From contig JBCDFF010000001.1 in NCBI GenBank assembly GCA_039178415.1, positions 1 to 54,258 of the forward strand: a stretch of 54,258 nucleotides of DNA. Direction: 5' to 3'. Made by a program: the position numbers and the translations under genes. Origin of the DNA: Bacteroidota bacterium. GTDB lineage: Bacteria; Bacteroidota; Rhodothermia; Rhodothermales; Rubricoccaceae. The notes beneath the pieces were generated by a model. The model did no database searches and was not told where the DNA came from. It saw only the letters and a program-made list of their open reading frames with translations. Positions 1-54,258 of this stretch are shown one piece after another; the stretch's first letter is position 1, and each line of letters starts with the position of its first letter.

Positions 1-1
1 C

Positions 2-55
2 CTGCTGCGCGACCACCACGCCAAGCTGGTTGCCGAGGCGGCGCGTGCGACCTGA
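2..55 (+). CDS. 3' end of an unidentified CDS (partial, runs off the left edge)
   Basis: Frame 2 reads LLRDHHAKLVAEAARAT then TGA at 53-55, with GC-rich third positions like the rest of the window. It is followed by a hairpin at 83-116. Too short to identify. Confidence 0.3.
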   Translation: MLRDHHAKLVAEAARAT

Positions 56-82
56 GCGGTAGGTCCCGGAGGGCAGACATAG

Positions 83-116
83 GCGTAGCCTCTCCGGAGG
101 CGAGGAGAGGCTACGT
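83..116. terminator. GC-rich hairpin between convergent CDS end and tRNA-Asn 3' end (possible bidirectional terminator)
   Basis: Arms gtagcctctcc (85-95) and ggagaggctac (104-114) are perfect complements. The stem is extended by c84:g115, with an 8-nt loop. Confidence 0.5.
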
Positions 117-127
117 TCGGCGCGGGG

Positions 128-199
128 CGCCCCGGGTAGGATTCGAACCTACGACCCTGCGGTTAACAGCCGCATGCTCTACCGCTGAGCTACCGAGGC
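128..199 (-). tRNA. tRNA-Asn (anticodon GTT)
   Basis: Reverse complement folds as a cloverleaf: acceptor GCCTCGG/CCGGGGC, D arm GCTC..GAGC, anticodon stem TGCGG/CCGCA with loop CTGTTAA (GTT), T arm GTAGG-TTCGAAT-CCTAC. No encoded CCA. Confidence 0.9.
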
Positions 200-410
200 G
201 TGTCTCTGCTCCCCAGATGGGAAGGCTGAACGAGAGCGGGCGCAAAAATACTGGGGCGCGTTCCGCGAAAGCAAGCGGCCCGCAGTCCTTTCCCAATCAT
301 TCACTGCTCCGGTGGTGCGAAGAATGGAAGGACACGGCGGGTCTCTCGCCAGAGAGCGGGGGGGCGTATTGCACGGCGCAGCGGGACGCTGTAATTTTGC
401 GCCTCGCCCT

Positions 411-494
411 GCCCATGTGGCGGAATTGGTAGACGCGCTACATTCAGGATGTAGTGAGCTTACGCTCGTGGAGGTTCGAGTCCTCTCGTGGGCA
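411..494 (+). tRNA. tRNA-Leu (anticodon CAG), long variable arm
   Basis: GCCCATG TG GCGG AATTGGTAGA CGCG ... CTACA-TTCAGGA-TGTAG ... long variable arm ... GGAGG-TTCGAGT-CCTCT CGTGGGC A. Closely parallels the E. coli tRNA-Leu(CAG) architecture. Confidence 0.9.
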
Positions 495-503
495 CTCTGT
501 CAG

Positions 504-545
504 AAAGCGGCTTTCCCCAAGCAGGGAGAGCCGCTTTTCTTTCAG
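504..545 (+). terminator. Rho-independent-type terminator after tRNA-Leu
   Basis: aaagcggct (504-512) pairs with agccgcttt (529-537), followed by a T-rich tract (tcttt). Confidence 0.6.
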
Positions 546-872
546 CACGCGGACCGGGGCAGGCATGTGCCAGGAGGCTTTCGTATCTACTCCTGCCCCT
601 CTCCTAGAGAGAAAGTCCTGCCTTGTCTACCAGGGGGCGGTATGCTGGAAAATCAGATTAGAGAACGGCAACGTCGGTTGCCATAGGCATAATCTGTTCG
701 TATTACTGGGTCCGTAGTGCCTCCACCACTTCTGTCACGCTATTGGCACCGTCCCGAGGGATTCGGACAGAAGCGCACCTACCACACCTCTCCGACGGAA
801 CTATCCCGCTTCCCAGACCGCGCGGTTCGGGCATGCTCCGTCTTTGCTTGTGGCCCCACCAACTACGTTGTC

Positions 873-3800
873 ATGCGCCATACACTCGCCCAACTCGTGC
901 TCCTCACCGCGTTCCTCGTCTGCACGGCCCCCGCTTTTTCGCAGCCGTACACCGGGGAGCGGCAGACCTATCTCATAGAACTGCGCGCAGGGGCCAACCT
1001 AGTCGCACTCCCCGTTGTCCCGGACGATCCGGCCGTGACTGCGGTAGTCGGCAACATCGTATCGCAGCTCTCTCTTGTTCAGGATGACAAGGGACATTAT
1101 ATGATTCCCGATCTAGGGATCGACGCCATCGGGGCATGGCAGTGGAGCGAGGCCTACAAGGTCCACACGAAGGCCGCTACGTCACTGCTGGTGCAAGGAC
1201 CGGAGATTACCCCGGAGCTCTCGCCGCTGCCTCTAGAGGCCGGAGCCAACTGGATTCCATACCTCCGCAATGAGGCGCTCCCCGTCGAGGAAGGACTAGC
1301 TACGATCCTGCCGAGCCTGAGCCGGGTGGAAGACAATGCAGGGCTCGTCTTCGAGCCGGGCAGTCAGAACTCCACCTTGGACTCGCTGCGCGTCGGGCAC
1401 GGCTACCGGGTGTGGCTGACGCAGCAGGATACACTCATCTACCCAGTCAATCAGGACGTGGGCGGAGGAAACGGTCTCCAGGTTGGCACGATGGACCAGG
1501 CCCTCGCGCTGCGAGGGCTGGAGCCCGGGCAAGAGGTCGACGTCCTCGGGTACTACGTTCCCGGCGACGGCGGAGGCGGGCGTTTCCGCGTAGAAAACAG
1601 CGGGGCACCCACAGACGGAGGCCTCGTTTTCGTACCGGACGAACATCAGAGTAGCCCCGTCACTGAGGTGATCAACAACAACAGCATCCATCCGAAGCCG
1701 TTCTCGCTACCCGGAAATTCGAAGCTCGTCTACGGTACGCTGACAGTCGACCTCTTCCACCCAAACTCCAACACGGAACTTGCCACAATCAACGCTCGCT
1801 ATCTCCACGGGCATGAGTACGTTTCCAAACTCGCGGCAACACCACTCATCGACTATGCAGCAGGTGCCCTCGATGACACCCACAATCGGCTCCTAAACTG
1901 GTGCGAGGAGGCAATCGGATTGAGATGGCAGTGTGACCTGAGGGCAACCTACAGACGCACAACATCGCGCATACGGCTGCACCGCGTGAACGTCGGAGAG
2001 ACCTTGAACGCAAACTGGTTTGGTGCCCGTCCAATTTCCATCGACCCTGACTTCGACAATCAGCCGGTGCTCGCCCATGTGATCAACGTTGCGAATGCAA
2101 TGAACGCAGACGCGCCGGGCTCCATCACCACAGTATTACTGCCTAGCCGCGACGTTTATGAGTACTTCGGTAGCATCCAGTTAGGAGACGGTCTCACCCT
2201 CAAAGGTGCAGGGGGGACGGAACTGGTAACGCATACCAATGACCTGGGACATACTTACCAGCCTGTGCGCCTCAAGTCTAGTCGTACAACGCTCCGCGTT
2301 AAGGCAGACGAAGCCCTCACGCACGTACGGATGGATAAGAATCCCTCAGACCCCGGCTACGTTGAGCCTGACGTAAAGCACTGGCTTGGAGGGCGCCAGT
2401 CTACGATCAATCCTGCGCCGCGTGTGATGCAAGTCGGCCTAGAAGACATCGTGCTTGACGGTAACTGGGAAGGGAATCAGCAGGCTTGGACTGAGGGGTG
2501 GATGACATTCAATGAGATGGAGCTGTATATGCGAAATACACCGAGTTGGTCGGCCTTTGTCTCAACAAATCATCAGGGTGTCCCTATTCCTTTGGGTCAA
2601 GAACTTCGGTTGCGGAACGTCGGGATACGAGGTTACGGAGGAGCGGCTCTCCTGGGACATGTGGACAACGTATGGAACGTGGAAAATGTTAGAGTCAGCG
2701 ATACGGTGTGGAACCACCATATCTACGGCACGAATGGAGACTGGACTAACCTGACTTTAGCCGGCTTCTCCTGGGGTCATGCTGCTTGGTACGTGGGTGA
2801 GATATCTAACCTGGTCATCGAGGATATTGTACCTAACCCACGGCGCTTCTCACCTGAAGCATTTGCCATTAGAGGTGCCGATGCGTACTCTGAGGCGGAC
2901 ATAGCTAACAACCCGGACGATCCGAGACTCGCCCCCTACCTCCAGTCTGATGGCGAGCCGATAGAACTCGGTACGACGATTGACGGGTTCTACGTGGACC
3001 TCCGCGGTAGCGGGCTCTCCGTGCCGTTCGGCGGTATAGGCCCCAAACTCCGACTGCGCAATGGAAAAGTTATCATGGACGCCTCTGTCCGCACCGGCGC
3101 TGTATTCACAGAATTCGCAAACGGATCACAGGAGGCACTTTACCCCGAATATAACTTTGATAACATCACAGTATATACCAATGGAGAAGGCTCAGAGCGC
3201 CTCTTCGGTAGGCTAAACATCACCGGTAGCAGTTTCCGGAACATCACAACGAACAGTACGCTGCTCGATGCCCAGGAGAAGATCAATCATCTCCTGTCGC
3301 TCCGCGCCCACAACCGGAACCACTACGCATGGAATACTCCTCAGACCGTAACCTTCTCTGAGCTTAAAGGCGACGCTCCTTCTGTGTTCATGGCGGAGGT
3401 AGACATTCACTCCGAAGCTGCAGGCGCAGACTACTTTGTTCTAGACTCGCATTTTAACAATACTAGTGTATCCAATACGCTATTTCGAAACAGTAAGGCT
3501 AATGGACTACTGCGAGACCTAAGTGGTGACCCGAGCAAGCTCCGCGTGTTTATGGACGGCGTAGCGTTCAACATGTATGGCAACAGCTTCGATAACCTAG
3601 AAATATTCTTTGCTGTGGGGCGCATGCAGAACTGCACGGATGCGAGAAGCGGCCACACTAGTGAGGATGGTAGCACGTTCTCATACACAGCCAATGGGGG
3701 AGAGACAGAGCTTGATCTCCCCACGAACCTCCTCTGGACACCTCTCCGTCAGAACTACACCTCAGTTACCGAGGGCGAGGGAGCGAACGGACTCTTTGAC

Positions 3801-4013
3801 TCCTTTGAGTACCGGGCCTCCGACGGCTCCGAGTTGGGGGAGGACAAGCGGGGTCCTGAGATCCGCATCAATCTGACGCGGGCACTCAACCCGGGCGAGC
3901 AAGTGACCTTCACATGGGAGGCCGCGGTGCGACCCTGGGAGTCCGGCATCGGGCGGCCGGCCTCGTCCTCCTACGGGAGCAACAACCCCTTGACCCGGGA
4001 GAACGGTAGGTAG
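873..4013 (+). CDS. Large secreted right-handed beta-helix (pectate-lyase-fold) protein, possible polysaccharide depolymerase
   Basis: ORF 717-4013. The internal ATG at 873 precedes a signal-peptide-like MRHTLAQLVLLTAFLVCTAPAFSQ. Motifs YYVPGDGGGGRF and LNANWFGARP resemble the start of pectate-lyase-superfamily/tailspike-like proteins, and the N/G/T/S-rich middle fits beta-helix coils. No catalytic residues identified, so the function is inferred. Confidence 0.55.
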   Translation: MRHTLAQLVLLTAFLVCTAPAFSQPYTGERQTYLIELRAGANLVALPVVPDDPAVTAVVGNIVSQLSLVQDDKGHYMIPDLGIDAIGAWQWSEAYKVHTKAATSLLVQGPEITPELSPLPLEAGANWIPYLRNEALPVEEGLATILPSLSRVEDNAGLVFEPGSQNSTLDSLRVGHGYRVWLTQQDTLIYPVNQDVGGGNGLQVGTMDQALALRGLEPGQEVDVLGYYVPGDGGGGRFRVENSGAPTDGGLVFVPDEHQSSPVTEVINNNSIHPKPFSLPGNSKLVYGTLTVDLFHPNSNTELATINARYLHGHEYVSKLAATPLIDYAAGALDDTHNRLLNWCEEAIGLRWQCDLRATYRRTTSRIRLHRVNVGETLNANWFGARPISIDPDFDNQPVLAHVINVANAMNADAPGSITTVLLPSRDVYEYFGSIQLGDGLTLKGAGGTELVTHTNDLGHTYQPVRLKSSRTTLRVKADEALTHVRMDKNPSDPGYVEPDVKHWLGGRQSTINPAPRVMQVGLEDIVLDGNWEGNQQAWTEGWMTFNEMELYMRNTPSWSAFVSTNHQGVPIPLGQELRLRNVGIRGYGGAALLGHVDNVWNVENVRVSDTVWNHHIYGTNGDWTNLTLAGFSWGHAAWYVGEISNLVIEDIVPNPRRFSPEAFAIRGADAYSEADIANNPDDPRLAPYLQSDGEPIELGTTIDGFYVDLRGSGLSVPFGGIGPKLRLRNGKVIMDASVRTGAVFTEFANGSQEALYPEYNFDNITVYTNGEGSERLFGRLNITGSSFRNITTNSTLLDAQEKINHLLSLRAHNRNHYAWNTPQTVTFSELKGDAPSVFMAEVDIHSEAAGADYFVLDSHFNNTSVSNTLFRNSKANGLLRDLSGDPSKLRVFMDGVAFNMYGNSFDNLEIFFAVGRMQNCTDARSGHTSEDGSTFSYTANGGETELDLPTNLLWTPLRQNYTSVTEGEGANGLFDSFEYRASDGSELGEDKRGPEIRINLTRALNPGEQVTFTWEAAVRPWESGIGRPASSSYGSNNPLTRENGR

Positions 4014-4903
4014 GCGCTCACCATGACGGCGAGAAACGCGAGCGTGTAGAGCACCGGCCAGTAGCGAAACCGCCGCGTATCGCACTGGGTAGTCGCCATC
4101 GCGGTGAGTACCCAGGCGAAACCGACGACGGGAGCGAGTGGGTACGTCGTCAGGATAAAGGCCAGCAGCGTCGCGTCGCGCCACCGCGACAGGCCCCGGT
4201 CCTTCGGCCACAGAAAACACGCGGTCACGACGGCTTCGATCAGGATCGTCCACCACGTCATCACCTGTGCGAGCAGGGGGACGCGGGCTCCTGTGGACAC
4301 GCTGAATCCGGCGCTCGGGTCGCCGAAGCTGCGCAGGGTTCTGAGCTGCTGGACGTTCTCCTGCAGACCGGGAGCGGAAGCGCCGCCCACCACTTCGGCC
4401 ACGCCGTGAAAGCGCGGGTCCTGGAGCAGCGTAGCCTCGAAGAAGGCACCGCTCATGTAGTCCTCGGAGATCAGCTTCCAGACTACAGCGAAGAGAAAGG
4501 CCAGCCCGATGAGCAGACGACCGTTGAGGGCAAGGAAGCGGTCTGGCTCCCCGGCCAAGCGCGAGAGAGCGATGGCGAGGCACCAGTACGTGATGAGGTA
4601 CTTGTGGTTATCGATGTAGAACCAGCCCTGGTAATGCCCCACGGCCAAGATGAAGGTGACGGCAAACCAGAACAGGGCGCTGCGCAGGATGGGTCGGTGA
4701 AGCAGCGCGAACACGCCCAGGCAGAGCACCCCGGCCTGCATGTACCACGTCGAGAGCGTGTACAGGACCAGCAGCACGATCGTCATTGTCGCGACGAGGT
4801 CGAAGCGGCGCTCCGGGGCGGAGAAGTCGGCGGCCCAGGCCAGCGCGGCCGTGCGGACGCGGTGCCAGCGGCTGAGAGAAGCAACGTGCGGGGCGTCTGC
4901 CAT
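3971..4903 (-). CDS. Polytopic membrane protein, HTTM-like (vitamin K gamma-carboxylase/SdpB-like); paralog of 50597-51508
   Basis: Start MADAPHVASL at ATG 4901-4903. Motifs YIDNHKYLITYWCL, LFAVVWKLISEDYMSGAFF and MTWWTILIEAVVTACFLW match copy 2 and resemble the NNHSYLY / GVKKLDADWVEGYS / HWGGLLLDLSAGF motifs of HTTM domains (comparison from memory). The upstream part of ORF 3971-5464 is rejected because it overlaps the next gene in another frame. Confidence 0.6.
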   Translation of the reverse strand: MADAPHVASLSRWHRVRTAALAWAADFSAPERRFDLVATMTIVLLVLYTLSTWYMQAGVLCLGVFALLHRPILRSALFWFAVTFILAVGHYQGWFYIDNHKYLITYWCLAIALSRLAGEPDRFLALNGRLLIGLAFLFAVVWKLISEDYMSGAFFEATLLQDPRFHGVAEVVGGASAPGLQENVQQLRTLRSFGDPSAGFSVSTGARVPLLAQVMTWWTILIEAVVTACFLWPKDRGLSRWRDATLLAFILTTYPLAPVVGFAWVLTAMATTQCDTRRFRYWPVLYTLAFLAVMVSAYLPFSRVKGLLLP

Positions 4904-4913
4904 GAGCGGGCGG

Positions 4914-5585
4914 CTAGTCGAGGTCGAGGGTGACGCTGTTGAGCAGGTAGGGCGTCGCCCAGCGTCTGTCCGGATCGTAGCGCATGCCCCAGACTTCCGT
5001 GCGAACCTGGAGGATCTCCGGCTCGACCGTGCCGGGTGGCCGCGGGCGCGGCTGCGCGAACGCGACCCGGGTGGGGTACGGGACCAGCGCCGTCGTATCC
5101 ACCGCAATGAGGGCGCTGTCGGGTGGCTCGCCGGTGCTGTCGGCTCGGGCGAGCGCTTTCTCGCGCCGCCGCTCTTGCCGGCGCCGCTCCATGGCCGGCG
5201 TCTGGGCGAGGTACCTGCGCAGGTCTTCGGGGAGGCTTGCGATCTCGTCGAGCACCTCGTCGAACGGGTAGATGGCCCAGCCCTCGGCCGCCGCTTCGCG
5301 GCCGATCTGCTCCAGCGTCCGGTCATCGGGCATGCCGAGGATGCGCTTCTTCTGGACCGACAGGGTGCCGTACAGCGCCAGGGCCTCGCCTTCCGGTGTG
5401 ACGAGGTACGTCCGCAGAACGCGGTTGGTGGGCCCGTCCACCGTCGAGAACATCCCGAAGCCACCGCCTTTCCACGGCGTCAGGTACTGCATGTGCGCCC
5501 GGTAGATCTGCCAGCCCGCGATCAGGACGAGAAGGGCGGGAACGGCGTAGTAGAAGGCAGGGTGGCGAAGCGTGCGCGGTGCCAT
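4914..5585 (-). CDS. Small N-terminally anchored protein (possible SdpA/DUF5819-like partner of the HTTM protein); paralog of 49988-50590
   Basis: Start MAPRTLRHPAFYYAVPALLVLIAGW (ATG 5583-5585) gives one TM helix. The motif PWKGGGFGMFSTVDGP...LRTYLVTPEGEALAL parallels KWTGGGFAMFSTVDVP...LRAYVVTDQGEALAV in copy 2. Confidence 0.5.
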   Translation of the reverse strand: MAPRTLRHPAFYYAVPALLVLIAGWQIYRAHMQYLTPWKGGGFGMFSTVDGPTNRVLRTYLVTPEGEALALYGTLSVQKKRILGMPDDRTLEQIGREAAAEGWAIYPFDEVLDEIASLPEDLRRYLAQTPAMERRRQERRREKALARADSTGEPPDSALIAVDTTALVPYPTRVAFAQPRPRPPGTVEPEILQVRTEVWGMRYDPDRRWATPYLLNSVTLDLD

Positions 5586-5645
5586 GGTGCCCAGGGATGA
5601 AACGAGGGGAAGGCGTCTTCCCGAACATACCACTTGCAGGCAGTC

Positions 5646-6914
5646 TCAGGCTGCGGCGGGCTGCACCTCGGCCGGCGGCCGGGCATGGCTGAGCCGCTCG
5701 AAAAGTTGCTCCCACATCGCACAGGCCACCCGCTGCTCGTAGTGCTCCAGGAAGGCCGCCCGAGCCCGGTCGCCCTGCCCGGAGCGGAGCGCGTCGTCCT
5801 CGCAGAGCCGGAGCAGCCCCTCGACGAGCCGCTCCGTGCCGCCCGGCAGGCTCGGGTCGACGACAAAGCCGATGGCCTCGCGCTCGACCGTTTCGGCCGG
5901 GACGGACGCGCGGGGGCCGACCATCACGACGGGACGAGCGGCAGCCATGATGCCGTAGAGCTTGCCCGGCACCGCGATGCCCGCCATGTCGCGCCGCAGC
6001 GTAAGGAGGTGTGCGCTCGCCGCCGACAGCGAGTACCGGAGCTGCTCGCGCGGGAGGTAGTTCAGGTACCGGAAGTTCTCGATCCCGTGCGCCTCGGCGA
6101 AGTCGATGATCTCCTGCTTGCGCGGGCCGGACCCGACGAACAGGAAGAACAGTTCGGGGTGATCCTTGAGCACGCGCATCGCGCCGAGCACCTCATCGAA
6201 GCGGTGCGCGAGGCCGGCGTTGCCGGAATACATCACGATCCGCTTGCCGCGCAGGCCCCACTCGTCGAGGAGCGGGTTCTCGTCGTGCGGTACGGGTTCG
6301 ATCTCCCGCTTCTTGCTCCAGACCGGGATCGTGTGGAGGCGGTCCGGCCGGACGCCTTTCGCCGCGATGCGCCGCTTCATGTAGGTCCCGAGGTCCACAA
6401 TGAAGTCAGCGTTGCGGTAGCCGATGTCGTTGAACGCGTGGAGCGTCTTGGCGAGCAGGCTGCCCTTCCTCAGCATCCCGAGTGCCTCCTCGGCGTCCGG
6501 GTGGAGGTCCATCGACCAGATGCCGTAGCGCTGCCCGCGCAGCCGCTTGAGTAGGGCACCGACGAAGCACAAGAGCGGCGGCGTCGTCAGCACGACGAGG
6601 TAGTCGTAGCGCCGCTTGCGGAGCAGGTGCAGCAGGACGCGGACGTAGAAGCTGGCGTAGTCCACGAGGCGGCCGAGGTGGCGTGCGCGCCCGAAGCTCG
6701 TGGCTCGGATGCGGTGAATGCGGACGCCGTTGTGGACTTCTTCTTCCGGCGATTCGAGTTCGCCCGCGAGGTACTTTCCACGGCTGCACACCACGCTCAC
6801 GCCGTAGCCTGCCGCCGCGAGGTGCTCCGCGAGGTCGGTCAGGTGCTGTCCCGTCGAGGCGAAGTCGGGCCAGTAGTGCTGGTTGACGAACAGAATCGAG
6901 GGCTTCGCGGCCAC
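5646..6914 (-). CDS. Glycosyltransferase family 4 (WcaI-like)
   Basis: GTG start. The N-terminus (M)AAKPSILFVNQHYWPDFASTGQHLTDLAEHL is typical of WcaI-type GT-B enzymes. The C-terminal half has the GT1/GT4 E-x7-E-type region. Confidence 0.85.
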   Translation of the reverse strand: MAAKPSILFVNQHYWPDFASTGQHLTDLAEHLAAAGYGVSVVCSRGKYLAGELESPEEEVHNGVRIHRIRATSFGRARHLGRLVDYASFYVRVLLHLLRKRRYDYLVVLTTPPLLCFVGALLKRLRGQRYGIWSMDLHPDAEEALGMLRKGSLLAKTLHAFNDIGYRNADFIVDLGTYMKRRIAAKGVRPDRLHTIPVWSKKREIEPVPHDENPLLDEWGLRGKRIVMYSGNAGLAHRFDEVLGAMRVLKDHPELFFLFVGSGPRKQEIIDFAEAHGIENFRYLNYLPREQLRYSLSAASAHLLTLRRDMAGIAVPGKLYGIMAAARPVVMVGPRASVPAETVEREAIGFVVDPSLPGGTERLVEGLLRLCEDDALRSGQGDRARAAFLEHYEQRVACAMWEQLFERLSHARPPAEVQPAAA

Positions 6915-6961
6915 GAGATTGAAGATCGGCGTAGGGGCGACCGGCCGGGTGCCCCTACGGG

Positions 6962-8743
6962 TTACGCCTCGTTCTGGCTGACCGCCTCGGCGGCCTCGAC
7001 CGGGTGCCGCCGGATGACGGTGTTGCCGATCACGACCACGTCCATCCGCGTGCGTAGGAAGCAGTCGAGCGCCTGCTCCGGCGTGTCGACGATCGGCTCG
7101 TTCTCGTTGAACGAGGTGTTGAGCAGGATCGGGATGCCGGAGCGCTTGCCGAAGGCGGTGATGAGCGCGTGGTAGGTCGGGTTCTGCGTCGCGCTGACGG
7201 TCTGGATGCGGCCGCTGCCATCGACGTGCGTGATGGCGGGCAGGCTGTCCTGCTTGTCGGCGCGGACCTGGTAGACCTGCTGCATGAACGGCGCGGGGGC
7301 GGCGTCCTCGAAGTAGTCGTGCAGCACCTCTTCCGCGACCGACGGGGCGAAGGGGCGGAAGCGCTCGCGGAACTTGATCTTGAGGTTAATCAGGTCGCGC
7401 ATGTCGGCGCGGCTCGGGTCGGCGAGGATCGAGCGGTTGCCGAGGGCGCGCGCGCCCCACTCCATCCGCCCCTGGAACCAGCCGACCACATTCCCGTCGG
7501 CGAGGAGGTCGGCCGTGGCCTCAATCGTTTCGGTCTCGGTGTCGTGGTGCTCGTAGGTGTAGGTCCACTCGGCGTCGTCGCGGGCGTCGACAATCGCCGT
7601 CACGTCGGCGTCGGGATAGCTCGTGCCCCAGTAGCCGTGCTCCATTACGAAGTCGCGCGCCCCGCCGAGTTCCTGGTTCCAGACCCAGTAGGCCGCGCCG
7701 AGCGCGGTGCCGTTGTCGGCCGCGGCAGGCTGGATGTAGACCTCCTCGAACGGCGTGTTCGCCCTGATCTTGCCGTTGGCGACAGAGTTCATCCCGCAGC
7801 CGCCGGACATGCAGAGGCGCGGCTGCTTCGTGCGGTCGTGGAGGCCGTTGAGGATGTGGAACGCAGCCTCCTCGTAGACAGCCTGGAGCGAGCGGGCGAG
7901 GTCCTCGTGGACGCCGGTCACCTCGGCCTTCGGGTCGCGCGCCGGGCCGAGCAGCTTCTCCAGTTCCGCCGTGTAGACGCGCCCGAGCGTCGGGTAGCCC
8001 TCGTCCCACTCCATCTCGACGCCCTCGCTCCAGTGCCGGAAGTACTTCAGCTCCAGCTCGAACGTGCCGCCCTTCTTGAGGGTGAGGAGCTGGCGGAGGT
8101 CGTCCACGCGGGTCGGCTTGCCGTAGGGGGCGAGGCCCATCACCTTGTACTCGTCCCCGTAGTTGAGGAAGCCGAGGTGCTGGGTGATGGCGGTGTACAT
8201 CATCCCGAGTGAGTGCGGGAAGTAGACCTTCTCCAAGATGTCGAGCGTGTTGCCGCGCCCCATCGCCATCGAGGTGCTCACGAAGTCGCCGAAGCCGTCG
8301 ATGGCGCAGACGGCGGCCTCGTCGAACGGCGAGACGAAGAACGTGCTCGCGAGGTGCGCCGGGTGGTGCTCGACGTAGTGGATCTCGGGCAGCGCGTCTT
8401 TGCTCACCCCGAGCGCGCCGACGAGCGGCGTGTTGAGGTCGCGGACCTTGCGCGAGTTCTGCACGCGGTCGAGGACGAGCCGGAAGTCCGGCCGGTTCTT
8501 GAGCGTGAAGAGGCCTTTCTTGAGGATGTTCGCCTTCGGGTCGCGGCTGATGGCGACGTGGTCCACGTCGGGCCCGGTGATGCCCGCCATCTCCAGGCAG
8601 CGCTGGATGGCGAGCGTCGGGAAGCCGGCCCAGTGCTTGATGCGCCGGAACCGCTCCTCTTCGAGCGCGGCGACGAGGTGACCGTCGTGGACGAGGACGG
8701 CGGACACGTCGCCGTGGTATGCGTTAATGCCTAGGATGTACAT
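6962..8743 (-). CDS. Carbamoyltransferase (NodU/CmcH family)
   Basis: MYILGINAYHGDVSAVLVHDGHLVAALEEERFRRIKHWAGFP is the characteristic N-terminus of NodU/CmcH carbamoyltransferases. The length of 593 aa fits. Confidence 0.9.
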   Translation of the reverse strand: MYILGINAYHGDVSAVLVHDGHLVAALEEERFRRIKHWAGFPTLAIQRCLEMAGITGPDVDHVAISRDPKANILKKGLFTLKNRPDFRLVLDRVQNSRKVRDLNTPLVGALGVSKDALPEIHYVEHHPAHLASTFFVSPFDEAAVCAIDGFGDFVSTSMAMGRGNTLDILEKVYFPHSLGMMYTAITQHLGFLNYGDEYKVMGLAPYGKPTRVDDLRQLLTLKKGGTFELELKYFRHWSEGVEMEWDEGYPTLGRVYTAELEKLLGPARDPKAEVTGVHEDLARSLQAVYEEAAFHILNGLHDRTKQPRLCMSGGCGMNSVANGKIRANTPFEEVYIQPAAADNGTALGAAYWVWNQELGGARDFVMEHGYWGTSYPDADVTAIVDARDDAEWTYTYEHHDTETETIEATADLLADGNVVGWFQGRMEWGARALGNRSILADPSRADMRDLINLKIKFRERFRPFAPSVAEEVLHDYFEDAAPAPFMQQVYQVRADKQDSLPAITHVDGSGRIQTVSATQNPTYHALITAFGKRSGIPILLNTSFNENEPIVDTPEQALDCFLRTRMDVVVIGNTVIRRHPVEAAEAVSQNEA

Positions 8744-8916
8744 CCAACGTGGGGGTTTGCGGGCGCGGTGTCTACCCGGCTATCGGCCAGCGGAGAGCTT
8801 TAGATAACAGCCGCAGCGGACATCACTTGGAACAGATCGGAAGGGCGGGTCAAAAATAGGTCCACGCCACCGGGGCGGGATGCAGAAACAGAGGAGAACA
8901 GGCGGCATCGCAGCGC

Positions 8917-9783
8917 TTAGACGTCGAAGCCCCAGCGCTCGACGGGGAAGCCGAAGGTCTCCTTGAAGCGCTGCATGTCGGAGGCCAGCCAGGCGCGTAG
9001 CTGGCCGACCTCGGCTTCGGTGAGGTCGCGCTTGGCCGGGGTGCCGCGTGCACGGAGCGCAGCCTTGATGTGGGCGCGCAGGCTCTCCGGGAGGAGGTGC
9101 CTGAACCGGTGAAGCCCGGACCGCGTCAGCCGAAGCTCGGCCTCGGACCGGGCCGGCGTGGCGTTCCGTGGCCCAGCGTCGTCGAACCTCGCCGCCGGCA
9201 GGCCGAGCCAGTCCGTGACCGACCGGCAGAGCGCCTCGGGGTCGGCTTTGAGGTCGTCGAAGTCCGCGACGAAGTACCGGTCCCGGTCGGGATAGACAGC
9301 CAGGAATTCGGACAGCTGCCGGTGGTACATCGACACCGAGGCGGCGAGCAGACCAAACAGGTTGGCGTCGCCCCACGCGTAGTTGTTGAGGTGCGCGTAG
9401 TTCAGTTGCGACGCAAACCGGTCGACGGGGTCGCGCACGATGTAGATGAAACGGGGCTCGACGCCGTACGCCTTCATCCGCTGCGGCACGCCGGCTTCTT
9501 CGGGAAACTTAGTGTAGCCGGTCGAGGCTTCGAGGCAGACTGTGTGGTGCGCCGGATCGAAGTCGAAGAGCGACTCGTAGCGCTCGGCCGCGACCCGGTG
9601 GGCCTGGTGGGCCGAGAAGAACTCAGGCTCTTTGGCGCGCGCTGCGCACAGCGCCGGGTGCTGCGCCAGCAGGTCGAAGAGCGACGAGGTCCCGGCTTTC
9701 ATCGCGCCGATGATCATCACGTAGGCATCGGCCGGGATAGAAGACGCGTTTTGCATAAGACCGTACGCAGCATACGATGGCAT
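8917..9783 (-). CDS. Sulfotransferase (PAPS-dependent, Sulfotransfer_1/3-like)
   Basis: 5'-PSB loop IIGAMKAGTSSL and 3'-PB motif IYIVRDPVDRFAS. The ATG at 9781-9783 overlaps the stop of the upstream GT (ATGA). An alternative ATG lies at 9756. Confidence 0.8.
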   Translation of the reverse strand: MPSYAAYGLMQNASSIPADAYVMIIGAMKAGTSSLFDLLAQHPALCAARAKEPEFFSAHQAHRVAAERYESLFDFDPAHHTVCLEASTGYTKFPEEAGVPQRMKAYGVEPRFIYIVRDPVDRFASQLNYAHLNNYAWGDANLFGLLAASVSMYHRQLSEFLAVYPDRDRYFVADFDDLKADPEALCRSVTDWLGLPAARFDDAGPRNATPARSEAELRLTRSGLHRFRHLLPESLRAHIKAALRARGTPAKRDLTEAEVGQLRAWLASDMQRFKETFGFPVERWGFDV

Positions 9784-11021
9784 CAAGTGGGTCGGACGAC
9801 GCAGGCGGGCCGGGAGCCGAGACCGAGCAGCCAGGCGTAGACCGCTGTCATCTCCTCGGCGACGTGCGTCCAGGAGTAGTCTCGTTCGACGAGTGCGCGT
9901 CCCCGCTGCCCCATCGCTGCGCGCTCGTCGTCCGAGCATGCCACCGCCTCGCGGAGCCCGGCGGCCACGCCGTCGGGTCCAATGTCGACCCACCAGCCGC
10001 AGGCGTGGGTTTCCAGGTCTTGCCACGGTGCCCCTCTCGTTGTGAGGACGGGAACGGCGCTGGCGAGGGCCTCGGCCACGACCGTCCCGAAGTTCTCGCT
10101 GTGAGTCGGGAGCACAAAGAAGTCGGCGCTTCGATAGACCGCCCATTTGGCCTCGTCTTCCACCGGACCGAGGAACTGCACGTCGTCCTCCAGGCCAAGC
10201 GAGGGGATCAGGCGTTCGAGTTCGGCGCGGTGGCCTTCGGCGTCGGGGCCGGCGACGACGAGCTCCCAGCCAGCAGGCTGGACCTCGGCCCAGGCCCGGA
10301 AGAGGTCCGGCAGGCCCTTGCCGGAGTGGAGGCGCGAGAGGAACAGCGCCCGGCGCTTCGCCCCGTTTGGCTGGTGCGCCGCGCCTCTCGCCTCAGCAGG
10401 TACGTCCACACCGTTGGGCACCACCGCGATAGGCTGGCGAAAGCCGAGGTTGCGTATGCCTTCCGCTTCGGCCTCCGAGGTGGCGTGAAACAGCGTCACA
10501 GCCTCGAGGTCGCGGTGCTGGTAGAGCGCCCAGGCGACCTTCTTCTTCCCCTGCTTGTGCTGCAGCGCCCACGGCGTGAGCATGCCCCGCGTGCTGAGGA
10601 CGCGCGGAGTGGCTGTTCGCTGCGCGAGCCTGGAGACGAGGTGGTTCGTCGGGAGCCAGATGCCGTGGTCGTGCAGCACGGCGGGTGCGCGCTCCAGTAG
10701 CGCTTCGGTGACCTCGGCAAAAGCAGAGCCGCCCCAGAAGGCCGCCGCCGCGGAGGGCCGCTCGGCGAAGTGGACCGGCACGAGGTCCGGGGGAGGAAGA
10801 ACGGCAGGCCCTTCGTCGGGGCGCAGGCGGGAGGTGACGATCTGCACGTCGGTGCCGCACCGCGCCAGCGCCGCGCACAGCAGCGAGACGCTCCGGCTCG
10901 GCCCGCCCTGGTCGGCCGAGAGGCTGTCCAGGGTGTGAACCGTGTGGCTTGCCACTTCTGCGGCACCACTCCGCCTCGCCGTGCGTATATCTCGATGCTT
11001 CGAACCCTGTGGGTGCATCAT
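9783..11021 (-). CDS. Glycosyltransferase family 4
   Basis: Starts MMHPQGSK, with the ATG overlapping the stop of the Wzy-like gene. GT-B features: HTLDSLSADQGGPSRSV near the N-terminus and FFVLPTHSENFGTVVAEALASAVPVLTT (E-x7-E region). Confidence 0.85.
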   Translation of the reverse strand: MMHPQGSKHRDIRTARRSGAAEVASHTVHTLDSLSADQGGPSRSVSLLCAALARCGTDVQIVTSRLRPDEGPAVLPPPDLVPVHFAERPSAAAAFWGGSAFAEVTEALLERAPAVLHDHGIWLPTNHLVSRLAQRTATPRVLSTRGMLTPWALQHKQGKKKVAWALYQHRDLEAVTLFHATSEAEAEGIRNLGFRQPIAVVPNGVDVPAEARGAAHQPNGAKRRALFLSRLHSGKGLPDLFRAWAEVQPAGWELVVAGPDAEGHRAELERLIPSLGLEDDVQFLGPVEDEAKWAVYRSADFFVLPTHSENFGTVVAEALASAVPVLTTRGAPWQDLETHACGWWVDIGPDGVAAGLREAVACSDDERAAMGQRGRALVERDYSWTHVAEEMTAVYAWLLGLGSRPACVVRPT

Positions 11022-12505
11022 CAGACGCTTACAGGACTCTGCGAGGACTGTACACGCTTGGCATCCCGAAGCCACGAGGTGATGAACGATTCTCCGAAGC
11101 TGAGTAGTAGCGACAACACGAGCAAGTTCATCACCATGAGACCGAACAACTTGACGGTCGCAATCTCCAGTGTGTGAGCGTTGATGAGAACGGCTGTGGC
11201 GAAGGCGTACCCGATGAGTCGATTCCGAGCCCTCGCAAGGAAGAAATAATAGATCAACCCCCACACGAGACCGAGTAGGAAGATGGCACCATACATGAAT
11301 ATGGGGCCGAAATCGATATAGCTCTCCCCCATGTACCCAATGCTGAACGATGTGCCCTCACCGCCGCTGGCAAGCACGAGTCCCGTGTAGGCCATTGTCA
11401 ATTCCGAGTCCGAGGGAAGCACCGGTTTGTTCGGAAAAAGCAAGCGCGGTTGCAAGAAATGCATTATGGAAGATCCCCATAATCGACCCCCTTCATGCTC
11501 TCGCACAGCAGGGACAAAGTCCAGCGTGTGAGCAAAGAAGTCAATGTATGCCAAGCGCTCAAACATAGGAAACATAGCCTCCTCTATATCTTCCAACTTT
11601 AGCTCTGAGACCAGTTGAGCGATCTTGATAAGCGATTCTGATCGAGACACGACGGTCACTTGCCGAGTTTCGTCACCTCCGCTGGCGTATACACGATAAT
11701 CGGCCTTGATGCTTGTCCACACGGCACCGATCAGTCCAAGCGATAGGACCAAGACAATTCCGAGAAGAATGGTTCTGGGCTTAAGTCGGATGTGAACAGT
11801 AAACACTACAATTAAAGCAAAGAAAAAAACATCTTTGAACTCTGCAAAATATCCGAGGCCTGTGACAAATTCCACTCCTATTGCAAGAGCGAAAAGTGTA
11901 TAACGCCTCTTCTGGCTGAGTACGAGGTAGCCCAAAATAAAGAAGAATACCCATTTGATTGCCATTGCGGCAAATAGGGCTTGCGTCAGCCCCGCCAGAC
12001 CCCAAGCGAACGCCCCCAGCATAACCGAGATGCCCGCACCGAACAGGTAGAGCAGAAAGGCCCGTTCCACGGAGAAGGAGGCCGACACCTCAGCCAAATC
12101 AGGGCGCTCGAGTCTGTTGAGCTTCTGGAGTCCTGCTCTCATCCCGAAGGCGAGAACAACGAGACCCACTAGAGTGAGCCAAGCAGCCTTCTCAATGGAG
12201 GCCATAGGAACTAGCTCTTCGAGAGAGACGCCCACAAAGTTGGCCTGGAACGTCCTCGACGTCGCTTGCACCCACTGGAACCCGATCACGAGAAGCAGTA
12301 CGGGCGTCTCACCCGGCCGCCAGAGCAACTTGAAGAATAGCGGCAGAACCAAAATGCTCGCTGCTGTAAGGAGCGGGTTGGGTGCCAGGAGGCCAAGCAC
12401 ACCGGCTACCAAGAAGACAGCCACCAGTGCGGGCGGCAGGTTGGACTCTCGAGACGGTTCAGCCGCCGCGCGCGCCCGCTGGATTCTGGCGCTAGACACT
12501 CGCAT
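11021..12505 (-). CDS. Polytopic membrane protein, O-antigen/EPS polymerase-like (Wzy/O-antigen-ligase-like)
   Basis: More than 10 hydrophobic segments by eye, about 494 aa, with lower GC than its neighbours. Its position inside a glycan locus fits. The start is taken at MRVSSARIQ (ATG 12503-12505). The family call is by topology and context only. Confidence 0.6.
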   Translation of the reverse strand: MRVSSARIQRARAAAEPSRESNLPPALVAVFLVAGVLGLLAPNPLLTAASILVLPLFFKLLWRPGETPVLLLVIGFQWVQATSRTFQANFVGVSLEELVPMASIEKAAWLTLVGLVVLAFGMRAGLQKLNRLERPDLAEVSASFSVERAFLLYLFGAGISVMLGAFAWGLAGLTQALFAAMAIKWVFFFILGYLVLSQKRRYTLFALAIGVEFVTGLGYFAEFKDVFFFALIVVFTVHIRLKPRTILLGIVLVLSLGLIGAVWTSIKADYRVYASGGDETRQVTVVSRSESLIKIAQLVSELKLEDIEEAMFPMFERLAYIDFFAHTLDFVPAVREHEGGRLWGSSIMHFLQPRLLFPNKPVLPSDSELTMAYTGLVLASGGEGTSFSIGYMGESYIDFGPIFMYGAIFLLGLVWGLIYYFFLARARNRLIGYAFATAVLINAHTLEIATVKLFGLMVMNLLVLSLLLSFGESFITSWLRDAKRVQSSQSPVSV

Positions 12506-13682
12506 ACGTCTCCTCCCATGCTCTCGTGAAGGCCTCTGGAGTGATCCCAAGCCTCTCAAGCGAGGCCTCGGCGGCCTTCTTCATACCATCCAGTGAAGTC
12601 TCATCCAAATCCAAGAGACCTTCGATTCCCTCAGCCAGCGAGGCTGCAGTCTTCGCACGACAGATCCACCCGTCTCTTCGGTGAGAAAGCAACTCAGGCA
12701 TCCCACCGGAGGGAAAAACCACAGATGGCACACCCGCCTGTTTCGCTTCCAGTATAACATTGCCCAAAGGCTCTTCGAAGACTGAAGGGGCCACATGAAT
12801 GTCAGAAACTGAAAACAGGTCTTGTACCTCCTCGACGAAGCCAAGGAATTGAATGCGGTCGGACAGGCCAGCCTCTTCCACTCTGCGCATGAGGTCCTCG
12901 GCAAAAGAGTTTTTCCAAGCGTAGTCACCGGCAATGATGAACCGCACATCTTCACGAGTGGAGCACAGACCGAGCGCTGCTTCCACGAGTACGTCCAGTC
13001 CCTTCAGCTTCGACAGCTGCCCCACGTAGAAGACGGTACGGCCCTTGAAGGGCGCGACGGTTGGAAGCACGCTCGGAGATGAGACATGCTGAGGAGGGTA
13101 GCTGTATATGACTTGCAAACTATCCTCGGGTACCCCTACGGCGCAGAGACGCTCGCGGATGTATTTGGAAATAGGCACGAATCGGCTCACACTCGGCACG
13201 ATGAGATAGCGCCAGACGAACCGGAAGAGTGGGCGGTGCTGCCTGGGAGCATCGCCCACGCGGAAAACGATTGGAATACGAAGCGCCCATAGAACAGGAA
13301 GAAGGTTTAGCAAATACCCTTCATTGCCTACATGGATGTGTGTAGGCTGGAACTCCCGTGCAACGCGGAGAAAGTCTTTGCTGCCTCTCATCGCTTGGCG
13401 GAGTCTTCCTCTCCACTGCTTCAGTGTCATCCCTCGGGCGAAGCGCTTGGGATACCTGCCTGTGGTCCATGCCAGGCCTAGTTCGTCCAAGGCTGGTTGG
13501 ATGCTCTCATGACCGTAGCGACGGTGTGTAACGAAGAGTACGCTATGCCCGGCTTCCTTCAGAGCGTAGAGCGCCTGAATGTTGCCTCGCTCCTGACCCC
13601 ACAGCGGAATGTTGCCAAAGATCACCAAAATCCGAAACGGACCTGCGCGCTTTTGTGAGGGAGCTGCGACGTCTGTCTGCAT
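12492..13682 (-). CDS. Glycosyltransferase family 4
   Basis: RILVIFGNIPLWGQERGN at the N-terminus. The C-terminal HVAPSVFEEPLGNVILEAKQAGVPSVVF is a GT1/GT4 E-x7-E region. Confidence 0.85.
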   Translation of the reverse strand: MQTDVAAPSQKRAGPFRILVIFGNIPLWGQERGNIQALYALKEAGHSVLFVTHRRYGHESIQPALDELGLAWTTGRYPKRFARGMTLKQWRGRLRQAMRGSKDFLRVAREFQPTHIHVGNEGYLLNLLPVLWALRIPIVFRVGDAPRQHRPLFRFVWRYLIVPSVSRFVPISKYIRERLCAVGVPEDSLQVIYSYPPQHVSSPSVLPTVAPFKGRTVFYVGQLSKLKGLDVLVEAALGLCSTREDVRFIIAGDYAWKNSFAEDLMRRVEEAGLSDRIQFLGFVEEVQDLFSVSDIHVAPSVFEEPLGNVILEAKQAGVPSVVFPSGGMPELLSHRRDGWICRAKTAASLAEGIEGLLDLDETSLDGMKKAAEASLERLGITPEAFTRAWEETYASV

Positions 13683-13697
13683 CAGGTCGACGGGGCT

Positions 13698-14873
13698 TTA
13701 CGGCTGTTGAGTTGCTGCCATACAGTGAACAGCTTCAAGAGCGCCTTCAGCAGCAGTCCGCAAGGAGTATATCCGCATCTTGCCTGCGACGGCCTCATGT
13801 ACCGCAGCCGTACCATAGCCTGTCAAAGTTCGTTCCAGCATAGTAGCGAGCGCGGCCACGTCTCCCACAGGGAAAGAATAGCCGGTGAGACCGGGCTCAA
13901 TCAGATCGGGCGCACACCCGACAGCGTCAGAGACGACGGCGGACAGGCCGCACGCCATCGCCTCGTTGACGACCAGCCCCCACGTCTCAGTTTCCGAGGG
14001 TAATACCAGGGCGTCGGCCAGCGCGTAGGCTTCAGGCATCTCCGATTGATTAAAGAACCCAAGAAGACTGATGGGTGCGCCAGCGCGCTCGCACGCGGCC
14101 TCGATCTCCGGCCGCATGGGGCCTTCTCCGACCATCACGCCCTGAACTCCAGGCATACGGTGGGACAGACGAGCGAGTGCCTCGACGAAGTCCAGGGGAC
14201 GCTTGACGGGAATGAACTTTCCAACGAACAGAGCGATAGGTCTCTCAGGGTGTAGCGCGTAGCGTTCTCGGAGAGCCGCTCGGTTCCTCCGGGCCTGCTC
14301 AGCCCGTGCAGCGAAGAAGTCATTGTCGACGAAGTGTGGTACAAAGAACATCCGCTCCGGTCGTGCCCCGTAGTGCAGGTAGTACTCTCTTGCCCGCGTC
14401 CCCACAGTCAGATACGCGTCGAACCGCGGGATAAACGCTCGATAGACTACCTCCTTGGCCGCCCGGAGCCACCAGCGGCGCGGAGTATTGAGTTGCGAGT
14501 CGCCCCGGACTATCAGCGGCGTGCCGGTGCGCCAACAGGCGCGCATGGCCTGCCAGAAGCTCCGCGTGTTCCAGCCGTTGACGAGGAAGGCGTCAAAGCG
14601 CTCGTACTCAATGATGCCCGCGATCTCAGGGGTGTCGCATCCTCGAAAGGACTCTGTGCCAGGAGCCTTGGCCACATTGTCGAGGAAGCGGTGCTGGTAG
14701 CCGTCGAGGAGCGGGACATCCCAATCGAACGCGACGCCGAAGCCAGCGTCTGCCTGCCCCTGCGCCGTCTGCTGGTGCGCGAAGTAGACTTGCAGATCTA
14801 GGTGCTCAGCCAGGGCTCGGTAGAGCGGCGCGTGGTACTGAATCGGGTGTGTAGCGAGAATGCCCAAGCGCAT
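13698..14873 (-). CDS. Glycosyltransferase family 4
   Basis: MRLGILATHPIQYHAPLY start (alternative start at 14903). LVLPSETETWGLVVNEAMACGLSAVVSD is an E-x7-E region. Confidence 0.85.
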   Translation of the reverse strand: MRLGILATHPIQYHAPLYRALAEHLDLQVYFAHQQTAQGQADAGFGVAFDWDVPLLDGYQHRFLDNVAKAPGTESFRGCDTPEIAGIIEYERFDAFLVNGWNTRSFWQAMRACWRTGTPLIVRGDSQLNTPRRWWLRAAKEVVYRAFIPRFDAYLTVGTRAREYYLHYGARPERMFFVPHFVDNDFFAARAEQARRNRAALRERYALHPERPIALFVGKFIPVKRPLDFVEALARLSHRMPGVQGVMVGEGPMRPEIEAACERAGAPISLLGFFNQSEMPEAYALADALVLPSETETWGLVVNEAMACGLSAVVSDAVGCAPDLIEPGLTGYSFPVGDVAALATMLERTLTGYGTAAVHEAVAGKMRIYSLRTAAEGALEAVHCMAATQQP

Positions 14874-14912
14874 GGCATGCCGGGTTAACTTGAGGCGCCC
14901 CACAAGTGAGGG

Positions 14913-16202
14913 CTAAGAGGTCCGGCTCCGCTCGAGCGCTTCATCCAGCGCCTCGGCCAGAATCTGCGTCACACTCCGCGCTGAGTAGGTCTCGAACTGA
15001 GCCTGGTCTACATGCCCCGGGTCGAAGCCCTCAGCGAAGTGCTGGAACTCCGTGAAGGTGGGGACGAACGCGTGCCCGATCTTGCCGAGTTCGGCTTCGC
15101 CGTCGAAGCTGATGACCTTGCCCGCTCCAGTTGAGCGGAGGACGGCGCACGCGGTGCTCGCCTCGTGGAGGATGGCGAAGATGGGCTTCTCGGAGAGCAC
15201 GCCCTGGTAGACCTTCGAGGGCGTGTAGTGCGGTTCGGTGCTGCCGAGGATGAACACGGCGTCGGCGGCGTCGAGGTGGGTGAGCACGTCGAGGTAGGGA
15301 ATGCGTGCCGGGTGCTCGGTGACAACGCTGCCCCACAGCCCATACTGCTCGGCCACCGGACGCACCTTGTAGCCCTTCGGGTCGTTCGGCGAGGTGCCGG
15401 TGCCGACGAAGTGGAACCGGACGCTTTCGAAGAGCGACAGGTTCTCTGAGATAGCCTGGAAGACGCGGTGGAGCGGCTCGAACGCGAGCGGGAGCAAGGC
15501 CCCGGCGTAGAGAAACTGGAAGGTGCCCGGTTCCTTGTCGAAGACGTAGAGCGGGGCGTCCAGGTCGTGGGCGCGGCGGTGGTCCTCGGCCTCGCCGCCG
15601 TAGGGCATCGAGGCGGTCACGGCCGTGTGCTGGAGGTGCGGGTTTCGCTCGAGGACGTCCTCGTAGTAGCCTCGCGCGACGCCCGTGATCAGCGACGCAT
15701 GCCTGACGGCCAGCGGTTCGAGCGCGTCGGCGAGGTGACTGCTGAGCCAGTGGCGCGAGAAGAGTTGGTCGGCACCAGGCCACTCGTGGACCCACGGGTC
15801 GATGTAGTCGATCCCGTACGGCGTCCCCCGAAGTTTGTAGACGATCGGTCCGAGCATCGCCGCGTAGAACGAGGGGATCGGGATGTACAGGAAGTCGATC
15901 TGTTCTTCGTCGATGAGTTGAAGCGCGCGCCGGAGCATCTGCCGGAAGCCCCGTATCCCGATGTCGCCGACGACGCGGACCGGAGGCACCGGCATCGCTT
16001 TCACCTGCTCGACCCGCAGACCCTCCGGGACGAGCTTGGCGAGGTTCCAGTCGAGCCTCTCCTCGTAGTAGTCGTGGTGGACCGTCAGCACGACGGGCTC
16101 CCAGCCGAACGCCGGCAGGTGCTGCGAGAAGAGACGCGTCCGGTGCACCGCCGCGAGGTTCGAGGGCGGGAAGTGAGGGGCTACGATGAGGACGCGTTTC
16201 AC
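14913..16202 (-). CDS. GT-B fold glycosyltransferase (group-1-like)
   Basis: GTG start. (M)KRVLIVAPHFPPSNLAAVHRTRLF is a typical GT-B N-terminal beta-alpha unit. The C-terminal half is less canonical. Confidence 0.65.
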   Translation of the reverse strand: MKRVLIVAPHFPPSNLAAVHRTRLFSQHLPAFGWEPVVLTVHHDYYEERLDWNLAKLVPEGLRVEQVKAMPVPPVRVVGDIGIRGFRQMLRRALQLIDEEQIDFLYIPIPSFYAAMLGPIVYKLRGTPYGIDYIDPWVHEWPGADQLFSRHWLSSHLADALEPLAVRHASLITGVARGYYEDVLERNPHLQHTAVTASMPYGGEAEDHRRAHDLDAPLYVFDKEPGTFQFLYAGALLPLAFEPLHRVFQAISENLSLFESVRFHFVGTGTSPNDPKGYKVRPVAEQYGLWGSVVTEHPARIPYLDVLTHLDAADAVFILGSTEPHYTPSKVYQGVLSEKPIFAILHEASTACAVLRSTGAGKVISFDGEAELGKIGHAFVPTFTEFQHFAEGFDPGHVDQAQFETYSARSVTQILAEALDEALERSRTS

Positions 16203-16377
16203 AAAAGGAAAGGATTGCTTAAGACCAGGCGCGCCGCTGTTGTCGCGTGAGAGGCGGGCCCCACGCGGCCTGTGGACGAGCTGCGTCCAGTGTCGGACAT
16301 GCGCTAAAATAGGTAAAGTCAGGTCAAGTCTAAGACGGCGCGACGGTCAATAAGAGGCTAAGCCACCCAGGACGGAC

Positions 16378-17613
16378 TCAGGGGCCGGGCACGGGGCTGA
16401 GGGCCTGCTCGACGGTGCGGACGAGGACCGGGCGCTGCTGCTCCCAGCTAAACCGGCTCTCTGCAGCGCGGAGCGCTGCCGCTTTTGCTGCGGCCAGGCG
16501 CTCGGAGGACGAGAGGAACGAGCCGATGGCCTCGGCCAAGCTCTCCGCGTCGCCGCTGCGGCACAGCGACACGGCGTCCGGTGCCCGCTCGGCGATCTCG
16601 ACCTGGCCCGCCGTGTCGGTCGCTACGACGGCCAGCCCGCCCAGCAGGTAGTGCAGGATTTTGTTGGTGACGGTGAGGTTCCGGCTGGCTGGCTCGGTCT
16701 CCTCCAGGGCGAGCCCGACGTCGTGCTCGGCGATCCGGCTGAGCAGCTCGGCGGGCGAGACGAGATCGTGGGTGAAGAGGCGGTGGCCGGGGGCCGTCGG
16801 AAACCGGTCGTCCAGCCAGATCCGGTCTGCGTCTCCGACGCGGCCCCGGAGGTGGACCGCCACCGGTTGGCTGACGAGCGCGAGCGCGTCGAACAGCACC
16901 GACAGCCCGCGCCCGGGGCCGACGGTCTGGGAGACCCAGTGGAGCGAGGGCAGGGTACGGTCGGGACGGTCTTTGGCGAGGGCGTCCAGGTCCGTCCGCT
17001 CGGCCCAGGGGAACGCGTTGTAGACGACAGCCGGTTTGGGAGCCGCGTAGGTCGCCGCCAGCGCCTCGGCGAGGGCGTGCGAGGTCGTCATCGTGTAGGC
17101 CGCTTCGCGGAGCACGGCCGCCTCGCTGGCGCGGAGTAGCCGGCGAGGCCGCCGCTGCCACTCCGCGAGCTGGTCCTCGGAATGCCAGTCCTCGATGTCG
17201 GCCCCGACCCGGACCCCCTCGCGCAGAAGCTGGGCCACGACGTACACGCCGACTTCCTGGTGCCCGATTGTGAGGTCGGCTTGCTCGCGGCGGGCGGCGG
17301 CGAGCAGGACTCGCACGCCGTAGCCCAGCGACTCGGGGCGCTGGAGTCCGAGCCGGGCCACGGCTTCCGTCGCCGCGCGGCGGACGATCCGGTGCCGGTC
17401 CCGTCCTGCCGCTCCCGGCCGGAGGTCCACGGCGAACCGGTGCTCGAACCCGCCTTGCTGCGCGAGCACCGCGTCCTCTTCGGCGAGGTCCTCGTGCGTG
17501 GCCGGCCCGAGCACGACCGCCCGGTGCCCGGCCTCGCTCAGTGCCGACGCCTCTTTCACCACGCGCGGATTGCGGCACAGGTGCGCGCCGGTCACGATGC
17601 AGACGCGGGCCAT
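16378..17613 (-). CDS. Glycosyltransferase family 4-like
   Basis: Real start MARVCIVTGAHLCRNPRVVKEASALSEAGH (ATG 17611-17613, ATGA overlap with the upstream stop). The longer ORF extension to 18072 overlaps the GT2 gene and is rejected. Confidence 0.75.
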   Translation of the reverse strand: MARVCIVTGAHLCRNPRVVKEASALSEAGHRAVVLGPATHEDLAEEDAVLAQQGGFEHRFAVDLRPGAAGRDRHRIVRRAATEAVARLGLQRPESLGYGVRVLLAAARREQADLTIGHQEVGVYVVAQLLREGVRVGADIEDWHSEDQLAEWQRRPRRLLRASEAAVLREAAYTMTTSHALAEALAATYAAPKPAVVYNAFPWAERTDLDALAKDRPDRTLPSLHWVSQTVGPGRGLSVLFDALALVSQPVAVHLRGRVGDADRIWLDDRFPTAPGHRLFTHDLVSPAELLSRIAEHDVGLALEETEPASRNLTVTNKILHYLLGGLAVVATDTAGQVEIAERAPDAVSLCRSGDAESLAEAIGSFLSSSERLAAAKAAALRAAESRFSWEQQRPVLVRTVEQALSPVPGP

Positions 17614-18593
17614 CAGGAGCGGACCCCCGTCGCGTGCCCGTAGCGCAGCCTGTAGTAAGTCCGCCGGAGCCGCTCGGCCGGCTTCCACCCGATCAGGCTC
17701 CGCAGCCGCTTGATCGCCGGACTTCCGTCCTGCTCCATGTCGCACCCGCCGAAGGCCTCGGCCCGCGCTTCGGCCTGCCGGACGAGGCGCGGCGCGAACG
17801 GATAGGCCCGGAACGCGAACGTCTGCCACAGACAGGCGCAGGCGTGGCGCGCCTCGGGTGTGTCTAGCACGCTGAGCAGGTGCGCCGCGCACAACTCGGT
17901 GGCGTGGAAGAACGAGGCAAAGGTGGCGTGGTCGCGCCGCTTGCTGATGCTCGTGGTGATGCCGGAGCGGTAGTAGCCCTCCGCATCCGGACAGAATGAT
18001 ACCCGGACGGCTCGGGTGAGGACTCGGGTGAAGTATTCGCCGTCCTGATTGAGCCGAAGCGTTTCGTTCCACGGCCCGGCAGCCTCTACGAGGTCACGAG
18101 GCACGAGCCAGGCAAAGGGAGCCATCATCCCGCCGCCCTGCCACGACCGGACCAGCCAGTCCGAGGCCGGGTCGAAGTCCTGCCAGACGGCATCCGGCGT
18201 GAAGGTCGCTGTCGCCAGGTCGTTATTGTAGAACCGCGCCCACGGGCCGGAGGCTACGGTCCCACTCGGCTCGTCGACGAGGCGGCGCATCTGGACCTCG
18301 ACCTTGTCCAGCGCGAGAAGGTCGTCGGCGTCGAGGAACTGGAAGAAGTCGCCCGTGGCGTGGGCGATGGCCACGTTGCGGGCCGCGCATGCCCCCAGGT
18401 TCTGCTGGGTGATGACGCGGACCCCGCGTTCTTCGTAGCGCCGCGCAACAGCCAAGGTGTCGTCCGTGGAGCCGTCGTCCACCACAATGATTTCCGTACT
18501 AGGCCACGTCTGCCTCGCGGCCGAGTCCAGCGTCTCGGCCAGCCAAGGCCCGGCGTTGTACGCCGTGATGAGGATGGAGACGAGAGACGGCAT
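17613..18593 (-). CDS. Glycosyltransferase family 2
   Basis: VSILITAYNAGPWLAETLDSAARQTW...IIVVDDGSTDDT...FLDADD (GT-A DxD signature). Confidence 0.85.
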   Translation of the reverse strand: MPSLVSILITAYNAGPWLAETLDSAARQTWPSTEIIVVDDGSTDDTLAVARRYEERGVRVITQQNLGACAARNVAIAHATGDFFQFLDADDLLALDKVEVQMRRLVDEPSGTVASGPWARFYNNDLATATFTPDAVWQDFDPASDWLVRSWQGGGMMAPFAWLVPRDLVEAAGPWNETLRLNQDGEYFTRVLTRAVRVSFCPDAEGYYRSGITTSISKRRDHATFASFFHATELCAAHLLSVLDTPEARHACACLWQTFAFRAYPFAPRLVRQAEARAEAFGGCDMEQDGSPAIKRLRSLIGWKPAERLRRTYYRLRYGHATGVRS

Positions 18594-18596
18594 CGG

Positions 18597-19661
18597 CTAG
18601 TCGTTGCCGTTGAGGCGGCGGCGGGCGGCGGCGATCCGGTCTCGCGCCTCTTTCGAGAGCAGGCGGCGCACGACGCGGCGGGCGAGAGTCGGCTCGAAGG
18701 CGTCGGGTAGCGGCCAGCCCGGACGGGCGACGGGCAGGTTCCCCGGCTGGATCATCTGCATCGTATCGATGCAGAGCACTTGCTTCTGCGAGAGGTTAGC
18801 GATCTCAACGGCCTGTTTGATGTCACTCTCGATGAAGAGCCTGGCCTCGGTCTCGCGGTAGGCTTTAGCCTTGTGGGCACTGTAGGTGTTCATCCGCCGC
18901 CGCGTCGCGCCGTCCGGGTAGTCCATCATGATGAGGTGCTCGAAGGTAATACCATGCCGGCGCAGCCAGTCCTCGGTCTCGGGTCGGTACTTCTCCAACC
19001 GGTTGGTGACGATGGCCTTGACGCGGTCGGTCGGGAGATGGAGCGGGCGGGCGGTGTGGAGAAACGCTCGGTAGCGCTCGCCATCGTCGTTCTCGTGGTC
19101 GAGAGGATCGGCGCAGAGGACGCCGTCCATGTCCAGGCAGGTCCAGTGGAGGACGTGGTGGTGGAGCACGTTCCACTCGAAGCAGCGTGGATAGTGGAGC
19201 ACCTCGCAGTAGTGGTCCGGGAGATCGGTTGTGTCGGGCGTGACGTAGACCGCCCCGTACTGCACGCGGTGCGGCAACGACGCCGCCTCGACGCACCGCC
19301 GTGCCTCGCGCAGCGAACTGCCGGACCAGATGCTGTCGTCGAGTACGAGGACGTTGCGAGGCCCGTCGAGGAAGTGCTCCGCGGCCACAGCCACGGCCGA
19401 CGAGTCGACGGCGTCCTCACCCGGGGCGATGTCTTCGCGTTTCTCGGCCAGCGGGTTGACGCGTGTCTTGCCGGTGCCCATGATGCGCCCTTCGAGAAAC
19501 CCGTTGAGTTCGGCGAGCGGGAGGTTGCGGTAGAGCGCGAGAATGTTGGCCGCGAGCATCCCACTGCGCGGAATGCCCACGATAAGGTCGAGGTCGTGCG
19601 GAAGCTCTTTGGACCAGTTGATGAGTTGGTCGCTGAGCTGGGCGATGCTGCGGAAGTTCAT
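18597..19661 (-). CDS. Fusion protein: phosphoribosyltransferase (PRTase) domain + HAD-like phosphatase/nucleotidase-like domain
   Basis: N-terminal IVGIPRSGMLAAN and the PRPP-binding-type acidic loop VLVLDDSIWSGSSL. The C-terminal half starts with the HAD motif I-like CLDMDGVL and has a later ...FIESD acidic motif. Confidence 0.55.
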   Translation of the reverse strand: MNFRSIAQLSDQLINWSKELPHDLDLIVGIPRSGMLAANILALYRNLPLAELNGFLEGRIMGTGKTRVNPLAEKREDIAPGEDAVDSSAVAVAAEHFLDGPRNVLVLDDSIWSGSSLREARRCVEAASLPHRVQYGAVYVTPDTTDLPDHYCEVLHYPRCFEWNVLHHHVLHWTCLDMDGVLCADPLDHENDDGERYRAFLHTARPLHLPTDRVKAIVTNRLEKYRPETEDWLRRHGITFEHLIMMDYPDGATRRRMNTYSAHKAKAYRETEARLFIESDIKQAVEIANLSQKQVLCIDTMQMIQPGNLPVARPGWPLPDAFEPTLARRVVRRLLSKEARDRIAAARRRLNGND

Positions 19662-19676
19662 GGCATGCGTCTCGGA

Positions 19677-20621
19677 TTACGACTTGAAGGCGCGCAGGCG
19701 CTCGGCGGCGCGCAGGCCGAAGAGCTTGTAGACGAAGCTGAAGAGCGCACCGGTCCCCGTCTTCGGACCGGGCGTGTAGCCCGGCGGGACGGCGCGGCGG
19801 TGGTGGCGCATTGCGGCACCGGGGTCGAGCGGGTAGAGGTTGCGCACCTTGACGAAGATGCTGTCGAGGATGGTCTGCTCTTGGGCCGGGGTGAGCGTGC
19901 CCTGCTCCTGCAGGTAGGCGAACACGTCGGCGCAGAGGGCGAGGTAGCTCTCGCGGACGGGCGCGTCGTAGGGGCCGCTGATCGAGTCGTCGCGGATACC
20001 CTTGCGCATCACCACCTCGTCGTCAAAGGCGACGGCCCCGCCGCGCTTGAGGATGCGGAACATCAACTCGTACTCCTGGCTGCTGTGCTGCCCCTCGCGC
20101 CAGCCGCCGACGGCCTCCACGGCCTCGCGCCGGAACAGGTTGGCCGAGGTGACTCCCATCTGGCTCCACACGAGCGCCGTCCACGTCTCCTCGCCGGCCT
20201 CGCGCAGCACCTCGCGCCCGTCGTCGTAGCAGCGCAAAAAGGTCCCGGCCACAATGTCAGCCTCGGTCTCTTGGGCGAGGGCTACGTGGCGCTCGGTCTT
20301 GGTCGGCACGAGGAGGTCGTCGGCGTCGAGAAACTGGACGAAGGTGCCCTTTGCCTCGGCAAACCCGGCGTTGCGGGCGGCGGGGGCTCCACTGTGTGGC
20401 CCTTCGAGGACGCGGATGCGCTCCGGGTGCTCGGCTTCGAGCCGGCGCAACATCTCGGGCGTGCCGTCGGCCGACCCGTCGTCCACGCAGATGATCTCAA
20501 TGCGCTCGTACGTCTGCGCGAGGACGGACGCTACGGTAGCCTCGACGTAGTCCCGCACGTTGTAGCACGGGATCACGACGGAGACGAGCGGATCGGTAGC
20601 GGGTGCGGGGTCCGGCAGCAT
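19677..20621 (-). CDS. Glycosyltransferase family 2 (tandem paralog A)
   Basis: MLPDPAPATDPLVSVVIPCYNVRDYVEATVASVLAQTY...IICVDDGSADGT...FLDADD. The long upstream extension of ORF 19677-21779 is rejected. Confidence 0.85.
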   Translation of the reverse strand: MLPDPAPATDPLVSVVIPCYNVRDYVEATVASVLAQTYERIEIICVDDGSADGTPEMLRRLEAEHPERIRVLEGPHSGAPAARNAGFAEAKGTFVQFLDADDLLVPTKTERHVALAQETEADIVAGTFLRCYDDGREVLREAGEETWTALVWSQMGVTSANLFRREAVEAVGGWREGQHSSQEYELMFRILKRGGAVAFDDEVVMRKGIRDDSISGPYDAPVRESYLALCADVFAYLQEQGTLTPAQEQTILDSIFVKVRNLYPLDPGAAMRHHRRAVPPGYTPGPKTGTGALFSFVYKLFGLRAAERLRAFKS

Positions 20622-20629
20622 CGGAGGCG

Positions 20630-21595
20630 TCAGGACGAGGGCTTGAGGGTGAGGGCGGGGCGGCGGCCGAGCAGCTCGCGCACCTTCTCGGCGGCGGCGA
20701 AGCCGAGGAGTCGGTAGGTGAGCACGTAGAGCGCCGAGTTCTTGCCGCCGCTCGGCGGGACGTACCCGCGCGGGATGATGCGGTCGTGGTAGGCGCGGGC
20801 CGTGTCCGGGCTCAGTGGGTAGAGCTTGCGGATCTGGTAGAATACCGCCCCCAGCACCGCGTCCCGGCGGGTGCCGGAGAGCAGGCGCTGCTCCTGGAGA
20901 TAATCCACGATGTCTGCACGAAGCTGGATGTGCCGCTCGCGCACCGACGGGTCGCGCCAGTTGCTGACGGAGTCCGGGCGGTCCTGGAGGACGGCCAGCG
21001 GCGTCTCGTCGAAGGCGAGGTGGGCACCGCGCTTGAGCATGCGGAACATCAGCTCGTACTCCTGGCTGCTGCGCTGGGCTTCGTTCCACGCGCCGGCCTC
21101 CAGCACGGCCTCGCGCCGCCAGAGGTTGGCCGAAGTGATGCCGGCGCGCCCGTTGATGAGGCTGATCCACGGGTCGCCCACCTCGACCGGCCGCAGCCAC
21201 GGTCCTTTGTCGACGAGGTGGCGGTGGTAGCTCGCCGCGATGATGTCGGCCCCGGTCTCCCCAGCGCGGCCGACGTGGTGTTCGAGCTTCGTCGGCTTCA
21301 GCAGGTCGTCGGCGTCGAGGAACTGGACGAAGGTGCCGGTGGCGGCGTAGAGGCCGGCGTTGCGGGCGGCGGGGGCTCCGCTGTGCGGCCCCTCGATGAC
21401 GCGCACCTGATCGGGGTTCGCCGCGCGCAGCCGGTCGAGGACGGCCCGCGTTTCGTCCTTCGATCCGTCGTCGACGCAGATGATCTCCAGCGGCGGGTGC
21501 GTCTGCTCCAGTGCCGAGTCCACTGCGTCCTCGACGAAGTCGGCGACGTTGTAGCACGGGATGACGACGGAGACGGTGGGCGTGCCGGGCGTCAT
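20630..21595 (-). CDS. Glycosyltransferase family 2 (tandem paralog B)
   Basis: MTPGTPTVSVVIPCYNVADFVEDAVDSALEQTH...IICVDDGSKDET...FLDADD. Colinear similarity to 19677-20621 runs through the C-terminal SSQEYELMFR(I/M)LKRG motif. Confidence 0.85.
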   Translation of the reverse strand: MTPGTPTVSVVIPCYNVADFVEDAVDSALEQTHPPLEIICVDDGSKDETRAVLDRLRAANPDQVRVIEGPHSGAPAARNAGLYAATGTFVQFLDADDLLKPTKLEHHVGRAGETGADIIAASYHRHLVDKGPWLRPVEVGDPWISLINGRAGITSANLWRREAVLEAGAWNEAQRSSQEYELMFRMLKRGAHLAFDETPLAVLQDRPDSVSNWRDPSVRERHIQLRADIVDYLQEQRLLSGTRRDAVLGAVFYQIRKLYPLSPDTARAYHDRIIPRGYVPPSGGKNSALYVLTYRLLGFAAAEKVRELLGRRPALTLKPSS

Positions 21596-22542
21596 AGGGC
21601 CACCTCGCGGGACGCGGCTGTGCGGGGTACGGCCTCGCCGGCCTCGCGCCCCGCGAGGTAGCCAGCGAGGACGCCAAGGTGCTTCTTGAGCGCCGCCCGC
21701 TCGCCGAACTGCGCTTGCCGGTTCCGAAGTACCGCGTGGGCGCTCCACCGGGCGGCGGCGAGCGCGCTGCGGGCGGCATACTCCGCGACCGTCAGCAGAC
21801 GGCGGCGTGCGGCCTCCGTGCGAAGCCGGTTGCCCTTTTCGAGGCCTGCCCGGTACTTCCGGTGGAGCGCCCACGCAGGCGAGCACCGCGCGCGCGGCAC
21901 GTAGTGCCACACCCGCGCGCCGGGTACCTTGATCTGCTCGGTGCCGCGTCGGCGCAAGAGTCGCTGCATGGATGATTCCTGGCCGCTCGCGCCCGTCGGG
22001 GAGCCGGGGCCGTGGTTGGGGTCGAAGCCGCCTGCCTCCTGGATATCGTCGGCGAAGGCGGCCCAGTTGAATCCGAGGAAGTAGTCCGGGCGCGGCCAGT
22101 CGTCGAACTCGACGCCGCGCGCGGAGAAAGGGAAGTGGGGGCGCAGCCAGTCGGGCGGCGCTTCTTCGTAGTCGATGCTGAACGGGCCGCCGAAGAACGC
22201 GCCGCGCTCGCGCCCTGCGGCGGCGGCGTCGTAGGCATCGAGAATGTCCGGCGCGAGGCGGACGTCGTCGTCGAAGAACACGACGAGGCCGGGGGCTACC
22301 GTCTCCAGCGCTTCGTTGAGCGCGTGGCTCTTGTTGGCGCGCTCGACGTAGAGGTAGCGCACGCGCTCGCCGGCAGGCCGCGCCGCGACGAGGGCTTCGG
22401 CCCCTTCCTGCGGACCGTTCTCCACGACGACCGTCTCGCGGTAGATCGTCGGTTTGGGGCAGGCCGCGAGCGAATCGAGCGTGCGCTCCAGGAGCGTCGC
22501 CCGCCCGTGCGTCGGGATCAGGACGGTCAGCGCGGCAGCCAT
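21592..22542 (-). CDS. Glycosyltransferase family 2-like
   Basis: MAAALTVLIPTHGRATLLERTLDSL...VVFFDDDV (DxD). The ATG at 22540-22542 overlaps the upstream gene by 16 nt. Confidence 0.75.
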   Translation of the reverse strand: MAAALTVLIPTHGRATLLERTLDSLAACPKPTIYRETVVVENGPQEGAEALVAARPAGERVRYLYVERANKSHALNEALETVAPGLVVFFDDDVRLAPDILDAYDAAAAGRERGAFFGGPFSIDYEEAPPDWLRPHFPFSARGVEFDDWPRPDYFLGFNWAAFADDIQEAGGFDPNHGPGSPTGASGQESSMQRLLRRRGTEQIKVPGARVWHYVPRARCSPAWALHRKYRAGLEKGNRLRTEAARRRLLTVAEYAARSALAAARWSAHAVLRNRQAQFGERAALKKHLGVLAGYLAGREAGEAVPRTAASREVAL

Positions 22543-23342
22543 GACCCGTGGGTGTCGATCCGGTTCAGCGCTGCCTCGTAGACCTGGAGGTTCGGGGCGC
22601 ACAGCGCCCGGATGCGCTCCATCAGTTCGGGACTTATTTCTTCCTGCTGCTGCCCCGCCGTGCGCGGGTTCGCGTTCCGGTGCCCGATGTCGAGCGATAC
22701 CCCGAAGTAGCGCTCGCAGTCGGACGCGAACGTGCCGAGGTGCTCCAACACGCCGGCCACGGCGAAGCGCTCGAGGTTGGCGACGGCCTGCCCGATGGCC
22801 TCGTCGGAGGACGCCTCGCTGATGAGCCGCGTGGTGCTCAGGCTCGTGACGTAATTCCCCCCGTAGAAGCGCGCGCGGTCCGTCTCGACGAACGCCTCCA
22901 GCGGCTCGTCGATGCGGTAGTGGTCCGTGTTGGTCTTGTAGCGGTTGTAGAAGTAGTTCGAGAGCCACCGGGCAACGGGCTCGCGGAGCACCGTCACGTA
23001 GCGCCACGCGTCGCCGAAGGTGTCCCACGCCGCCGCGCTGTAGTTGAAGTGCCCCGAGATGTAGCGGTGGTGCCCCGCCATGAAGTAGAGGAGCACCTGC
23101 TCTTTGTGCCTCCGAAGCCCGTCGCCGGAGAGGTCGGCTGCGCGCGCCGCCGCGTGCGGGTCCAGGTGGACGGCCCCGGCCCCGGCTGCCCGGTACGCCC
23201 GCTCCAGCGCGGTGTTGATCGAGGTGCCGCCGCACTTAGGGACGTGCAGAAAGAACAGGCGCTCCAGGTCTATCGCCGGCCGGGCCGGCCGCGGGCGGAC
23301 CTTCCGGTAGAGCGAGCGGAGGATGGAGGTAGCAGGCGTCAT
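22527..23342 (-). CDS. Sulfotransferase (Sulfotransfer_2-like), tandem copy 1 of 3
   Basis: FFLHVPKCGGTSINTAL (PAPS 5'-phosphosulfate loop) and YVTVLREPVARWLSNYFY (3'-phosphate motif). The ATG overlaps the stop of copy 2 (ATGA). Confidence 0.75.
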   Translation of the reverse strand: MTPATSILRSLYRKVRPRPARPAIDLERLFFLHVPKCGGTSINTALERAYRAAGAGAVHLDPHAAARAADLSGDGLRRHKEQVLLYFMAGHHRYISGHFNYSAAAWDTFGDAWRYVTVLREPVARWLSNYFYNRYKTNTDHYRIDEPLEAFVETDRARFYGGNYVTSLSTTRLISEASSDEAIGQAVANLERFAVAGVLEHLGTFASDCERYFGVSLDIGHRNANPRTAGQQQEEISPELMERIRALCAPNLQVYEAALNRIDTHGSWLPR

Positions 23343-24142
23343 CGCAGCCAGGAGCCCCGACGTTCGATGCGGTCGCGGACGGCGTCGTAGACCCGGCGGT
23401 TGGGCGCGCACAGCGCCTCGACGCGCGCCATCACCTCCGGGCTGAGTTCTTCGCGCTGCTGCCCCGCCCCGCGCGGGTTCTTGTTCCGGTGCGCGATCTC
23501 GACCGGCAGCCCGAAGCGCGCCCGGCAGTCGGCGGCGAAGGTGTCGAGGTCTTCGAGCACGCCGACGACGGCGAAGCGCTCGACGTTGGCGATGGCCTGC
23601 TCGACGGCCGCGTCCGTCGCAGCCTCGGCCAGCGGGATGCCACCGGCCAGGTTCATGACATAGCTCCGGCCGTACGCCACCGCGCGGTCGGTCTCGATAA
23701 ACTCCTCCAGGGGTGCTTCGATGCGGTAGTGGTCCTTCGCCTTGTACTTGTTGTAGAAATAGTTCGAGATCCACCGGGCGACGGGCTCGCGCAGGATCGA
23801 GACGTACTGCCACGCGTCGCCGAAGGCGTCCCAGGCGGCGGGGCTGTGGTTGAAGTGGCCCGAGATGTAGCGCGTGAACTGCCCGGCCATGTAGTAGACG
23901 AGCAGCCGCTCCCGGTAGGTCTCGACGTCGTCGCCCATCGCCTCGGCGGCCCGCACCGAGGCTTTGGCGTCGAGGTGGGCAATCGGAGCCCGGGCCGCGC
24001 GGTAGGCCTGCTGCAGCGCCGTGTCCACCGACGAGCCGCCGCACTTGGGGACGTGCAGGAAGAAGATTTTCTCTTCCGGCGCGGGCGGCGCGGGCTGCGG
24101 GCGCACCCGCCGGTAGGCGCGTTGCAGGAGCGAAGTCGGCAT
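23339..24142 (-). CDS. Sulfotransferase (Sulfotransfer_2-like), tandem copy 2 of 3
   Basis: FFLHVPKCGGSSVDTAL and YVSILREPVARWISNYFY. ATGA overlap with copy 3. Confidence 0.75.
   Translation of the reverse strand: MPTSLLQRAYRRVRPQPAPPAPEEKIFFLHVPKCGGSSVDTALQQAYRAARAPIAHLDAKASVRAAEAMGDDVETYRERLLVYYMAGQFTRYISGHFNHSPAAWDAFGDAWQYVSILREPVARWISNYFYNKYKAKDHYRIEAPLEEFIETDRAVAYGRSYVMNLAGGIPLAEAATDAAVEQAIANVERFAVVGVLEDLDTFAADCRARFGLPVEIAHRNKNPRGAGQQREELSPEVMARVEALCAPNRRVYDAVRDRIERRGSWLR
23347..23609. repeat. Near-identical segment shared with 24201-24463 (constant offset 854 nt)
   Basis: By direct comparison, an 84-nt run (23347-23430) and a 108-nt run (23483-23590) are identical to the partner. They are separated by a diverged patch of about 52 nt. 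Confidence 0.85.
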
Positions 24143-25005
24143 CAGCGGTCTCGGTGCGGTCCGGTGGCGGGTGGCGTGCTGACGGGTGGCGTGCTGGCGA
24201 GCCAGGAGCCCCGACGTTCGATGCGGTCGCGGACGGCGTCGTAGACCCGGCGGTTGGGCGCGCACAGCGCCTCGACGCGCGCCACCATCTCCGGGCTGAG
24301 CTCCTCGCGCTGCTCAGCGGCCGCGCGCGGGTTGCGGTTCCGGTGCGCGATCTCGACCGGCAGCCCGAAGCGCGCCCGGCAGTCGGCGGCGAAGGTGTCG
24401 AGGTCTTCGAGCACGCCGACGACGGCGAAGCGCTCGACGTTGGCAATGGCCTGCTCGACGGCCTCGTCGCTCCCGGCCTCCTCCAGCGAGATGCCGTCCG
24501 TGAGCCACGTCACGTAGCTCCGGGCGTAGGCGAGGGCGCGCTCGGATTCTACAAACTCCTCAATCGGCTCGTCGATCTTGAAGTGGTGGTCGCCCTTGTA
24601 CTTGTTGAAAAAGTAGTTCGAGACCCAGCGCTTGACCGGCTCGCGGAGGACGGTCACGTACTGCCACGCGTCGCCGAAGGCGTCCCACGCGGGGGCGCTG
24701 TACATGAAGTGGCCCGAGATGTAGCGGGAGTGCTTCGCCGCCATGTGGTAGTGCAGAATCTCGCGGCGGAGCGCGTGGAGGTCCGCCCCGGCTGCCTCCG
24801 CTGCGCGTGCCGAGGCGTGCGAATCGAGGTGGGCGATGGACGCCCCGGCGGCGCGGTACCCCTGCTGGAGCGCCGCGTCAATCGACTGCCCGCCGCACTT
24901 GGGAAGGTGCAGGAAGAAGAGCCGGTCCGGCAGAGGCTTCTGCTGGCGCGGGCGCACCGTGCGGTAGGCCTTGCGCAGCATCGCGGTCGGGGAGGGCACT
25001 GCCAT
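24142..25005 (-). CDS. Sulfotransferase (Sulfotransfer_2-like), tandem copy 3 of 3
   Basis: FFLHLPKCGGQSIDAAL and YVTVLREPVKRWVSNYFF. C-terminal extension STPPVSTPPATGPHRDR. ATGA overlap with the upstream GT. Confidence 0.75.
   Translation of the reverse strand: MAVPSPTAMLRKAYRTVRPRQQKPLPDRLFFLHLPKCGGQSIDAALQQGYRAAGASIAHLDSHASARAAEAAGADLHALRREILHYHMAAKHSRYISGHFMYSAPAWDAFGDAWQYVTVLREPVKRWVSNYFFNKYKGDHHFKIDEPIEEFVESERALAYARSYVTWLTDGISLEEAGSDEAVEQAIANVERFAVVGVLEDLDTFAADCRARFGLPVEIAHRNRNPRAAAEQREELSPEMVARVEALCAPNRRVYDAVRDRIERRGSWLASTPPVSTPPATGPHRDR
24169..24198. repeat. 15-nt tandem duplication (gggtggcgtgctgac / gggtggcgtgctggc)
   Basis: Read directly. On the minus strand it encodes STPPA/STPPV at the extended C-terminus of sulfotransferase copy 3. 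Confidence 0.8.
24201..24463. repeat. Partner of repeat 23347-23609
   Basis: Same comparison. Covers the 3' third of sulfotransferase copy 3. Confidence 0.85.
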
Positions 25006-26105
25006 CAGGTCACAGGCTGCGCGTCGGGGCGCGGTTGCCGGGCGGGCGCGGTGCCTTGCCACTGCCGGAGTACGGCCCCGAGGTCCAGGACACACTTGTC
25101 CCAGTCGTACTTCGCGGCTTCGGCGCGGGCGGCGGCTGCGCGCTCGGCGCGAGGCCGGGCGAGGTAGGCGCGCACCGCATCGACGAGGGCTTGGGGGTTC
25201 TCGCGCTCGATGATCATGCCGGCGTCCGAGTCGGCGGGGATGATCTCGCGGAAGAACTCGAGGTCGGAGGCGATGACGCCGCAGCCGTGACTCCACGCCA
25301 GCAGGAGCGTGCCGCTGCCGGTGATCTGCCGGAACGGAAGCCAGATCGCCTCGCTGACCGAGAGGATGTCGATCATCTCCTGGTCCGAGATCATGCGCGG
25401 CAAGTAGCTGAACGACGGGAGGCGCTCGGCGTGCTCTTCGAGGAAGGCCGTCTCGAACCCCGCGTGTGGCTTGCCGGCGACGACGAGGTGAACGGCCGAC
25501 GGGCCGAGGTCATCGGTGAGCTGCGCGATGGCCTCGCACGAGATGTCCAGCCCTTTGTACTCGCGCATCCGCCCGAGGCAGCAGAAGACCGCGTGGTCCT
25601 CGGTCAGCCCGAGGTCGCCGAGCACCTCGGCGCGCGGGCGCGGGGCTGGGTAGTACCCCCCGTAGTTGCCGTGCGGCATCACGACAACCGGCGCGCTCGG
25701 CTTGAAGCGGTCCCGGACCCACTCGACCATCGGCAGGCGGTGAACGATCAGCAGGTCGCTGCTCCGGGCCAGCAGTTGCAGCGCCAGCCGGTCCAGCGTG
25801 CCGTCCTCCTCGAAGAGGTCGAAGTTGTGGACCGTCCAGATGACCTTGACGCCCCGGAGGCGCGCCGCCTTCAGCATCAGCCAGAGCTTGAGGATGTTCT
25901 TCCGCTTCGGCTTGTTGCCGCTCCAGAGCATCTCGGGCCAGTGGAAGTGCAGCACGTCGCCCGGCCCCAGCGTGCTAAGCACCCAGCGCGGGGAGAACAC
26001 GAACCCCGCGTCGTGCTCCACGCCGTACGGCTCGAGCGCCTCGTAGAAAAGCTGGAGGTAGGGGTTGCGGCTGGTCCCCGGGTAGCTGAAGAGTCGGAGC
26101 GACAT
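25005..26105 (-). CDS. GT-B glycosyltransferase (group-1-like)
   Basis: MSLRLFSYPGTSRNPYLQLFYEALEPYGV...VLHFHWPE...IWTVHNF, the N-terminal pattern seen in group-1 GTs of O-antigen loci. C-terminal ...IWLPFRQITGSGTLLLAWSHGCGVIASD. Confidence 0.65.
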   Translation of the reverse strand: MSLRLFSYPGTSRNPYLQLFYEALEPYGVEHDAGFVFSPRWVLSTLGPGDVLHFHWPEMLWSGNKPKRKNILKLWLMLKAARLRGVKVIWTVHNFDLFEEDGTLDRLALQLLARSSDLLIVHRLPMVEWVRDRFKPSAPVVVMPHGNYGGYYPAPRPRAEVLGDLGLTEDHAVFCCLGRMREYKGLDISCEAIAQLTDDLGPSAVHLVVAGKPHAGFETAFLEEHAERLPSFSYLPRMISDQEMIDILSVSEAIWLPFRQITGSGTLLLAWSHGCGVIASDLEFFREIIPADSDAGMIIERENPQALVDAVRAYLARPRAERAAAARAEAAKYDWDKCVLDLGAVLRQWQGTAPARQPRPDAQPVT

Positions 26106-26159
26106 GAGAGTGAAAAGGTGTAGAGCGTGGGTAGAGTGTGACCGCGCTAAGAGAACAGG

Positions 26160-27242
26160 TTAGGCTCTGGCTACTTTGCGCTTTAGCCGTGCTCCTACTT
26201 CTCGCAGGACAGACCGGGGTTCCACGCGCCACAGCATGTTCATGATCGCGAGGTAGCTCGCGGCCGACGCCGGGCGCGCCCGCTCGGCGAGCTGAAGCAG
26301 CTTGCCCGCCGCGTCTCGGCGGACGAGCGGTGCCGAGGCTGCGTCGAGGGCGAAGCGCCGGGTGTACGCATCGTACAGGTCCCGGACGAGTCGGGCAGCG
26401 GCTTCGAGGTGCGCCGGCGACGTGTCGGGGGGCTCGATGCCGGGAACGCTCCCGCGCTGCACGAGCTGCCGCACGAGGGCGACCTCGTTGAGGGGCACCT
26501 TGCGTTCCAGCAGGCGCTCGTGGGCCTGCTGCATCGTCTCGATGACGGTGCGCTCCTGCCGCTCGGCGTGCTGCGCGCCGATCGTGCCGTCGTGCTTGCG
26601 GCGCGTCAGGAGGGCATCGGGCAGATTGGCAATCCGGGTGACGAAGCGCGCGCGCGTCCACAGCTCGTAGTCCTCGGCGTGGAGCGCCTCTTTCCGGTAG
26701 AGGCCCTGCCCGTCGTCGAGCGCGTCCAGCACCTCGCGCCGCATGAGGACCGTCGGGTGGCAGATGTTCGTCTTGAAGAGCAGGTTCCAGCCGTTCATGC
26801 CCGGCGGTGCCCAGCGTGGCCACGCGCCGCCGGTTAGCTCTCCGTCCGCGTCGCTGTAGGCCGCCACGGTGCCGAGGATGCCGACCTCGGGGTGCGCCTT
26901 CAGAAAGGCCACCTGCTGATCGAAGCGCTCGGGGTGGCTGACGTCGTCGTCGTCCATGCGCGCAATCAGCCCGCCCCGCGCCTCGGACACCCCCCGGTTC
27001 AGCGACGCGATCAGCCCCCGGTTCGCCTGCGAGAGCACCCGCACCCGCGCGTCGCGGGCGGCGTAGGCGGCGAGGATCTCCGGCGTGGCGTCGGTCGAGC
27101 CGTCGTCGATGCAGAGGAGTTCGAAGTCGGTGAAGGTCTGGTCGAGGATGCTGTCGACGGCTTGGCGGAGGTAGCGCTCGCCGTTGTAGACCGCCATCAC
27201 CACGCTGATGGTTGGGTCTTCGATGGGTGGGGGTTCGGGCAT
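26160..27242 (-). CDS. Glycosyltransferase family 2 (paralog 1 of pair)
   Basis: MPEPPPIEDPTISVVMAVYNGERYLRQAVDSILDQTFTDFELLCIDDGSTDAT...ARMDDDDVSHPERF. Confidence 0.85.
   Translation of the reverse strand: MPEPPPIEDPTISVVMAVYNGERYLRQAVDSILDQTFTDFELLCIDDGSTDATPEILAAYAARDARVRVLSQANRGLIASLNRGVSEARGGLIARMDDDDVSHPERFDQQVAFLKAHPEVGILGTVAAYSDADGELTGGAWPRWAPPGMNGWNLLFKTNICHPTVLMRREVLDALDDGQGLYRKEALHAEDYELWTRARFVTRIANLPDALLTRRKHDGTIGAQHAERQERTVIETMQQAHERLLERKVPLNEVALVRQLVQRGSVPGIEPPDTSPAHLEAAARLVRDLYDAYTRRFALDAASAPLVRRDAAGKLLQLAERARPASAASYLAIMNMLWRVEPRSVLREVGARLKRKVARA
26921..27208. repeat. Near-identical ~288-bp segment shared with 27994-28281 (offset 1073 nt)
   Basis: Direct comparison: more than 100 nt are perfectly identical from 26921, then only scattered mismatches plus one diverged patch of about 35 nt. 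Covers the GT-A nucleotide-binding N-terminal domain of both GT2 paralogs. Confidence 0.85.
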
Positions 27243-27247
27243 CGGGC

Positions 27248-28315
27248 CTAGCGCTTGAGCGCGCGCCGGGTGAGCTTCTTGAGGAGAGTCGGGGTGCGCC
27301 CGGGGTCCCAGCGCAGGGCGCGCGCTGAGACCGCGAGGGCAGCCGGCGAGCGCGGCGGGAGCTTGAGGGCCCACTTGGTGTAGCGGTCAGCGATGCGCTG
27401 CTTTAAGCGGTGCTCCATCGCAGGCGTGAGGGCCCGGCCGTCCTGGATGCTCCGGTAGGCGTCCACCATCGACCGCAGGTTTGCGTCGACCGTGCCGAGG
27501 TCGCTGGCCTCGGGAAAGCGGTAGCCCTGCGCCGCGTAGGCCAGCCAGAAGCGCTGCAGCATCTTCACCTCGTCCAGCGTTGGGGTTGCGCCGAGCGTTC
27601 GCTCCATGTGGTGCCGCGCCACGACGGCTGTGTAGTGCATTTGCTCGCCCCGGTGCTGCCGCGAAACGCTCCCAGCGTGGTAGCGGTAGCGCTGCAGCGC
27701 CTCGGGAAGAAGCCGTACGGCCCCGCGCTGCGTGAGGCGGCACCAGAGGCCATAGTCCTCGGCGTGCCGGTCATCGGCGGCATAAGCCCCCGCGTCGAGG
27801 GCGGCTGCGCGGCGGTACATCACCTGGCTGTGGCCTCCCACGTAGTTGTAGAAGAGGAGAAACCAGCCTGCGAGATCAGCGTCCCGCGCCGAGTCATAGA
27901 CCGAGCCGGACTGTCCCTCGGTGTCCATGATCTGAAGGTTGCAGGAGACGAGCACGGTCTCCGGCTCCCGCTCGAAGACGGCCACCATGCGCTCGAAGCG
28001 CTCGGGGTGGCTGACGTCGTCGTCGTCCATGCGCGCAATCAGCCCGCCCCGCGCCTCGGACACCCCCCGGTTCAGCGACGCGATCAGCCCCCGGTTCTCT
28101 TGCGAGAGCACCCGCACCCGCGCGTCGCGGGCGGCGTAGGCGGCGAGGATCTCCGGCGTGGCGTCGGCCGAGCCGTCGTCGATGCAGAGCAACTCAAAGT
28201 CTCGGAAGCTCTGGGCGAGGATGCTGTCGACGGCTTGGCGGAGGTAGCGCTCGCCGTTGTAGACCGACATCACCACGCTGACGCGTGGCGCGGCGGATTC
28301 GGGGTGAGAGTTCAT
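27248..28315 (-). CDS. Glycosyltransferase family 2 (paralog 2 of pair)
   Basis: MNSHPESAAPRVSVVMSVYNGERYLRQAVDSILAQSFRDFELLCIDDGSADAT...ARMDDDDVSHPERF. The C-terminal half is diverged from paralog 1. Confidence 0.85.
   Translation of the reverse strand: MNSHPESAAPRVSVVMSVYNGERYLRQAVDSILAQSFRDFELLCIDDGSADATPEILAAYAARDARVRVLSQENRGLIASLNRGVSEARGGLIARMDDDDVSHPERFERMVAVFEREPETVLVSCNLQIMDTEGQSGSVYDSARDADLAGWFLLFYNYVGGHSQVMYRRAAALDAGAYAADDRHAEDYGLWCRLTQRGAVRLLPEALQRYRYHAGSVSRQHRGEQMHYTAVVARHHMERTLGATPTLDEVKMLQRFWLAYAAQGYRFPEASDLGTVDANLRSMVDAYRSIQDGRALTPAMEHRLKQRIADRYTKWALKLPPRSPAALAVSARALRWDPGRTPTLLKKLTRRALKR
27994..28281. repeat. Partner of repeat 26921-27208
   Basis: Same comparison. Confidence 0.85.
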
Positions 28316-28365
28316 GAGGTGGGCAATGCAGCAAGAAGGGGACGTGCAGCGAGCTGTCCGCTGTC

Positions 28366-29157
28366 TTAGCTCAGAGGCGCTTGCTGAGTGGGACCCTCCG
28401 GCGAAGAGGGTGCGGAGACGGGAGTGTAGCGCGGAAGGTGATCGTGCCGGTCGGCGAGCTCGTCCAGGAAGACGTAGTCTTCCGCGTACCAGGCCGCGAG
28501 GTTGGCTCTCGCCTCGTCGCTCAGCGTGACGTCTAGATGCTCGGGACGGCGGTGAGCCTCTTTGGGGCTGCTCGGTAACTGGAGGTCTTCGGGCAATCCC
28601 AGGACAGCCTTGAGCCGCTGGAAGTCCTCGCGCAGATGTTCCTGGGAGCCGACAAACAGCAGGTCGTCTGCCCGCGAGCGGAAGGCCGCGTCGTCGCCGA
28701 ACCACAGGCGGTAGGGATCGCGGACATGCTGGATGCTGCGCATAGCGTGCTCAGCCTCGGCCCGGCGCGCTGCGTCCGGGTCGCTAAGGGCGCGGGCGAG
28801 TTCGTCGGGCGTCTGGAAGCGCTCGAAGGCGGTCGCCTCGTTCCGGGTCCAGCGGTAGAAGTAGCGGGGCTGCCCTTGGCGCTGTCGGCTGTAGAAGCCG
28901 CTGGCGAACCGGCTGACCGGGTCGCGGACGAAGAAGAAGAAGCCGTCGCCCTCGGGAATATCGCCGAGCGTGACGCGATGGCCGTGCAGGAAGAGCCGGC
29001 AGTTGTCGCCGCGCGCGTTCTCCAGGGTCGCCTTTAGGGCCGTGCCTCCGGTCTTACCTACATGCAAGAGGTGCGCGTGCTGCACGCCGCGCCACCTATC
29101 CCAATGGAGAGTCAGACGTTCGAGGTGGGAACGTTCAAGAGGCATGGAGAACAGCAT
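28366..29157 (-). CDS. Sulfotransferase-like protein (Sulfotransfer_2-like)
   Basis: LLHVGKTGGTALKATL P-loop-like PAPS motif and FFFFVRDPVSRFASGFY. Start at MLFSMPLER (29157) or MPLER (29145). Confidence 0.65.
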   Translation of the reverse strand: MLFSMPLERSHLERLTLHWDRWRGVQHAHLLHVGKTGGTALKATLENARGDNCRLFLHGHRVTLGDIPEGDGFFFFVRDPVSRFASGFYSRQRQGQPRYFYRWTRNEATAFERFQTPDELARALSDPDAARRAEAEHAMRSIQHVRDPYRLWFGDDAAFRSRADDLLFVGSQEHLREDFQRLKAVLGLPEDLQLPSSPKEAHRRPEHLDVTLSDEARANLAAWYAEDYVFLDELADRHDHLPRYTPVSAPSSPEGPTQQAPLS

Positions 29158-29297
29158 GTTGAGCCTGGGAGGGTAGGGGTTAGAACGGTCCCTCCCGGTC
29201 TTAGGTGTAGGCGTAGCACCTTCTGCCTGTGCTGTTGCGGTCGGTGGACTCGTGAAGGACCGTAGCACCCCAGGCGAGGCCGGCGTTGGTAGGAAGG

Positions 29298-30290
29298 TCA
29301 GGCGAGTTCGAAGTCGAGATCAAACGGCAGTTCGAAAGGCCGGGCGAAGCGGAGTACCTGCTCGGCCTGGTCCTCGGTGAGTTCGTCGCGCCACTTGCCG
29401 GGTTCCTGCTCCGACACGCGCTTCAGCGCGTACGGCCTGTCGCTGGCCACCGTCGTGTCACCCGCGAGTTGTTGCCGTATCGCCTGGGTCCACCGCAGGT
29501 CGAGGTCCTCGAACAGAGTACGGTATGCCTGCTCCGGCTCAACGCAGAGCGTCTCGTGCTGGACGACGATCCAGTCCGGATGGCGCTCGTGCTGCTGAAG
29601 CATGACGTAGTTCGAGGCTCCCCAGAACGCGCCTAGCTTCTCGAAGTAGGTCTTCGCTGAGTTCATCACGTCCCGGTACGAGGCGAGGTGGTCGTCCATC
29701 AGCGCCGGCTGGGCGAGGAGCACCTGAAGGTGCGCGTCGGAGCCCTGCCAGTGCCAGTCGTCCGGGAAGCGCCCGCGCAGCCGGGCCCACGACGAGGCCA
29801 TGGCGCACGGATGCCGCAGTGCGATCACAATGCGGGGCCGAAGGTGGTGGCTGATCCAGTCGAGCGCGAGGCACGCGTGGACGTCTTTGACGAGGTGCCG
29901 GGAGGGCCACCAGAGGTTCTGCTGCAGGGCGTGCGCGTCGCGAGGTGCCGCGTGCCCGTTGTAGACTCCTCGGCCGGCAAAGGCCGCGCGGGCGTGCTGC
30001 TCAAATGCCGGGTCGCGGTCCGCGGCCCGGACGTACCGCATGTGGAAGGCTCGCACCTCCGGGCCGAGGGTGACGTTGAACGGCTCGTGGAAGTAGCGTA
30101 CGCCGTCGGCCTTCGCGAGCGTCGAGGCGAGCCAGGTGGTGCCGGAGCGCGGCAGCCCGACGACCAAGATGGGGACCTGCTTCGCGGCGCGGAGGTCGCC
30201 CGGCAGCGCGCGGACGCTCTGGGCGATGGGAACGAAGCGCTTGAGGAGGCGAGAGTCGGTCATGGGACAAAGGAGTCGCAGCGGGCTCAC
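29298..30290 (-). CDS. Sulfotransferase (P-loop PRSGTTW type)
   Basis: ILVVGLPRSGTTWLASTL and IVIALRHPCAMASSW. A GTG at 30288-30290 gives a GTGA overlap with the upstream stop. An alternative ATG start lies at 30263 (MTDSRLL). Confidence 0.75.
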   Translation of the reverse strand: MSPLRLLCPMTDSRLLKRFVPIAQSVRALPGDLRAAKQVPILVVGLPRSGTTWLASTLAKADGVRYFHEPFNVTLGPEVRAFHMRYVRAADRDPAFEQHARAAFAGRGVYNGHAAPRDAHALQQNLWWPSRHLVKDVHACLALDWISHHLRPRIVIALRHPCAMASSWARLRGRFPDDWHWQGSDAHLQVLLAQPALMDDHLASYRDVMNSAKTYFEKLGAFWGASNYVMLQQHERHPDWIVVQHETLCVEPEQAYRTLFEDLDLRWTQAIRQQLAGDTTVASDRPYALKRVSEQEPGKWRDELTEDQAEQVLRFARPFELPFDLDFELA

Positions 30291-31237
30291 ACCCAGTCCG
30301 TGAGCTTCCAGGCATACCCGAACGTCTTCATCGTGGGGTACACCTCGTCCCGAATCCGCTTCTTGTCACCCAGAGACAGCTCCTTGCGCCCGGTGCCGGG
30401 CTTGGCCTTGCGTACGAATCCTTCAGGCTCAACGGCGGTGTCGCCTTGCACGCGCTGGTAATGGCCGAAGATCGGAATCGGGGTGCCGCCGCCGCCTTTC
30501 AGCGCCCCCACGCGGTTCGCTTCTACGGCATGGCTGACCTGGTCAGCACTCCAGGCTAACCCCATGAAATCCGTAAGCGACCGGAGCGTGCCTTCGGGAT
30601 CGGCGCTGAGGTCTTCGTAGCGGACTTGGACGAACGTGCCGGCAGGCATCTGCCCCGACGCCTCGCGGACAGCCTCGACGTGCTTGACCCAGATGCCAGC
30701 AGCCTTGCCGGTGTCGCTCGGTGCCCACGCTTTTCCCCAGCCCTGCGAGGCGGCCACGAGCGACGCCACAACGTCGCGCGGGTCCCGGACCAGGTGGATG
30801 AACTTGCTCCGCGGCAGGAGCGTCCTGATTTCCGGAATCACGAGGGCGTGCGACGGGCTCTTCTCCAGAAACCGGTCTCCTTGCCGCATCCCGGCTGCCC
30901 GCATCATCATCACGACGTAGAGACGGAGCAGGTTCAGGAACTCGGCCTCCTCCAGGTAGCCGGCCAAGCCGAGGCCGCTCCGGCCCTCAAAGGCGGGGTC
31001 AGAGGTTCGGTCGATCGCACGCTGCCACGTCCGAAGCTGGGGCGCGAGGTAGTGGCTGAAGAGATGCGACTCCTGCCCCGTCCTGACCTGGGGGTGGCTG
31101 GCAAGCAGACGCTGGAGCCACGTCGTCCCGCTCCGCGGGCTCCCGACGATGAAGACGACCTCCTCGCCGGCACAGGATGACGCCTCCTCCCACAAATCGG
31201 GCGGGGCCTCGTGAGGAACGAGAGACTCTGCGGACAT
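30287..31237 (-). CDS. Sulfotransferase (P-loop PRSGTTW type)
   Basis: VVFIVGSPRSGTTWLQRLLASHP and FIHLVRDPRDVVASL. Confidence 0.8.
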   Translation of the reverse strand: MSAESLVPHEAPPDLWEEASSCAGEEVVFIVGSPRSGTTWLQRLLASHPQVRTGQESHLFSHYLAPQLRTWQRAIDRTSDPAFEGRSGLGLAGYLEEAEFLNLLRLYVVMMMRAAGMRQGDRFLEKSPSHALVIPEIRTLLPRSKFIHLVRDPRDVVASLVAASQGWGKAWAPSDTGKAAGIWVKHVEAVREASGQMPAGTFVQVRYEDLSADPEGTLRSLTDFMGLAWSADQVSHAVEANRVGALKGGGGTPIPIFGHYQRVQGDTAVEPEGFVRKAKPGTGRKELSLGDKKRIRDEVYPTMKTFGYAWKLTDWV

Positions 31238-31249
31238 AGCGGGACGTGC

Positions 31250-32572
31250 CTAAGGCTGTTGGATCAGCGGAGCGCCGGCATCGGCCTCGTGGGTCCACGC
31301 GTGCTCCAGGAGGACCGTCGAGTGCTTTGCGTCAGGCGTGAAGCCTGAACGGTAGAACGTGCTCATGCCGACTTCGAAGTCAAGCGCCGGCTTCAGAGCG
31401 TCGAGCATGCGTTTCTGGACGTAGTCCTTGGCGTTGATCTTGATCTGGTAGGCTCCGTTGGGAAGAGGGAGGTTGGGGAGGCGGCACCGAACACGTCCGG
31501 TTCCTTTCTTGATCTCGTAGTATGTGTCGTGCGAGCGCGTGTGCATGACCGATACTGGGACCTTCAGGTGGTTGTGAATCTGCACCCAGAACATGACGCC
31601 CGGCAGGTCTTCCTCTGCCTCGTACTCCAGCACGATATCGACGGGCTCGCCTGCTGTCGGGGCATGGGTCCGCCGGCCGCGCTGGTCCACGAGATAGGCC
31701 GACGTGAAGCGAAGGCGACCGTCGCCGCCGCGTTCGTCGTCGTCTATCTCGTCGAGACGGAGGTTGTCCCGGTCAGTGACTTCCATGTCGTCGAGGTACC
31801 ACTCCACGGCCTCTTGCACTGGCCCTTGATGGACGAGGCGGCCCCCGTCGAGCACGTAGGCCCGCTGACACAGGTTGGTGACGGTGCTCATCTCGTGGCT
31901 CACGTAGAGCACGGTCCGGCCGGACTTAGAGACCTCGTCCATTTTGCCGAGGCACTTCTTCTTGAACGCGATGTCGCCCACGGCCAGCACCTCGTCGACG
32001 ACGAGGATGTCCGGTTCGAGGTGGGCCGCCACGGCGAACCCGAGGCGGACCTTCATGCCCGAGGAGTAGCGCTTGACCGGCGTGTCGATGAACTTGCCGA
32101 CGCCGGAGAACTCCACGATCTCGTCGAACTTGCGGCCCACCTCTGCCTTCGTCATGCCGAGGATGGTGCCGTTGAGAAAGACGTTCTCGCGGCCTGTCAA
32201 CTCCTGGTGGAACCCGGTGCCGACTTCGAGCAGGGCCGAGACGCGCCCGATAAGTTCGATGCTGCCCGTCGTGGGATAGGTGATGCGCGAGAGGAGCTTG
32301 AGCAGCGTGGACTTCCCGGCCCCATTGCGGCCGATGAACCCGACGACCTCGCCGGGGTGGATCTCGAACGAGACGTCGCGCAGTGCCCAGAGCACGTCGT
32401 CGCGGTCCTCGTCGTCATCGAAGTGGCTGAGGTCGCGGAGCCGGCGGTAGTTGGAGACCGGGGCCGTGAACCATGAGCCGATCGAGCCGAGGAGGGTTTC
32501 GTGCTTCTCTTCCTCCACGCCGATTCGGTAGCGCTTGCCGAGGTTCTCTACACGTATCGCAGGGCGGGACAT
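31250..32572 (-). CDS. wzt: Polysaccharide ABC exporter ATP-binding protein with C-terminal extension (Wzt/TagH type)
   Basis: Walker A GRNGAGKST, signature YSSGMKVRL, Walker B ILVVDEVLAVGD. The LEVGTGFHQELTGRENV motif is typical of Wzt/TagH. About 190 aa follow the NBD, where Wzt carbohydrate-binding domains sit. Confidence 0.9.
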   Translation of the reverse strand: MSRPAIRVENLGKRYRIGVEEEKHETLLGSIGSWFTAPVSNYRRLRDLSHFDDDEDRDDVLWALRDVSFEIHPGEVVGFIGRNGAGKSTLLKLLSRITYPTTGSIELIGRVSALLEVGTGFHQELTGRENVFLNGTILGMTKAEVGRKFDEIVEFSGVGKFIDTPVKRYSSGMKVRLGFAVAAHLEPDILVVDEVLAVGDIAFKKKCLGKMDEVSKSGRTVLYVSHEMSTVTNLCQRAYVLDGGRLVHQGPVQEAVEWYLDDMEVTDRDNLRLDEIDDDERGGDGRLRFTSAYLVDQRGRRTHAPTAGEPVDIVLEYEAEEDLPGVMFWVQIHNHLKVPVSVMHTRSHDTYYEIKKGTGRVRCRLPNLPLPNGAYQIKINAKDYVQKRMLDALKPALDFEVGMSTFYRSGFTPDAKHSTVLLEHAWTHEADAGAPLIQQP

Positions 32573-32622
32573 AGGCGTGAGGATGATGCGAAGTTTTCAG
32601 GTGCAGCGGGTGCGCGGCGCTC

Positions 32623-33537
32623 CTACCAGAGCACCCCAGACGACCGCGGGTCGAAGTCTTGGTAGAAGGGAAGCCCGAAGGGTTCTGCGAAGCGGCGGCA
32701 GGTCTCCATGTCTTCGTCCGACACCTCGGCGCGCCACTTGTCGATCTGCGCTGCCGACTTCCGGGTAAGTGAGTAGGGACGGTCCGAGTGCTCGTCTGTG
32801 TTCTCGTCGAGAAAGTCCTCGGCCTCCTGGGTCCAGTGAAGGTCGAGGCGGTCGAAGAGAGTACGAAAGCGGGCGACAGGGTCTTGGCAGAGCCACTCGA
32901 ACGGCACAAGAGCGCGGTCTGCTCCCCGCTTGTGCTGGTGGTAGACTACGTAGTTAACCGCTCCCCACTGGGCGCCGGCTCGCTCCCAGAAGGTTTCGGC
33001 GGAGAGGAGAAGCTCCTCAAATGGGTGCAAGTAGTCCGCCAGGAGCGTGTCGCTCCAAGTCAGCCGGTGAGGCCTCGGCTCCCACCCGAGCCGCCGGACG
33101 CTCGCGAACTGTCCGCACGGATGACGCAGGAGGTAGACCATGCTAGCGCTAGGGTATTGGGCTTGGAGCCAGTTGAGGGCAAGGCTCGAATTGACGAGCT
33201 TGACGATCGTGTTCGGCTTGCGGCGGTAGAGCGCGGGAAGGTGTTTCCCCAGCTTGTGCCACCGCTGAGGCAGGTGGTCCATGACCGGCCCGGCATCGTC
33301 GCGCATGGTGAACGGGGTGGCGACCTTGCCGCGAAGAGCCCGGTCCATGTGACGGCGATACTGCTCGTCGTCCCCCGCGCTCGCGAGGTAGAGGTAGGGG
33401 AAGTAGCGCTCCGCCCCATCGACGAGGACGAAGTTGTCGGGCTCACGGTAGTACGTGTAGCCGGGCGCGAGTCCGAGCACGCGGCCGGCCCAGCTCGTGC
33501 CGGTCCGCGGCATGCCTGCTACGATGGCCTGTTTCAT
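32623..33537 (-). CDS. Sulfotransferase-like protein located between wzm and wzt
   Basis: MKQAIVAGMPRTGTSWAGRVL P-loop and MVYLLRHPCGQFASV, colinear with 29298-30290 (e.g. WTQ..R..L and the RPY(S/A)L(T/K)R tail). Start taken at ATG 33535-33537. Confidence 0.7.
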   Translation of the reverse strand: MKQAIVAGMPRTGTSWAGRVLGLAPGYTYYREPDNFVLVDGAERYFPYLYLASAGDDEQYRRHMDRALRGKVATPFTMRDDAGPVMDHLPQRWHKLGKHLPALYRRKPNTIVKLVNSSLALNWLQAQYPSASMVYLLRHPCGQFASVRRLGWEPRPHRLTWSDTLLADYLHPFEELLLSAETFWERAGAQWGAVNYVVYHQHKRGADRALVPFEWLCQDPVARFRTLFDRLDLHWTQEAEDFLDENTDEHSDRPYSLTRKSAAQIDKWRAEVSDEDMETCRRFAEPFGLPFYQDFDPRSSGVLW

Positions 33538-33553
33538 CGCGTCTCGGATAGCG

Positions 33554-34465
33554 TCAGGCAACGTCGGCGAAGAGGTGCTCGGTGCGCCGGAAGTAGAAGG
33601 CACCCGTCACGGTGAGCACCACCGCCGTGATCGTCCCCATCCCGATCAAATCCCACGGCATCGGCACGGTGCCAAGGATGGCGGCCCGGAACCCTTCGAT
33701 GACGCCAGCCATCGGGTACAGGCCGTACAGGATGCGGATGAGTTCTACATTCTCGGGAAACTTCTCCGCGAGCAGGGAGACCGGCCACACGACGGGAGCC
33801 GCGTACATCAGGAGCTGCTTCGCGTAGCCCACGATCCGGCCGACATCGCGGTACTGGAGCGCGAGCGACGACAGCCAGAGCCCCACTCCAAGTGCCGTCA
33901 GCATCAGAATAGCGATCAGCACGGGAAGGAAGAGAACCCACAGCGTCGGGACGACGGCGTACCAGATCATGAGGCAGATGAGCACGCCGAAGGAAATGCC
34001 AAATCCAACGAGGCCGGTTCCGAGCGGAACCAGCGGCAGAATCAGCCTCGGGAAGTAGACCTTCGTGAAGATGCCTCGGTTGCCGACGAGGCTGCTGGTA
34101 GTGCCTCCCAGCGCACCGGCGAAGTACTGCCAGGGCAGGAGGGCCGTATAGGAGAAAAGGGCGTAGGGCACGCCGTCCGACGGCACCTTTGCCAGGTTGC
34201 CGAAGATGACCGTGAAGACGACCATGCTGAAGACCGGCCCGAAGATGGCCCAGCCGAAGCCCATGACGGTCTGCTTGTACGCAACCGTCACGCCGCGGTG
34301 CACCTGCGTCCAGAGTAGGTCCCGGTAGGCGAGGACCTCGCGCCAGTTGACAAACTGCCACCCACTGGGCGGCTCAACGCGAACGATCTGCTTCCCGGCT
34401 GCCGAGGCGTGCCCGTTGGTACTTGGTAGCGCGCTAGCCGCAGCTTTTTGCTGTACGTCTTGCAT
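33554..34465 (-). CDS. wzm: ABC-2 type polysaccharide exporter permease
   Basis: REVLAYRDLLWTQVHRGVTVAYKQTVMGFGWAIFGPV is the conserved ABC-2/Wzm N-terminal motif, with 6 hydrophobic segments. ATG at 34463-34465 (alternative GTG at 34507). Confidence 0.85.
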   Translation of the reverse strand: MQDVQQKAAASALPSTNGHASAAGKQIVRVEPPSGWQFVNWREVLAYRDLLWTQVHRGVTVAYKQTVMGFGWAIFGPVFSMVVFTVIFGNLAKVPSDGVPYALFSYTALLPWQYFAGALGGTTSSLVGNRGIFTKVYFPRLILPLVPLGTGLVGFGISFGVLICLMIWYAVVPTLWVLFLPVLIAILMLTALGVGLWLSSLALQYRDVGRIVGYAKQLLMYAAPVVWPVSLLAEKFPENVELIRILYGLYPMAGVIEGFRAAILGTVPMPWDLIGMGTITAVVLTVTGAFYFRRTEHLFADVA

Positions 34466-34534
34466 CGTAGTCGGAGTGGGTGGGCTTCCGCCGGCGCGCT
34501 CGGGCACCGGTCTGAAAGTGGTTGGGCCAGAAGA

Positions 34535-35671
34535 CTAGGCAGGGCCCTCTGCTTGAAGCGGAGCACTCCGCTTCACGTCTTCCAGTGTATCAATGATCTC
34601 GTGCACGCGCCGTGAAAAGTTTTCGTACGAGAAGCGGTCAAGGCGCTCTGGGACTCCCCGGGGTTTTCGGAGTGAAGCTCGGATGGCTTTCTTCAACTCC
34701 TCCGGCTTGTCCGGGTCCACAGTGATGCCGAAGCTCTCGTCGGGTATGGCTTCCAGGCTGCCATCGATGTTGCTTCCGATGACTGGGATACCGCAGGCCA
34801 TCGCCTCAAGGTAGACAATGCCGAAGCCCTCTAGCCTGCTCGGCATCGCGTAGACATCAGCGAGACGGTAGTGGTCTACCTTTTCTTCTTCTGGGATAAA
34901 ACCGGCAAACGTGACACGCTCGGAGAGTCCTAGGCTCTGGGCCTTCGCCTCGAGGCGAGAACGGTCTGTTCCGTCCCCAACGATCAGGTAGGCTAGGTCT
35001 GGAATTTCACTGGCGAGCGATTCTAGGGCATCCAGCACCTCATCGAATCCTTTGGCTTGCTCCTCGGCCTCCAACCTGCCCAGCGTCAAGAGGACCGTTT
35101 TGTCACGGAGGCCGTACCGGTCGAGCAGCGTCTGCTTCTTGGGGCCTGGGGTAAAGCGCGTCGGGTCGATGGAGTTTGGCAGCACGAATCCCACGCTTGG
35201 GGGCAGTTCGGTCCAGTTCGAGAAGCGCTCCCTCGTGACGTGGCTCACGGTAATGAACGCGTCGGCGCTCCGGACGGCCCAGTCGGTCAGCGTGTCGCCC
35301 GTGGGATGCCAGGCCTCGGAACCGTGGACGATTTGGACAAGGCTTCCGCCGGTGCGCAGGCGGCACAGCCAGCCGAGCGGAGACAAGTTGATGTGTCCGC
35401 AGAGGATCATGTCGTATGCCGGTCCGCGCAGGAGATCGCGTCCCAGGGTAGTCAGGTACTTGGCTTTGCTGTTGACCCCCGCCGTGAGGTAGGTCAGCTT
35501 GGCGAAGACGCCGTCGGTTGGCACGTCCGTGCCGGGTGCCATGAGGCGCGGTAGGGCCGTCAAGCTGGTCACTCCGGGATGAGCACAGACCGCTTCTAGA
35601 AGGTCTCGGTTGAACTTGCCAATTCCGCCAGACACACCAAACCCGTCTGTGATGAGTGCGAGGATTCTCAT
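34535..35671 (-). CDS. Glycosyltransferase family 4
   Basis: MRILALITDGFGVSGGIGKFNRDL start. VYAMPSRLEGFGIVYLEAMACGIPVIGS E-x7-E region. Confidence 0.85.
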   Translation of the reverse strand: MRILALITDGFGVSGGIGKFNRDLLEAVCAHPGVTSLTALPRLMAPGTDVPTDGVFAKLTYLTAGVNSKAKYLTTLGRDLLRGPAYDMILCGHINLSPLGWLCRLRTGGSLVQIVHGSEAWHPTGDTLTDWAVRSADAFITVSHVTRERFSNWTELPPSVGFVLPNSIDPTRFTPGPKKQTLLDRYGLRDKTVLLTLGRLEAEEQAKGFDEVLDALESLASEIPDLAYLIVGDGTDRSRLEAKAQSLGLSERVTFAGFIPEEEKVDHYRLADVYAMPSRLEGFGIVYLEAMACGIPVIGSNIDGSLEAIPDESFGITVDPDKPEELKKAIRASLRKPRGVPERLDRFSYENFSRRVHEIIDTLEDVKRSAPLQAEGPA

Positions 35672-35699
35672 GCTGCTGGTCTGAAATCGGTGTGCCTGT

Positions 35700-37499
35700 T
35701 CAAGCGCTCGCCACTTGGCCGTACCGCGCATAGACCTCGCGCGCCCAGCCACGCAATCCTCGATCCCGCGGCGACACAAGGCCTTCTGCCAGCATCCACT
35801 GGCGCACGGGCGTCGTGAAGCCGGTCTTCGGCCGGTTCAGGACTGCATCTGGAAGAGGAAGCGCAGGAGCTTCGGCCAGACTGTGCTTGCCCAAGTCGGA
35901 GCGTGCAGCCAGCAGGGGGGCGACGCTGCGCAGGAGGTGAATGTCTACGAGAGGAACGCGGACCTCCAGCGAGTGGGCCATGCTTGCCCAGTCGGTGTCA
36001 CGCAGGAGCTGGTTCCGCATGTACCACACCGACTCGAGCGCGGAGACCTTCAGCCGCTTCGTTCGGATAGGCCGAGCGGTTTCCTGAAGGCGCGCGCGCG
36101 TCTCGAGGGTACGCCACCCTTCCCGGACGAGATCGGGGTCCAAGATGTCAGGAAGCTCCCATGGCATGAACATGCCGCGCCGCAGGAGGTAGGCTCCAGC
36201 GTAGTCTGTGCCGTACTCCAGCAGTCCGGCGTACTTGGGCGACGTAAAGCGCCGAAGCATCGGGGCGGAGACGGCTCGCAGGTGCGGGCCAAGCTGGGCT
36301 GCGAGGGGGACTCGGCGCGTGAGCGAGACGAGTTTCGGAATCTCCGTAAAGCTGGGGTAGCCGCCGAACAACTCGTCGCCGCCTAAGCCGGAGACGGCGA
36401 CCTTCAGGCCCGCTTCGGCCGCAGCCCGGCTGACGAAATAGCTGTTCAGGCCGTCAGTCGAGGGCTGGTCCATCGCCGAGAGGAAGCGGCCGGACTCCTG
36501 CTTGAAATCGGACCGTCCGATCCAGACGGTGTCGTGCTGAGCACCGTAGTGGGCCGCCACTTGCTCTGCGAGAGGAACCTCGTCGTTGCTCGTGCCTCGG
36601 TACTCGGCGAACCCGAGCGTGACCGTCCGAAGCTGCCCGCCGACCTCCGAGGCTAGCGCCGCCAGCGCCGTCGAGTCGCGCCCCGACGACAAAAAGACGC
36701 CCACGTCCACGTCGGCAATCAGGTGGTGGCGGACCGTGTCAAGAAGAGCTTGGCGAAGCCGGTCGCGTGCCTCACCGTTTAGATGGATTTCTCTACGCTC
36801 AGCCTCGGAGAGCAGGTCTGGAATAGTGGCGAACGAACGCTCCCGGCGTTGGCCTTCGCTGTCGACCCAGAGCGTGTGCCCAGCAGGGAGCGCTTGGACT
36901 CCCCTGTACAGGGTGTGTGGCTCGGGCACATGCCCCCACAGGAAGAATCCAACGTGTCCTGCCGGATCGGGCGCCGTGTCGACAGCTCCCGCTGCCAATA
37001 GAGCTTTCACCTGCGAGGCGGCGCGGAAGGTTGTCCCGTCGTCTGCCCAGTAGAGCGGCTTGATGCCGTAGGGGTCCCGAGCAAGGAAGAGGCCGCCACG
37101 CTCAGCGTCCCATAGCGCGAAGGCGAACATGCCGCGCAGGTCGTGGACCATCGACTCGCCGTGCTCGGCCCACAGGTGCAGCAGAACCTCCGTGTCCGAA
37201 TGCGACGTAAAGCAATGCCCGCGGCGCTCAAGGTCAGCACGAAGCTGACGGTAGTTGTAGATCTCTCCGTTGAAGCTGATGACCTGCGTGCCCGTGTGGG
37301 ACGGCATCGGCTGAGCGCCCGCCTCAGAGAGGTCGATGATAGAGAGGCGGCGATGACCTAAGCCGGCACGGCCGTCCGGTGCTGTCCACGTACCTGAACC
37401 GTCAGGTCCGCGCAAGGCCATTGCGTCGCAGGCGAGCCCGAGCCATGCTCGGTCCACCTGAGAGTCTCCGTAGGCGAAAGCCGCCGCGATCCCGCACAT
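35700..37499 (-). CDS. asnB: Asparagine synthetase (glutamine-hydrolysing) family amidotransferase, first gene of the minus-strand glycan array
   Basis: MCGIAAAF with the Ntn nucleophile Cys2. SGRDSTALAAL is a PP-loop (SGGxDS-like). The length of 599 aa fits. Confidence 0.9.
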   Translation of the reverse strand: MCGIAAAFAYGDSQVDRAWLGLACDAMALRGPDGSGTWTAPDGRAGLGHRRLSIIDLSEAGAQPMPSHTGTQVISFNGEIYNYRQLRADLERRGHCFTSHSDTEVLLHLWAEHGESMVHDLRGMFAFALWDAERGGLFLARDPYGIKPLYWADDGTTFRAASQVKALLAAGAVDTAPDPAGHVGFFLWGHVPEPHTLYRGVQALPAGHTLWVDSEGQRRERSFATIPDLLSEAERREIHLNGEARDRLRQALLDTVRHHLIADVDVGVFLSSGRDSTALAALASEVGGQLRTVTLGFAEYRGTSNDEVPLAEQVAAHYGAQHDTVWIGRSDFKQESGRFLSAMDQPSTDGLNSYFVSRAAAEAGLKVAVSGLGGDELFGGYPSFTEIPKLVSLTRRVPLAAQLGPHLRAVSAPMLRRFTSPKYAGLLEYGTDYAGAYLLRRGMFMPWELPDILDPDLVREGWRTLETRARLQETARPIRTKRLKVSALESVWYMRNQLLRDTDWASMAHSLEVRVPLVDIHLLRSVAPLLAARSDLGKHSLAEAPALPLPDAVLNRPKTGFTTPVRQWMLAEGLVSPRDRGLRGWAREVYARYGQVASA

Positions 37500-37681
37500 A
37501 GCTGCTTCGTTTCTGATGGCTAGAGGTGCGCGAGGTCACCTTGCTCCTCAGTGGGCTCGTCCACCAGTCCCAGACGGGCTTAGACCTCTGCGGTCAAATT
37601 AAACTTCAAAAATGCAGCCAGAACGAATAATTGCGGAACCCTGATGCAGAGACTGGGCGGCCCAGCAGTGCTAGACGAAGT

Positions 37682-37714
37682 GCGGCCCGGACCTCGCGGT
37701 GAGGTCCGGGCCGC
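37682..37714 (-). terminator. Perfect 14-bp GC-rich hairpin downstream of the T9SS-CTD gene
   Basis: gcggcccggacctc (37682-37695) / gaggtccgggccgc (37701-37714), 5-nt loop, 20 nt after the stop at 37735. No clear U-tract. Confidence 0.45.
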
Positions 37715-37734
37715 ACGGCGCAGCGTGCTCAGGT

Positions 37735-38484
37735 CTAGCCCAGGACGGTCATTTTGCGCGTCGCCGTGAAGTCTCCTGCGCGGATGCTGCAGATGTAGAT
37801 CCCGCTGGAGATCCCGTTCTCGGCAGCGAAAGCGACTTCATGCGTGCCCGCGGGCTGCACCTGATCGACGAGCACGGCCACCCGGCGCCCGACCATGTCA
37901 AACACTTCGAGCGTGACGGGGCTCTCACGGGGAAGCTCGTACTGAATCGTCGTCTGGGAGGTGAACGGGTTAGGGAAGTTAGAGTTGAGCGCGAAGGTGC
38001 CCGGCGCTGCCGTCTCGTTCGATACCACCGGCGATGCGGTCATGTCGGACACTACATAGATGGCATTGCTCTCAAACGCCTCGCTCTCGGCGACGACCAG
38101 CGTGTACGTCACAGACACCCCGCCGAAGCCACGGCCATACTCTACGTTTTCGGAGGCGTCCCAGATGGCAAAGCTCAAGGACTCGCCGTCGGTAAAGCCG
38201 TCGGTCACCGCCGTCACAGGACTGTCCCTCCAGGCAACCAGAACAGCATGGTCATTCTGCCAGGTCGCACTGCCGGCGCACACGCCGTCTGGTGTGAAGA
38301 CGGCGAGCTCGTCGCCAGCTTCCAGTTTCGCGCCGCTTATGCTCGCGGTGGCGAGAGGCACAATCACTGTGGCGTTGCTGCCGGTCCGCGCGCTGCACGT
38401 ACTAAAATGAGACTCGGCGTGTGCGGCGGGGACCACGGTGAGGAGAACAGAAATGCTGAAGAGGAGGAAGTTGCGCGTCGTCAT
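37735..38484 (-). CDS. Secreted protein with Por/T9SS C-terminal sorting domain
   Basis: Signal peptide MTTRNFLLFSISVLLTVVPAAHA. C-terminus FPNPFTSQTTIQYELPRESPVTLEVFDMVGRRVAVLVD...GIYICSIRAGDFTATRKMTVL is a textbook T9SS CTD (TIGR04183-like). Confidence 0.8.
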   Translation of the reverse strand: MTTRNFLLFSISVLLTVVPAAHAESHFSTCSARTGSNATVIVPLATASISGAKLEAGDELAVFTPDGVCAGSATWQNDHAVLVAWRDSPVTAVTDGFTDGESLSFAIWDASENVEYGRGFGGVSVTYTLVVAESEAFESNAIYVVSDMTASPVVSNETAAPGTFALNSNFPNPFTSQTTIQYELPRESPVTLEVFDMVGRRVAVLVDQVQPAGTHEVAFAAENGISSGIYICSIRAGDFTATRKMTVLG

Positions 38485-39012
38485 GATCGTAGCGTGGCGT
38501 GTCGTTGCGTTTCGTGCCACGCAGAGCGACAATCGACATACCGCCTCAGCACAGGTCCCGTCTCATTTCTGTTCACCCCCCCATTAGCGAAACCCATCTG
38601 TACCATCGGTGACGCTCGGCTTACAAATCATCCGGTCCAGGTGGCGGGGTATCCCCAAAAGAGAAAAAGACACGAGGTAAATAAATCCCCCGGGAGTGGC
38701 GTTCTGAAATCCACGAACGTTTTGAAATGAACGCGGGGAGAATCGGAACGGCTCTTGCCTGCGCTGAATGCGTCCGCGAGAGCGACGATAAGCCTCCTAG
38801 CGGTCTTCCTGATTCCTCGTTGCGCCAGAAGCCCACGCGCGCTGTGCCTGATGAGGGTAGATAGCGACTCCGAGCATCTGTACCTTGCTCGCTTCCCCTA
38901 CGCTGCCGAATTAACGTTATCAACTCTGGGTGCCCACGCGGAGGGCAGGACCGCATCCCCGCCGCCGACCTCAACATCCAGCCGACCAGACGCCTACCGA
39001 GCGTAACAGCAT

Positions 39013-41397
39013 ATGCAGACTCCTGAGCCAGGCCGCGAGCGCGGCGCTTCCTCTGGGGGGTACTCGTACACTCCCTCGCCGACCAAGAACAAGCAGTTGG
39101 AGCAGATCCTGGATATGCTCTACCGGCGTCGGATGATTATCATCGCGGCGCTCGTCCTCGTCACGACCGGGGCCTTGGTCTACAGCTTTATGACGGAGCC
39201 GGAGTACAAGACCGGCTCCCTAATTATGCTAGAGCTGAACCGCGCCCCGAGCGGAGGAAGCGGTGCCGAGACCGAGACGCCGTTCATCCGCAGCGACCGC
39301 ACGATCCTGACGGAACTCTTCATCCTCCAGAACGACCAGGACATCCACCGCCGGGTCTACGAGCGGCTGAAGGAAATGAACGAGTCGGACCCGACCGTCA
39401 GCTACCCGCCCGAAGGGCAGGTGGTCTTCACCCCAGCCAGTCGATCGCTGGACAACGCGCTCCAGGTGACGTCGGTCAGCACGAGCCCGAGGGAGGCGGC
39501 TCGGCTGGCCAACATCTACGCAGAGGAATACGTCCGGCAGACCCAGGACGTGAGCCGGAACTACCTCGACCAGACGTACGGCTTCCTGAAGCAGCAGGAG
39601 GAGCAGCGCCTGGAAGAACTGCGCGTCGCAGAAGAAGAGGCGCAGCGATTCACGGAAGCGAACCAAGCGGCAGGCCTCACGCAGTCCGGCGAGGCTGTGG
39701 TGGCACAGATCGCCAGCCTGGAAGCGCAGCGCGAAGCCGCCGAGCTAGACCGCCAGATGAAGCTCGCGCAGATGGCAACGACCGAGGACGCGCTCAACGA
39801 GATCAGCCCCCAGTTGGCTGACCGCATGTCCTCTGAGACAGACCGCGAGCTGGCCGCGCTGCAGCAGCAGATCGCAAGCCTGGAGGGGCAGCGGCAGACC
39901 ATTCTCGGCTACGAGACCAGCCAGGGAACGGGGACGGAAGAAGCACAGGAACGCCGCGCTGCCGACCTCGAAGGCATCGACCGGCGTCTGCAGGCGGCGC
40001 GGGCCGAGGTGCGCGAGCTTTCGGAGACCTACGTGGAAGAAGTCCTCGCAGCCGGCGGCATCGACCAGGGGCAGGGTGCTGTGAGCTATGCGGCGGAGCT
40101 TCGCCGCCAGATGACGACAGACAACATCACGCTCGACGGTCTCAATGCCCGCATCAACCTGATGAACACGCGCATCCGGGAGATGGAGGGCGACCTGAGC
40201 CAGATTCCCGGGCAGTCGACGGAGTTTGCCCGGCTGCAGCGCCAGCGCCAGCAGGCAGAGCAGATGTACCAGTTCGTCGTGGAGCGCCTCCAGGAGACGG
40301 AGATTGCGCAGCAGTCCGAGCCAGGCTACGCCCGCATCCTGCGCGAGGCACCCGTGCCCAGAGTGCCCGACGGCCCGAGCCGGTGGAACACGATAGCGAT
40401 GGGCCTGCTGCTGGGCCTTGCGCTCGGTACCGGCCTGGCCTTCGCCCGCGACAAGCTCGACAACCGCATCTACAAGCCGGACCAGCTCCGCGACCGCGAC
40501 CAGAACGTCATCGGGGTCATCCCGAACATGGAGCCGCACATCAAGCAGGTCTACGACGGCGCGCTCTTCACGGAGTTCAACGGGAACGACGTGTCGACGA
40601 GCCTGACGACAGCGCTCGACCCGCTCTCGGCAGCCTCGGAGGCGTACCGGCACCTCCGCACCGCTGTCCAGTTCAGCCGCCCCGGCGTGATGGTGCAGAC
40701 GCTCCTGGTGACGAGCGCGGCCCCCTCGGAGGGCAAGTCCACGACAGCGGCCAACCTCGCGCTGACGATGGCGCAGGCCAAGCGCCGGACGCTGCTCATC
40801 GATGCCGACATCCGGCGGCCCAAGCAGCACACCCTCCTCGGGCGCCCGCTGGAGCCGGGTCTCGTGCAGGTGCTCCTCGACGGTGAGCAGTCCCTGCAAG
40901 CGTTCCAGACCTCGCTCGACGAGAACCTCTACGTCATGCCGGCCGGCGGCCTGCTGGACAACGGCGTCGAGGACGAAGCGTTCACCGGGGGCATCGACCC
41001 CACGCTCGTGGAGAGCCCCTCGGAACTGCTCGGGTCGAAGCGCATGCGCGACGTGCTCGAGATGCTGCGCGGCCAGTTCGACATCATCATCATCGACACG
41101 CCGCCGGTCTTGGCCGCCACCGAGCCGGTGCTACTCTCGACCCAGGCCGATGCGACGATCATCGTGGCCGCCGCCGGCAAGACGAAGGAGGGCGACCTCG
41201 ACCATAGCCTCGAGCGCCTCTCGGACGTCGGCGCGCATGTCATCGGGACGATGCTCAACCGGTTCGACCTGTCGCTGGCCTACGGCTACAAGTACAGCTA
41301 CGGGGTTTACGGACCGTACTCCAAGTACAGCTACGGTCCAGGAGAGCAGACAATCGAGCCCTGGTGGAAGCCGTCGCGCTGGTCCCACAAAGCCTAG
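39013..41397 (+). CDS. Polysaccharide co-polymerase / BY-type tyrosine autokinase (Wzc/GumC-like)
   Basis: N-terminal Wzz-like TM and a long coiled-coil periplasmic region. C-terminal kinase with Walker A SAAPSEGKSTTAANLA and Walker B IIIDTPPVLA. Terminal Tyr cluster YGYKYSYGVYGPYSKYSYGPG. Confidence 0.9.
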   Translation: MQTPEPGRERGASSGGYSYTPSPTKNKQLEQILDMLYRRRMIIIAALVLVTTGALVYSFMTEPEYKTGSLIMLELNRAPSGGSGAETETPFIRSDRTILTELFILQNDQDIHRRVYERLKEMNESDPTVSYPPEGQVVFTPASRSLDNALQVTSVSTSPREAARLANIYAEEYVRQTQDVSRNYLDQTYGFLKQQEEQRLEELRVAEEEAQRFTEANQAAGLTQSGEAVVAQIASLEAQREAAELDRQMKLAQMATTEDALNEISPQLADRMSSETDRELAALQQQIASLEGQRQTILGYETSQGTGTEEAQERRAADLEGIDRRLQAARAEVRELSETYVEEVLAAGGIDQGQGAVSYAAELRRQMTTDNITLDGLNARINLMNTRIREMEGDLSQIPGQSTEFARLQRQRQQAEQMYQFVVERLQETEIAQQSEPGYARILREAPVPRVPDGPSRWNTIAMGLLLGLALGTGLAFARDKLDNRIYKPDQLRDRDQNVIGVIPNMEPHIKQVYDGALFTEFNGNDVSTSLTTALDPLSAASEAYRHLRTAVQFSRPGVMVQTLLVTSAAPSEGKSTTAANLALTMAQAKRRTLLIDADIRRPKQHTLLGRPLEPGLVQVLLDGEQSLQAFQTSLDENLYVMPAGGLLDNGVEDEAFTGGIDPTLVESPSELLGSKRMRDVLEMLRGQFDIIIIDTPPVLAATEPVLLSTQADATIIVAAAGKTKEGDLDHSLERLSDVGAHVIGTMLNRFDLSLAYGYKYSYGVYGPYSKYSYGPGEQTIEPWWKPSRWSHKA

Positions 41398-41528
41398 GGC
41401 ATTATATTGCCAGCCCTCTGAATCGCTAGTCCGATTCCCGCTGTGCGCCGTGCGTGAGGCCTCGGAGGCCGCGCGCGGCGCACAGAGCGTACCGGCCCCC
41501 TCAGCTCTGCCTTCTACTCGCTAAGCGC

Positions 41529-42032
41529 ATGAGACGCCTCGCTCTTCCGTTCGCCACCGCCGCTCTGATCGCACTCGCCTCTCTTCCGGTACAGGCACAG
41601 CAGACTCCTGTGGCCGTGGGCGGGGTGCGCTACACGGTCTTCCATCTGCCGGGAGAGGCTACCAAGGAAGTCGTGCTGATGGGAGATCAGCAGAGCGGGA
41701 TCTATGTCATCGGAGAGACGATCACGCTGGACAAGTTCTTGGCCCTCACGGGTCTCTCCTTTTTCGAGCGTGAAACGGAAAGAGTAGAGATCAGGAAGAC
41801 GGTACGCGTGTTCCGCGAGCAAGGAGGCGAGCGCGTCGCCGTCTACGAAGCGCGGACGGAGGAGATGCTGGTCCAGTCCGAGGCCTATCCGACCCTCCAG
41901 GACAGAGATATCATTGCGATCGAGACGCAGTCGCTCAGGGGATTTGACTACCGGCAGGTGCTCCAGACAGTCTCCCAGCTAGCCACCTTGACGCTGCTCG
42001 GACTTCGCCTCTACGACGCGTTCAACAACTGA
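41529..42032 (+). CDS. Small secreted protein with SLBB-like beta-grasp pattern (Wza-related fragment?)
   Basis: Signal peptide MRRLALPFATAALIALASLPVQAQ. VVLMGDQQSGIYVIGETITLDKFLALTG and TLQDRDIIAI resemble SLBB motifs. No Poly_export domain is evident. Confidence 0.35.
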   Translation: MRRLALPFATAALIALASLPVQAQQTPVAVGGVRYTVFHLPGEATKEVVLMGDQQSGIYVIGETITLDKFLALTGLSFFERETERVEIRKTVRVFREQGGERVAVYEARTEEMLVQSEAYPTLQDRDIIAIETQSLRGFDYRQVLQTVSQLATLTLLGLRLYDAFNN

Positions 42033-42086
42033 CCGGCAGGCTGTCCAGCCGAGAGCTGCGGTGGAGGTCAGAACAGTGTCTAAGCC

Positions 42087-42098
42087 ATGAAATTTCAT
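42087..42098. promoter_or_regulatory. Perfect AT-rich 12-bp palindrome ATGAAATTTCAT in the intergenic region upstream of the WecA-like gene
   Basis: Read directly. Stands out in a GC-rich intergenic region. No known operator assigned. Confidence 0.2.
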
Positions 42099-42413
42099 CG
42101 TACGATAATGGCCCGTCCCGAGCGTCGGTGTCGTATATAGCACCAGGTGCGAGCATTACCCGCACGTCTCGCCGGTCTCCTGTATCTCCAAACAGTGCGC
42201 CAGTACCGCCGAGGCACGGCGGCGCTGAGCGCACCCGCCGGGCACTGAAGAACAGAGCAAGAATATGGGCCTCAGTAATTACAGGTCCTCGCGTCCATCC
42301 ACAAAGGGCACGATTCCGGTACTACTCCACACCGATCTCGCGCAGCCCAACACGGAGCCGGCCTCGCACCTGACGGACAGCCGCTCTAGGCAGAAACTCA
42401 CCCACGCGGTCCT

Positions 42414-43679
42414 ATGGAGTATTCGGTACTAATCATCCTGATCACGGGCTTCTTCGTCGCCTTCGGTACGACAGGACTGCTGACACCGATCGTGCGCCGC
42501 CTCGCCATCGAGCGGGACTGGGTTGACCACCCGGATGGACACCGTAAGCTCCACACGACCATTGTTCCGGCCGTCGGCGGCATCGCTATCGCCATCGGTT
42601 TTGCCGTAGGGCTGGCGTACCTGCATGCCGTCCGGGACCTGCTGAACTTCGATGTCCAGTTCCCGTCGAGCGCGCTGTGGATAGGAGCCCTCGTCATCGT
42701 AGCGTCGGGCTTCTACGACGACACACGCGGGCTGGGCTTCAAGGGTAAGTTCGCCGTGCAGGTGCTGGTGGCCTATGCCCTGCTCCATGCAGGCTACCGG
42801 ATCGACGTGACGGGGCTGCCGTTCGTGGGAGAGGACCCATACACCCACGCGCTGATCTCGATGCCGCTGACGCTGCTCTGGGTCGTGGGGGTCATCAACG
42901 CGGTCAACCTGCTCGACGGGCTCGACGGGCTCGCGGCCGGCGTTTCGCTCATCGCGTTTGCCTCGCTGGGCCTCATCTTCGGGATGGGCGGCGAACTGGG
43001 GCTGGTCTTGATCGCGCTCATCATCACCGGGGCGCTCGCCGGGTTCTTGCTCTTCAACTTCAACCCGGCCTCCATCTTCATGGGAGACTCCGGGAGCCTC
43101 TTCCTGGGCTACCTGCTGGCGACGTACACCCTCTCCGGCCCGGGGCATGCCGATCCGTGGCTGGCCCTGCTCATCCCGGCTGTGGTGCTCGGCCTTCCGC
43201 TGATCGACACGGCGCTCTCGATCGCGCGCCGCTTCGCGGGACGCCAGGCGATCTTTGCGCCGGACCGCGACCACATCCACCACCGCCTCACGCGGACGTT
43301 CACGCATCGCCAGGCCGTTCTGGTGCTCTACGCGGTTGCGCTCTCGTTCGGCGTGGCGGCCGTGGCGATGAGCATGATGGCAGCCGTCTACAGCGTCGGC
43401 ATAATCGCTGTCATGCTGGTGCTGACCGGTGTAGGTCTGAACAGGCTCAAGTACCTACGCCGCAGCTACGTCGAGCCAGACGTGCATTCCATCGGTGGAT
43501 TCTTGGAGCGCGAGGAGGAGCCCGCTTCTGCACCGTTCGAGGCGGCGGACGCGCGCGACGAGGACGTGCTGGCGGAACCGGTGGCGGCTGGCACGGGCAA
43601 CGGCAGGGTGCACGACGGGCACGGTACCGAGCGAGCCGGCTCGAGGTCGGATTTCAACATGTCGGGTGCTACATCCTGA
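42414..43679 (+). CDS. wecA: Undecaprenyl-phosphate HexNAc-1-phosphate transferase (WecA/TagO, MraY-like GT4 family)
   Basis: VDHPDGHRKLH, FYDDTRGL, NAVNLLDGLDGLAAG and NFNPASIFMGDSGSLFLGY are the conserved WecA/MraY-family motifs. Confidence 0.85.
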   Translation: MEYSVLIILITGFFVAFGTTGLLTPIVRRLAIERDWVDHPDGHRKLHTTIVPAVGGIAIAIGFAVGLAYLHAVRDLLNFDVQFPSSALWIGALVIVASGFYDDTRGLGFKGKFAVQVLVAYALLHAGYRIDVTGLPFVGEDPYTHALISMPLTLLWVVGVINAVNLLDGLDGLAAGVSLIAFASLGLIFGMGGELGLVLIALIITGALAGFLLFNFNPASIFMGDSGSLFLGYLLATYTLSGPGHADPWLALLIPAVVLGLPLIDTALSIARRFAGRQAIFAPDRDHIHHRLTRTFTHRQAVLVLYAVALSFGVAAVAMSMMAAVYSVGIIAVMLVLTGVGLNRLKYLRRSYVEPDVHSIGGFLEREEEPASAPFEAADARDEDVLAEPVAAGTGNGRVHDGHGTERAGSRSDFNMSGATS

Positions 43680-43836
43680 GGCTGGCAGTGCGCGCTCGCT
43701 GGACAGATCCGCGAGCGATCCGGCACCAAATCGGCGCGCCGCCGGTAAAAGTCGAGCAGGCATAGATTCTTCTGCCCGATCATTCCTATACTCCCACCTT
43801 CAATCTCGCCACGGGGTACCACACGTGAATCTGCTC

Positions 43837-44127
43837 ATGATCACAGAGCAATCGACCATTGCCGTAACTCAAGGCCTGACGGCTGCCGACCTCGGCGGAG
43901 AAGCCGTTGTGCTGGACCCTAACTCAGGCCGTTACTACGGCCTCAACGAGTTGGGCGCGCGGATATTCGACCTCGCGAGGAAGCCGCGCTCGGTGGAGTG
44001 GATCATGGAAGCGCTGCTCCAGGAGTACGACGTGGAAGAGCGCAAACTAAAGGAAGATCTGTTGGCCTTCTTGCACGAGATGGAGCAGCGTCAACTCATC
44101 GAGGTCACCGATGGACCTGCTGCGTAA
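43837..44127 (+). CDS. PqqD-family RiPP recognition element (lasso peptide B1)
   Basis: About 96 aa. AADLGGEAVVLDPNSGRYYGLNELGARIFDL...LLQEYDV....L..DLLAFLHEMEQRQLIEV is the PqqD/RRE pattern. Overlaps B2 by 17 nt. Alternative GTG start at 43825. Confidence 0.8.
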   Translation: MITEQSTIAVTQGLTAADLGGEAVVLDPNSGRYYGLNELGARIFDLARKPRSVEWIMEALLQEYDVEERKLKEDLLAFLHEMEQRQLIEVTDGPAA

Positions 44128-44557
44128 GTTCGCCGGCCGCACCTGGGCCGACAAGCGGCTCCTGCTGCGCTCGCTCGCTCTCGTGGTGGGGGTGCGGGCT
44201 GGCCTCTGGGTGTTGCCGTACCGTACGGTTCAGCGTCTGGTTGAAGCAAAGCCGGGCCCCGTGCCCCCCGTAAGCACGCGGGACGGGGCTCCCTACCAGC
44301 GGCGCGTCGTAGCCGCCGTAGAATCTGTGGGGCGGCGGCTGCTCGGCGACAAGCCATGCCTAGTCCAAGCGCTCGTGGCGCAGCGGTTGCTGCGGCAGGG
44401 CGGGTACGAGACCTCGCTGCACCTCGGAGTCGCTAAAGACGGGCGGAAGCTCCTCGCGCACGCGTGGCTCGAACGCGACGGCTACGTGGTGATTGGCGGC
44501 GGACGATCGCAGTTTCAGTACACGCCGCTCAGCCCGGTCGGGCCGGACGCCGCGTGA
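44111..44557 (+). CDS. Lasso peptide leader protease B2 (transglutaminase-like Cys protease)
   Basis: KPCLVQALVAQRLLRQGGYETSLHLGV......LLAHAWLERDGYVVIG shows the Cys...His-containing McjB C-terminal-like motif. Its stop overlaps the cyclase GTG (GTGA). Confidence 0.8.
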   Translation: MDLLRKFAGRTWADKRLLLRSLALVVGVRAGLWVLPYRTVQRLVEAKPGPVPPVSTRDGAPYQRRVVAAVESVGRRLLGDKPCLVQALVAQRLLRQGGYETSLHLGVAKDGRKLLAHAWLERDGYVVIGGGRSQFQYTPLSPVGPDAA

Positions 44558-46677
44558 GTGCTGTTGCCGGGCTATACCATCTGAACGGTCAGGGCGCGGA
44601 CCAGGACGCGCTGCGCCGCATGGTTGATGCGATGCCGCACTGCGGGCCGGACGGTGCCGAGGTGTGGAGCCGGGGACCGGTAGGCCTCGGGCACCGGATG
44701 CTCCACACGACGCCTGAGTCGCTGCACGAAGTCCTACCGCTGGCGAACGCCGCCGGCACGCTCGCAGTCACTGCCGACGCCCGGATCGACAACCGGGCCG
44801 AACTGCTGGAGCAACTGCATCTCGGCGACAGCGAAGAATCAGTCACGGACAGCGCGCTCATCCTCGCGGCCTACGAGACCTGGGGCGAGCAGTGCCTCGA
44901 TCACCTCGTCGGCGACTTCGCCTTCGCCATTTGGGACGAGGCGGCGCAGCACCTCTTCTGCGCGCGCGACCACTTTGGTGTCCGGCCGTTCTACTATCAT
45001 CACCGGGCGGGCCGGCATTTCGCGTTCGGTACTGAGATCAAGGCGCTGCTTGCCGTCCCCGGCGTGCCGCAGCGGCTCAACGAGGTGCGCCTCGCGGACT
45101 TTCTCGCCACGATGCGGGAGGACCCGGAGAACACGATCTACCAGGAGGTCTTCCGGCTGCCTGCCGCACACGCGCTCGTTGTCTCGCCCGATGCGCTGCG
45201 GGTCTGGCGCTACTACACCCTCGCCCCAGCGACCGATGTTCCGCCGGACGCCTCCGACGCGGAGTACGAAGCGCGCTTCCGGGAGCTGTTCACCCAGGCC
45301 GTTCGCGCTCGGCTCCGCAGCGCATTTCCCGTCGGCTCCGAGTTGAGCGGCGGCATGGACTCCTCGTCGATCACGGCAGTCGCAGGGCAGATCATGGCGG
45401 ACGAGGGGAAGCCGCTCCACACGGTCTCGCTGGTCTACGACGACATCGAGGCGTGCGACGAGAGCCCCTTCATCAACGCCGTACTGGAGCAGGAGGGCGA
45501 CTTCGTTCCACACTTCGTCAAGGGCGACCGGCTCGGCCCGCTCTCCAACCTGGACGACGTGTACACGTATCTCGACGACGGCCTCGCCAGCGGCAACCAG
45601 CACCTGGTCTGGGCGGCGAAAGCCGCCGCGGGCGATGCCGGGATCCGCGTGCTGCTCGACGGCCTCGACGGCGACAACGTGGTGGGGCATGGGTTGCTCT
45701 ACCTCAAGGAGCTCGCCGAGACAGGCGACTGGGAGGCGTTCGCGCGCGAGAGCAAAGCGGCGGCGCGGCAGTTCCAACGCACCGAGCAGCGCCACAACTT
45801 CGAGGACAGCTTCGCTAGCCTCGACACCGCCTTCAACCGCTTCGGCCTGGCGCGCCTCCAGACCCTGGCCGACGAAAGCCGTTGGGGGGCGTTCTTCAAG
45901 GAGCTGGCGGCTGCCGAGCGGCTCTTCGGGGTGAAGCGCTCGGACGTGCTGCGGCTCCTGTGGCGGCGGCTCGTGCAGCCGGCGGCGCTTCTGCGCGCGC
46001 GCGACGCCCGGCGGAACGACAGCAACAATGCGGCGCGCCCCAAGCCGCTGCTTCCGCTCCTCGACCCGGACTTTGCCGAGCGTATCGGGATGGCCGAGCG
46101 TCTGCAGCGCTTCGAGGACCAGAAGCCAAACCTGACGACGGTACGGGACGTGCAGCGCCAGCTCCTGAACGGCTCGCGGATCCAGACGGCGCTCGAACTC
46201 ACGACGCATGCGAGCGCGGCCCACGGGATCGAGATCCGGCACCCCTTCTTCGACAAGCGGCTCGTCGAGTTCTGCCTCGCGCTGCCGCCGGGGCAGAGCC
46301 TGAAAGACGGGTGGACCCGGTCCATCCTGCGCCGCGCGCTCGGCGGCATCCTGCCGGAGAAGGTGCAGTGGCGCGTCGGCAAGGCGTGGCTCGCGCCGAA
46401 CTTCGAGCGCGGGCTCTACGAGCAGGACCGGGCACTGCTTGACGAGCACGTCGCGGACCTCGGCCCGCTGCGCCCATACGTGGACAAGAGCGTAGTCGAT
46501 GGCCTCTACCGCAGGGGAAAAGACGTTCCCAATATCGAGCAGGCACAGCTCGCTCGCATCACCACGCTCTCGTTCTGGCTGAAGAAGCGCTTCCCGACCT
46601 TAACGGAAGGTGAGACGCTGGCCTCGTCCGGCGGGTGCGACGGCGACCGCGGAGCCACGGTGCCTCAGGGGCCGTAG
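44554..46677 (+). CDS. Lasso peptide cyclase (asparagine-synthetase-like, McjC type)
   Basis: AsnB-like throughout (SELSGGMDSSSI PP-loop), but the N-terminus is (V)SAVAGLYHL, with Ser where AsnB has the glutaminase Cys2, as in lasso cyclases. Flanked by B2 and the precursor. Confidence 0.85.
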   Translation: MSAVAGLYHLNGQGADQDALRRMVDAMPHCGPDGAEVWSRGPVGLGHRMLHTTPESLHEVLPLANAAGTLAVTADARIDNRAELLEQLHLGDSEESVTDSALILAAYETWGEQCLDHLVGDFAFAIWDEAAQHLFCARDHFGVRPFYYHHRAGRHFAFGTEIKALLAVPGVPQRLNEVRLADFLATMREDPENTIYQEVFRLPAAHALVVSPDALRVWRYYTLAPATDVPPDASDAEYEARFRELFTQAVRARLRSAFPVGSELSGGMDSSSITAVAGQIMADEGKPLHTVSLVYDDIEACDESPFINAVLEQEGDFVPHFVKGDRLGPLSNLDDVYTYLDDGLASGNQHLVWAAKAAAGDAGIRVLLDGLDGDNVVGHGLLYLKELAETGDWEAFARESKAAARQFQRTEQRHNFEDSFASLDTAFNRFGLARLQTLADESRWGAFFKELAAAERLFGVKRSDVLRLLWRRLVQPAALLRARDARRNDSNNAARPKPLLPLLDPDFAERIGMAERLQRFEDQKPNLTTVRDVQRQLLNGSRIQTALELTTHASAAHGIEIRHPFFDKRLVEFCLALPPGQSLKDGWTRSILRRALGGILPEKVQWRVGKAWLAPNFERGLYEQDRALLDEHVADLGPLRPYVDKSVVDGLYRRGKDVPNIEQAQLARITTLSFWLKKRFPTLTEGETLASSGGCDGDRGATVPQGP

Positions 46678-46791
46678 CCATAAGGTGGCTCGGGGCCTTT
46701 GGCACAGTACGTGATGCCGGGCTATGTTCTGCCCTGCGGGCTTCCGCTTCGCAGACCTTCACCGTCCCCATTCACCAAGCGGTACTTCACC

Positions 46792-46980
46792 ATGAAGACC
46801 TACAGCGCACCCATGCTCACCGAGTACGGCGACGTGGCCGCGATCACGGCGACGCTGGGCGACCCCTTCACGGGCGACCAGTCGTTCGACGTGGACGGCA
46901 ACGTGATCGAGGAAGGACTCAACTCGATCAACCAGTGCCCGACGCTCGAGTTCGAGACGTGCCACTTCGAGAACCCGTAG
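46792..46980 (+). CDS. Lasso peptide precursor (62 aa)
   Basis: MKTYSAPMLTEYGDVAAITATLGDPFTGDQSFDVDGNVIEEGLNSINQCPTLEFETCHFENP. The leader fits YxxPxLx3Gx5Tx exactly (Y4,P7,L9,G13,T19). A Gly-x5-Asp (GDPFTGD) macrolactam candidate follows. Located immediately after the cyclase gene. Confidence 0.7.
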   Translation: MKTYSAPMLTEYGDVAAITATLGDPFTGDQSFDVDGNVIEEGLNSINQCPTLEFETCHFENP

Positions 46981-47016
46981 CAACGGCTACGGCACTCGGT
47001 TGCAATGCACGACACG

Positions 47017-47052
47017 GCGAAGGCTCCAGGGACTCTTCCCCGGAGCCTTCGC
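47017..47052 (+). terminator. Strong stem-loop 37 nt downstream of the precursor stop (attenuator / mRNA-stabilising hairpin candidate)
   Basis: gcgaaggctcc (47017-47027) pairs perfectly with ggagccttcgc (47042-47052), with extra ggg/ccc pairing inside. No U-tract follows. Confidence 0.45.
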
Positions 47053-47130
47053 TAAAGTGAGGCGTTTGGGCCTCGCGTATCCACCCGTTTCATCCCCAGG
47101 GTCCCGCCGCCTGAAGCTCGCCTCCACCTC

Positions 47131-48045
47131 ATGCACCGTTACAAGGCTTTCGGACTTTCGATCCACTCAGACATCGCGCTCTCCGGTTTCGCCCCGGGCA
47201 GCAGCCTGCCGGACATTACGATCCAGAAGGGCGACCTGCGCGTGCGGAAGACGGCACCGGGCGCGCGGCACGGGAACGTCGTCTCGGGGCACATCAAAGA
47301 GGACCACTGGGACCTGGACCTCCTCTTCCACATCCAGGGCGGCGAGGTGGTCACCTACGACACGCTGAAGCCGCTCTCCGAGGACCTGCTCCGCAGCTTC
47401 GTGCAGGGCGCGCTCCTGGCCGCCGTCCTGCGGCAGCGGCACCTCCTCGTGCTTCACGGCTCGGCGGTCTCCGACGGCGAGCAGGCCATCGCCTTCCTCG
47501 GCAACTCCGGCTGGGGCAAGTCCACGCTCGCCGAATACTTCTGCCAGCGTGGGTACGAACTCATCACCGACGACGTGATGGTGGTCGTCCCCGGCACTGA
47601 GGCCGAGCCGGCGCGCATCCCCCCGGGCGTCAAGCAGGTCCGCCTCCGCCCCCATTCCGCTGAGCGGCTTGTCGAGGACTACGAGAGCCTCCCGCTGGTC
47701 ACTGAGGTCTCGGCCAAGCGCCTGCGCGTTCTAAAGGGCGAGGAGGTGCGGTCGATACCCCTGTCGAAGCTGTACATTCTGCAGCGGCAGACGGCCGACG
47801 CGAACCGCATCACGCCGCTGGACCCGCAGCAGGTCCCGCTTCACTGCGTCGCCCACACGCACGCCACCAACTGGATCACCGACCCTGAGTACGTCTCGGA
47901 GCACTTCAGGCAGTGCGCCCAACTCGCCAAGCACACGCCGGTCGCCCTCCTGGAGCGTATCCTGTCGCTCGACGCGCTCCCGGATATCTACGACCTCGTC
48001 ACGGCCGACGTCGACGAGCTCTCCGCGAGTGAGCAGCCCACCTAA
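47131..48045 (+). CDS. HPr-kinase-like serine kinase associated with lasso clusters
   Basis: LVLHGSAVSDGEQAIAFLGNSGWGKSTLAEYFCQRGYELITDD matches the HprK C-terminal P-loop domain pattern seen in lasso-associated kinases (PadeK/ThcoK type). Confidence 0.7.
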   Translation: MHRYKAFGLSIHSDIALSGFAPGSSLPDITIQKGDLRVRKTAPGARHGNVVSGHIKEDHWDLDLLFHIQGGEVVTYDTLKPLSEDLLRSFVQGALLAAVLRQRHLLVLHGSAVSDGEQAIAFLGNSGWGKSTLAEYFCQRGYELITDDVMVVVPGTEAEPARIPPGVKQVRLRPHSAERLVEDYESLPLVTEVSAKRLRVLKGEEVRSIPLSKLYILQRQTADANRITPLDPQQVPLHCVAHTHATNWITDPEYVSEHFRQCAQLAKHTPVALLERILSLDALPDIYDLVTADVDELSASEQPT

Positions 48046-48056
48046 GCAGTCCCCCG

Positions 48057-49991
48057 ATGACAGCAGCGCAAACGTGGCGGCACAGAGCCGATGACCTGAA
48101 GCTGCGGGCCTCCTACGTGCGGATGGCCCTCCGGCTGATCTGGTCGGCGGCGAGCACCTGGACGGTGCTATGGTTCGCGCTGCTCGCGGTGCAGGGCACC
48201 CTCCCGGCGGCGGTCGTCTACCTCACGAAGTGGCTCGTCGACAGCCTCGCCGCAGCGGTGGCCGGAGAGGTCGGCCTCGGCGCGGTGATCGCGCCGGCCG
48301 CACTGATGGGCGGCATCATGATCCTCCAGCGCGTCCTCGGCGGGATCAACGAGTGGGTCTCGACGGCCCAGGCCGAACTCGTCGGGGACCGGGTGAAGGA
48401 GCTCGTCCACGAGAAGGCGACCGAGGTGGACTTCGGGTTCTACGAGTCGGCGGACTACCACGACAAGCTGGAGCAGGTCAACTCGCAGGCCAACAGCCGC
48501 GTGCTCCAGCTCCTCAAGAACATCGGCGGGCTGCTGCAGGCGGCTGTGACGCTGCTCTCGATCTCGGCGATCCTGCTCAGCTACAGCCTGTGGCTCCCGC
48601 TCGTGCTCATCGTGAGCACGCTGCCCGCGTTCTTCGTCGTCGTGCGGCACAACAAGAAGTACCACGCGTGGTGGAAGGGGTCGACCGCCCGCCGCCGCCT
48701 CGCGCAGTACTTCGACCTCATGGTGACCTTCGACGCCTCGGCGGCCGAGGTGCGGATCAACAACACGGGCACCTACTTCCGCACGCGCTACATGGCGCTG
48801 CGCAAGGCGCTGCGCGAGGAGCGGCTCGACCTCCTCAAGCGGCAGGTGCTGGCGCGGCTCTTCGCTACGTTCCTCGGCCTCCTCGCCACCGCCGGCGCGA
48901 TGCTCTGGGTGGTGCTCCGGGCGACGCGCGGCGCGGCCACGCTCGGCGACCTCGCTCTCTTTTACCAGGCGTTCAATCAGGGCCAGGCACTCGTCGGCGG
49001 GCTGCTCCAGAACATGGGGCAGATCTACACCAACACGCTCTTCCTAGAGCACCTCTTCGATTTCCTCGACCAGGAGAACGCCCTCGAAGAATCCGAGGCA
49101 CCGACGCCGTTCCCGGCCCGGATCGACGAAGGGGTCCGGTTCGAAGACGTTTCCTTCAGCTATCCCGGTTTCGAGCGGAAGGCCCTCGAAGGGTTCAGCC
49201 TTACGATCCCGGCCGGCAAGATCGTCGCCATCGTCGGCGAGAACGGGGCGGGCAAGAGCACGTTCATCAAGCTCCTCTGCCGGTTCTACGACCCGACGGC
49301 CGGGCGCATCACAGTCGACGGGACCGACCTCCGCGACTTCGCGCAGGCGGACCTCCGCCGCCACGTCTCGGTGATGTTCCAGGTGCCGATGAAGTACCAG
49401 ATGACGGCCGAGCAGAACATCCGCCTCGGCGACCTCGCCCGCGAGACGGGCCGCGACGCGGTCCAGGCGGCGGCGGTCGGCGGCGGGGCGCACGAGGTGA
49501 TCCAGAAGCTGCCGCAGACCTACGACCAGGTGCTCGGGCGCTGGTTCGAGACGGGGAGCGAACTGAGCGGGGGCGAGTGGCAGCGCGTGGCGCTCTCGCG
49601 GGCGTTTTTCCGCGAGGCCCCCATCGTCGTCCTCGACGAGCCGACGAGTTCGATGGACTCGTGGGCCGAGAACGAGTGGCTGGCACGGTTCCGACGGATG
49701 GTCGAGGGCCGAACGGCGCTGCTGATCACGCACCGCTTCACAACCGCGATGCAGGCCGACGTCATCCACGTCATGGACGCTGGCCAGGTCGTCGAGACGG
49801 GCACGCACGACCAACTGCTGGCCCTCGGCGGGCGCTACGCGGCGTCGTGGCGCGCCCAGATGCGGCAGGAGGAAGGCACGGTCGAGTCGATCGCGGGCGA
49901 GTCCGTCCTCGGCGACGGCCTCGCGGGGGAGGAAGCCGCCGGCGTGCATCCGACCCTCGACGCGGACGCGGAGCCGCCCTCGGTGCGATGA
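48057..49991 (+). CDS. Fused TMD-NBD ABC exporter (McjD-like lasso exporter/immunity)
   Basis: Six N-terminal hydrophobic segments. Walker A GENGAGKST, signature LSGGEWQR, Walker B IVVLDEPTS. Confidence 0.9.
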   Translation: MTAAQTWRHRADDLKLRASYVRMALRLIWSAASTWTVLWFALLAVQGTLPAAVVYLTKWLVDSLAAAVAGEVGLGAVIAPAALMGGIMILQRVLGGINEWVSTAQAELVGDRVKELVHEKATEVDFGFYESADYHDKLEQVNSQANSRVLQLLKNIGGLLQAAVTLLSISAILLSYSLWLPLVLIVSTLPAFFVVVRHNKKYHAWWKGSTARRRLAQYFDLMVTFDASAAEVRINNTGTYFRTRYMALRKALREERLDLLKRQVLARLFATFLGLLATAGAMLWVVLRATRGAATLGDLALFYQAFNQGQALVGGLLQNMGQIYTNTLFLEHLFDFLDQENALEESEAPTPFPARIDEGVRFEDVSFSYPGFERKALEGFSLTIPAGKIVAIVGENGAGKSTFIKLLCRFYDPTAGRITVDGTDLRDFAQADLRRHVSVMFQVPMKYQMTAEQNIRLGDLARETGRDAVQAAAVGGGAHEVIQKLPQTYDQVLGRWFETGSELSGGEWQRVALSRAFFREAPIVVLDEPTSSMDSWAENEWLARFRRMVEGRTALLITHRFTTAMQADVIHVMDAGQVVETGTHDQLLALGGRYAASWRAQMRQEEGTVESIAGESVLGDGLAGEEAAGVHPTLDADAEPPSVR

Positions 49992-50590
49992 GACTCCCGC
50001 AGTGGCTCGCCTACGGACTCGCCCCCGCCGTCCTCGTGCTCGGCGTGGCCCTCCAGCGCTACAACGTGGCGGTCCACGACCAGACGAAGTGGACCGGCGG
50101 CGGCTTCGCTATGTTCTCGACGGTCGACGTGCCGGGCGCGCGCGCGCTCCGCGCCTACGTGGTCACGGACCAGGGCGAGGCGCTCGCGGTCGAGCCCGAC
50201 TACGGCATCGAGCGGCGGCTCGTCTACACCCAGCCTAAGCAGGAGCGTCTCCACGCCGTAGCCCAGCACCTCGCCGCCCAGACCTGGCGCGTCTACGATG
50301 CCTCGACGTACCTGGAGGTCTGGCCGTCGCTCCCGGACTTTCTCCAGCGCTACTTCCAGCGCTCCGACGCCTGGCAGGCTGCCTGGACAGACTCGGCTTC
50401 CACCGAGGGTCTCTACCCCGGCCACCTCGCCTTCGCTGCACGCCGCGCGCCGTACAACGGGCGCCCGGCAGAGGTCGCGATCACCGGTGCCCGCGTCGAG
50501 GTCTGGAAGCCCGTCTTCGACCCCGACGCCGAGGAGCTCAGCTGGCAGCGGATCGCCGAGGCTACGGCGCAGACGGCCTCGGCCGAGTAA
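49988..50590 (+). CDS. Small N-terminally anchored protein (possible SdpA/DUF5819-like), copy 2
   Basis: The ATG at 49988-49990 overlaps the ABC exporter TGA (49989-49991). MRLPQWLAYGLAPAVLVLGVAL is a TM helix. The KWTGGGFAMFSTVD motif is shared with 4914-5585. The N-terminal 606 codons of ORF 48170-50590 are an out-of-frame shadow of the ABC gene. Confidence 0.5.
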   Translation: MRLPQWLAYGLAPAVLVLGVALQRYNVAVHDQTKWTGGGFAMFSTVDVPGARALRAYVVTDQGEALAVEPDYGIERRLVYTQPKQERLHAVAQHLAAQTWRVYDASTYLEVWPSLPDFLQRYFQRSDAWQAAWTDSASTEGLYPGHLAFAARRAPYNGRPAEVAITGARVEVWKPVFDPDAEELSWQRIAEATAQTASAE

Positions 50591-50596
50591 GTACGC

Positions 50597-51508
50597 ATGG
50601 ACGCGTCCGCCCAAACGCCCACCGTGTCACCCCCGCCCGAAGGCGGCCTGCGCGCCCTCGTCCGGCGTCCGGTCGACGCCCTCCTCCGGGCTGATCTCTT
50701 CGAGCTAGGCGCGGCGATGACGCTCCTGATGATCGTGCTGTCGCTGCACGAGCCGTCGTGGCCGGTCAAGCTCGGGCTCGTGACGCTCACCGCGACGGCG
50801 CTCGTGCTGCGCCCGCTGATGCGGAACCCGCTGCTGTGGCTCGGCCTCGTCGGCGTCCTCGTGCTGGCCTACACCCAGACGTGGTACCAGCAGAACAACC
50901 ACGACTACCTCAAGCTCTACTGGTGCCTCGGCGTCGGGGTCTCGCTCCTCGCCGCCGAGCCGCTGCGGGCGGTGCGTGTCAACGCCCGCATTCTCATCGG
51001 GCTCTGCTTCCTGTTTGCGACCGTCTGGAAAGCCGTCTCGGTGGACTACATGAGCGGCGCGTTCTTCAACTACTTCCTCCTCCAGGACACGCGCTTCGAA
51101 CTCTTCGCCGACCACCTCGTCGGCCTCGACCCGAGCGTGCTGATGCAGGAACGTGCTGGCCGGGTGTTCTACACCGCGTTCGGCGATCCGGCGGGTGTGC
51201 TCGCCGTGCCGTTCGCGGCCGAAGCCCGGTGGCTCGGGGTTGCGATGACGTGGTGGACACTCCTCATCGAGGGGGCCGTAGCTCTGGCCTTTCTCCTCCC
51301 GGCGCGGTTCACCCTGGCGAAGTGGCGCGACGCCGTGCTCCTGGTGTTCATCTTCTCGACCTACTTCATCGCTCCCATCCTCTACTTCGCATGGCTCATC
51401 ACAGCGATGGGCCTGATCCAGTGCGAGCGGGAGACGTTCCGCTACGCTCCGGTCCTGTATGTGGCAGCCTTCGTGCTCGTCCTGATGCGGTTTTACCTTC
51501 CAGTATGA
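50597..51508 (+). CDS. Polytopic membrane protein, HTTM-like (vitamin K gamma-carboxylase/SdpB-like), copy 2
   Basis: QQNNHDYLKLYWCL, LFATVWKAVSVDYMSGAFF, MTWWTLLIEGAVALAFLL. Colinear with 3971-4903 over the whole length. Confidence 0.6.
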   Translation: MDASAQTPTVSPPPEGGLRALVRRPVDALLRADLFELGAAMTLLMIVLSLHEPSWPVKLGLVTLTATALVLRPLMRNPLLWLGLVGVLVLAYTQTWYQQNNHDYLKLYWCLGVGVSLLAAEPLRAVRVNARILIGLCFLFATVWKAVSVDYMSGAFFNYFLLQDTRFELFADHLVGLDPSVLMQERAGRVFYTAFGDPAGVLAVPFAAEARWLGVAMTWWTLLIEGAVALAFLLPARFTLAKWRDAVLLVFIFSTYFIAPILYFAWLITAMGLIQCERETFRYAPVLYVAAFVLVLMRFYLPV

Positions 51509-52671
51509 CGAACAACGCGGGGCTAGGTGCGGCTCCCCGACCGGCGCGGCGCGGAAGGCGGGTGGTGCGCCTCGGCCTGCGTGTGGCCGAGGTCGCACTC
51601 GTCGGCCTGCTCATCATGGCCTTCACGGCGGCCTACGTGCCCCCGGACACGCTCTGGTGGGGGCAGTTTGTCGCCATCTTCAGCGGCCTGCTGCTCGCCA
51701 TCGTCGCGGTCGTCGCAGCCATCGCTGCGGTCAAGCGGCAGTGGCGGCGGGCCGCGCTGCACGCCTCGCTCCTCACCGGTGCCCTGCTGATGCCCGCTCT
51801 CAGCGCCCGCCCTGACCCGGTCCCCGCCCCGCCCGACGCGCCGGGGCTGACCGTGATGACGTTCAACGCGAGCGTGCGGCACGCCGGCAGCGAGCAGGAC
51901 GCCCTCGCCGCCCTCCTGGCCCGCGACAAGCCCCACCTCATCGCGCTCCAGGAATTCTCCATCCGCCTGATCCGCGAAACGGGCGTCACGATGGGCGCGC
52001 CGCTGCTCGGGCCGCTGCTCAAGGACCGGGCGTACGAAGCGTCCTGGCCCGACACCGAGGGCAAGGACTACCTCTTCAGCCGTCCGATCTTCTCGCGCAT
52101 CCAGGCGCAGGAGCAGGGCGAGGTCCTGGCCGGCGACCCCCCGACAGGTCCTCGGTCCGGCGGACTGTGGTCCTCTGGCGGCATCACGCGCCGGCTCTAC
52201 CGGTGGGACGGCCGGACAATCGCCCTCTACAACGTGCACCTCCACTCGTTCAGCAGCCACCGCCCGTGGCGCGAGGCGGACGAGCGGTTTTCGCTCCGGG
52301 CCTGGGCGGACGCGCTCCAGGACTACCGCCGGGACTTCGAGGTGCGCGCCGAGCAGGCCCGCGTCCTGCGACGCCTCCTGGATGAGGAAGCGCATCCGTT
52401 CATCGTCTGCGGCGACTTCAACAGCACGCCTCGAAGCTGGGTCTACGCCTACCTCCAGCAGGGCCTCCGCGACGCGTTCCGGGAGGCCGGATCGGGATGG
52501 GGCGCTACGTTCCCCGCGCGCCTTCCGCTCATCCGCATAGACTATCTCCTCGTCAGCGATGCGTGGTCCGTGCGCCGGGCCTACGTAGACACCGGCCTGG
52601 CCTCCGACCACCGACCGGTCATCGCAGAGCTCGTGCTGCGGACGGAGCCGGAACCGACCGCGAACCGGTAG
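51505..52671 (+). CDS. Membrane-anchored endonuclease/exonuclease/phosphatase (EEP) family protein
   Basis: The ATG overlaps the HTTM gene stop (ATGA). There are 2-3 N-terminal TM helices. Then LTVMTFNA..., IALQEF, VCGDFNSTP and LASDHRPVIAEL, the EEP catalytic motifs. Confidence 0.75.
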   Translation: MTNNAGLGAAPRPARRGRRVVRLGLRVAEVALVGLLIMAFTAAYVPPDTLWWGQFVAIFSGLLLAIVAVVAAIAAVKRQWRRAALHASLLTGALLMPALSARPDPVPAPPDAPGLTVMTFNASVRHAGSEQDALAALLARDKPHLIALQEFSIRLIRETGVTMGAPLLGPLLKDRAYEASWPDTEGKDYLFSRPIFSRIQAQEQGEVLAGDPPTGPRSGGLWSSGGITRRLYRWDGRTIALYNVHLHSFSSHRPWREADERFSLRAWADALQDYRRDFEVRAEQARVLRRLLDEEAHPFIVCGDFNSTPRSWVYAYLQQGLRDAFREAGSGWGATFPARLPLIRIDYLLVSDAWSVRRAYVDTGLASDHRPVIAELVLRTEPEPTANR

Positions 52672-52861
52672 AGACTGAGCCGTGCCTGGACGCCCCACGC
52701 AGCCCGTGAATATCTTACGTCGCACCACCTCGACGGGGCACCAGGCGACGCGCGGGCTCCCCCTGTCTTGAGAAATAACATCTCGATGCCCTCGTTAGAA
52801 CCAGCCACGGCGGGGCCGCGAACAGTGCTCCGACGCATAGCCAGTCCTTAAAAACAGCTCG

Positions 52862-53989
52862 ATGGCGACCATACACCCCGACGAGGCCGGCGCACGACCA
52901 GAATACAAGGCCCTAGTGCTCTGCTGCCGGACCGAGCTGACGCCCGCACACGCCGACCACCTCGCGCGGTACCTGAGCGACGAGGATTTGCAGTGGAACT
53001 ACCTGGTCACGCTGGCCGGGTACCACGGGGTGCAGCCGCTGCTCTACTGCCACCTCCGGAGCATGGAAGAGCACTTGCTCTCTGAGAAGCACATGACGTG
53101 GCTGCGCGGCGTCGTCGGGGCACGCTCGGCTCACAGCCTGGTGCTGATGCAGGAGCTAGGCCGCCTAACCGAACTCTGTGCTCAGCAGCACCTCCCCATG
53201 CTCGCAGTGAAAGGGGCGGTCCTGGCCCAGAGTGTGTACGGCGGCGTTGCCCTCCGGCCCTTCGCAGACATCGACCTCGTGATCCGGCGCGAGGACTTTA
53301 CGCACCTGGAGACGCTGCTCCGGCAGCAGGGCTACGGATCCAGGAAGATGAGCCCGTTCCAGAAGACGAGCTACCTCTACATCAACGGCCAGTACACCTT
53401 CTGGCGGCGCATCCCGAGCCTGGGCGAAGCCGCCGCGTTCATCGACGTGCACACCGCCATCATGCCGCCGGGCTACGCCTACTCGGAAAACTTCGACGCA
53501 CTGACGGCGCGCTCCGTGACCGTGCCGGTTGCCGGACGCCAGGTGCCGACGCTCGGGCGCGAGGACCTGCTCCAGGTGATCTGCTACCACGGCTTCAAAA
53601 ACCGGTGGGACCGGTTCAAGTACATCTGCGACCTCGCCGAGCTGATCCGCGCGTCCCCGGACATGGACTGGGAAGCAGCGTACCACCGGATGCACGCGAT
53701 GCGCAGCCGGCGCGTACTCCGGCTGGGCCTGTTCCTCGCCTCCGCGCTGCTGGACGCTCCGCTGCCCAGGCAGGTCTGGGAGGACGTGCGGGAGGACCGC
53801 CGCGTCAGGGACATCGGGCACGCCATCATCGACCGGCTGCCCAGACAGGCCCACATCAAGGTGGAGCCCTACTGGGAGCGCGTGCGGCTCAACGTCTTGG
53901 CGCAGGACACAGTCGGGGGCGGGCTCCGGTACGGGGCGTATTCCGCCGCCCGCAAAGTGACCGACCTGTACCTGCCTGCAGGCGAGTAG
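52862..53989 (+). CDS. Uncharacterised nucleotidyltransferase family protein (NTP_transf_5-like)
   Basis: LAVKGAVLAQSVYGGVALRPFADIDLVIRREDFTHLETLLRQQGY is the hallmark block of this family, which is known to accompany kinase-containing lasso clusters. Confidence 0.6.
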   Translation: MATIHPDEAGARPEYKALVLCCRTELTPAHADHLARYLSDEDLQWNYLVTLAGYHGVQPLLYCHLRSMEEHLLSEKHMTWLRGVVGARSAHSLVLMQELGRLTELCAQQHLPMLAVKGAVLAQSVYGGVALRPFADIDLVIRREDFTHLETLLRQQGYGSRKMSPFQKTSYLYINGQYTFWRRIPSLGEAAAFIDVHTAIMPPGYAYSENFDALTARSVTVPVAGRQVPTLGREDLLQVICYHGFKNRWDRFKYICDLAELIRASPDMDWEAAYHRMHAMRSRRVLRLGLFLASALLDAPLPRQVWEDVREDRRVRDIGHAIIDRLPRQAHIKVEPYWERVRLNVLAQDTVGGGLRYGAYSAARKVTDLYLPAGE

Positions 53990-54011
53990 TCACCCGGCGG
54001 CACCTCGGACG

Positions 54012-54258
54012 CTACTGCGGCGCGGGGCCGGACTGGCTCTGCTCCCACCGTATGGCGAACTGCAGGAGTTCGGTCACCGTCTCAAACCCCAGCTTCTCCT
54101 TCGCCCGGCGGCGGTATGTCTCGACCGTCTTCCGACTCAGGTTCAGGCGCTCGGCGATCTCCTCGGTCGGCTTGCCCTGGCCCAGCATCTGGAAGACCGC
54201 CATCTCGCGGTCGGTCAGGTCCTCCAGCCCCGGCGTCGACTCCCCGAGCCTGGCCGCG
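54012..54258 (-). CDS. LuxR/FixJ-type HTH regulator, C-terminal part (partial, continues beyond the right edge)
   Basis: LTDREMAVFQMLGQGKPTEEIAERLNLSRKTVETYRRRAKEKLG is the GerE/LuxR HTH. The reading frame stays open to position 54258. Confidence 0.8.
   Translation of the reverse strand, partial: AARLGESTPGLEDLTDREMAVFQMLGQGKPTEEIAERLNLSRKTVETYRRRAKEKLGFETVTELLQFAIRWEQSQSGPAPQ

Follow-up and report, generated by a model that had tools for sequence, protein, structure and literature searches.

What is the role of two membrane-protein genes placed between the exporter of a lasso peptide operon and a gene for a putative periplasmic enzyme? This question is raised by a contig (JBCDFF010000001.1) of a Bacteroidota bacterium of the family Rubricoccaceae, of which a stretch of 54,258 nucleotides was analysed (hereafter the window). 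The two genes, called here ORF-A and ORF-B, had been proposed from the sequence alone to form an SdpA/SdpB-like pair in which ORF-B is related to HTTM proteins and to the gamma-glutamyl carboxylase that depends on vitamin K (VKGC).

The lasso operon and its two-gene module

All genes described below are located on the forward strand. The biosynthetic core of the operon comprises the PqqD-like leader-recognition protein B1 (43837-44127; PqqD, 3.8e-18; start codon checked), the transglutaminase-like leader peptidase B2 (44111-44557; Transglut_core3, 9e-22), and the asparagine-synthase-like lasso cyclase C (44554-46677; Asn_synthase, 1.2e-45, and GATase_7), which begins at a GTG overlapping the stop codon of B2 (GTGA). 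The lasso precursor of 62 aa (46792-46980), recognized as an ORF with 13 homologous precursors, has the sequence MKTYSAPMLTEYGDVAAITATL / GDPFTGDQSFDVDGNVIEEGLNSINQCPTLEFETCHFENP, and its ring is predicted to span G1-D7. Across the 13 homologous precursors, F10-D11-x-D13-G14 and C27 are invariant, with a second Cys 7-8 residues past C27; the conserved features of the core are D7, D11, D13, and the two Cys. Both Cys are invariant in 12 of 12 Rhodothermales-type cores, which mostly have Pro at the C-terminal end. The remaining genes encode an HPr-kinase-related P-loop protein (47131-48045; Hpr_kinase_C, 1.1e-4, and HprK_rel_A, 7.7e-8, both below cutoff), an ABC exporter with TMD and NBD (48057-49991; ABC_tran, 3e-32, and ABC_membrane), and, closing the conserved cluster, an NTP_transf_5 nucleotidyltransferase (52862-53989; PF14907, 4.6e-52, and synteny). 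An HPr-kinase-related gene is also found in paeninodin-type lasso clusters (PMC8498205).

ORF-A (49988-50590; 200 aa, stop TAA) and ORF-B (50597-51508; 303 aa) are located directly behind the exporter. The ATG of ORF-A (49988-49990) overlaps the exporter TGA (49989-49991) as ATGA, the ATG of ORF-B at 50597 is found six bases past the TAA of ORF-A, and the TGA of ORF-B (51506-51508) again overlaps, as ATGA, the following gene, whose ATG is at 51505. The latter encodes a membrane-anchored EEP protein with three N-terminal TM helices (51505-52671; Exo_endo_phos, 6.5e-20), for whose catalytic domain the positive-inside rule predicts a periplasmic location. In the public annotation, ORF-B (P0001) has 294 aa, nine residues fewer, which fits an in-frame GTG start at 50624; because the N-terminus is variable among relatives, either start is possible.

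ORF-A is bitopic, with a single N-terminal hydrophobic segment in the hydropathy profile at about residues 3-24, a signal-anchor TM helix followed by a presumably periplasmic domain. It carries the motif KWTGGGFAMFSTVD, of the form W-x-GGGF-x-MFS; in its membrane-proximal loop, W35-x-G37-G-G39-F40-x-M42-F43, all specified positions are invariant except the near-invariant G38; in 31 diverse relatives, W35, G37, G39, F40, M42, F43, R52, and P83 do not vary. ORF-B contains the motifs QQNNHDYLKLYW, LFATVWKAVSVDYMSGAFF, and MTWWTLLIEGAVALAFLL, and its hydropathy profile shows seven strong and two weaker hydrophobic segments. Its AlphaFold model is confident (pLDDT 88.1, pTM 0.84), forming an all-helical bundle read as about nine TM helices. 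Positive-inside counts suggest that the conserved polar residues of ORF-B and the ORF-A domain face the periplasm, downstream of export. The coordinates, overlaps, six-nucleotide gap, motifs, and the layout of a one-TM protein with a polytopic partner agree with the original prediction.

The order ABC exporter, ORF-A, ORF-B, and EEP was found in all related Rhodothermales-type clusters (55-80% identity), with 4-nt overlaps or short gaps between the genes, and every Rhodothermales lasso cluster of this type contains one ORF-A/ORF-B paralog, with no exception. This arrangement is more than chance, and the translational coupling first described for this locus is conserved in the operon type. The EEP gene is specific to the lasso-linked clade, being present only in lasso-type loci. 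In a locus from Vicinamibacterales (L077), the pair is 31% identical and occupies the same place behind a B2-ABC fusion, with the ATGA overlaps kept and with PqqD, NTP_transf_5, and an HPrK-like gene in the cluster. Its lasso-type precursor has eight Glu in a 30-residue core and no Cys, and the Rhodothermales lasso clade and the L077 copy are not sisters in a neighbor-joining tree.

Relatives of ORF-B comprise 1482 cluster representatives at E<=1e-3. A motif-bearing partner lies directly upstream on the same strand in 67 of 80 ORF-B copies and in 42 of 60 metagenome loci, and most of the copies without a visible partner are at contig ends. As suggested earlier for this locus, the small and the polytopic protein belong together: ORF-A and ORF-B are an obligate two-gene module, spread over many phyla. 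The pair is not confined to lasso operons: most of its copies are found outside any RiPP cluster, in varying contexts with carbamoyltransferase/glycosyltransferase, MFS, or STAND/TIR genes as neighbors. Two Rhodothermales MAGs holding a lasso-linked copy (L013 and L014) have a second pair elsewhere (44-45% identity), to which the lasso clade is sister in the tree.

Family tests, predicted fold, and conserved residues

The family models expected by the original prediction gave no match. Neither PF05090 (HTTM) nor the NCBIfam models of SdpA (TIGR04034) and SdpB (TIGR04033) matched any protein of the window at E<=1 or any of 73 ORF-B and 31 ORF-A relatives at E<=10, and DUF5819 matched neither the pair nor these relatives. 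PF22777 was missing from the matches obtained with permissive thresholds for many family members, ORF-A matched no Pfam or NCBIfam family (its 31 relatives included), and profile searches against PDB sequences returned nothing at E<=10. Because no model matches, the pair is not classifiable as SdpA/SdpB or as Pfam HTTM. Weak MauE matches in 12 of 73 ORF-B members and DoxX_3 matches in 3 of 73 were far below gathering scores; the single MauE match inspected maps onto the K145 helix. In profile-profile alignments with metazoan VKGC, hhalign placed NNH of ORF-B onto N158-H160, K145 onto K217/K218, and residues 7-73 of ORF-A onto VKGC 358-431. The pairing of NNH and Lys, originally drawn by eye, was reproduced in this way, but the scores of 23.0 and 18.0 were each equalled or beaten by 22 of 150 block-shuffled controls.

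Fold comparison of the ORF-B model points to VKGC. A Foldseek search of the PDB returned six VKGC entries with TM-scores of 0.39-0.46 on the query (best E 0.2, probability 0.93), and all non-VKGC matches listed had 0.21 or less. In BFVD, the top match was a Harvfovirus "HTTM domain-containing protein" (A0A3G5A327; E 0.046, probability 1.00, query TM-score 0.41), the third was Yasminevirus A0A5K0UBG6 (query TM-score 0.45), and all other matches listed had 0.23 or less. Among the matches listed, the fold-consistent ones are thus VKGC in the PDB and giant-virus HTTM/vitamin-K-epoxidase proteins in BFVD only, with weak E-values (0.046-1.5), TM-scores below 0.5, and rmsd of 9-14 Å. The HTTM/VKGC-like predicted fold proposed for ORF-B is supported by these two independent libraries. 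For ORF-A, the model was of low confidence (pLDDT 49.8), and only noise came out of the fold search.

Conservation computed over 292 non-redundant ORF-B relatives was highest for E225 and F251 (100%), followed by H102 and W81 (99.7%) and by N101 and K145 (98.6%). Only Y or F occurs at position 151. The motifs chosen by eye contain the near-invariant N101, H102, K145, and E225. N101-H102, K145, the aromatic residue 151, E225, and F251 occur in the same order as VKGC N159-H160, K218, W223, D263, and F286, and may be their equivalents; the pairs E225/D263 and F251/F286 come from helix counting rather than explicit superposition, and hhalign aligned this region differently. In VKGC, N159-H160 are assigned to the substrate carboxylate and K218 is the general base, with D263 (Glu in viral epoxidases) as its partner, while F286 stacks the naphthoquinone; the roles of W223, Y395, and M401 are taken from the same reports (PMC12647623, PMC13486548). 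Cys110 and Cys137 of ORF-B are replaced by V, A, T, or S in a third or more of the relatives. No Cys is conserved in ORF-A, and 18 of 64 ORF-A proteins have none.

Possible roles of the pair

We tentatively propose, with a probability of about 0.47, that ORF-A/ORF-B is a periplasm-facing, split, and very divergent relative of HTTM/VKGC proteins, dependent on quinol and acting on the exported peptide. Anatomy, conservation, pairing, synteny, and fold similarity are observations; the equivalent residues, topology, cofactor, substrate, and chemistry belong to the proposal. The two proteins would be subunits of one integral-membrane enzyme. ORF-B, with its approximately nine TM helices, would form the catalytic core that binds quinol, with the near-invariant residues at the periplasmic face or in adjoining helices: TM4 would begin with N101-H102 and TM5 end with K145, followed by the aromatic residue 151, with E225 in TM6 and F251 in TM7. 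ORF-A, anchored by one helix, would set its W-x-GGGFGMF loop and periplasmic domain over the ORF-B site, the loop being placed much as loop LL9 of VKGC (W390...Y395-G396...M401-M402). The module may be general in menaquinone- or phylloquinone-using bacteria, and in Rhodothermales a duplicated copy would have been built into the lasso operon directly behind the ABC exporter. This copy would most likely work in the periplasm on the highly acidic lasso peptide once the latter has been exported, using menaquinol and O2 to generate a strong base for a modification that activates C-H. The obvious candidate would be carboxylation of an acidic residue, D11 and D13 being conserved and the Glu positions variable. 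The Glu-rich core had been put forward as the carboxylation target, and this idea did not hold: orthologous clusters retaining the pair do not conserve E18, E19, E31, E33, and E38, some Rhodothermales-type cores have 0-1 Glu, and no Glu position is conserved among the Rhodothermales cores.

Since most copies have no RiPP neighbors and occur in varied, unrelated contexts, a role unrelated to the peptide is possible, although we consider it unlikely. The pair might be an HTTM-like housekeeping envelope module engaged in lipid or quinone chemistry or in the maturation of other periplasmic proteins, leaving the peptide unmodified; the cluster copy would then provide self-protection, perhaps by duplicating the peptide's target in a resistant form, or membrane homeostasis during production. 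L013 and L014 carry a second pair that is sister to the lasso clade, and resistance genes of biosynthetic clusters typically show such duplication; for giant-virus VKGC-like epoxidases, lipids rather than proteins were proposed as substrates (PMC13486548). However, two widely separated lineages both retain tight translational coupling of the pair to the exporter, and the place directly after the exporter, next to the predicted periplasmic EEP protein, fits post-export processing. Lasso immunity normally comes from the ABC exporter itself, which counts against self-protection.

Somewhat less likely is an SdpA/SdpB-like membrane accessory that uses no quinol-dependent chemistry but is needed for the secreted peptide to be proteolytically processed or released. 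The HTTM-like fold of ORF-B and the sdpABC-like gene order (small protein, membrane protein of about 300 aa, adjoining secreted peptide gene) agree with such a function, and SdpA and SdpB are needed for SdpC to be processed into SDP (PMC6818787). Nevertheless, the lasso precursor is already served by its own leader peptidase B2 and cyclase, the cores have no obvious second cleavage site, none of the 73 ORF-B or 31 ORF-A relatives matches the NCBIfam SdpA/SdpB models, and the strict invariance of K145, E225, H102, and N101 points to VKGC-style catalysis rather than scaffolding. It is improbable that the kinship with HTTM/VKGC is not real and that an unrelated two-component membrane protein resembles this helical bundle by chance. 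All sequence-based tests were negative or non-significant, and the Foldseek E-values are not significant alone, at the TM-scores and rmsd given above; against this, both libraries pick the same family (6/6 VKGC entries listed and two viral HTTM/VK-epoxidase proteins), the VKGC and viral TM-scores are 2-3 times those of any other membrane protein among the matches listed, and the near-invariant residues coincide with VKGC catalytic residues both in their order and in the loops and helices where they would be expected. We give least weight to a MauE/DoxX-type quinone-linked thiol oxidase that forms a disulfide between C27 and the second Cys of the exported peptide. MauE is implicated in maturing the disulfide-rich small subunit of methylamine dehydrogenase, and the invariant Cys of the Rhodothermales-type cores and the MauE and DoxX_3 matches would fit this activity. 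Yet those matches do not approach gathering scores, the L077 precursor is devoid of Cys, and the pair has no thiol relay, because the ORF-B Cys are replaced in many relatives and ORF-A has no conserved one.

Comparison with known systems

With B1, B2, C, an HPr-kinase-like gene, a nucleotidyltransferase, and an ABC exporter, the cluster resembles those of the paeninodin/pseudomycoidin type. Known lasso kinases phosphorylate a C-terminal Ser, whereas the cores described here mostly end in Pro. A review of lasso modifications makes no mention of the term "membrane protein", and its available excerpts describe no periplasmic EEP enzyme for the paeninodin-type class (PMC8498205). In the literature searched, no paper pairing HTTM with a lasso peptide was found, in line with the original prediction. 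HTTM proteins do occur in other RiPP and toxin pathways, including SdpB (PMC6818787) and crdG of the linaridin corynaridin, which is, like ORF-B, an HTTM-type membrane protein in a RiPP cluster, with a putative role in tailoring or maturation (PMC9927463). Linaridins, however, are another RiPP class, their HTTM proteins are recognized by standard annotation, unlike ORF-B, and no ORF-A-like partner has been described.

Bacillus subtilis SdpA/SdpB (and YitP/YitO), needed for maturation of the SDP and YIT toxins, are arranged as here: a small gene precedes that of a roughly 300-aa membrane protein, and the secreted peptide is encoded in the same operon. SdpB is an HTTM-family protein. SdpA is largely cytoplasmic, in contrast to the bitopic ORF-A, and the substrate of SdpA/SdpB is a Sec-secreted protein rather than an ABC-exported lasso peptide. 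MauE and DoxX (PF07291, PF13781), which probably share one Pfam clan with HTTM, have about 130-170 aa and about four TM helices, whereas ORF-B has about nine and an obligatory partner.

VKGC and ORF-B are both multi-pass proteins with a non-cytoplasmic active face, predicted in the case of ORF-B, and the W-x-GGGFGMF loop of ORF-A resembles W390-TNGLYGYSWDMM of VKGC. There is no significant sequence similarity between VKGC and the pair (Pfam unmatched, hhalign at shuffle level). Unlike VKGC, the pair is split into two polypeptides, with the loop subunit encoded upstream and carrying its own anchor helix; ORF-B has 303 aa against 758 aa, the PF22777 lumenal domain is missing, the putative acidic partner is Glu instead of Asp, and the lasso system has no propeptide or Gla-type substrate, nor is any Glu conserved in its cores. 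ORF-B combines a VKGC-like predicted fold and key residues, yet it belongs to no curated family model, and the pair may therefore be a new post-export peptide-tailoring enzyme.

The giant-virus epoxidases of Harvfovirus and Yasminevirus, the latter (A0A5K0UBG6) being the vitamin-K epoxidase-desaturase VKED, are similar to ORF-B in their HTTM-core size, in the retained Lys, and in a Glu at the D263 position, corresponding to E225 (PMC13486548). They are without the 374-418 carboxylase signature, no adjoining small ORF that would supply it was found, and they are fused or adjacent to desaturase and VKOR, not to a peptide exporter (PMC13486548). The system described here, unlike those epoxidases, always includes a dedicated ORF-A partner whose loop is loosely similar.

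The gene pair and its lasso operon

Two coupled genes, a small anchored protein followed by a polytopic membrane protein, had been described at 49988-51508 in the original prediction, and an ORF check bore out its coordinates and features. The start codon of ORF-A (ATG at 49988; 49988-50590, 200 aa) shares bases with the TGA that closes the ABC exporter gene (48057-49991), ORF-B (50597-51508) starts six bases after the end of ORF-A at 50590, and its TGA at 51506-51508 overlaps the ATG of the next gene at 51505. ORF-A has one N-terminal hydrophobic segment followed by the sequence K34-W-T-G-G-G-F-A-M-F-S-T-V-D47, and the hydropathy profile of ORF-B contains nine hydrophobic segments, seven of them strong and two weaker. 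Where ORF-B starts is uncertain: translation from the ATG at 50597 yields 303 aa, and the public gene call P0001 comprises 294 aa, nine residues fewer, a length that would fit initiation from the in-frame GTG at 50624. The first approximately 25 residues of ORF-B are not conserved and the N-terminus varies among relatives; nothing else hinges on the choice of start.

Judged by its sequence, the operon around the pair is a complete lasso cluster. Such clusters are recognized by a PqqD-like protein (B1), a leader peptidase (B2), a cyclase (C), and a precursor that combines a YxxP leader with Thr at -2 and with Gly1 followed by Asp/Glu at 7-9, all of which were found in the window through Pfam matches and the precursor sequence. 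Specifically, the operon encodes B1 (43837-44127; PqqD, 3.8e-18), the transglutaminase-like B2 (44111-44557; Transglut_core3, 9e-22), the Asn-synthase-like C (44554-46677; Asn_synthase, 1.2e-45), a 62-aa precursor (46792-46980; MKTYSAPMLTEYGDVAAITATL/GDPFTGD...), an HPr-kinase-related protein (47131-48045), the ABC exporter, ORF-A, ORF-B, an endonuclease/exonuclease/phosphatase (EEP)-family enzyme with three N-terminal transmembrane (TM) segments (51505-52671), and an NTP_transf_5 nucleotidyltransferase (52862-53989). The window holds one precursor gene; in related clusters, two to four copies stand in tandem (L005 4878-6451; L007 5346-6289; L008 5336-5876).

Thirteen precursors from Rhodothermales-type clusters align well. 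Invariant in their cores are G1, P3-F4-T5-G6-D7, F10-D11-x-D13-G14, S23, and Q26-C27-P28-T29, and a second Cys lies 7-8 residues past C27, giving a disulfide-like QCPT...C pair. A ring of 7 residues between G1 and D7 is predicted. Known lasso kinases phosphorylate a C-terminal Ser, whereas most of these cores end in Pro (12 of 13). All of them are strongly acidic, with 6-10 Asp plus Glu and hardly any basic residues. A Glu-rich core (E18, E19, E31, E33, E38) had been put forward as a sign of gamma-carboxylation, but these positions are not conserved and the number of Glu per core ranges from 0 to 6. Since no Glu position is conserved, this argument fails for the Rhodothermales clade, whose cores lack the conserved Glu by which a carboxylase substrate would be recognized.

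The catalytic domain of the EEP protein is predicted to be periplasmic. Its gene, translationally coupled to ORF-B, is limited to the lasso-linked clade, and its product gives a weak VanJ-like match in NCBIfam. Together with the cytoplasmic HPr-kinase-like and nucleotidyltransferase genes, it suggests a cycle of modifying inside, exporting, and trimming outside, in which the EEP enzyme could undo or trim a phospho- or nucleotidyl group added in the cytoplasm.

Polysaccharide genes always precede the lasso cluster (window 39013-43679; L001 1-2906; L007 1-2210). They comprise a Wzz/GNVR-type tyrosine kinase, a gene of about 170 aa, whose window counterpart is a 192-aa ORF in the same place, and a Glycos_transf_4 phosphotransferase. 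The peptide system thus seems embedded in an exopolysaccharide locus, a setting which we take to resemble the HprK-related/PqqD systems that TIGRFAMs ties to such loci. On the far side of the cluster, downstream and on the opposite strand, one or two response regulators of LuxR/GerE type are encoded in all relatives (L001 13280-17109), and a PAS-HisKA_3 histidine kinase is also present in this region of L001, L007, and L008. In the window, the first regulator (54012-54203, reverse strand) is cut by the window end, with a GerE-like helix-turn-helix visible.

Distribution of the pair and its link to exporters

The comparative genomics of the pair is solid. Searching 1.84 billion cluster representatives with a profile recovered 1482 ORF-B relatives at E<=1e-3. 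Among 80 ORF-B copies, taken from 69 loci of GTDB species genomes and from further loci, 67 have a same-strand partner with the motif W-x-[GA][GA]-GF-[GA]-MF directly upstream, and most of the copies without it sit at contig ends; in metagenome loci the partner was seen in 42 of 60. For P0050 and P0087, the context consists of short contigs only. A 944-codon "fusion" ORF ending in ORF-B (L082 397-3228; L083 7369-10200) was rejected as an ORF-listing artefact, its stretch upstream of ORF-B being an Arg/Gly/Pro-rich out-of-frame translation of high-GC DNA.

The family is present in Rhodothermales, Balneolales, Salinibacter/Salinivenus, Flavobacteriales, Leptolyngbyaceae and other cyanobacteria, Planctomycetota, Acidobacteriota, Verrucomicrobiota, Lentisphaera, a deltaproteobacterium, Deinococcus, and Entotheonella. 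Record titles naming an alpha-, beta-, or gammaproteobacterium are absent among the 69 GTDB loci, which were obtained by a scan with two peptide patterns. The lineages named are, we assume, users of menaquinone or phylloquinone (naphthoquinones), a pattern that gives a hint of quinone dependence of the putative enzyme. Both genes of the pair on a Deinococcus taeanensis plasmid (NZ_CP083457.1; L141 4439-5690) are named "hypothetical protein" in RefSeq.

All close relatives of ORF-B (55-80% identity, the nearest named ones being Rhodothermales MAGs) are found in the same cluster type, with the order GT4, B1, B2, C, one to four precursors, HPrK-like protein, ABC exporter, ORF-A, ORF-B, EEP, and NTP_transf_5. 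In two Rhodothermales MAGs a second pair with 44-45% identity occurs elsewhere (L013 9203-10831; L014 4311-6183), and that of L013 adjoins a carbamoyltransferase and a GT4-family glycosyltransferase. In a neighbor-joining (NJ) tree, the lasso-linked clade is the sister of these second copies, which suggests duplication followed by recruitment into the lasso cluster.

An informative exception among distant relatives is L077 (Vicinamibacterales), whose pair, with an identity of just 31%, belongs to a related cluster (L077 1639-13045). The genes of this cluster run Wzy_C, PqqD, NTP_transf_5, an IS element, a precursor-like ORF, an HPrK-like protein, a B2-ABC fusion, ORF-A, ORF-B, and B2, and the overlaps between ABC stop and ORF-A start and between ORF-A stop and ORF-B start are of the same 4-nt type. 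The precursor ORF (5832-6008, forward strand) has a lasso-type leader, KPYTPPTLVEYGPLRKLT, and a core of 30 residues, GGGTPFGEQDEEAFGEQDEEVMGGGGEDEQ, with 8 Glu and no Cys, which makes it the strongest candidate for Glu carboxylation. An Asn-synthase-type cyclase was not found in the 20 kb examined. The cluster is interrupted by a Mutator-family transposase, and Wzy_C and glycosyltransferases flank it. In the NJ tree, whose deep branches are weak, the L077 copy of ORF-B does not come out as the sister of the Rhodothermales lasso clade. Whether by independent recruitment or by ancient linkage, the association of the pair with this type of exporter over so large a distance argues for a functional connection.

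Fold and conserved residues

The comparison with structures of the gamma-glutamyl carboxylase dependent on vitamin K (VKGC) proposed in the original prediction was made with a confident AlphaFold2 model of ORF-B (pLDDT 88.1, pTM 0.84; 30-sequence alignment), and VKGC entries were its fold-consistent PDB matches, albeit with weak E-values. In the Foldseek search of the PDB, six VKGC entries reached a TM-score on the query of 0.39-0.46 (best E 0.2, probability 0.93), and every other listed match, among them ABC transporters and GPCRs, stayed at or below 0.21. In BFVD, an independent library, the top match was a Harvfovirus "HTTM domain-containing protein" (E 0.046, probability 1.00, TM-score 0.41), rank 3 was Yasminevirus A0A5K0UBG6 (TM-score 0.45, probability 0.82), and all other listed matches had TM-scores of at most 0.23; the E-values of these fold searches are weak (0.046-1.5) and the TM-scores lie below 0.5. 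A0A5K0UBG6 is known as a "vitamin K epoxidase-desaturase" (PMC13486548). With the same family, and no other, singled out by two libraries, we regard an HTTM/VKGC-type fold for ORF-B as moderately well supported. The ORF-A model was poor (pLDDT 49.8; 11 sequences) and its Foldseek output was noise.

Conservation in ORF-B was counted over 292 non-redundant near-full-length relatives. E225 and F251 are present in 100% of them, H102 and W81 in 99.7%, and N101 and K145 in 98.6%, K145 being otherwise replaced by Arg; position 151 is Tyr or Phe in all. In the Deinococcus plasmid copy, GGH replaces NNH/DNH before TM4 and the partner motif is W-R-GGGFGMY; the N-H motif can therefore do without its Asn in at least this copy. 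In VKGC, K218 is the general base and stacks on W223; D263 adjoins K218, D263E keeps 25% of activity, and viral epoxidases have Glu there; the naphthoquinone is stacked between F286 and M401; the substrate Glu is kept in place by N159, H160, and Y395; and residues 374-418, essential for carboxylation, are missing in epoxidase-only viral proteins (PMC12647623; PMC13486548).

When residues are placed by helix count in the model and the positive-inside rule, N101-H102 are predicted in the loop that follows TM3 on the periplasmic side and K145 where TM5 ends on that same side, with Y151 in the loop next to it; E225 would fall within TM6 and F251 within TM7. We infer that N101-H102, K145, Y151, E225, and F251 may lie on the same elements as VKGC N159-H160, K218, W223, D263, and F286, the match of E225 to D263 being suggested by helix order alone. 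The invariant loop of ORF-A (W35, G37, G39, F40, M42, F43) lies about ten residues past the anchor helix, a position from which it could cap the putative ORF-B site, as LL9 of VKGC does by analogy. Residue 36 of ORF-A (50093-50095) and residue 100 of ORF-B (50894-50896) change together (K/R-D in 47 pairs, T/A-N in 9 of the lasso clade, H-V in 13 of cyanobacteria, and E-D in 2). This may be a lost inter-subunit salt bridge, but these pairs reflect only about three lineage events and many other columns rank as high, so the covariation is not counted as evidence.

The motif alignment to VKGC made by eye in the original prediction was reproduced by hhalign against a 31-sequence alignment of collected VKGC homologues, but at a score on the level of block-shuffled controls. 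The human sequence (GGCX) used was identical to the PDB chains; a comparison with GGCX alone was discarded as meaningless because the template had a Neff of 1. For the ORF-B family, NNH fell on N158-N159-H160, K145 on K217/K218, and Y151 on W223, with a score that is not significant; the ORF-A family fell on VKGC 358-431, that is, the last TM helix and the WTNGLYGYSWDMM loop, with a score at shuffle level. The scores (23.0 for ORF-B and 18.0 for ORF-A) were each matched or beaten by 22 of 150 block-shuffled VKGC alignments, so the sequence comparison neither proves nor disproves a VKGC relationship and hhalign is not counted as homology evidence. The E225 region was placed differently by hhalign, and alternative and greedy alignments did not settle its correspondence to D263.

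Possible roles and known systems

The reading we prefer, to which we give a probability slightly below one half, is that the pair forms a split and highly divergent HTTM/VKGC-type enzyme acting on the lasso peptide. Its active site would face the periplasm and consume menaquinol and O2, and the peptide would be modified after export. Carboxylation of an acidic residue would be the most natural guess for its chemistry. A catalytic role of this kind is plausible. The claim that the pair belongs to a lasso operon stands for the window and its relatives, where it is co-operonic with precursor and exporter, but most distant copies lie outside RiPP clusters. Apart from L077, the neighborhoods of these distant relatives have no gene in common, and their enrichment outside the lasso clade reflects lineage-specific synteny alone, with no shared partner gene. 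Such settings leave room for a real enzyme that serves the envelope or immunity of the producer rather than the peptide; set beside the fixed site behind the exporter, we consider this unlikely.

An SdpAB-like processing accessory without redox chemistry appears more doubtful still. As in SdpAB, a small partner gene lies directly upstream of a membrane-protein gene and is co-operonic with the gene of a secreted peptide, and the layout of the window matches. The family-model matches anticipated for the pair (HTTM, SdpA, SdpB, and DUF5819) did not appear when ORF-A and ORF-B were run by hmmscan against Pfam and NCBIfam at E<=1. SdpB (NCBIfam; TIGR04033 in the original prediction) was likewise absent from 73 diverse ORF-B relatives at E<=10, and SdpA (TIGR04034 there) and DUF5819 from 31 diverse ORF-A relatives at E<=10. 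PF05090 (HTTM) gave no match for ORF-B at E<=1 or for any of the 73 relatives at E<=10, profile searches with both families against PDB sequences returned zero matches at E<=10, and the VKGC lumenal domain PF22777, present in all full-length VKGC homologues retrieved, was absent by hmmscan from ORF-A, ORF-B, and the 31 ORF-A relatives. That the pair has no true relationship to HTTM is nevertheless improbable in view of the fold matches. The only recurrent weak matches of the ORF-B family were MauE (12 of 73, best E 0.0023) and DoxX_3 (3 of 73), and the one MauE match inspected falls on the K145-bearing helix. A MauE/DoxX-like thiol oxidase is very improbable: this idea was dropped because neither subunit has a conserved Cys, C110 and C137 being replaced in at least a third of relatives, and the Cys-free core of L077 likewise speaks against a disulfide role. 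At the other extreme, the pair might be a widespread unannotated bacterial counterpart of VKGC, split between a membrane core for catalysis and a "carboxylase-signature" subunit with an anchor of its own, which would base-activate or carboxylate acidic residues of exported peptides with menaquinol and O2 in the periplasm. We regard this broader claim as a long shot; in this operon it would give the first quinol-driven tailoring of a lasso peptide after its export, and the first bacterial RiPP enzyme forming Gla or beta-carboxy-Asp.

In two distant lineages the pair keeps its place after a peptide exporter, and this predicts a periplasmic, menaquinone-dependent modification of a lasso peptide. 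If the prediction is true, it would mean a new class of RiPP tailoring chemistry and a rare post-export modification in lasso biosynthesis. If it is false, the pair is still an uncharacterized, broadly conserved envelope module worth annotating. In animals, gamma-carboxylation is carried out by a single enzyme, VKGC. To our knowledge, bacterial HTTM proteins (SdpB and the linaridin H-type) are genetically needed for peptide maturation and mechanistically unexplained, and a two-gene family of at least 1482 sequence clusters without a Pfam or NCBIfam model offers a tractable bacterial system for HTTM function outside animals.

SdpB/YitO are HTTM proteins in toxin maturation (PMC6818787), and crdG-type HTTM proteins occur in linaridin clusters (PMC9927463). 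Since HTTM proteins are thus known in peptide pathways, HTTM partners within RiPP clusters are nothing categorically new. In agreement with the statement that no lasso pathway with such a partner had been described, the combination of HTTM and a lasso peptide was not found in the literature searched. The kinase/nucleotidyltransferase-type lasso cluster is itself a known class (PMC8498205). What is new are two protein families without a curated model, their obligatory two-subunit architecture, a possibly retained VKGC-like residue set with a second subunit that may hold the counterpart of the carboxylase-specific loop, and the placement of the pair right behind the exporter of a lasso cluster of this type.
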